From IMG/VR virus record IMGVR_UViG_3300010885_065725: a stretch of 29,091 nucleotides of DNA, one strand, 5' to 3'. The notes under the pieces are model-generated. The model searched no databases and was not told where the DNA came from. It was given only the letters and a program-made list of their open reading frames with translations. A program made the translations under genes and the position numbers. This stretch comes from a virus (taxonomy: Duplodnaviria; Heunggongvirae; Uroviricota; Caudoviricetes). Below are positions 1 to 29,091 of the stretch, piece after piece (position 1 is the stretch's first letter; each line of letters starts with the position of its first letter).

Positions 1-1251
1 AGGTGCAGTAGCGGTCATATAACCAGCAGTATCAATTGCGGCATTGAATGTTATTGGTGCATCAAAAATTACTAAATCTTTACCAGAATAGACCATCCAT
101 TTTCCCCAACCGTAATATGGGGTATTAGATAATGTTAATGTTGTAGTTCTATTAGATGTTAGAGAATTTCCTGTTACACTACCAGTGGCATCTATATCTA
201 AATACATAAAGGTATCAGGGATTGCTATAGCTGGAGCAGGAGATACTGTATATACTCCAACCCCACCACTAATATCAGAAGAAATGCTGATACCACTAGG
301 AATATTATGTGCATTAGATACGGTATATGTTCCTGCTCCACCCTCTGTTCCAGAAACAAAAGCAGTGATCCTAGTACCATAAGTAATGCCAGTACCGCTA
401 ATTATCATACCAGGGCGATTAACAGTTCCAGTAATGCTGATGATACCAGTAGGAATATTATGTACATTAGATACGGTATATGTCCCTACTCCACCTATTC
501 CAGACCCATATCCAGTAATAGCAGTACCAGCGGTAATACCAATGCCACTGATTTTCATACCAGATATTATACTACCAGAAGTCATTCCTGTGACTGTCAT
601 AGTATTATTGGAAATAGATCCAGTAAATACAGTAGGAACAAATCCAGCGATTATACTACCAGAAGATATTCCGGTTACTATCATAGTATTTCCAGAAGTA
701 GATCCGGTAATTACAGTACTAGTAGAAATATTGTGTACATTAGATACGGTATATGTCCCTGCTCCACCATTTGTGCCAGAGGTAAATCCAGTAATAGTAG
801 TACCAGAGGTAATACCGACACCACTAATTCTCATTCCAATGATTATAGTACCAGAAGATATTCCAGTTACTACCATATTATATTCAGAAATAGTTCCAGT
901 AACTACCGTAATATTTCCATAAATAGTTGCAGTAAATACGGTAGGAACAAATCCAGTAATAATTGCGTTTGCATTATAGGAAGCATTAAATTTTTTATTG
1001 ATAAGTATTGTGCCATAATTTTGCAAATTAACTTTCATTGTTCCATTGGTATCAATAGTACCATTAAAACCAAACCCCCATATCAATTTCGATGGTGTAC
1101 TAAGAGAAGAGCCACCATATTTAAGTGAATTAGCATTATTATTGAAATTCCACCATTGATACGTTTCATTTTCTAATGTTTCCCCTATATATGAGGTAAC
1201 ATCAAGAGCATCTCCGGTAGCAGTATGAGTGCCATATATTATAGTTTTCAT
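1..1251 (-). CDS. Virion structural/fibre-type protein with repeated Thr/Gly-rich beta modules (partial, 3' end runs off the left edge)
   Basis: Not in the ORF track. ATG at 1251-1249 overlaps the upstream TGA (ATGA). I translated it by hand as MKTIIYGTHTATGDALDV...GTYTVSNVHNI (x3)...MTATAP and found no stop before position 1. Confidence 0.85.
   Translation of the reverse strand, partial: MKTIIYGTHTATGDALDVTSYIGETLENETYQWWNFNNNANSLKYGGSSLSTPSKLIWGFGFNGTIDTNGTMKVNLQNYGTILINKKFNASYNANAIITGFVPTVFTATIYGNITVVTGTISEYNMVVTGISSGTIIIGMRISGVGITSGTTITGFTSGTNGGAGTYTVSNVHNISTSTVITGSTSGNTMIVTGISSGSIIAGFVPTVFTGSISNNTMTVTGMTSGSIISGMKISGIGITAGTAITGYGSGIGGVGTYTVSNVHNIPTGIISITGTVNRPGMIISGTGITYGTRITAFVSGTEGGAGTYTVSNAHNIPSGISISSDISGGVGVYTVSPAPAIAIPDTFMYLDIDATGSVTGNSLTSNRTTTLTLSNTPYYGWGKWMVYSGKDLVIFDAPITFNAAIDTAGYMTATAP
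301..768. repeat. Three ~42-bp imperfect direct repeats (301-342, 454-495, 727-768) encoding GGxGTYTVSNxHNI
   Basis: aatatt(a/g)tgt(g/a)cattagatacggtatatgt(t/c)cct(g/a)ctccacc read directly three times. Confidence 0.9.
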
Positions 1252-4200
1252 ATTGTTATAGTGGTATTGTCAGTAAATGTTGCAGTCATAGAGCCTTTAT
1301 TTGCTCCACCATCAGGTTCTTCATAGTCTAATGTTTTAAGCGTCTTTCCTTTAATAAAATTAAAATTATATGCCACACCTGCTGCAACAAGAGGGTTTTT
1401 TATTAATCCCATATCATAATGATCATATGAATAAAAAAATATTCTCCTGCAACCACCAAATGCTGCTGCAAATATTAATAAAGAAAGGGATTTTATAGCA
1501 TCTGCTGTAGTTTTATTTGAATGGTAGTCACCAACTTCAGTATCCCACAATTCTATATTTGGAGAAATCCCCATACTATTTAATGTTTTTCTTAATTTAA
1601 ATATATCAGTAGGAGAATGTCCACCATATGTATGGAATCCTATAATATCTACCCAATCTTTACAAGTTGTTCCTGCGCCAGAAATACCATTATATACAAA
1701 ACCTTCTGCAGAAGCATTTAATGCTGCTTTCATGCTTATACTACCAGAACCTCCTATTTGCTGTAACATATTTGGAGGAGGGCAATTCAAAATTTTTGCA
1801 GAAGGATTGATTGCCTTTATTACTTGAGAAGTCAATCTGGTCATTTCTGCAAGTTTTTCTTCTGTACCACTGAAAAACTTTCTACCACCAAAATATAATG
1901 TCACATTAGAAAATCCAGATGTAATTTTTTCAGTAGTAGTAATAATATTACCATTTGCAGATTGTATTTGATTTTTAAACGGGGTATTAGAATCTGTATT
2001 CCATATTAATATTCCCACCGCTCCAGAATTAGTAGTCCCATTAACTGCATCCCAATATTGATCATCTGATGTAAGTATCGGTGAATCAATAGTAATGGTG
2101 TATGTTTCTGCTACACCAGTAGTTGGATTAATTACTGGTGTAGCAGAACATATTCTAGTGAAACCTTCTTGAAATTGTACTATTCCATTTACATCATATG
2201 TGTTTGGTTTATCTAAGGTAACAACAAAAGAATATAAATCTATAAAAACTGTCTTTGCTCCTGCTGCTATACCTTCGCCAGAAACAATAACTCCACTTCT
2301 AATACCATTAGAATTTTGAAAAGATTCAGTTATACTTATAGTATATTCACCTTTTTTTCCAGTAGCAGTTTTGTGTGTATATGTTGCCTCATTGTATATT
2401 TCATAATGATTTATTAATTTGTATCTTGTTGCTACTGCAGAAATAAAATTAATATAATCATTCATATCTTGTGGTTCTGCAGCAGTGCCACCATACGTGG
2501 ATATTTGTTCATAGGGTCGTGCTGCAGCCCACATTGGAGTACCAAATATAGTAAATAATATCTGTTTACCATTCGCAATATGTGTATTATATACAATATC
2601 AAATAAATCCCATTTCCATACATCCCGTGAAGGTTGTATGTAAGACCACACTGATCCTTGACCATCATGCGTTCTTACCATAGAATAATCAAATGCAGCA
2701 TTAGGTGTGGCAATAATATAATTATAATCAGTATTGGTCAGAAGAGTTACTGCAGTATATATCAATAAGTGTGTCGCATCTATCACTTGATCTACAATAC
2801 CTATCAAATTATTTGTAGTGAAATTGTATAATTTTGTGCCTCGTGCATTTATTCCAGAACCAAGTTGATAAGCAAAATCTCCATTCCCGACCAATGTAGT
2901 AGTATTTCCAGATGTTGCAAGTATTGTTCCCATTACATATGCATCTGCTGCAGGCCATCTATGAAAATGCATACCTAAAAAATCTGCTGGTACTGTTATT
3001 GCATCATTAATCAATATATCATTATCATATTTGCTCCATTTTGCAATACTCAATGATTTATTCTGTTCGGCAATATACACAGGAAGACCAGCTTCTGATG
3101 TTTCTGTTGTTATATAATTCATAAAATTAGAAGGAAATAACAACATTGGGACGATTGATGTAGGCAAATCTGAATCTAGATACCCTATCCAGATATCTGT
3201 TCCTGCTATATTTGTTCCGTTAGTGATCGTTTTAGTATATGTTCTATTATATGCATAATCGCCTATCACTCTGTCCTTGAAAACTACAGTAGAATTTATT
3301 ATAGGATGAAAACTGTTTGATGAAATCACATGTCTGCGAGAAATTGCCACACACATTGGAGCAGCACTGTCGGTAGGGTGATTGAATGCAGTCAGACTGA
3401 CTGTTCGCAGGAGATTACGTAAGTTTCTCTCCATCGATGTGCCTGTCCATAAGCTAGGAGTGACTGCATATAAATCTTTGGTAATGTCGCCAGCAACATT
3501 GACTTCCAATAAATAATTTATCTGATTGTTAATATATTCTGATAGTGGTTTTGGAACAAGAAAATTTGAAGTATCTACTATAGAACCATCAGTAAAATAT
3601 ATTTTGATACAAGAATTATCAAATTGCTCTACAGCAACAACAGTTTTTCCTTTTATTGAATTTACGGAATTTCCTATTACCTTAGAAGAATAATAGTCGT
3701 CCAATATACTCATTGTACCACCAGAATCTGCATCATATAGAAATGCCTTTTTAAATCCTGCAGCAATAGGTGCAAGCATATATCTAGCAACAGATTCTTG
3801 TTTCTCTTTATTTGTGTATACTATACCCTGTCCAGCATAATTAATAAGAGCATTGTCTTTCAAATAAATAGTATTTCCACCCCAATATGTAATTAAACCT
3901 ATTTTATTACCCCCAATATCCCTTAACCATTTACCTTTAGGAATTCCCCAAGAATCTGCGCCATATATGGTAACAATATTTGATGTAGTAGTAGACTTTA
4001 TCCATGTAGGTTGAAAGAATGTCAAAGCATCGCCAGTCCATGCTTGATATGTACTACCAACATATGGAATATCATTTTCTCCAAATTCTGTTGACCATAC
4101 ATCCATGTCTGGAAATCCAAGAGATGCTAGATATGATTTTATTCTCAACCATCCACTAAATTCTCTATGTCCATATGTATGTTGGGCAATAATATCTACA

Positions 4201-6284
4201 TGATCGATTGCTCTAGTTCCAGTGCCATCATTTCCAAGATAAGAATATCCTTTCGCAGATGTTTCCCACGAAGGATATGCGTATAGCGACTGGTTTTTTG
4301 TTGCAGATCCTGTAGAAACATTGAAAAAATTAGGATCTGTATTTGATGGATCAACTAATCCTGATGTTGGCTGCATTAGTATTTTTGCTTCTGGTCTGAC
4401 AGATTTTATTGCTAATTTTGTTATTCTGGTTAATTCTGACAATCTATTAGGCGACTCAGAAAAAAATGATCTATCGTTTATATTCCAAAATCTAACCTGA
4501 CCAGATATTAAACCAAGATTATAATTGTTACTCAATGTTAAAATATTACCATTTATGTTAGAAACAGTCGAATAATCTATTATATTTGTACCGTCTATTC
4601 TGCAATATTCTCCATTATTATATGTACTATTTGATGCATACATAACAAATGATACTGGAGATGTTTTAGAATTTGCTACATTTGTAACTTTGTTGCCTTC
4701 TTGTGGTATAAATATACCTTTTATTACAGTACCTGTTATCGTATATGTACCAGAAGCAGGAACAATAATAGTCAACGTAGTATTATTAACATTTGCTGTA
4801 ACAGTGAATGAAACAGCAAGTCCTGAAGTATTACTAATTACTCCATATTTGGTTATATCTGTTGTACTCGCAAAAGTCTCTCCTGCTGTAGATAACGTAA
4901 TTGTTATAGTATTTTGAGAATTGATAATACTAGATGTTTTTGATCCAAAATTTCTGGTAATATAATATTGGTTGTTAATAACATTTATTATGCTTCCACT
5001 CTCATATGCCACAACTTTGATATTATTTGGTATTGTAGTATTGACCTTAAATTTATAGGTATCAGTAGTTGTTGCAATATCAACTATAGAATTAATAGGA
5101 TAATCAATAGCATTAAATAATCCTGATATTGTAAATACCAATGGATTTGGAAGTGAATATGCATGAATACCGGATGCATCATCTAATGTAATAGTAATAT
5201 TTTTTGTAGCGTCTCCAGCGGTATATGAAACAACATTTCTTGTATAATACTTACTTGGATATAGATATCCTGATAGAGTTCCTGTTATTGGTGTATCCAT
5301 TGTAATAGTACACTCATAACCACTCGAAGAAATAGCAAATGATACTATCTTTGCAGTAGGAGAAATGCCATTACAACATATTGTGCATCCGATATATAGA
5401 CAATCAAATTGAGAAGGAAGTCTTCGTACCAATACAGAATAATTGTCATTTGGTACTGCAGTAGGATTAATGAAATAATTCCATGCTGGCTCATTTCCGA
5501 CCTCATAGTGCAATATTTTTGGATATCTGTTTGCTAACGCAACACAAAATTCAATATAATAATCCATATTAGCTGGAGCACTCATACATACATCATCATA
5601 TGGGCGCAATCCAAGCGGAACTGCAGAATTCCAATGCGGAGATCCTAAAAATGTATATAATATATTTCTTTTTTCTTTTGTAACTATAGTATCATATACT
5701 GCATCCAGCTTTGTCCAATCAAATGATCTTAAATATGTATCTGTGGTTGCAGTAGTATTTCCATATATTGTAGAGGTATATGTATAAGGATAATAGGAAT
5801 GGGTATTACTATATGCGTCTGTCTCTGTTACCCATGGCAACCTTTTTATAGTAAACTCACCATTAAATCCAGCTTCTTTTGCTCCTAATATAGTAACTTT
5901 ATCGCCATCTACAATATAATTTGCCCAAGATGTTATTGATGCTGGTCCTTGCGTTCTTTCTTTAGGTTTATAAAATTTAATGGTTACTGTATATCCAACT
6001 CTGGTCAGACTTTCTATTTTTTGATGGGCACCTACCCACCCACCACTTGGACCATCCATTGTTCTATAAAAATCATAATTGAATACTGCAGGAGATTCTT
6101 GTTTTACACTATATGCAAACCCATATACATTTGCTGCAATTGTAGTGCTATCATTGTGCGCATCACTACTAATAGGCCATCTATGGCAATGCACACCAAA
6201 ACAATCGTTTGGTATTGGAGTATTTTTTGGATTTATGAAAACATATTTCTTATGTGATATTGATTCTATATTATCGTTATTCAT
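1248..6284 (-). CDS. 1678-aa virion-associated protein with two clan GH-A (GH39/GH5-like) glycoside hydrolase barrels, inserted beta modules and a degenerate trypsin-like segment; putative polysaccharide depolymerase/receptor-binding protein
   Basis: Barrel 1: FGVHCHRWP, YEVGNEP, DIIAQHTY, VWSTEFG. Barrel 2: LGMHFHRWP, YEIYNEA, DIIGFHTY, LWDTEVG. The NE(P) acid/base and TExG nucleophile motifs are typical of clan GH-A. The gene lies in a fibre/structural operon. Confidence 0.8.
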   Translation of the reverse strand: MNNDNIESISHKKYVFINPKNTPIPNDCFGVHCHRWPISSDAHNDSTTIAANVYGFAYSVKQESPAVFNYDFYRTMDGPSGGWVGAHQKIESLTRVGYTVTIKFYKPKERTQGPASITSWANYIVDGDKVTILGAKEAGFNGEFTIKRLPWVTETDAYSNTHSYYPYTYTSTIYGNTTATTDTYLRSFDWTKLDAVYDTIVTKEKRNILYTFLGSPHWNSAVPLGLRPYDDVCMSAPANMDYYIEFCVALANRYPKILHYEVGNEPAWNYFINPTAVPNDNYSVLVRRLPSQFDCLYIGCTICCNGISPTAKIVSFAISSSGYECTITMDTPITGTLSGYLYPSKYYTRNVVSYTAGDATKNITITLDDASGIHAYSLPNPLVFTISGLFNAIDYPINSIVDIATTTDTYKFKVNTTIPNNIKVVAYESGSIINVINNQYYITRNFGSKTSSIINSQNTITITLSTAGETFASTTDITKYGVISNTSGLAVSFTVTANVNNTTLTIIVPASGTYTITGTVIKGIFIPQEGNKVTNVANSKTSPVSFVMYASNSTYNNGEYCRIDGTNIIDYSTVSNINGNILTLSNNYNLGLISGQVRFWNINDRSFFSESPNRLSELTRITKLAIKSVRPEAKILMQPTSGLVDPSNTDPNFFNVSTGSATKNQSLYAYPSWETSAKGYSYLGNDGTGTRAIDHVDIIAQHTYGHREFSGWLRIKSYLASLGFPDMDVWSTEFGENDIPYVGSTYQAWTGDALTFFQPTWIKSTTTSNIVTIYGADSWGIPKGKWLRDIGGNKIGLITYWGGNTIYLKDNALINYAGQGIVYTNKEKQESVARYMLAPIAAGFKKAFLYDADSGGTMSILDDYYSSKVIGNSVNSIKGKTVVAVEQFDNSCIKIYFTDGSIVDTSNFLVPKPLSEYINNQINYLLEVNVAGDITKDLYAVTPSLWTGTSMERNLRNLLRTVSLTAFNHPTDSAAPMCVAISRRHVISSNSFHPIINSTVVFKDRVIGDYAYNRTYTKTITNGTNIAGTDIWIGYLDSDLPTSIVPMLLFPSNFMNYITTETSEAGLPVYIAEQNKSLSIAKWSKYDNDILINDAITVPADFLGMHFHRWPAADAYVMGTILATSGNTTTLVGNGDFAYQLGSGINARGTKLYNFTTNNLIGIVDQVIDATHLLIYTAVTLLTNTDYNYIIATPNAAFDYSMVRTHDGQGSVWSYIQPSRDVWKWDLFDIVYNTHIANGKQILFTIFGTPMWAAARPYEQISTYGGTAAEPQDMNDYINFISAVATRYKLINHYEIYNEATYTHKTATGKKGEYTISITESFQNSNGIRSGVIVSGEGIAAGAKTVFIDLYSFVVTLDKPNTYDVNGIVQFQEGFTRICSATPVINPTTGVAETYTITIDSPILTSDDQYWDAVNGTTNSGAVGILIWNTDSNTPFKNQIQSANGNIITTTEKITSGFSNVTLYFGGRKFFSGTEEKLAEMTRLTSQVIKAINPSAKILNCPPPNMLQQIGGSGSISMKAALNASAEGFVYNGISGAGTTCKDWVDIIGFHTYGGHSPTDIFKLRKTLNSMGISPNIELWDTEVGDYHSNKTTADAIKSLSLLIFAAAFGGCRRIFFYSYDHYDMGLIKNPLVAAGVAYNFNFIKGKTLKTLDYEEPDGGANKGSMTATFTDNTTITI

Positions 6285-7351
6285 TATATTATCTCTAGTC
6301 TTGGCATGCGCAACAATAAATAATCATTTATGAGCGTTTTTGCAGAAATACTGGTAGCAGTAGCAATATTATGATTTGGAGATATGGTATATGTTCCCTT
6401 TTCTCCATCAACTGTATTAATACCAGAAGGAACAAATCCTGTAATGATAGTACCAGCAGTAATACCAATGCCACTGATAGTCTGACCCTTGGTCAATGTA
6501 CCAGAAGATATGATAGATACAGTCATAGTATTTCCGGAAATAGTTGCAGTACATTCTGCAGATAATAAATCAAAATTAACAAATGGCGAAAATGTGAAAC
6601 CATATTTCAATGATATCGCACGAACCTCACTCGCTATGTTATTTCCTATACTATCGCTCTGACCTGGACTATATCTAGATGAATTCCATGCGCTATATTC
6701 TCTATCTACGAAATTATACCCACCATTGAATTGTTTGTCTCCATAAAAATATATGTGTTTATATATATGCCTAGATATTGCAGTAGAAGAAGAGAGACTA
6801 TCATTACCAAAATTATTCCACTGGGATGTATCATTATACATACTTTTACTATATAGAGATATCGGACCAAATGCATAACTAGAAGTTCTCCTTATGCCTA
6901 GATTTGGTCTTTCTAAAAATGTTTCATATATAATAGAACTACCAGCAGTCAAGTAGTTTGCTGGGATATCTATACCAACATCAATCAATCGTAAAGGTAT
7001 CCAAGGTTCTAATGCTATAATGTTATGATCTGTTATTTCTTGTGATACGTCAGATACACACGTAAATTGTGTTGTAGATATTACTATTATGTTTTTGTAG
7101 CAATTAGACTTGATTGCTGAAGTATTATTATTTGTGGTATCATATCCAAACCATAATATAATACTGACATTATTATTGCTTATATTACTAGAAGAAGCCA
7201 TAGGAATATTATGAGGATTTGCACAAGTAACAGTAATAATGTTTCCACTCTGAGTCGCATATGCTCCTCCATTTGCAAAAACAGGAATCATACATGGCGT
7301 ATGTGCCAATGGTGCAATAGATCCAGAAAATCTTGATGTTATCTCTTTCAT
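6284..7351 (-). CDS. Structural beta-sandwich protein, partner family A (paralog of 10183-11385 and 11382-12113)
   Basis: 355-aa ORF. Shares N-terminal MKEI...IPxFxxGGxxATQxGNxITVTCANxHNI and C-terminal NDY motif with the paralogs. Carries one Thr/Gly module. TAATG overlap with the next gene. Confidence 0.85.
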   Translation of the reverse strand: MKEITSRFSGSIAPLAHTPCMIPVFANGGAYATQSGNIITVTCANPHNIPMASSSNISNNNVSIILWFGYDTTNNNTSAIKSNCYKNIIVISTTQFTCVSDVSQEITDHNIIALEPWIPLRLIDVGIDIPANYLTAGSSIIYETFLERPNLGIRRTSSYAFGPISLYSKSMYNDTSQWNNFGNDSLSSSTAISRHIYKHIYFYGDKQFNGGYNFVDREYSAWNSSRYSPGQSDSIGNNIASEVRAISLKYGFTFSPFVNFDLLSAECTATISGNTMTVSIISSGTLTKGQTISGIGITAGTIITGFVPSGINTVDGEKGTYTISPNHNIATATSISAKTLINDYLLLRMPRLEII

Positions 7352-7360
7352 ATACTATAT

Positions 7361-10186
7361 TTATACTGTGATAGATGTATTATCAGTAAAATATGCAGTA
7401 AATCCACCTGTACGAATACCTTGTTTCTTTGTATGTACCATTTTTGCAAGTGTCTTCCCTTTTATAAAATTAATATTTGCTGCTACTGCAGTTATTACTA
7501 CAGGATCTGTAGTTCCAAAATTAAAATCGTCATATTGATAATAGAATGTCTTTGCACATCCTCCAAAGGCAGATAACAAAATAACTCTGGAAATCCATTT
7601 TATCCAATATTCTTGATATTGAATTTCAGAATACGAAGAAACCATAGAACAACTGGATACATTCTGCGATGTGTCTAATATATATGTTCCTGTATTACCT
7701 ATTCCAGTACCATATGCAGTAATTTTTGTATTATATAGTACATTATTTTTAATATATAGCGGAGTATCTGTATCAATAATATGAGAATTATTTATATTAT
7801 ATGATCCATATTTCCCATCACTAGGATTATCAGAAATAGTAGTGCCAGCAGGGAAACTCTGAGGAGATCCAGATATAGTATATGTTCCTATTCCACCACT
7901 ATTATTAGCAGCAATACTGGTGCCAACAGGGAAACTCTGAGGAGAGCCAGATATGGTATATGTTCCTGTTCCACCATTTGTACCAGAAACAAACCCAGTT
8001 ATTGTAGTACCATTGGCAATAGCAACACCAGTAGCAATATTGATACCATTAATTATCATCCCAGACAATATAGTACCAGCAGTTATTGTTGATACTACAA
8101 TGGTATTTCCAGAAATAGATCCAGTAAATACAGTAGGAATAAATCCAGTAATAGTAGTACCATCAGTAATAATAGCACCAGTATTAACATTGATACCACT
8201 GATTCTCAATCCTCTCAATATAGTACCAGAAGATATTGCAGATACTACCATATTATTTGCAGAAATAGATGCAGTAAATGTAGTAGTAATAAATCCAGTA
8301 ATAGTAGTACCATTAGTAATACCATATCCTGAAACAGTATCCCCAATATTTAATTTTCCAGAAAATTCATAATTATCTGCTTGTTTGACTCTCATAACAT
8401 TTCCAGCAATAGTGGCAGTAAATGTTGCAGTAGCCCCACGAAGCGTATTTCCAAGTGCTATTATTCCAGAATTGACTGCAGATACTGTCAGAGTATTTCC
8501 AGATACAGATCCAACAAAATTTGCAATATTTCCTGGGTTTCCATACCCAAACTCTGTGCTCCACATTTCTGTATTTTCTGGCATTCCAATTTTTGCAATT
8601 TCTTTTCTAATATTTTTGACATGCATAGGAGTATCTGTACTTGCCTCATACGTATGAAATCCAATAACGTCTATCCAGTCTTTCATTTTTGTACCGACAC
8701 CAGAAATGCCGTTATATACAAATCCCTCTGCAGAAGTATTCAGAAATGCAGCAACCTCTCTTCCTCTATTACCATTATAATAATAGTTAAGAATACCCGA
8801 TATTGCAGGAGATATTATTTTTGCTGTTGGTATAACAGATTTTATTATCTGATTTGCAAGTCTGGTCATGACTGATAATATTTCTATTTTATCATTAAAA
8901 TACCAACTATTATTATATATAACAAGATTTTTATTTGTGAAGGATGCTGTTATTGTTTCAGCTACTGTAATAGTATTTCCAACAACATTTGTAATAGTAT
9001 ATCTAATAAATGGAGAATATACGCCTAAAATAGTTTCTTCTTCTCTAAATATTCTCCACGATGCTGGGTGAGGTGCAATAGGTAGAGAAATTCCTGTTAT
9101 AGGAGATGCAGAAGTAATGGTATTTGTTCCAACAGTGGCACTGCATGCACCAACAGAACTACTACCAGAATCAAAATATACTGTTCCGTCTACATCTGCA
9201 GTCAATGCATTATTAAGAGTAATAGTTTGAATAATATATGGATATACAGAAAAGCTTCTATCATTCTTAGAAGATACTACAATAGATCCTGCAACAATAC
9301 CATCGCCATGAACAATACCACCATCTATAATATTTAACCAATTACTTACTATATCTAATGTAGTACTCCCAGCAATCCCTTTTGCTCTATATGTCAAATA
9401 TGCAGGTTCATTCCATATTTCAAAATGAAGTACCTTTCCAGTAAATGGTGCAGAACTATAATGATTTGCCATTGCAGTAAGATACGTAACCCAATATTGC
9501 AGTACAGGAGCAGTTCTTGATCTGTTATATGTCAAACCCCACCACGCATTAGGACTAGTACATGCCCAATTCGGTACATCTTCCAATATAATTAACATTG
9601 GAGTCTCTTTGTTCCAATAGTTAGGTGTTATGTTCAAATGATATTTTAATCTGGAATCGGTATGCGTAAAATCAACTGCGCCATTTTGTGTCGGTTGATT
9701 CTCATTCCACCCCATAAAAAAAGATCTTATCATAGAATAATTATAATCTACACTAGGTGCTTTAGAAATATAATTTATCGCTATGGTAGGATAGTTGCTA
9801 TTTGTTGGGATTAAATTTACTGCTGTTTTTAATGCCAGAGTATTTTCATCTATAACATAATCTAATTCTCCGATAATAGTAGAATTATCAATGGCATTAT
9901 AAAATGTAACACCAGAAGAAGATTTTCCTGTACCAAACATTTTAATAAAGTTATTTAAATAATGCCAATATTGTGTGTCTCTTGTTATTATTTTTGTGGT
10001 AACACCATATGTAGATCGAAATGCCATAGTGGGTGGTTTTGAATATCTTTCACTAACACCATCTATTGGATTTACTGTATTTCTGGGTAACAAAGGGAAT
10101 GTATTAAAATGTATTCCAAAAAAATCATTTGGAATTGTTACACCATCATTATATATTAGATCTTCTGAAGTATTTACAATTGTCAT
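7361..10186 (-). CDS. 941-aa protein with one clan GH-A (GH39/GH5-like) barrel and nested Thr/Gly beta modules; paralog of 1248-6284
   Basis: [32 protein letters not shown]-terminus NFIKGKTL...FTDNTSITV is nearly identical to that of the 1678-aa protein. Confidence 0.82.
7842..7976. repeat. 57-bp direct repeat (7842-7898, 7920-7976) with 4 mismatches, encoding [19 protein letters not shown]
   Basis: Both copies aligned by eye. Confidence 0.9.
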
Positions 10187-11385
10187 CTAACATATCTCGC
10201 TCTTATTGATGTCCACATTTGATAATTATTTGTGATACTAGTATTTTTGAAACCTACATAGGGTATTAAAGAAAATCCTTCTTTCAAATTATAATCACCG
10301 AGATATAAAATATTGAAACCTAACCTATTTATACTACCATAAAAATCATCCATCCTAGAATGGGCATATGGTCCAATCCTATTACTAACGTGACTGGAAT
10401 CCCCTAAAAATTTTATTGTATTATATAAATGAAACCCTGATGTACCGCCACCAACATCATTAGCATAAAAAACATTTTCTTGAGATAATGTCCCAATAAG
10501 AGCATTACATGTAACCTCATCCTTACCAAAAAATATATCTGCTTCTATTGTTACTACACTACCGATAGTTATTGTATCTTTTGGTATAGGGACAGAAATT
10601 GGCATCAAAGGGAGAGATATAGTCATTGGTTTAATACTTATATTTGGTGTCTGTGTAGATACTGTATTGGAAGCAGTGCATGTAAAAGTTATATAACTAG
10701 TGATAATAATATTATCGTACCAACCATCAGAAAAGTATATATTTGCATTAGTGAAACTTAAATATACTTTATTTCCTGTATTACTGATCATAGATGCAGG
10801 ATCACTTAGCATATTATGTGCAAATCCGCTTGTTAATGCAGTTCCTGAAGGAATAGTAACTTCTTGTTGATAAACTACCCAACCAATAGCATCAGTCCCG
10901 ACCATTGACTGACTTAGTGTAATAGTTTTTGCAACAGTATCTACACTAGCAACAGTATAATTAATATTTGCTCTGGTAATTGTCCATCCAATGGTAGTAC
11001 CAGAAACCATTGCTTCTTTAACTGTTATAGTTTTTGCAACAGTATCTACACTAGCAACATTATAATTATTTTTAAACCATGCTAATTGATATATTCCTAC
11101 ACCACCATTTGTACCAATAATAAAATCTGTTACAGTATTCCATATTCTAGAATTATCAAAAATAATATTATGTCCTATTAAAATAGGATTAGAACCAATA
11201 GAAGTGACCGTCATCTTTCCAGTATTATCTATTCCTGCCGTAAAAGTTGCTGCATTTGTAGATATAGATATAATATTTCCTGTTTGAGTAGCACTCCATG
11301 ACCCTTGGGCAAAATTTGGTACTATTAATGGAGTTCTTTCTAATGGTAGCAATACACCAGATTGTTTTGTAGATATCTCTCTCAT
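10183..11385 (-). CDS. Structural protein, partner family A, with inserted module (400 aa)
   Basis: Start moved from the ORF-track TTG to ATG 11385 (MREISTKQ...). This matches the paralog N-termini and gives an ATGA overlap with the upstream stop. Confidence 0.85.
10922..11059. repeat. 33-bp exact direct repeat (10922-10954, 11027-11059), period 105 bp, encoding [11 protein letters not shown]
   Basis: atagtttttgcaacagtatctacactagcaaca occurs twice. Confidence 0.92.
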
Positions 11386-12113
11386 CGTACATATTCCGAT
11401 TTTATCATAGAACACATTATATAGTCATTGGTAGCAGCAGATTCAAATTGTATTCCTGGGCACAATGTCAGACCTGTTGTAGAAATGTTTATTAAAGACC
11501 CGATAACTTTTGTTTGTGCATTTTCGTGTTGAACATCATATGATGTAATAAAATCAGAATCATTCATAAAATATATCATACTATACATAAAATAACTGCT
11601 TAAAGATGCATAATTTGAATTATTATTTACAAATAATAATGGAAAACTAGGAATACCAAGACCAAAATGTATTACTCCTCTACTAATAATGGGCATATGA
11701 AAAAATATTTCTGTTCTTATACTTGAACCGCCTTTTAAATTTTTAGGAGGAAAATAAATATTTAATCCAGTCATTGCTACTGCAGATGTTCCTAGAGGAA
11801 TAACAGAAACAGCAGTAATAATATTTCTTGATATTTTAGATTCACATGTAAAAATATTTGTATTTACTATTATTATATTATAATATGTATCAGAAGGTAT
11901 CCCTGAAGAAAAATTTATATATACTCTCACATTTTGATGATTTATTCCATCTGATATATGTGGAGAGATATTGTGTACATTGGCACAAGTAACAGTGATC
12001 TTATTTCCTATTTGTGTTGCAGTTGCTCCTCCATTATTGAAACTGGGAACAATTAAAATAGAATTATCAACAGGAGTATTTGTCCCAGAGCCATATACCG
12101 ATATCTCTTTCAT
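11382..12113 (-). CDS. Structural protein, partner family A, minimal form without insertions (243 aa)
   Basis: MKEISVYGSG...ATQIGNKITVTCANVHNI...[15 protein letters not shown]; paralogous to the two downstream genes. Confidence 0.85.
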   Translation of the reverse strand: MKEISVYGSGTNTPVDNSILIVPSFNNGGATATQIGNKITVTCANVHNISPHISDGINHQNVRVYINFSSGIPSDTYYNIIIVNTNIFTCESKISRNIITAVSVIPLGTSAVAMTGLNIYFPPKNLKGGSSIRTEIFFHMPIISRGVIHFGLGIPSFPLLFVNNNSNYASLSSYFMYSMIYFMNDSDFITSYDVQHENAQTKVIGSLINISTTGLTLCPGIQFESAATNDYIMCSMIKSEYVR

Positions 12114-12117
12114 AATA

Positions 12118-13548
12118 TTAATTTATTAAAGTTACTGAAATAGGACTTACAAATGTAATTTTTATGTATTGGACATCTTCAGAAATGAAACTATGTATTT
12201 CATTGGTGGCAGCAGAAACAATATATACAAAAGAATTATTAGTGACAACAGAATTTACGTCTCTTGTTGTAACACTCACTGTACCTGTCCCAGATATCAA
12301 TATTCTGAACATTGTAGGAACTTCGTACCATGTACCAGATACTGCAGAAACAGATGTAGAAATAGCAGAAGAAGTACTTAATCCTCCCCATAACCCATTC
12401 TCATATAATTTGAATTTGTTTAATGATCCGTCATATACAATATCTCCATTTACAGGAGTAAATGCAGAAATAGCAGAAGAAGATAATGTGGCAACTCTGA
12501 AAGGAGTATTATTTACTTTTACTACTGATGTTGCAGATAGAGTAATGCTTGTTGCACTGGTATATGTAGGAGAAGTAATTCCAGTAAATGTAACAGAATT
12601 TGTTGTATTTAAATTTTGATCATATACTGCACCTTGAGCTGCAGTATTTATAGATATCCATGTCCCATTTTCATATAATTTGAATTTATTTGCAGTAGAA
12701 TCATATACTACATCTCCATTGGAAGGAGTAAATGAAGAAATTGTGGTAGCAGAAAGTGAAGCAAATCTGAAAGGAGTATTGTTTACTTTTACTATTGTCG
12801 ATGCAGCAAAAGTAATGTCTGCATTACTGCTATACAAAGAAGATGTAATAGAATTAGATGTTATACCAGAAGTAGCTGTAATAGAAGTACTTGTGATACC
12901 AGAAGTACTTGTTATACCTGCAAATGTAACAGAATTTGTTGTATTTAATGTCTGATTATAACTTACTGCACCAGAATCAAGTGTTACCCATGCATTATTT
13001 TCTCGTAATTTAAATTTATTTGCAGTAGAATCATATATCATATACCCATTAGAAGATGCAATTAAATCTATTGCAGTTGTTGTTGCAGAAGCAAGCTGCA
13101 ATGGAGAATTAACAATTTTTACTGCTTTATTTGCAGGAGCAGTAATGAGGATATCTGTTACATCATTATATAAATTTGATTTTACTCGAAAAAATTCTAC
13201 AGAATCTGTAGTATTCAGACTCTGATTATATTGTATTGGATTTGCAAGTATTGTCCATACAGAACCATCAGGAACAGTCACTCCTGGATTAACTGTAACT
13301 GGTCCCATCGAAAAGGCATTTTTATTTGCAGGAACAGTATAATTTGTTGTTACTGTCCTATCATTCAAATAAAATACTTGATCAGTTCCTCCTCCAGTTG
13401 CACCACCGCCTCCTCCAGTACCTGTTCCTCCTAATGCAATAGTCTCTACTTGGGTATTAATATTAATAAAATTCTGGTCAAGTTCTTCTACTGTGAGTGC
13501 AGAATTTTTGGCAGTAGCACCGACACTCCTAGTAACAATAATTGCCAT
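12118..13548 (-). CDS. Tail-fibre-like protein with N-terminal anchor motif and three internal repeats (476 aa)
   Basis: N-terminal TR...ALTVEELDQNF motif typical of phage fibre N-termini; GATGGGTDQVFY...WTI module; three YNQxLNTTxSV...NGxxxYDxxxNKFKLxEN repeats. Confidence 0.8.
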   Translation of the reverse strand: MAIIVTRSVGATAKNSALTVEELDQNFININTQVETIALGGTGTGGGGGATGGGTDQVFYLNDRTVTTNYTVPANKNAFSMGPVTVNPGVTVPDGSVWTILANPIQYNQSLNTTDSVEFFRVKSNLYNDVTDILITAPANKAVKIVNSPLQLASATTTAIDLIASSNGYMIYDSTANKFKLRENNAWVTLDSGAVSYNQTLNTTNSVTFAGITSTSGITSTSITATSGITSNSITSSLYSSNADITFAASTIVKVNNTPFRFASLSATTISSFTPSNGDVVYDSTANKFKLYENGTWISINTAAQGAVYDQNLNTTNSVTFTGITSPTYTSATSITLSATSVVKVNNTPFRVATLSSSAISAFTPVNGDIVYDGSLNKFKLYENGLWGGLSTSSAISTSVSAVSGTWYEVPTMFRILISGTGTVSVTTRDVNSVVTNNSFVYIVSAATNEIHSFISEDVQYIKITFVSPISVTLIN

Positions 13549-13566
13549 TTTTTTATTCCCTATTTT

Positions 13567-14124
13567 TTACGAAGAAACGCCAATAATTAATTTCTCTGTA
13601 GCAAGAGTAACTGCAGTAGTAATATTGATTCTTAAATATGGCGCATTTACTGTAATTGGAGTTGGCATTGCAGCACCACCTGCAGCTTGTGTAATTGCAG
13701 TACCAATATCGAACCAATTAGTATTATCGATACTTCCTTGTATTTTATATGCTGCAGTAGCAGTAGAAGTAGATCCTGATAATACACTTACCAACAATGG
13801 TGCCATTGCAGTAGAATTAGAAAGTGTCAACGAAGGAGATACTGCTGTTGAATCTAACGATCTAAAAAATGGAACAACAATTATTCCGTCAGATTGAATT
13901 CCGTAATCGGTATTAGAAGGAAATGTCAGTGTAGTAGTAGTGAGAACCGTAACAGGAACATCTATCTGAGTAGTACTATTTTTCATCAAAATAGAAACTA
14001 CGTCTCCTGTTGCAAGATTATGTACTCCTGCAGTAGTAACAGTAATAAGATTTGTTCCACTATTGAATGAAGTAGACGTAATTTTTACTTCTTTTTTAAA
14101 ATATCTTACTCTTTTTGAACTCAT
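13567..14124 (-). CDS. Virion structural protein, two small beta domains (185 aa)
   Basis: ITVTTAGVHNLATGDVVSI beta module and C-terminal YKIQGSIDNTNWFDI...PYLRINIT, both seen in phage structural proteins. AAGG SD upstream. Confidence 0.75.
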   Translation of the reverse strand: MSSKRVRYFKKEVKITSTSFNSGTNLITVTTAGVHNLATGDVVSILMKNSTTQIDVPVTVLTTTTLTFPSNTDYGIQSDGIIVVPFFRSLDSTAVSPSLTLSNSTAMAPLLVSVLSGSTSTATAAYKIQGSIDNTNWFDIGTAITQAAGGAAMPTPITVNAPYLRINITTAVTLATEKLIIGVSS

Positions 14125-14165
14125 TTTAGTATTTACCTTTTATATAAATTGTTTTTATATATTTA

Positions 14166-14471
14166 TTATATTGTCATACCAGTTATTATCCATGTAGAAG
14201 ATGATGGCAATGTTATTACAATTCCATCATTTACAGTAACAGATCCTACACTCAATGCATTACTATTTTCTGAAATGTTATGAGAAATAGTAAGGATTTT
14301 TGAACTTTCATATATAGGAATAGTAGAAGAAATATTACTTACAGTATTCAAAAGTGCAGAAACATGTGCAGTCGCAGCAATCAATTCATTATTTATTTGA
14401 ATAAAATTATTATCTACCTGAGAAATAGACAATGGAGATGCAGAATTTTGTCTAAGTGTAATATTTGCCAT
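14166..14471 (-). CDS. Small fibre-anchor-like protein (101 aa), miniature paralog of the N-terminus of 12118-13548
   Basis: TLRQNSASPLSISQVDNNF and NALSVGSVTVNDGIVITLPSSSTWII motifs. AAAGG SD upstream. Confidence 0.8.
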   Translation of the reverse strand: MANITLRQNSASPLSISQVDNNFIQINNELIAATAHVSALLNTVSNISSTIPIYESSKILTISHNISENSNALSVGSVTVNDGIVITLPSSSTWIITGMTI

Positions 14472-14511
14472 TCCGGAAACCTTTGATAATTTTTTTAATT
14501 ATATATATTTA

Positions 14512-14543
14512 TGTGGCAGATATATTTTTTTATATCTGCCACA
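14512..14543. terminator. 13-bp perfect hairpin between genes (terminator-like or RNA-stabilising)
   Basis: tgtggcagatata-tttttt-tatatctgccaca lies just after the stop of 14564-18427. There is no clear U-tract on the sense strand. Confidence 0.5.
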
Positions 14544-14563
14544 ATACATACTTTAAAAAATTA

Positions 14564-17500
14564 TTATATTGCTGCTGTTCTAGATATTTCTATTAGATTT
14601 GTTCCATTAGAAACAAACTGCATTGTATATACTTTTGCAGTAACTGTTCCAGTAACCAGAGTTGCAGTTGCTTTAAAATTTCCTCCAAATGTCAAAGTAA
14701 ATGATGCAGTTCCTAAAGTATTGACAATAAGAGTTATTATTGTTCCTGCAGGTGCGGAGTCATATGTATATGTAGTACTTGCTACAGGAGTTACTGAAAT
14801 AACATTTCTTACCGATGTAGGTAACATTTGTGAAGCATATGAAGTGCCAAAAGTTAAATTTCCTGCAGTATTTTTAAATGCGAAAAATGGTGTTGAAAAT
14901 GACGATCTTCCAAATCCCATATTAATAATTGCAGAATTCCCTTTTTGTGTACTTGGTCTAGTAATGTTATATGTAATTGTTCTAGTAATTGGTGTTAATG
15001 TGACACCAGAACCATTTATTACAGTTATTGTTACAACATTAGTTGCAGTTTCTGCAGTAAATGCAGATGGTTGAGTTATTTGGAATACTGATCCTGAACC
15101 TACACCTGCAGCTTGTGTCATACCAGTGACTACTGATGTACAAGTAAATGTATTATTTCCTGATGCAGCATAAGTACATTGAGTAGTACCTACATATGCA
15201 GTTACATTTGATGAATTCATTGAACCAATAGCAAGATACGTACTATAATATGCATTTGTTGCTGCTGCAAGTGAAGTAGATTGGCATGTTTGCATTTCAT
15301 TTGTAACAAATGCATTTGCAACTAATGTTGCTCCTTCAATTAACAATGGTATAGTTATTTGACTAACTGCAGTTTTTGCATCTCCATCAACAGTTCCGGT
15401 TACAGAACATCCAAAAGTAACAACCTGACCTTCTGTTAATGCAGAAAAATTAGATAGTAATGCATTATAATATACTCCTGTATTATCAACTGCTCCTCCA
15501 TTAATATTCCAATTAAATTGTGGAAATAACATATTTGTAGAAAGAGTTTCCCCATACTTATTTGTTTGTGTAGGAATTGATGCTCCAAGAATTATTTTAT
15601 TTGTCATATCTATATATGAAGATACTAATGCTTCTCCTACATACATATTACCATTTGTATATATACTAGAAGAGTTATCTACAAAAAGTCCAACTCTACC
15701 AATACCATCTGCAATAATAATAGTATTATTTTGAGAAGACGACCCACTTGCTCCAAATCTTAAATTAGTTTTTGGACTTACTGTATAACCACCAATATAA
15801 TTTCCTATAATAACAGAAGCATTTGTAGATGCGTATGCGACACTGACATAACCTCCTAATGATATATTATCATTCCCAGAAGTTAGTATACTATTAGCTG
15901 CCCCAATTGAAGTATTATTTATGCCAGATGTTAATGCAGAAAGACTATTAAACCCTATTGCAGTATTATTTGATGCTTTTAACATTGCTAATAAAGATTT
16001 AGCACCTATTGCAGTATTATTTGATTGTGTAAAATTATTTGCAGTCGCGGATGAAGCAGCACCTTTCATCGAACTATATCCGAGTGAGGTATTATATGAA
16101 GATACTAATGCATATTGTTGGGTTGAATGTCCAATAATAGTATTACCTTGTGTAGTAACCCCAAGGTTACTAACACGTTGACTAGAAAAATCCCCAATTG
16201 CAATAGAATAACAATTTCCATTAACTCCACCAAGAGTTAATCTTAACAAACCATTGCCAGCTCCAAGTAAACTAGTTACACCAAATATAAGACTAGTTGC
16301 TCCAGAATTCCATCCATCACCACCATAAATAAGTTTTGCATAAATAATTATTCCTCCATAAACAACAATTTCTGCTCTTGGGTAGGCTACGGTAGCAGAA
16401 GTACCTGTAGGTGCTGCTGCTACTAAATTTAATATAACACAAGGATAATATCCATCTGTATATAAAGCACCTGCAGTAGTAATAGTCAAATTAGAAAAAC
16501 TAGTACCTCCTGATAATGTAGTATTTCCAATACCAATACACGATCCGGCTGATACGCCAGTAAATCCTAATAATGCATTTATTCCTATTGCAATACACGA
16601 ACCAGAAGCATTAAGGGAATATGTACTCAGAGCATTAGCTCCTATTGCAACACAATTTGTAGAAGTTGTTATAGATTTTCCAGCCTGATATCCTATTGCA
16701 ACACAATTAGAAGCAGTAGTTGCAGAATATAATGTACTTGTTCCTATTGCAACATTATAATATGGGATACTTGCTGTTGTTCCATATAATGCATTTGTTC
16801 CTATTGCAACATTATTTCCATTATAATTAACTGGGACTATCATCGTGCCACCGTATGAACCAGTAGGATTAGTATTATATAATGCATTTGTTCCTATTGC
16901 AATATCGCTTTTTCCTGATGCATTTTGCATTGTTTTATAGCCAATTGCAATCGAATCAACAGATTCATATGAATATAATGTATTATATCCTATTGCAGTA
17001 TTATTATTTCCATTCTCTATTGAAGATAAAGAACCATTTCCTATTGCAGTATTATTTTTTCCATCTAATAGTTTATTTGAACTGTTATATCCTATTGCAG
17101 TATTATTAATACCTGTTATTATATTTGATGTACTATTATATCCTATATATGTTCCTCCAACATTAGTATCTGTAGAAATAGAAAGTTTTCCAGTTCCTGT
17201 AGAATCCTGTAATATCAATCCAGGGTATCTAGATATCGTAACAGGAACTGCACTAAATTTAAGATTTTCTACAGAATATGCAGAACTGGTGTAAATAAAA
17301 TTATTATAGCCAGTAGCAACATCATTAGCAGTGATATTAACATATACTACAAATGTCTGTAGTGTATTCGGTATTGATACATCATATCCTAAATCTATCA
17401 ACAAATGTTTTTTATCATTTATAATGAAATAACTAGTTACTGAACTATTAATTAAAGGTGCATTTGATGGTGTAATAGAGGTTACAAATAAAGTAATTTT

Positions 17501-18427
17501 ATATTTACCTGCAGAAAATGGAGCTGTATATGTTGCAATTTCTGGTGCAGTTCCTGTTACACCATCAAATGTCCATAACTGAGAACCTCCAACAGTACTG
17601 CCAGTTACATTAACAGTTTGTGGAAGAAAAGCTGCATCTGTAAATTTTTCTACACCATATACAATACTATCCTGTGTAGTATTATTTTTTAATATTAATG
17701 CACCAGAAGGATCTTTACTGGGAATATTATATAAAGATGTTCCATCTCCAATATATAATGAATTTGTGTCACTTACTCTTGCAACACCATTAAATAAGGC
17801 AGTAATGTTTGTAGATGATGCAAATGTTGAAATACCTGCTGCCTGGGCACCAAGTTTCAATTGGGCAGCAGAAATTGTCCTTTGGACAGTATCTGTTCCT
17901 GTAGTAGCAATAAGATCTGTCATTGCAGAAATATTTGCTCCTACTTGCAGAATAGTTGTTCCGTCACTACAATAGAGAACATTTCCTACTTTATATATTC
18001 CTTCTGCTGCACCAGCAGAAGGAGCAGATGCAACAGTATATACTCTATTTCTTTTAATTTTTACATTTGCAACTGCTCCTGTAAGAAATGTAGAAGCATT
18101 TGTTCCAGTAATTATTGCATCGTCTGCAAGAATAAATGTTGCATAAGAAGTGATTCCTGTCATTACAGAAGAAAGAATATAACTTCCGGAAGGAACAAAT
18201 ATTTCTATAAAATTTCCTGCATTAACAGAATTTGCTGCTGCAGCGAAACCTGATGTAGCATCAGATGCATAATTAAAAGTCTCTGAAATATAATCTTTTA
18301 CAGAAATTATGTCCCATGCCTTGCTCTGCATTGGTCTTGTCACTGCACCCTTTGCCGATCCACCCTTTGCAATCTGTGTTATTGCAGTAGAACTGATACC
18401 ATTTGTTCCGTCTATTGTTATACTCAT
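14564..18427 (-). CDS. Long tail fibre/tail spike-like protein (1287 aa)
   Basis: GAVTRPMQSKAWDIISVKDY motif typical of tailspike N-regions; many ~14-aa NTAIG/NxAIG repeats (YadA-head-like beta-roll); C-terminal TLTFGGNFK...FVSNGTNLIEISR domain. AAGG SD upstream. Confidence 0.82.
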   Translation of the reverse strand: MSITIDGTNGISSTAITQIAKGGSAKGAVTRPMQSKAWDIISVKDYISETFNYASDATSGFAAAANSVNAGNFIEIFVPSGSYILSSVMTGITSYATFILADDAIITGTNASTFLTGAVANVKIKRNRVYTVASAPSAGAAEGIYKVGNVLYCSDGTTILQVGANISAMTDLIATTGTDTVQRTISAAQLKLGAQAAGISTFASSTNITALFNGVARVSDTNSLYIGDGTSLYNIPSKDPSGALILKNNTTQDSIVYGVEKFTDAAFLPQTVNVTGSTVGGSQLWTFDGVTGTAPEIATYTAPFSAGKYKITLFVTSITPSNAPLINSSVTSYFIINDKKHLLIDLGYDVSIPNTLQTFVVYVNITANDVATGYNNFIYTSSAYSVENLKFSAVPVTISRYPGLILQDSTGTGKLSISTDTNVGGTYIGYNSTSNIITGINNTAIGYNSSNKLLDGKNNTAIGNGSLSSIENGNNNTAIGYNTLYSYESVDSIAIGYKTMQNASGKSDIAIGTNALYNTNPTGSYGGTMIVPVNYNGNNVAIGTNALYGTTASIPYYNVAIGTSTLYSATTASNCVAIGYQAGKSITTSTNCVAIGANALSTYSLNASGSCIAIGINALLGFTGVSAGSCIGIGNTTLSGGTSFSNLTITTAGALYTDGYYPCVILNLVAAAPTGTSATVAYPRAEIVVYGGIIIYAKLIYGGDGWNSGATSLIFGVTSLLGAGNGLLRLTLGGVNGNCYSIAIGDFSSQRVSNLGVTTQGNTIIGHSTQQYALVSSYNTSLGYSSMKGAASSATANNFTQSNNTAIGAKSLLAMLKASNNTAIGFNSLSALTSGINNTSIGAANSILTSGNDNISLGGYVSVAYASTNASVIIGNYIGGYTVSPKTNLRFGASGSSSQNNTIIIADGIGRVGLFVDNSSSIYTNGNMYVGEALVSSYIDMTNKIILGASIPTQTNKYGETLSTNMLFPQFNWNINGGAVDNTGVYYNALLSNFSALTEGQVVTFGCSVTGTVDGDAKTAVSQITIPLLIEGATLVANAFVTNEMQTCQSTSLAAATNAYYSTYLAIGSMNSSNVTAYVGTTQCTYAASGNNTFTCTSVVTGMTQAAGVGSGSVFQITQPSAFTAETATNVVTITVINGSGVTLTPITRTITYNITRPSTQKGNSAIINMGFGRSSFSTPFFAFKNTAGNLTFGTSYASQMLPTSVRNVISVTPVASTTYTYDSAPAGTIITLIVNTLGTASFTLTFGGNFKATATLVTGTVTAKVYTMQFVSNGTNLIEISRTAAI

Positions 18428-18523
18428 TTATATATACCTTTTTTATGATTTCTATTATTACAAAATAAATTAAACTTTTATCTTGTATTTATATTTCTTT
18501 TATATATGAAAATATATTTTTTT

Positions 18524-18584
18524 TTCTTTTGCAGAAGCTTTTTCTTTTTTCTTTTCTTTTAAAAATTCTTTTGCAGAAGCTTTT
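18524..18584. repeat. 19-bp direct repeat ttcttttgcagaagctttt (18524-18542, 18566-18584)
   Basis: Read directly in the intergenic DNA upstream of the structural operon. Confidence 0.85.
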
Positions 18585-19080
18585 AAAAATATATTGCAGT
18601 ATTCAGGAGATTTAGATTCTACCTTTAAAAGATAGAAATCTTTCTTTCTCTTCTGAATCTTCTATTAAAAAAAAATAGAAAGAAAAAGAAGAGAAATTTA
18701 TATTTGCATATAAACTATCGAAAAAGATATCCGAAGAAAACCTTTACTATTAAAAGGGAGCAGTGGTTGGGCTGTCTGCATTTACATCTGTCTACTATAT
18801 TTCCCAGCGGTAACAATATTCTATTTCGGATCATTAAAAGAATATTGCATAGGTCTTGTTTCATACCATCATATAAGATAATTATTTTATATTCTTTGCT
18901 GCCATTTCTTATTTGGGCAGCCAATTTCGAATTCCTTCCAACTTCCTGATATGCAATTGCTATATCATCTTTGGTTACGCATCCCTGCAAAAGAAATATA
19001 TTATTATCTTTTTTGCAGTGCGAAATTCTTTTTGTATTTCATATACCAGTATGGAGACGAAATAATTTATTTCAACCCTA

Positions 19081-19109
19081 TTGACAATAAGATTAATATA
19101 TAATATAAT
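19081..19109 (+). promoter_or_regulatory. sigma70-type promoter, perfect consensus
   Basis: TTGACA-17 nt-TATAAT. Confidence 0.8.
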
Positions 19110-19143
19110 ATGCTCTCTATTTACAATACAAGGAAAAAATAAA

Positions 19144-19287
19144 ATGTTTTATAATATATCAAAAAAATTAAATATAACAAACGTAAAAAAAATGACTTTC
19201 AAAGAAATTTGTATTCTTAAACTTGACTTGTTATATGTGATTATATGGTCTATACTTGTATTGTATCTGGTAATTTCACCATTATGA
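19144..19287 (+). CDS. Possible 47-aa small protein with a C-terminal hydrophobic helix
   Basis: ATG 19144 with AGGA about 10 nt upstream, directly downstream of the consensus promoter. LLYVIIWSILVLYLVISPL could span a membrane. Very AT-rich, so it may be spurious. Confidence 0.45.
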   Translation: MFYNISKKLNITNVKKMTFKEICILKLDLLYVIIWSILVLYLVISPL

Positions 19288-19317
19288 AAATTTTTAATTC
19301 TACGAGACATTTATATC

Positions 19318-19596
19318 ATGAAAAAATTCTACTTACACAACAATATAAAGACTTCTGACAACAACAACAACAATATAGCTTTATTACTCGTATCTACCAA
19401 TGAAATAGAAAATAACTTTCTTGTCAATGAACTTTCTAAACTCATGCTGATACTAGAAAAGACAGAAAAAAATCTTTCTCTTCTTTTCGAAACAAATAGA
19501 AAAGAACTCTCAAATATGTATCCTCCCTCAATACAAACAAATTTGAGAGAATCATTGACAGAAATGCAGGATTATATCCATGCGTTTTACGAATAA
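19318..19596 (+). CDS. Hypothetical protein (92 aa)
   Basis: ORF track; helical, protein-like composition; no recognisable motif. Confidence 0.6.
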   Translation: MKKFYLHNNIKTSDNNNNNIALLLVSTNEIENNFLVNELSKLMLILEKTEKNLSLLFETNRKELSNMYPPSIQTNLRESLTEMQDYIHAFYE

Positions 19597-19764
19597 TAAA
19601 TAATTGTTATATAAATACCAACCAAAAATAAATTTTTTGTTACAGGTTTTTTATATTGTAACATTTTTAATGGAAAATTCATTATGGATAGATATGTTAC
19701 AATATATTGTTGTGAATAACACAAAAACCAAAATTTTGATCTTTTTTTAGTTGATATATACCGT

Positions 19765-19804
19765 ATTTGGTGTGGTTTATATAAAAAAATAAACTACACC
19801 AAAT
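19765..19804. other. 16-bp hairpin (one G-T pair) with an A-tract loop
   Basis: atttggtgtggtttat-ataaaaaa-ataaactacaccaaat. Confidence 0.7.
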
Positions 19805-19809
19805 TTGTG

Positions 19810-19846
19810 AATAGTAGAATATATTTTTTATTCTACTATTTTTTTT
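19810..19846 (+). terminator. Putative intrinsic terminator
   Basis: aatagtagaata-7 nt-tattctactatt followed by a T run. The stem is AT-rich. Confidence 0.55.
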
Positions 19847-19873
19847 AAAAAACCAAAATAGAGAAATAAAAAA

Positions 19874-20143
19874 ATGAAACTGCAAGAAAATAAAAATATT
19901 GTCGTACAAGAAAATGTCGTCATCACTACCCTTGACCAAGACGAATTCTTCTGCGAAGATACTTCTAATCATCATCCAAAAGATCCAAAAGATCATTGTG
20001 ACTGCCCTCTTACAGACGAAAAAGTGTGGCTACAGATATATTGTGCAATCCTCGGCTCTGAAAGATGTATAGAAAATAATTCGCCTTCAGAATTTGCGGA
20101 TAAAGGTCTAGAAGCATTCAGAAGAAGATTCCATAACTGCTAG
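19874..20143 (+). CDS. Hypothetical phage protein (89 aa)
   Basis: ORF track; GAGA SD-like sequence upstream; C-terminal WLQIY...ADKGLEAFRRRF helix pattern. Confidence 0.75.
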   Translation: MKLQENKNIVVQENVVITTLDQDEFFCEDTSNHHPKDPKDHCDCPLTDEKVWLQIYCAILGSERCIENNSPSEFADKGLEAFRRRFHNC

Positions 20144-20161
20144 AAAAAAAAGAAAAAATAG

Positions 20162-20209
20162 TTGTACACAGATATTATATATGTGATATAATATACATAA
20201 TATCTGTTT
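20162..20209 (+). promoter_or_regulatory. Extended -10 promoter with the -10 box enclosed by an 11-bp inverted repeat
   Basis: TG-A-TATAAT (-10 at 20187-20192) lies between acagatattat (20168-20178) and ataatatctgt (20199-20209). The -35 is weak (TTGTAC). Confidence 0.65.
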
Positions 20210-20257
20210 CAATTAACCATTCCATTAACAACAACAACAAAAGAAATTATATATACT

Positions 20258-20362
20258 ATGAAAAATTATTATTGCGAAGATTTATCCAACGAACCAACAG
20301 AACAAGAAATTGACCTCCAAAAAATTCTTGAAATGATAGAATCAGGAATTCTACCTCTATGA
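20258..20362 (+). CDS. Small acidic hypothetical protein (34 aa)
   Basis: MKNYYCEDLSNEPTEQEIDLQKILEMIESGILPL, below the ORF-track cutoff. Its TGA overlaps the next ATG (ATGA). Confidence 0.65.
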   Translation: MKNYYCEDLSNEPTEQEIDLQKILEMIESGILPL

Positions 20363-20862
20363 ACAATGTATATCTCATCGCAGATCTCCATTTCGGACAC
20401 AAAAATGTCGCAGAATGGCGAGGATTCGATTCAATAGATTCCCATGACAATACAATAATAGAAAACTGGAACTCCAAAGTAAATAATAATGATACTATCT
20501 GGATTCTAGGTGATGTCGCAATGGGCGATGTCTCTAATATCGATAAACTGGGCGACCTCAAGGGCTATAAGAAGCTCATTCTCGGAAACCATGATACAAG
20601 ACCCTCAGAAAGATATCTGAGATACGTACAGAGAATATACGGAGCATTCCCTCTCAAAAATACTATCCTTACTCATATCCCTGTGCATCCTTCAGAATTC
20701 CCTAGATTCAAATATAATATCCATGGACATACCCATAACAATTCTATTTTCGATCCCAGATACTTCTGTGTCTCTGTAGAACAAATAAATTATTCTCCTG
20801 TCCTCTTCTCTGATGTAATAGAAATACTCGACAAAAGAAATGTACAAGAAGAAAAAGAATAA
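20359..20862 (+). CDS. Calcineurin-like metallophosphoesterase
   Basis: Complete motif set DLHFGH, LGD, GNHD, THIP, HGHTH. Confidence 0.92.
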   Translation: MNNVYLIADLHFGHKNVAEWRGFDSIDSHDNTIIENWNSKVNNNDTIWILGDVAMGDVSNIDKLGDLKGYKKLILGNHDTRPSERYLRYVQRIYGAFPLKNTILTHIPVHPSEFPRFKYNIHGHTHNNSIFDPRYFCVSVEQINYSPVLFSDVIEILDKRNVQEEKE

Positions 20863-20870
20863 TTCTCTTC

Positions 20871-20899
20871 TTGACATTCCGTATTTACAATGATATAAT
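20871..20899 (+). promoter_or_regulatory. sigma70-type promoter of ssb
   Basis: TTGACA-17 nt-TATAAT with extended -10 TG. Confidence 0.85.
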
Positions 20900-20948
20900 A
20901 GTCTCTCTCTTTCTCTCTCCATTCAAAATAAAAAAGGAAATATATACA

Positions 20949-21341
20949 ATGAGCAACATAATGACATTCACAGGAAATCTCGGAAACGATGCAGAAGTAC
21001 AAATCCTTCCTTCCGGTACTCCCGTACTGAAATTTAAAGTCGCAAACAATGTAGGATACGGAAACAAAAGAAATACTACATGGTTCAATGTCTCTCTCTA
21101 CGGAAAACTCGCAGAATCAACAAAATTTACTGACCTCATGCTAAAAGGTACAAATGTTTTCCTCTCAGGAGAATTCTCTGCAAGAACATTTACCGGAAAA
21201 GATGGATCTCAAAAATATTCTCTTGATATTACTGCAAATACCGTAGAACTAATAGGACATCATTCTACAACATCTGCTTTTGCAGCAGCACCCAAATCAG
21301 ATGCATATCAATCCGATATAGATTTCGATATCCCCTTCTAA
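20949..21341 (+). CDS. ssb: Single-stranded DNA-binding protein, bacterial type (130 aa)
   Basis: GNLGNDAE...TTWFNVSLYGK...V.LSGE OB-fold pattern and acidic DIPF C-terminal tip. Start set at ATG 20949 behind the AAGGA SD. Confidence 0.95.
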   Translation: MSNIMTFTGNLGNDAEVQILPSGTPVLKFKVANNVGYGNKRNTTWFNVSLYGKLAESTKFTDLMLKGTNVFLSGEFSARTFTGKDGSQKYSLDITANTVELIGHHSTTSAFAAAPKSDAYQSDIDFDIPF

Positions 21342-21366
21342 AAAAAACTATATTATAATTTTATAT

Positions 21367-21401
21367 AAAAACAACTGTTGCAAAATATTTGCAACAGTTG
21401 T
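21367..21401 (-). terminator. Intrinsic terminator at the convergence of the two transcription units
   Basis: 14-bp perfect stem acaactgttgcaaa-ata-tttgcaacagttgt, followed by TTTT on the minus strand. Confidence 0.7.
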
Positions 21402-21584
21402 ATATTCCCCCTCCCCCCTTCAAAAAAAAAAATTCATATTTCTCTCCTTGAAAAAAAAAATTTTGAAAAAATTTTGAAAAAAAAATTTAAAAGAGGATAT
21501 TTATTGCTAACAAAATATGCCAGCTTCCCCCCCATATATCACAAAACACTCTTTTTTTCAAGTATTATTGTGAAGTATTTTGAA

Positions 21585-21728
21585 AATATTTCTCTTGACA
21601 ATCTCTTGAGAATATGAATCGAAAATACCTTTCGAATATTTCTCTTGACTTCTGCAGAGGGTTCGTGCATTCTTTTCCTTTCCTTGCAAAACCACTCTGC
21701 AGAATATTTCTCTTGACTTCTGCAGAGG
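21585..21728. repeat. Direct repeats: 27-bp gaatatttctcttgacttctgcagagg (21634-21660, 21702-21728) plus a 15-bp partial copy at 21585
   Basis: Exact matches read directly. Confidence 0.9.
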
Positions 21729-21881
21729 ATTGTGAACAGAGGAAGATTTCCCTTTACTTTTACAAGGGAATAGAGAAGATACACAGAACAAGGACGATTG
21801 CAACAAAAATATATGCAGAGATACAAATAATAATTGGGAAGGGTTTCAAAATATTTTCCTCTTGACTTTGTTTTGAATGTG

Positions 21882-21911
21882 TGACATTGCACTCTTTAGA
21901 GTGCAATGTCA
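21882..21911. other. 30-bp near-perfect palindrome
   Basis: tgacattgcactct-tt-agagtgcaatgtca. Confidence 0.85.
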
Positions 21912-21942
21912 TTGTGAGAGAGGGATTCTCTCAAGCTGTCAT

Positions 21943-22368
21943 CTAGGCAAGGTAAACATTTTTTCCGTTTCCAGAGCATTGGTATTCGTTGAAGTAGGTC
22001 ACTAGGCAGTACGTGAGACCTTCCAAGGTGCTGTCATCGGACTCTTTCCATTCTTTTATGGCATCTGAGCAGACTTGAGGCAGGTATGGCACCATTTCTG
22101 GTTCGAAGGTGAAGCCATTGTCTGCCGCACATTTCACGGCATCCTTTTCAAGGTTTTCAAGATACTCGTTCCAGACAATCTGGGCTTCCTGTGTGGCACA
22201 AAGGCAGTAAGCAAGCTCTTCTGCAGTATATCCACCGGACATTAGCATCACAACTTTCCCTTCTTCCATACGATATTCAAAAGAAGAAATATCATAATTA
22301 GTGCTGTGGCATGATTGCATTACTGCATTAACGTCATTGTAAGAAACTTTAGAATTATATTTTGACAT
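21943..22368 (-). CDS. Acidic hypothetical protein (141 aa)
   Basis: ORF track; AAGG upstream; 22 D/E versus 9 K/R; visibly higher GC than the neighbours. Confidence 0.75.
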   Translation of the reverse strand: MSKYNSKVSYNDVNAVMQSCHSTNYDISSFEYRMEEGKVVMLMSGGYTAEELAYCLCATQEAQIVWNEYLENLEKDAVKCAADNGFTFEPEMVPYLPQVCSDAIKEWKESDDSTLEGLTYCLVTYFNEYQCSGNGKNVYLA

Positions 22369-22832
22369 GATATGTAAACCTTATAAAAAGAGAGAGAGAA
22401 AATGGTTTTTTGAATACTTCCCGAAGGAGACTATATATTATACTGTCTTCGAATGCATTGCAAGACATTTTTGCAAATATTTCGAAATATATTTTGCAGA
22501 AATATTTCTTGACATTCAGAAATTACACGAAAGATACTTCTGCAATACCATGGGCAAGGGTGCACTGCGAAAACGTCTCAGAATGCATTTTTTGATTTGT
22601 CAACAGAAATATTTCTGCAGAGTGGTTTTATATATATTATTTCTGCAGGAAATATATACAGGAAATATATACAAAATACTGCAGAAACATACAGAATATT
22701 TTTTGTTGCTATTTATATACATTTTCTGTAGGATGGTGCACTTCAATATATTTTTGAAATATATCAATAAAAGATTACTGATACAATCATTCCTGTAATA
22801 TTTACAGGAATGATAAGAACATTTTTTTTTGA

Positions 22833-23036
22833 TCACGATCTGCAGTATTTTACTTCTATATCTATTGCATTCTTTGCTGTTTCGATAGAAGAGAACTTTC
22901 TGTTTCTCATTCTTCCGCCATATACTGTGTACCCTTTAGAAGGAATCTCTACAGAATACTTTCTTCCGAGTATTTTGCTATGGTATTCGATAGAGGTAGT
23001 ATTTGTTTCTATATAATATATTTCTTTGTATTTCAT
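22833..23036 (-). CDS. Hypothetical protein (67 aa)
   Basis: Start set at ATG 23036 (MKYKEIYY), which gives an ATGA overlap with the upstream gene and an AAGGA SD. Confidence 0.7.
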   Translation of the reverse strand: MKYKEIYYIETNTTSIEYHSKILGRKYSVEIPSKGYTVYGGRMRNRKFSSIETAKNAIDIEVKYCRS

Positions 23037-23203
23037 ATTAAAGGTATTTCCTTTTTTGTGCATTCTGCGATTTTAATATATTTTCTTTTTCCGTTATCGG
23101 TCTCTATTATCAGAGCATTCTCGCATTGCTGTAATGACTCATAATATTGTTGATATGGTATGTTGCTGGAATAGAATATTATTGTGAGAACATAGAATGT
23201 CAT
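23033..23203 (-). CDS. Hypothetical protein (56 aa)
   Basis: Start set at ATG 23203 (MTFYVLTIIF); ATGA overlaps at both ends. Confidence 0.65.
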   Translation of the reverse strand: MTFYVLTIIFYSSNIPYQQYYESLQQCENALIIETDNGKRKYIKIAECTKKEIPLI

Positions 23204-23556
23204 ATTCCCCATCCAATAGATGCAACAGGAAAAGTTTCTGCAGAGAGCAGTTGTTCTGCTGTCATTCTGATAGATTTCAGGAGAGGGTTCTTGTAGTTCG
23301 GTTTCTCGCATGACTGGTAATCTAGGCAATCGATAAGTCTCAGGATGTCATTAGGATTAGTGACAGGAAGAGAATTTGAAATGTCACATTTTTTGCATCT
23401 GATCTTTTCATTGTATCTATAATTGACAGATGACACATTTATTATTTTCAGTTTATCTGCATTGATTTGTGTACCCACAGAAGAGAGATCAAGTTGGAGA
23501 GAATACCACGAAGAAATGGTAGAGATATGATTATCGGAACATATGAATGCAGACAT
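23200..23556 (-). CDS. Conserved phage hypothetical protein (118 aa)
   Basis: MSAF...HI, N.SSVNYRY and CLDYQSCE motifs recalled from a recurrent phage/plasmid family of unknown function. AAGGA SD upstream. Confidence 0.85.
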   Translation of the reverse strand: MSAFICSDNHISTISSWYSLQLDLSSVGTQINADKLKIINVSSVNYRYNEKIRCKKCDISNSLPVTNPNDILRLIDCLDYQSCEKPNYKNPLLKSIRMTAEQLLSAETFPVASIGWGI

Positions 23557-23604
23557 TTTTTTTTATCCTTTTTTATTATGTATTAGAAAGAAAGAGAGAG
23601 AATA

Positions 23605-23922
23605 TTATAATTCAATTTTTAAATCGATGTAGAGTTGTTTTATTTGTTTTTTTACCCTTGCCACGTTGCTGTAGTAATGCGAATCTTTAAAATTGATATT
23701 ACCTATGCATGTCCCGATTTTCGTGCCGTAGTGGATTGCTCTTGCTTCGCATTCTATGATATCTTTCTTTGTGTGTGCAAATACAGAAGAAGGGTTTGCT
23801 TCTATGAATATTCTTGTTGCGGAATCTATTATTCTATTTCTGTAATAGAAGGAATTATTATTTTGTATTAGGGGAGAATTCTTATTGATGGAATTGATTG
23901 CGATCTGGATGCAGGTTTTCAT
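23605..23922 (-). CDS. Hypothetical protein (105 aa)
   Basis: ORF track; AAGGA SD upstream. Confidence 0.75.
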   Translation of the reverse strand: MKTCIQIAINSINKNSPLIQNNNSFYYRNRIIDSATRIFIEANPSSVFAHTKKDIIECEARAIHYGTKIGTCIGNINFKDSHYYSNVARVKKQIKQLYIDLKIEL

Positions 23923-23951
23923 TTTTATTTCCTTTTTTTATAATTTCTTTA

Positions 23952-24022
<71 letters not shown>

Positions 24023-24025
24023 GAA

Positions 24026-24802
24026 CTATTTTGATACTACTGCGACTCGTTGTATCTGTGTCTGCATTTGTTCCTTGTATTCAGAGAATTGTTTCACTGT
24101 TCCTTTTATTTTGATCTTGTCGCCAAGTTCTGCAATGAATGCACCTTTTGATACAAGGCATGCACCAGAGTTCGATATCATGGTGATGACGTTGACCCAT
24201 CCGTAGTCGTTTGCATATCCGCCAGTACGAATGACCTGTACATCGAATACGTCTCTTTTGCCTACTGTACCGATAGTTAATGTCTTGGATGGTACAGGAA
24301 GTGCAAGGTGAGAACATTGAGCCGTCACCGCAATTTTTACGATGCTCATTGGTGTGTCTGCATCGAATTCTGTATTGATTATCCATGTAATATATGATCT
24401 TGGAAGTTCGATCAATTTTACGTTGTAGTGATATCCGAAAGGATATACACCTTTTGCGAGCATTTCTGCAATTTTTGCAAAGAATTCTATGTTTCTTGCT
24501 GTTTCTTTTTCCAGACGTTCTGCTTCTTTGCGTTCTGCTTTTGTCATTCCTTCGAGGTTTCTTTCTATTTCTCGCAGTTGTTCGTCTAATTCAGAACGGA
24601 CAGTGAGGAGAGGCATTCCAGAATTCTTTGACCAGTCGAGAGCTTTTGTAAATGCTTCGTCAGGATTGATAGAGAGGTTGATAAGATAGTAGGAAGTAAC
24701 ATCGCCCATTGAATTTCTGTAGGTTTCGCGCAATGTGAACATTGCATTTGTACGACCAGTAGAGATAATAAGATTAGGAGTGAATTCAGAAAGAGAAGGC
24801 AT
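24026..24802 (-). CDS. Phage hypothetical protein with a probable C-terminal OB-fold domain (258 aa)
   Basis: C-terminal IGTVGKR...DYGWVNVITM...GDKIKIKGTVK...QTQIQRV pattern resembles OB folds in phage proteins. Central PFGYH...LIELPRSYITWI motif. AAGGA SD upstream. Confidence 0.8.
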   Translation of the reverse strand: MPSLSEFTPNLIISTGRTNAMFTLRETYRNSMGDVTSYYLINLSINPDEAFTKALDWSKNSGMPLLTVRSELDEQLREIERNLEGMTKAERKEAERLEKETARNIEFFAKIAEMLAKGVYPFGYHYNVKLIELPRSYITWIINTEFDADTPMSIVKIAVTAQCSHLALPVPSKTLTIGTVGKRDVFDVQVIRTGGYANDYGWVNVITMISNSGACLVSKGAFIAELGDKIKIKGTVKQFSEYKEQMQTQIQRVAVVSK

Positions 24803-24836
24803 TTTTTTTATCCTTGTTGTTGCAGAAGAGAAGCAA

Positions 24837-24883
24837 AATCGCTTCGATGTGTAGTATTATACAGAAGCGATTATTGATGTCTA
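24837..24883 (-). promoter_or_regulatory. sigma70-like promoter with the -10 box enclosed by a 9-bp inverted repeat
   Basis: TAGACA-16 nt-TATAAT; arms aatcgcttc (24837-24845) and gaagcgatt (24864-24872). Confidence 0.7.
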
Positions 24884-24892
24884 CTTTTATTT

Positions 24893-25120
24893 TTATTCTT
24901 TTGATCTTCCTAGACTGCCGTTAAACATTTTTTCTGTTTCTAATTCAGAAACCGAATATATCCTCTTGTTTTTTATGAAAAATGTTCCGGAATGGGTCTC
25001 TTCGAGGTGAACATATCCGGTTTTATTGATTTCGTTCATTGCATAGAAATATCCCATAAGACAGCCAGAAAGCATTGAAATGATGATTAGAACAGATGCA
25101 AAAGTAATATTTGTTTTCAT
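24893..25120 (-). CDS. Hypothetical membrane-anchored protein (75 aa)
   Basis: N-terminal hydrophobic helix FASVLIIISMLSGCLMGYFYA. AAGG SD upstream. Confidence 0.75.
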   Translation of the reverse strand: MKTNITFASVLIIISMLSGCLMGYFYAMNEINKTGYVHLEETHSGTFFIKNKRIYSVSELETEKMFNGSLGRSKE

Positions 25121-25154
25121 TTTTTATTTGACCTTTTTTTTAATGATTGGATTA

Positions 25155-25616
25155 TTATACGATTTTAATAATGTTTTCTACTTTTACGTTGAATACATCA
25201 GAAGAAGAAGATTTATCTTTGAATTCATTTGAAAGAGCATATCTTTTTGCTGTTTCTCTGTCGATTTCTACGCCATTGATGGAATAGAGAGCCGTTGCAA
25301 TAAAGTTGCTCTTGAATGCAGAGAAACGTGCATAGAGGGTATCTTTGTTTTCGATGATGTACGGGAAAGTTACCCATTTTCCGTAGGGAAGACCTGCATT
25401 CTCTTCTGGAAGAGTTCCGTCTTCGCGTTTCTGTTGTACTGCAGACATATTATCATAATTCACTCCTACTCTGCACTGGAAGGTAGAGACCTTCACAATT
25501 TCTGGTGAACCCTTGCGAACCTTCAGAAGTCTTTCTGTGGTCACTGTGGCGATCTGACCGCCACGTTTTGCAAGAATCTTTTCGATGGTAGAGTTGGTTT
25601 TTTTCATGTTGTTCAT
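25155..25616 (-). CDS. Conserved phage hypothetical protein (153 aa)
   Basis: Start set at ATG 25616 behind AAAGG. R.GVNYDN...V..KRE.G.LP.EN.GLP.G.W..FPY.I motif recalled from a recurrent phage family. Confidence 0.85.
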   Translation of the reverse strand: MNNMKKTNSTIEKILAKRGGQIATVTTERLLKVRKGSPEIVKVSTFQCRVGVNYDNMSAVQQKREDGTLPEENAGLPYGKWVTFPYIIENKDTLYARFSAFKSNFIATALYSINGVEIDRETAKRYALSNEFKDKSSSSDVFNVKVENIIKIV

Positions 25617-25656
25617 AGTATATTTACCTTTAGTTGTTTTTTGAAGTTGATGATGT

Positions 25657-25685
25657 ATATTAAACCCTTCTGCAGAAGAACGCAA
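25657..25685 (-). promoter_or_regulatory. sigma70-like promoter with a palindrome in the spacer
   Basis: TTGCGT-17 nt-TAATAT; 12-bp palindrome cttctgcagaag at 25667-25678. Confidence 0.55.
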
Positions 25686-25688
25686 GAA

Positions 25689-25931
25689 TTATTTTAAATC
25701 TTTTTTCAGATATTTCTGTTTGAGACCTTCTGTTGTTTCTGATAATATTTGTTGTTGTTCTGGTGAAAGATCGAGAGAATACAGAAGGAATTCGAATTCT
25801 ATCAGTGAATTCGAATATTCCCATGCAATATTATTTTCTTTTGCAGTATCGAGAACTTTCATATTCGATGATGCAATAAGAGCATCGATATACTGCAGGA
25901 CAAAAGGGAATTTTTTGTATAATGCATTCAT
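25689..25931 (-). CDS. Hypothetical protein (80 aa)
   Basis: ORF track, directly downstream of a promoter. Confidence 0.7.
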   Translation of the reverse strand: MNALYKKFPFVLQYIDALIASSNMKVLDTAKENNIAWEYSNSLIEFEFLLYSLDLSPEQQQILSETTEGLKQKYLKKDLK

Positions 25932-25959
25932 TTCTATTTTTCTCGCGTTTCGAATAAGT

Positions 25960-25996
25960 GAATGGCTAATATATATTAGCCATTCTGCAATGTCAA
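25960..25996 (-). promoter_or_regulatory. sigma70-type promoter whose -10 box lies in a 26-bp perfect palindrome
   Basis: TTGACA-17 nt-TATATT; gaatggctaatatatattagccattc (25960-25985) is its own reverse complement. Confidence 0.75.
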
Positions 25997-26014
25997 CAGA
26001 TATTTTAATATAAT

Positions 26015-26314
26015 TTACAAAATTATATTAATTTTATATCCCAGAAGTTTTTCTATTTCCGGAATGGTAAGATTTACTGTAAGAGATTCTTCATACATTT
26101 TTGTATATTTCTCTACAATTTCTTCGAGATCTTTTTCTGCCTGAACTGCACGATCATATTCGTAGAATACGGAAGTATATTCATAACTATTCAAATCGTC
26201 TTCGCATCCATATTGCAATGCATCAAATATTTCACTGTTGAATTTATCAGTATTTTCATATTTGTCATATACATGCTTTGGTATTCCTACATATACTTTA
26301 TATTCGATTGTCAT
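26015..26314 (-). CDS. Hypothetical protein (99 aa)
   Basis: AAGGA SD upstream; acidic; C-terminal LTIPEIEKLLGYKINII motif common in phage proteins. Confidence 0.8.
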   Translation of the reverse strand: MTIEYKVYVGIPKHVYDKYENTDKFNSEIFDALQYGCEDDLNSYEYTSVFYEYDRAVQAEKDLEEIVEKYTKMYEESLTVNLTIPEIEKLLGYKINIIL

Positions 26315-26327
26315 TTTATTTTCCTTA

Positions 26328-26500
26328 TTATATTTTTGAAAGAATTCTTTGGTAAATATCTTTTTTGCTCATGTAATAGTCATAATTGTTTTCACCTTCA
26401 CGGAAATTATTCCACATATTATTTCTCTCGTTATTAATAATGTCTTCACAATATTGTTTACAATAAGAGTTTTTTGGCGTTCAGTGAAAGGTTTCAACAT
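26328..26500 (-). pseudogene. Frameshifted, internally deleted copy of a small conserved phage gene
   Basis: The frame from ATG 26500 gives MLKPFTERQKTLIVNNIVK then non-family sequence. A second frame gives EDIINNERNNMWNNFREGENNYDYYMSKKDIYQRILSKI* (stop 26328-26330). From memory, these match the N- and C-termini of one phage family. Confidence 0.65.
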
Positions 26501-26501
26501 T

Positions 26502-27185
26502 TTAGTTGTTCCATAATTTTAATAGTGGAAGAGAAGGTTTTTCTGCGACAGAAATCTGCAGATCGTCACCGGAATCATACATAGTTTTTTCTGATTTCGG
26601 ATAGGTGTCCACTATAGCATACTTCAATTTCGATTGCATAACTTTCTTTTGTCTTTTGTCGCCATGGAAAATAAAATACCTATGTTTAGGGAATGGTTTG
26701 ACTGTCTGTATATTATTTTCTTTTGCCCATGTCTTAGGAGAAGTGATGCCTTTTTCTCTCAACGTCATCGAATGCGTTCTTTTTCCATCTACAATATACA
26801 GGTGATCATGAGAAACAGTATTTCCTGTGTACATCCAGTTCGTTGCCTGATAGATAATCCCAGAGTGACCATATTCTGTGTCTGCATAAGAAACGACTGC
26901 ACATGGTGCCTCTAGTTGCTTTAATGCATTAGAAACAAGAAAGGATGCCGCATTTTTTGATTTAGATTGTACGACAAGTCTGCAAAGTTCGTATAATTTA
27001 AAATCTCTTTCTTGGAATGCATATTTCTGTATTGCAGGAGAAGGTTGACCGAATACACAAACACCAGTTATCATGCCGTTTTCTATCAAACCGAAACCTG
27101 CCCAGAATATTGATGCTCTTCTGGAATAATGTTTTTTTGTAACAAACTCTTCACAGATTGCCTTTGAAATTTTTATTACTTCCAT
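26502..27185 (-). CDS. mom: Mom-like (GNAT-fold) DNA adenine modification protein (227 aa)
   Basis: KHYS, GVCVFG, ELCRL, KNAASFL, VVSYAD, GHSGIIYQATNWMYTG: the signature of phage Mu Mom homologues. Start set at ATG 27185 (MEVIK), 4 nt after the upstream stop. Confidence 0.82.
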   Translation of the reverse strand: MEVIKISKAICEEFVTKKHYSRRASIFWAGFGLIENGMITGVCVFGQPSPAIQKYAFQERDFKLYELCRLVVQSKSKNAASFLVSNALKQLEAPCAVVSYADTEYGHSGIIYQATNWMYTGNTVSHDHLYIVDGKRTHSMTLREKGITSPKTWAKENNIQTVKPFPKHRYFIFHGDKRQKKVMQSKLKYAIVDTYPKSEKTMYDSGDDLQISVAEKPSLPLLKLWNN

Positions 27186-27189
27186 TTTT

Positions 27190-27459
27190 TTATCCTCCGC
27201 CTTGGTGCTCTGTGGGAAGATCATTCGGATTCCTTGCGATACTTCCACACCATTCTGCGCCATCATAGCACAGTGGAAAGTAAACGAAGTTCTCTGTCCA
27301 TAATGTAAATGGTTTTCCTTCTGTACCACCAAAACCATCATCAAATTCTTCTATTAATTCTGCATGATTAGAAAATGTAGAAATGTAACGCACATTGTCG
27401 TCTTCATTGTTACTTTTCATTTCGTCTTTAATTAATTTGTACCAAGTCGTTTTTGACAT
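27190..27459 (-). CDS. Conserved phage hypothetical protein (89 aa)
   Basis: FDDGFGGTEGKPFTLWT...VYFPLCYDGAEW...RNP...HQGGG motif recalled from a recurrent phage family. Confidence 0.85.
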   Translation of the reverse strand: MSKTTWYKLIKDEMKSNNEDDNVRYISTFSNHAELIEEFDDGFGGTEGKPFTLWTENFVYFPLCYDGAEWCGSIARNPNDLPTEHQGGG

Positions 27460-27463
27460 ACTA

Positions 27464-27694
27464 TTATCCTCTGTAGACTGTTACGTTATTTCCAACAATA
27501 TAATAATGGTTTCCATCGAATGAAATAAGATAACTCAATGCATCAGTTTTATTACCTTCATCATCCCATGTATAATTTCTTATTACAGCATCTTTTACTG
27601 TATTGATGATTGATGTTGTACCACCAAAATCATATTCTACCAGTACACCAACAACAGAATTAGGGTCTTTTTGCATCATTTCTAGTACATTCAT
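27464..27694 (-). CDS. Hypothetical protein (76 aa)
   Basis: Start set at ATG 27694 (MNVLEMMQK) behind GAGA. Confidence 0.7.
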   Translation of the reverse strand: MNVLEMMQKDPNSVVGVLVEYDFGGTTSIINTVKDAVIRNYTWDDEGNKTDALSYLISFDGNHYYIVGNNVTVYRG

Positions 27695-27727
27695 AATAAA
27701 TTCTCTTTTTTGTATTTTGTAGTGCAC

Positions 27728-27761
27728 ATTGTATACCCTAATGGATATTAAAGTATACAAT
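27728..27761 (-). promoter_or_regulatory. 9-bp inverted repeat at a promoter-like position
   Basis: attgtatac-16 nt-gtatacaat, with TACAAT in the downstream arm. No convincing -35 at canonical spacing. Confidence 0.45.
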
Positions 27762-27776
27762 TATTTTTTTTTTATT

Positions 27777-28490
27777 TTAAACTTGAGTGTGCACTACGAA
27801 ACCGGAAGTATCTTTTTTTGCTCTTCCTTTTGCATACAATCCAACAATATTGTTTTTTGGGTCTAAGAATCTTAAATCGCTTTCGTCACCGTTAAAAACA
27901 GGCATATCGATGTAAGATGCAGGTAATTCTTTTGTTGCAAATACTACTGCGACATTAAGACCTTCTGCAATTGCTTTTTCTACGTCTGCATCATTTCCAT
28001 CTGCCTTGCTGAAGGTCAAATGATAATTAGAAATGTTTGCAACTTTACGATTCAATACTTTTGTGTAATCATAAAATTGTATTCCTGGAAACATTTCAAA
28101 AATTGTTTTTCCATCTATTTTATATTTTTCCCAAGAAATATCTGAAGTGCCGTTTAATCTGAATACAGGAATCAGTCCAAGTTTCGATGCCTGTTTGATT
28201 GATTTGGTAATGTCGTCTACCAATACCTTCAAAAAGTCTTCGCGGTCATTGATGAACATCAGAGTTTTGCGAATTCTGGCTTGTTGAATCACATTAGTGA
28301 TTTCACCTGTCTTAAACATACCACCACGACCTGCAGTATTCAGGCATGCGGCAATGCATCCTGCTGTCGCTTTTGGGCACACATTGTGACCACTTACATT
28401 GCTGGGTGCAAGATGCAGAATATACGTCATATATCCTTGTTTGGTGCCTTTTAAAGTTTTTGGATTTCCAGTAGAAAGTAATTTAGCCAT
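27777..28490 (-). CDS. GP88-family protein of unknown function (Cys-triad, possibly radical-SAM-like)
   Basis: CPKATAGCIAACLNTAGRG, RLNGTSDISWE, FYDYTK, NYHLTFS, NVAVVF, GDESDLRFLD, VGLYAKG. GAGG SD upstream. Confidence 0.8.
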   Translation of the reverse strand: MAKLLSTGNPKTLKGTKQGYMTYILHLAPSNVSGHNVCPKATAGCIAACLNTAGRGGMFKTGEITNVIQQARIRKTLMFINDREDFLKVLVDDITKSIKQASKLGLIPVFRLNGTSDISWEKYKIDGKTIFEMFPGIQFYDYTKVLNRKVANISNYHLTFSKADGNDADVEKAIAEGLNVAVVFATKELPASYIDMPVFNGDESDLRFLDPKNNIVGLYAKGRAKKDTSGFVVHTQV

Positions 28491-28537
28491 TTTTTGTTGC
28501 CTCTGTGTATGTTTGTTGTTTAAGTGATGTTGTAGCC

Positions 28538-28566
28538 ATTATATTGCACTTCCTTGTGCATATCTA
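28538..28566 (-). promoter_or_regulatory. sigma70-like promoter of the GP88-family gene
   Basis: TAGATA-17 nt-TATAAT; spacer contains tgcac-6 nt-gtgca. Confidence 0.7.
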
Positions 28567-28569
28567 CAA

Positions 28570-28830
28570 TTAAATTTCGTATGTTGTAAATGGTATGCCT
28601 GTCTTCTTTAAATCCTTTATTACACGCAACAAATACTTGTATTTGCGCATTGCTTCAGTTCTTGAAATTTCACCGTCACAGTGCAGGTTTTCTGAACTGG
28701 CTTTGCAGTCGATAGATTCAGCAATTTCTTTTACATCAGATTCAGAAAGGTTGTTGATATCATATAAAGAACCACCAAATAATTGACTCATGCTATTGTT
28801 GCAATCTATATATTCTTTTAATGCTTTCAT
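28570..28830 (-). CDS. Conserved phage hypothetical protein (86 aa)
   Basis: S.ENLHCDGEIS motif (SPENLxCDGE family) recalled from aquatic phages. Confidence 0.85.
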   Translation of the reverse strand: MKALKEYIDCNNSMSQLFGGSLYDINNLSESDVKEIAESIDCKASSENLHCDGEISRTEAMRKYKYLLRVIKDLKKTGIPFTTYEI

Positions 28831-28879
28831 AGTGTCTTCTCTTTTTGTTGAAGTGGATGTTGTTTTTTAATGTTGTGCT

Positions 28880-28909
28880 ATTGTAATTGAAATATTTTGA
28901 AGCTGTCAA
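28880..28909 (-). promoter_or_regulatory. sigma70-type promoter, leftward
   Basis: TTGACA-18 nt-TACAAT. Confidence 0.65.
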
Positions 28910-28933
28910 CAAAAAAATATAATTTATTTTTGT

Positions 28934-28962
28934 TTGACTAAACATAAAAATTAAAATATTAT
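28934..28962 (+). promoter_or_regulatory. sigma70-type promoter, rightward
   Basis: TTGACT-17 nt-TATTAT. Confidence 0.65.
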
Positions 28963-28994
28963 ATGCTACATCAACTTTCAAGTGGGCAAACATC

Positions 28995-29091
28995 ATGGAA
29001 ACATTAAAATATAGTTACAATGTAGAAATAACCTTTAGAGGTAAGAATCCTTCTGTATCTATAACCGAAATTTTTGCATACAATAAAGATG
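28995..29091 (+). CDS. Hypothetical protein (partial, runs off the right edge)
   Basis: METLKYSYNVEITFRGKNPSVSITEIFAYNKD... is open to the window end, downstream of the rightward promoter. Confidence 0.55.
   Translation, partial: METLKYSYNVEITFRGKNPSVSITEIFAYNKD

Follow-up and report, generated by a model that had tools for sequence, protein, structure and literature searches.

The five inverted repeats (IRs) described here belong to an uncultured phage and lie in its variable region of small genes, in a stretch of DNA of 29,091 nucleotides, referred to as the window. With a probability of about 0.7, they are composite early-promoter/stem-loop elements of the PeSL (promoter-early stem-loop) type, which is known from the T4-type phages RB49/phi1, PST/T4 and nt-1/KVP40 (Arbiol et al. 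2010, PMC2839356; Comeau et al. 2014, PMC4122927). The combination of promoter and stem-loop is an already known architecture, published in 2010. The elements of the window are named a sequence-diverse PeSL-like variant, because their arms are rich in A/T without being related to each other and long loops are present in three cases.

All five IRs reported in the initial annotation were present when their positions were checked on the window sequence; only the arm end given as 20209 for case 1 had to be shifted by 2 nt, to 20207 (Table 1). They are found in a run of small codirectional genes separated by gaps of 50-115 nt, and protein searches of the window revealed that most gene products around the cassettes are without known function. 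RNA folding of the intergenic regions of cases 1-5 gave z-scores from -3.43 to -4.75, and each of the five cases had a p value of at most 0.01 when both promoter hexamers were fixed and the remainder was shuffled. The density of perfect IRs with arms of 9 bp or more and a loop of at most 24 nt is 4.6 per kb in intergenic DNA compared to 0.39 per kb in coding DNA. In dinucleotide shuffles, 1.46 +/- 1.15 intergenic IRs of at least 9 bp were obtained (15 in the real sequence), and 0.13 of at least 11 bp (8 in the real sequence). The five IRs are far beyond chance, with an intergenic excess of about tenfold over shuffled controls.

Table 1. Positions of the five cases and of related elements in the window
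Element	Position	Strand	Features
Case 1 promoter	20162..20192	+	TTGTAC, 19-nt spacer, extended -10 TGaTATAAT (20184-20192); A-rich stretch upstream
Case 1 IR	20168..20207	+	11-bp arms 20168-20178 / 20197-20207; 18-nt loop contains -10; z -4.75; extends into a 40-bp imperfect palindrome
Case 2 IR	23952..23991	-	12-bp arms 23952-23963 / 23980-23991; 16-nt loop contains TATAAT (23975..23970); z -4.09; CTGCAG palindrome in each arm; (TC)n tract upstream on the sense strand
Case 3 promoter	24856..24883	-	TAGACA-16-TATAAT; orthologous to promoters of L001 and L026
Case 3 IR	24837..24872	-	9-bp arms 24837-24845 / 24864-24872, one in the promoter spacer, the other at about +8 to +16; 18-nt loop contains -10; z -3.43
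5'UTR hairpin	24830..24845	-	GAAGCG-AUUU-UGCUUC; reuses the 3' arm of case 3; kept in L001 and L026
Case 4 promoter	25968..25996	-	TTGACA-17-TATATT
Case 4 IR	25960..25985	-	perfect 26-bp palindrome, 11-bp stem, 4-nt loop; -10 over loop and 3' arm; z -4.25
Hairpin before case 4 -35	26005..26031	-	all-A/T, 12 bp, over the upstream stop codon
Case 5 IR	27728..27761	-	9-bp perfect arms 27728-27736 / 27753-27761; z -3.76
IR with case 2 arms	21695..21727	+	arms CTCTGCAGAA / TTCTGCAGAG around the -35-only half promoter TATTTCTCTTGAC
12-bp palindrome AAAGAATTCTTT	26339..26350	-	in the spacer of promoter TTACCA-17-TATAAT (26355..26327)
12-bp palindrome CTTCTGCAGAAG	25667..25678	-	between the hexamers of the weak promoter TTGCGT-17-TAATAT
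Comparison hairpin	19765..19804	+	without credible promoter; best candidate TTGGTG-17-TAAACT, score only 7.9
Comparison intrinsic terminator	19810..19848	+	classic; 12-bp stem, then T run

The stems of cases 1-4 are perfect and prefer neither strand. In case 5, a structure of 15 pairs, two of them G-U, can form only as sense RNA, with a gain of six pairs over the perfect arms. No overall preference for the sense strand was identified in the window or in phi1 from the asymmetry of G-U and A-C. Cases 1, 3, 4 and 5 share no word between their arms, as had been stated for the whole set; this does not hold for case 2, since its arms recur at 21695-21727 in an IR that looks like a degraded cassette. 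The spacers of cases 1-5 are mutually unrelated, and the recurring parts are limited to the hexamers, a 15-nt word comprising the -35 and sequence upstream of it (21585-21868), and the arms of case 2. The proposal that geometry is conserved rather than sequence is supported by the presence of the same design, with other arm sequences, in relatives of the phage and in phi1.

The link between the IRs and the -10 boxes is weaker than the IRs themselves. A credible sigma70-type promoter with an IR on its -10 was identified in cases 1, 3 and 4 only, while promoter scoring gave no usable -35 for cases 2 and 5, so that the description of the -10 as lying inside the IR is retained for three of the five. 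Further sigma70-like promoters, followed likewise by a Shine-Dalgarno sequence and a start codon, are predicted at 19081, 20871, 26355, 28566, 28909 and 28934. Of the five best promoters, four lack an IR on the -10 (-35 starts at 19081, 20871, 28909 and 28934), and an embedded IR is present in none of the three promoters that open a transcription block (19081, 28909 and 28934), compared to five of the ten internal ones. Because the gaps are short (80-115 nt), an overlap of IR and -10 is expected by chance: from the lengths, a randomly placed hairpin of 26-40 nt in a gap of 83-114 nt would cover the -10 with a chance of about 0.36-0.56 per site.

[quoted passage not shown] These stem-loops were interpreted as terminators or attenuators of upstream transcripts, and one of them was shown to lower lacZ expression like rrnB T1 in a reporter (PMC2839356). 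For PST/T4, variable stem sequences and degraded cassettes retaining only the -35 were described (PMC4122927). Cases 1, 3 and 4 have the same composition: the gap following a small early gene contains a sigma70-type promoter, a stem-loop, a Shine-Dalgarno sequence and a start codon. As in PeSLs, the stem-loop covers the -10 or is found between the two hexamers, a U tract is absent, degraded -35-only copies are found nearby, and the region is one of gene shuffling. Direct inspection of phi1 revealed several gaps with stems of 7-8 bp, the -10 on the loop and 3' arm and no U tracts; this geometry, that of PeSLs overlapping the -10, is the one of case 4. However, the arms in phi1 are G/C-rich and alike, whereas those in the window are AT-rich, 9-13 bp long and mutually unrelated. 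Loops of 16-18 nt enclosing the whole -10, as present in three of the five IRs, are unlike the PeSLs of RB49/phi1. In addition, the cassettes of RB49/phi1 are near-identical over about 100 bp and the gaps of the window are not, which would make the latter poor substrates for the PeSL-to-PeSL recombination of RB49/phi1.

The same architecture has also been identified in relatives. L025 contains five cassettes of the type TTGAC(A/T)..TAGTCCA-loop-TGGACTA running into TATAAT, and in L001 and L026 the form TTGACA-agga-TGTCAA was found. The L001 contig contains in addition an 8-bp IR with TATAAT in its 13-nt loop, followed by a T run. This contig encodes gp32-like and gp25-like proteins; among the proteins of the window, protein searches identified no T4 core genes. 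In the window, TATAAATA is located 66 nt upstream of the gene for a structural protein of 1287 amino acids; this element and the gp32-like and gp25-like genes of L001 are hints at a T4-type phage.

For elements of this type, each short gap would have to accommodate both a signal that ends the upstream message and, for the next gene, a sigma70 promoter, a leader and a ribosome site; end signal and promoter would overlap because both must fit. In transcripts reading in from the upstream gene, the IR would fold as an RNA stem-loop, which may attenuate or end these transcripts or protect their 3' end, and the -35 and -10 hexamers would work on duplex DNA as in any host-type promoter. The distance from the stop codon of a codirectional upstream gene to the start of the IR is 15-34 nt in all five cases (24 nt in case 1 and 15 nt in case 5). 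The initial annotation had dismissed an RNA hairpin, with the argument that one arm is upstream of the start site; since the IRs follow stop codons of genes on the same strand, read-through transcripts contain both arms, and the argument fails. A cruciform switch in the DNA is not needed when the stem-loop most likely folds in read-through RNA. The RNA reading is further supported by the lack of an embedded IR in the promoters that open transcription blocks, where read-through does not arrive, by the six pairs that case 5 gains only as sense RNA, and by covariation in neighbouring hairpins.

A stem-loop shortly after a stop codon is shared with intrinsic terminators, but the five IRs differ from these by having no G+C-rich stem followed by a U run, and none of them was listed in a scan with the intrinsic-terminator consensus. 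U tracts are absent after the IRs, except for a weak one after case 3, and loops of 16-18 nt are poor for termination. Clear intrinsic terminators were identified in the phage at 19810-19848, 21371-21401 and 21882-21911.

Relative to the 97%-identical L024 (2.6% divergence), hairpins neighbouring the cassettes covary, including a sense-strand G-T to G-C change; the comparison hairpin at 19765..19804 shows two compensatory changes and one change from G-T to G-C. Cases 1-3 contain no informative change relative to L024, so the promoter-embedded IRs themselves are without support from covariation. The orthologues of the case 3 promoter in L001 and L026 keep both hexamers, with TTGACA in place of the TAGACA of the window, while of the 9 pairs of the IR only 4-6 Watson-Crick pairs and one G-T wobble are retained. 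The case 3 IR is perfect only in the lineage of the window. Around the conserved 258-aa gene with its promoter, the window and L001 carry different flanking genes, a pattern that a hyperplastic region would be expected to show.

Because the case 3 IR is not kept in the orthologous promoters, some of the IRs may be young or functionless. In its general form, namely that many IRs have little function of their own and are by-products of recombination or slippage at cassettes in a fast-changing region, or of the AT-rich, near-palindromic -10 sequence, this explanation is unlikely. It would be consistent with the second occurrence of the case 2 arms, which enclose another loop at 21695-21727 as an exchange of arms would produce, with hairpins of L025 that are identical except for a flipped loop (agga versus tcct), and with the proposal of PeSLs as recombination sites (PMC2839356, PMC4122927). 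However, without selection it would be difficult to arrive at an excess of tenfold over shuffles and at perfect stems of such length, compensatory changes have occurred in neighbouring hairpins within only 2.6% divergence, and the same architecture is present in distant T4-type phages.

The IRs had originally been proposed to act as a DNA switch, in which cruciforms extruded under negative supercoiling, perhaps aided by the single-stranded DNA-binding protein (SSB) of host or phage, would expose or hide the -10 and thereby tune sigma70 promoters. This is improbable, although as DNA both strands of the IRs can fold, with -6 to -12 kcal/mol and z-scores of -2.2 to -5.8, and the perfect stems of cases 1-4 favour no strand. 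The loops are AT-rich, which is said to favour extrusion (review PMC3176155), the 2010 description of PeSLs does not mention cruciforms (PMC2839356), and the phage indeed encodes the claimed SSB, a bacterial-type protein at 20949-21341 (PF00436, E 8e-18). Against the switch, most of the best promoters, among them the block-opening ones, have no IR, and the orthologues of case 3 keep the same -10 and the same or a better -35 next to a degraded IR. In three of the five IRs, the perfect arms are separated by 16-18 nt, a distance that strongly disfavours cruciform extrusion. Further, the additional pairs of case 5 would be A-C mismatches on the other strand, and in gaps of this size chance alone is expected to place IRs over the -10. 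Cruciform extrusion and SSB dependence are both unsupported by these data.

The analogy to coliphage N4 on which the switch was modelled breaks down in every defining feature that can be tested (compared to PMC4496689), although an IR around the -10 of an early phage promoter is common to both. Promoters of the N4 virion RNA polymerase form a hairpin centred at -11, with a stem of 5-7 bp and a loop of 3 nt; a GC-rich heptamer is conserved, certain bases are fixed (-11 purine, -10 G, -8 G, +1 C), and supercoiling and SSB are involved (PMC4496689). In contrast, the stems of the window are 9-13 bp long, with AT-rich loops of 4-18 nt and no sequence common to the sites. The polymerase that reads the N4 hairpin is a single-subunit enzyme that is injected, whereas the sites here carry sigma70 hexamers, and no RNA polymerase match was identified among the window proteins searched. 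The exsA promoter of Vibrio parahaemolyticus is reported to be cruciform-regulated and attenuated by HlyU (PMC10325908). There, too, a promoter IR has been proposed to work through its DNA structure, but with experimental probing and a dedicated regulator; nothing comparable is indicated for the elements of the window.

An effect at the DNA level is physically possible, since in the one engineered precedent an N4 P1 hairpin between the -35 and -10 of rrnB P1 abolished the promoter, which was restored by novobiocin (PMC4496689). PeSL stem-loops whose centre lies on the -10 and is short or AT-rich, the case 4 palindrome in particular, may also extrude as DNA under negative supercoiling, which would make early promoters sensitive to topology or SSB as infection proceeds; this extension of the PeSL reading is likewise improbable. 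Least probable is a role of the palindromes as operators, at which dimeric DNA-binding regulators would occupy promoters and shut off early genes: perfect palindromes are present on or inside promoters in case 4 and with AAAGAATTCTTT and CTTCTGCAGAAG, and TGCAGAA, counted in both orientations, is found 16 times in 3.4 kb of non-coding DNA, but these copies are mostly confined to one repeated cassette (21634-21731) and the non-coding stretch 22369-22832, arms 16-18 nt apart are unlike a single operator, and one regulator per site would be needed because no word is common to the arms in cases 1, 3, 4 and 5.

As PeSL-type elements, the five cases would add an uncultured AT-rich phage to those that pack promoter and stem-loop into one element. 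The diverse versions with long loops would be useful test cases for a class of stem-loops that lacks U tracts and of which one has been assayed in a reporter so far. The design persists though the stems share no sequence, which suggests that the regulatory role of PeSLs is separable from their proposed role as recombination sites.

All five inverted repeats proposed in the initial annotation (cases 1 to 5, see the table) were found in the sequence, with one correction to case 1, whose second arm stops at 20207 and not at 20209. The five gaps containing them gave fold z values of -3.4 to -4.8, and with the promoter hexamers held fixed each repeat exceeded at least 99% of the shuffles. Per unit length, intergenic DNA contains 12 times as many perfect inverted repeats of 9 bp or more as coding DNA does, 15 intergenic copies being observed against 1.46 in dinucleotide shuffles of the same gaps (10-fold). 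For repeats of at least 11 bp in these gaps, the numbers are 8 and 0.13. The five repeats are real and selected. That their arms share no sequence was confirmed for cases 1, 3, 4, and 5, whereas the arms of case 2 recur at 21695-21727, where they enclose a half promoter with a -35 only.

Inverted repeats, predicted promoters, and other features of the phage sequence
Feature	Position	Strand	Basis
Large fibre and structural genes	1-18427	-	gene map
13-bp hairpin, then CATAAATAT, between two structural genes	14512-14543	-	sequence
Perfect TATAAATA, 66 nt ahead of the 1287-aa structural gene	18486-18493	-	sequence
Small genes, the last being a phosphoesterase and a bacterial-type SSB (PF00436)	19144-21341	+	gene map
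SSB, bacterial-type	20949-21341	+	PF00436
Small-gene run, a Mom-like gene among them, most without known function	21943-28830	-	gene map
Case 1 repeat	20168-20207	+	
Case 1 predicted promoter, TTGTAC-19-TGaTATAAT, A-rich stretch upstream		+	position-weight and consensus scans
Case 2 repeat	23952-23991	-	
Case 3 repeat	24837-24872	-	
Case 3 predicted promoter, TAGACA-16-TATAAT	24856-24883	-	position-weight and consensus scans
Case 4 repeat	25960-25985	-	
Case 4 predicted promoter, TTGACA-17-TATATT		-	position-weight and consensus scans
Case 5 repeat	27728-27761	-	
Pyrimidine (CT)n tracts	20903-20919, 22388-22400, 23589-23603, 23990-24022	sense strand	leaders or just past stop codons

The repeats probably represent a known promoter/stem-loop architecture of T4-type phages, with a most likely role in transcripts that continue from the gene upstream (probability about 0.7 for the two statements together), direct evidence for RNA as opposed to DNA being thin. 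Such promoter-early stem-loop cassettes (PeSLs) were described in the T4-type phages RB49 and phi1 and consist of a strong sigma70-like promoter and a stem-loop in the gap behind a small early gene (Arbiol et al. 2010, PMC2839356). In these cassettes, the stem-loop occupies the -35/-10 spacer, overlaps one of the two boxes, or falls immediately outside them, most often in the spacer or over the -10; it was interpreted as a terminator or attenuator of upstream transcripts, and one such stem-loop reduced reporter expression as strongly as rrnB T1 (PMC2839356). PeSLs were later extended to PST/T4 and nt-1/KVP40; stems in PST are more variable, and degraded cassettes retaining only the -35 were described (Comeau et al. 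2014, PMC4122927). In phi1, several gaps carry 7-8 bp stems with the -10 in a 4-6 nt loop and the 3' arm, as in case 4. Other phi1 gaps place the stem-loop in the spacer, and a U run was identified in none.

The initial annotation had ruled out an RNA hairpin as the explanation, since one of the two arms precedes the start site. This is true solely for a transcript started locally. In all five cases, the repeat begins 15-34 nt past the stop codon of a co-directional gene, so that both arms are contained in any read-through transcript. An embedded repeat is absent from all three block-opening promoters (19081, 28909, 28934), which receive no read-through from upstream, and present in 5 of 10 internal promoters; the direction fits the RNA reading, on small numbers. 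In case 5, the full 15 pairs depend on two sense-strand G-U pairs, which counts for RNA, while the perfect stems of cases 1-4 are neutral between RNA and DNA. In comparison with a 97.4% identical contig (L024), the hairpin at 19765-19804 showed two compensatory changes and one G-T to G-C change on the sense strand, and the hairpin at 21882-21911 one compensatory change; judged from this alignment, both stems are under selection. Of the five repeats, L024, the only close relative, covers cases 1-3 (its alignment spans 19564-25759), and no covariation was seen there: cases 1 and 3 are unchanged, and case 2 differs by a 2-nt edge deletion only. The asymmetry between G-U and A-C likewise gave no signal as a test of RNA against DNA, neither in the summed sense minus antisense energy (about 0) nor in the mismatch counts (1 versus 4 in the window, 3 versus 2 in phi1).

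Promoters were called with a simple position-weight scan and a consensus scan, and were ranked within 18400-29091. The claim that the -10 sits in the repeat was borne out for cases 1, 3, and 4, for which good promoters are predicted, but not for cases 2 and 5, where no credible one was identified: in case 2 a (TC)n tract occupies the expected -35 position, and in case 5 the scans gave no usable hexamer pair. Among the five strongest promoters, a repeat overlies the -10 in case 4 alone; the other four, whose -35 hexamers begin at 19081, 20871, 28909, and 28934, lack one there. Palindromes were also located in the spacer or on the -35 of other promoters (26339-26350, 25667-25678, and 22444-22467). 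Placed at random, a hairpin of 26-40 nt in a gap of 83-114 nt would cover the -10 with a probability of about 0.36-0.56 per site, and the three overlaps are therefore weightless alone.

Relatives of the 258-aa protein encoded at 24026-24802 were identified at 55-58% identity. In one related contig, L025, five near-identical cassettes are present, each with its spacer taken up by a 6-9 bp stem-loop that continues into TATAAT. In two others, L001 and L026, the arrangement is TTGACA-agga-TGTCAA, with the -35 itself as one arm. L001 additionally contains an 8-bp repeat with TATAAT in a 13-nt loop, followed by a T run, which shares its geometry, though not its arms, with cases 1-3. By alignment, the case-3 promoter is orthologous in L001 and L026; all three sequences keep the -35 hexamer (TTGACA there, TAGACA in the window), CTTCTG-TATAAT, and a hairpin in the 5'UTR, at 24830-24845 of the window. 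Of the nine pairs of the case-3 repeat, four are kept as Watson-Crick pairs in L001 and six in L026, each with one additional G-T wobble. Since the pairing is kept only in part, the repeat is not needed for the persistence of the promoter. Within 24830-24872 (minus strand), the 3' arm of case 3 can pair with the spacer arm, only in read-through RNA, or alternatively with a downstream UGCUUC, giving the conserved 5'UTR hairpin; with two alternative partners for this arm, read-through and local messages would fold differently. Two L025 hairpins (1259-1290 and 1562-1593) are identical except for a reverse-complemented 4-nt loop (tcct versus agga), a type of loop flip that recombination between hairpin arms produces.

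The initial annotation had proposed that the repeats could extrude as cruciforms and act as a supercoiling- or SSB-dependent switch at sigma70 promoters. The phage does encode its own SSB, DNA folding is possible on both strands of the repeats, and an N4 hairpin placed inside rrnB P1 turned that promoter off in a gyrase-dependent manner (PMC4496689). The findings at the five repeats do not support such a switch, which is considered very improbable. N4 hairpin promoters themselves combine a short stem and a 3-nt loop with conserved bases, and are read by a polymerase of their own (PMC4496689); the five repeats show no such structure or bases, no polymerase match was obtained among the window proteins searched, and an N4-type reading was rejected. 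The intrinsic-terminator reading was rejected: none of the five repeats appears in the consensus scan, U runs are absent save for a weak stretch behind case 3, and three of the five loops are long, which counts against a simple terminator. A reading of the repeats as operators was rejected as well.

The window has a G+C content of 33%, and no near-identical phage was found in the INPHARED collection; a 38-mer taken from its end had no exact match in viral contigs. The TATAAATA element and the hairpin with CATAAATAT fit predicted T4-type late promoters. The former, ahead of the 1287-aa gene, and gp32- and gp25-like proteins encoded on the 54-kb contig of the relative L001 are consistent with a T4-like phage, as weak evidence. 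A gp23 family search of the L001 contig gave no match, in a contig only about 34% complete and with silent controls. The bacterial-type SSB lies in the variable region of the window, and a gp32-type protein is encoded by the related contig G001. Rfam and tRNA scans of 18400-29091 yielded nothing real.

Several further elements were identified. A "-35 plus upstream" word, AATATTTCTCTTGAC, occurs with its variants in five to six copies lacking a -10 (21585-21868 and 22501-22520), two of them inside a 30-nt repeat with TCTGCAGA arms on either side; these match the degraded PeSLs, reduced to the -35, that Comeau et al. 2014 described. CTGCAG is present in 46 copies in the whole window, where about 2.4 would be expected. 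As a DNA signal this excess was rejected for coding DNA: 34 of 37 genic copies are in one frame, NCT-GCA-G, and the use of GCA, TCT, and ACT codons therefore accounts for the excess as a codon-pair effect. The nine intergenic copies are part of repeated arms. The (CT)n tracts, whose lengths differ between the window and L024, might serve as S1 binding sites or translational elements, or might be microsatellites prone to slippage or DNA prone to triplex formation. A non-coding plus-strand transcript may be encoded at 22509-22830, inside a 464-nt gap; its predicted promoter, TTGACA-18-GATACT, duplicates the SSB promoter in its -35 and spacer, and a 13-bp hairpin followed by a nine-T run lies at 22786-22830. 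No Rfam match was obtained for this region, and coding is made less likely by a 2-nt indel in L024.

The cassettes of the window have unrelated, AT-rich arms, and three of their loops are long; for this reason we call them a sequence-diverse variant of the PeSL-type architecture, and not its repeated, recombining form. Their stem-loops would most likely act in read-through RNA from the gene upstream.
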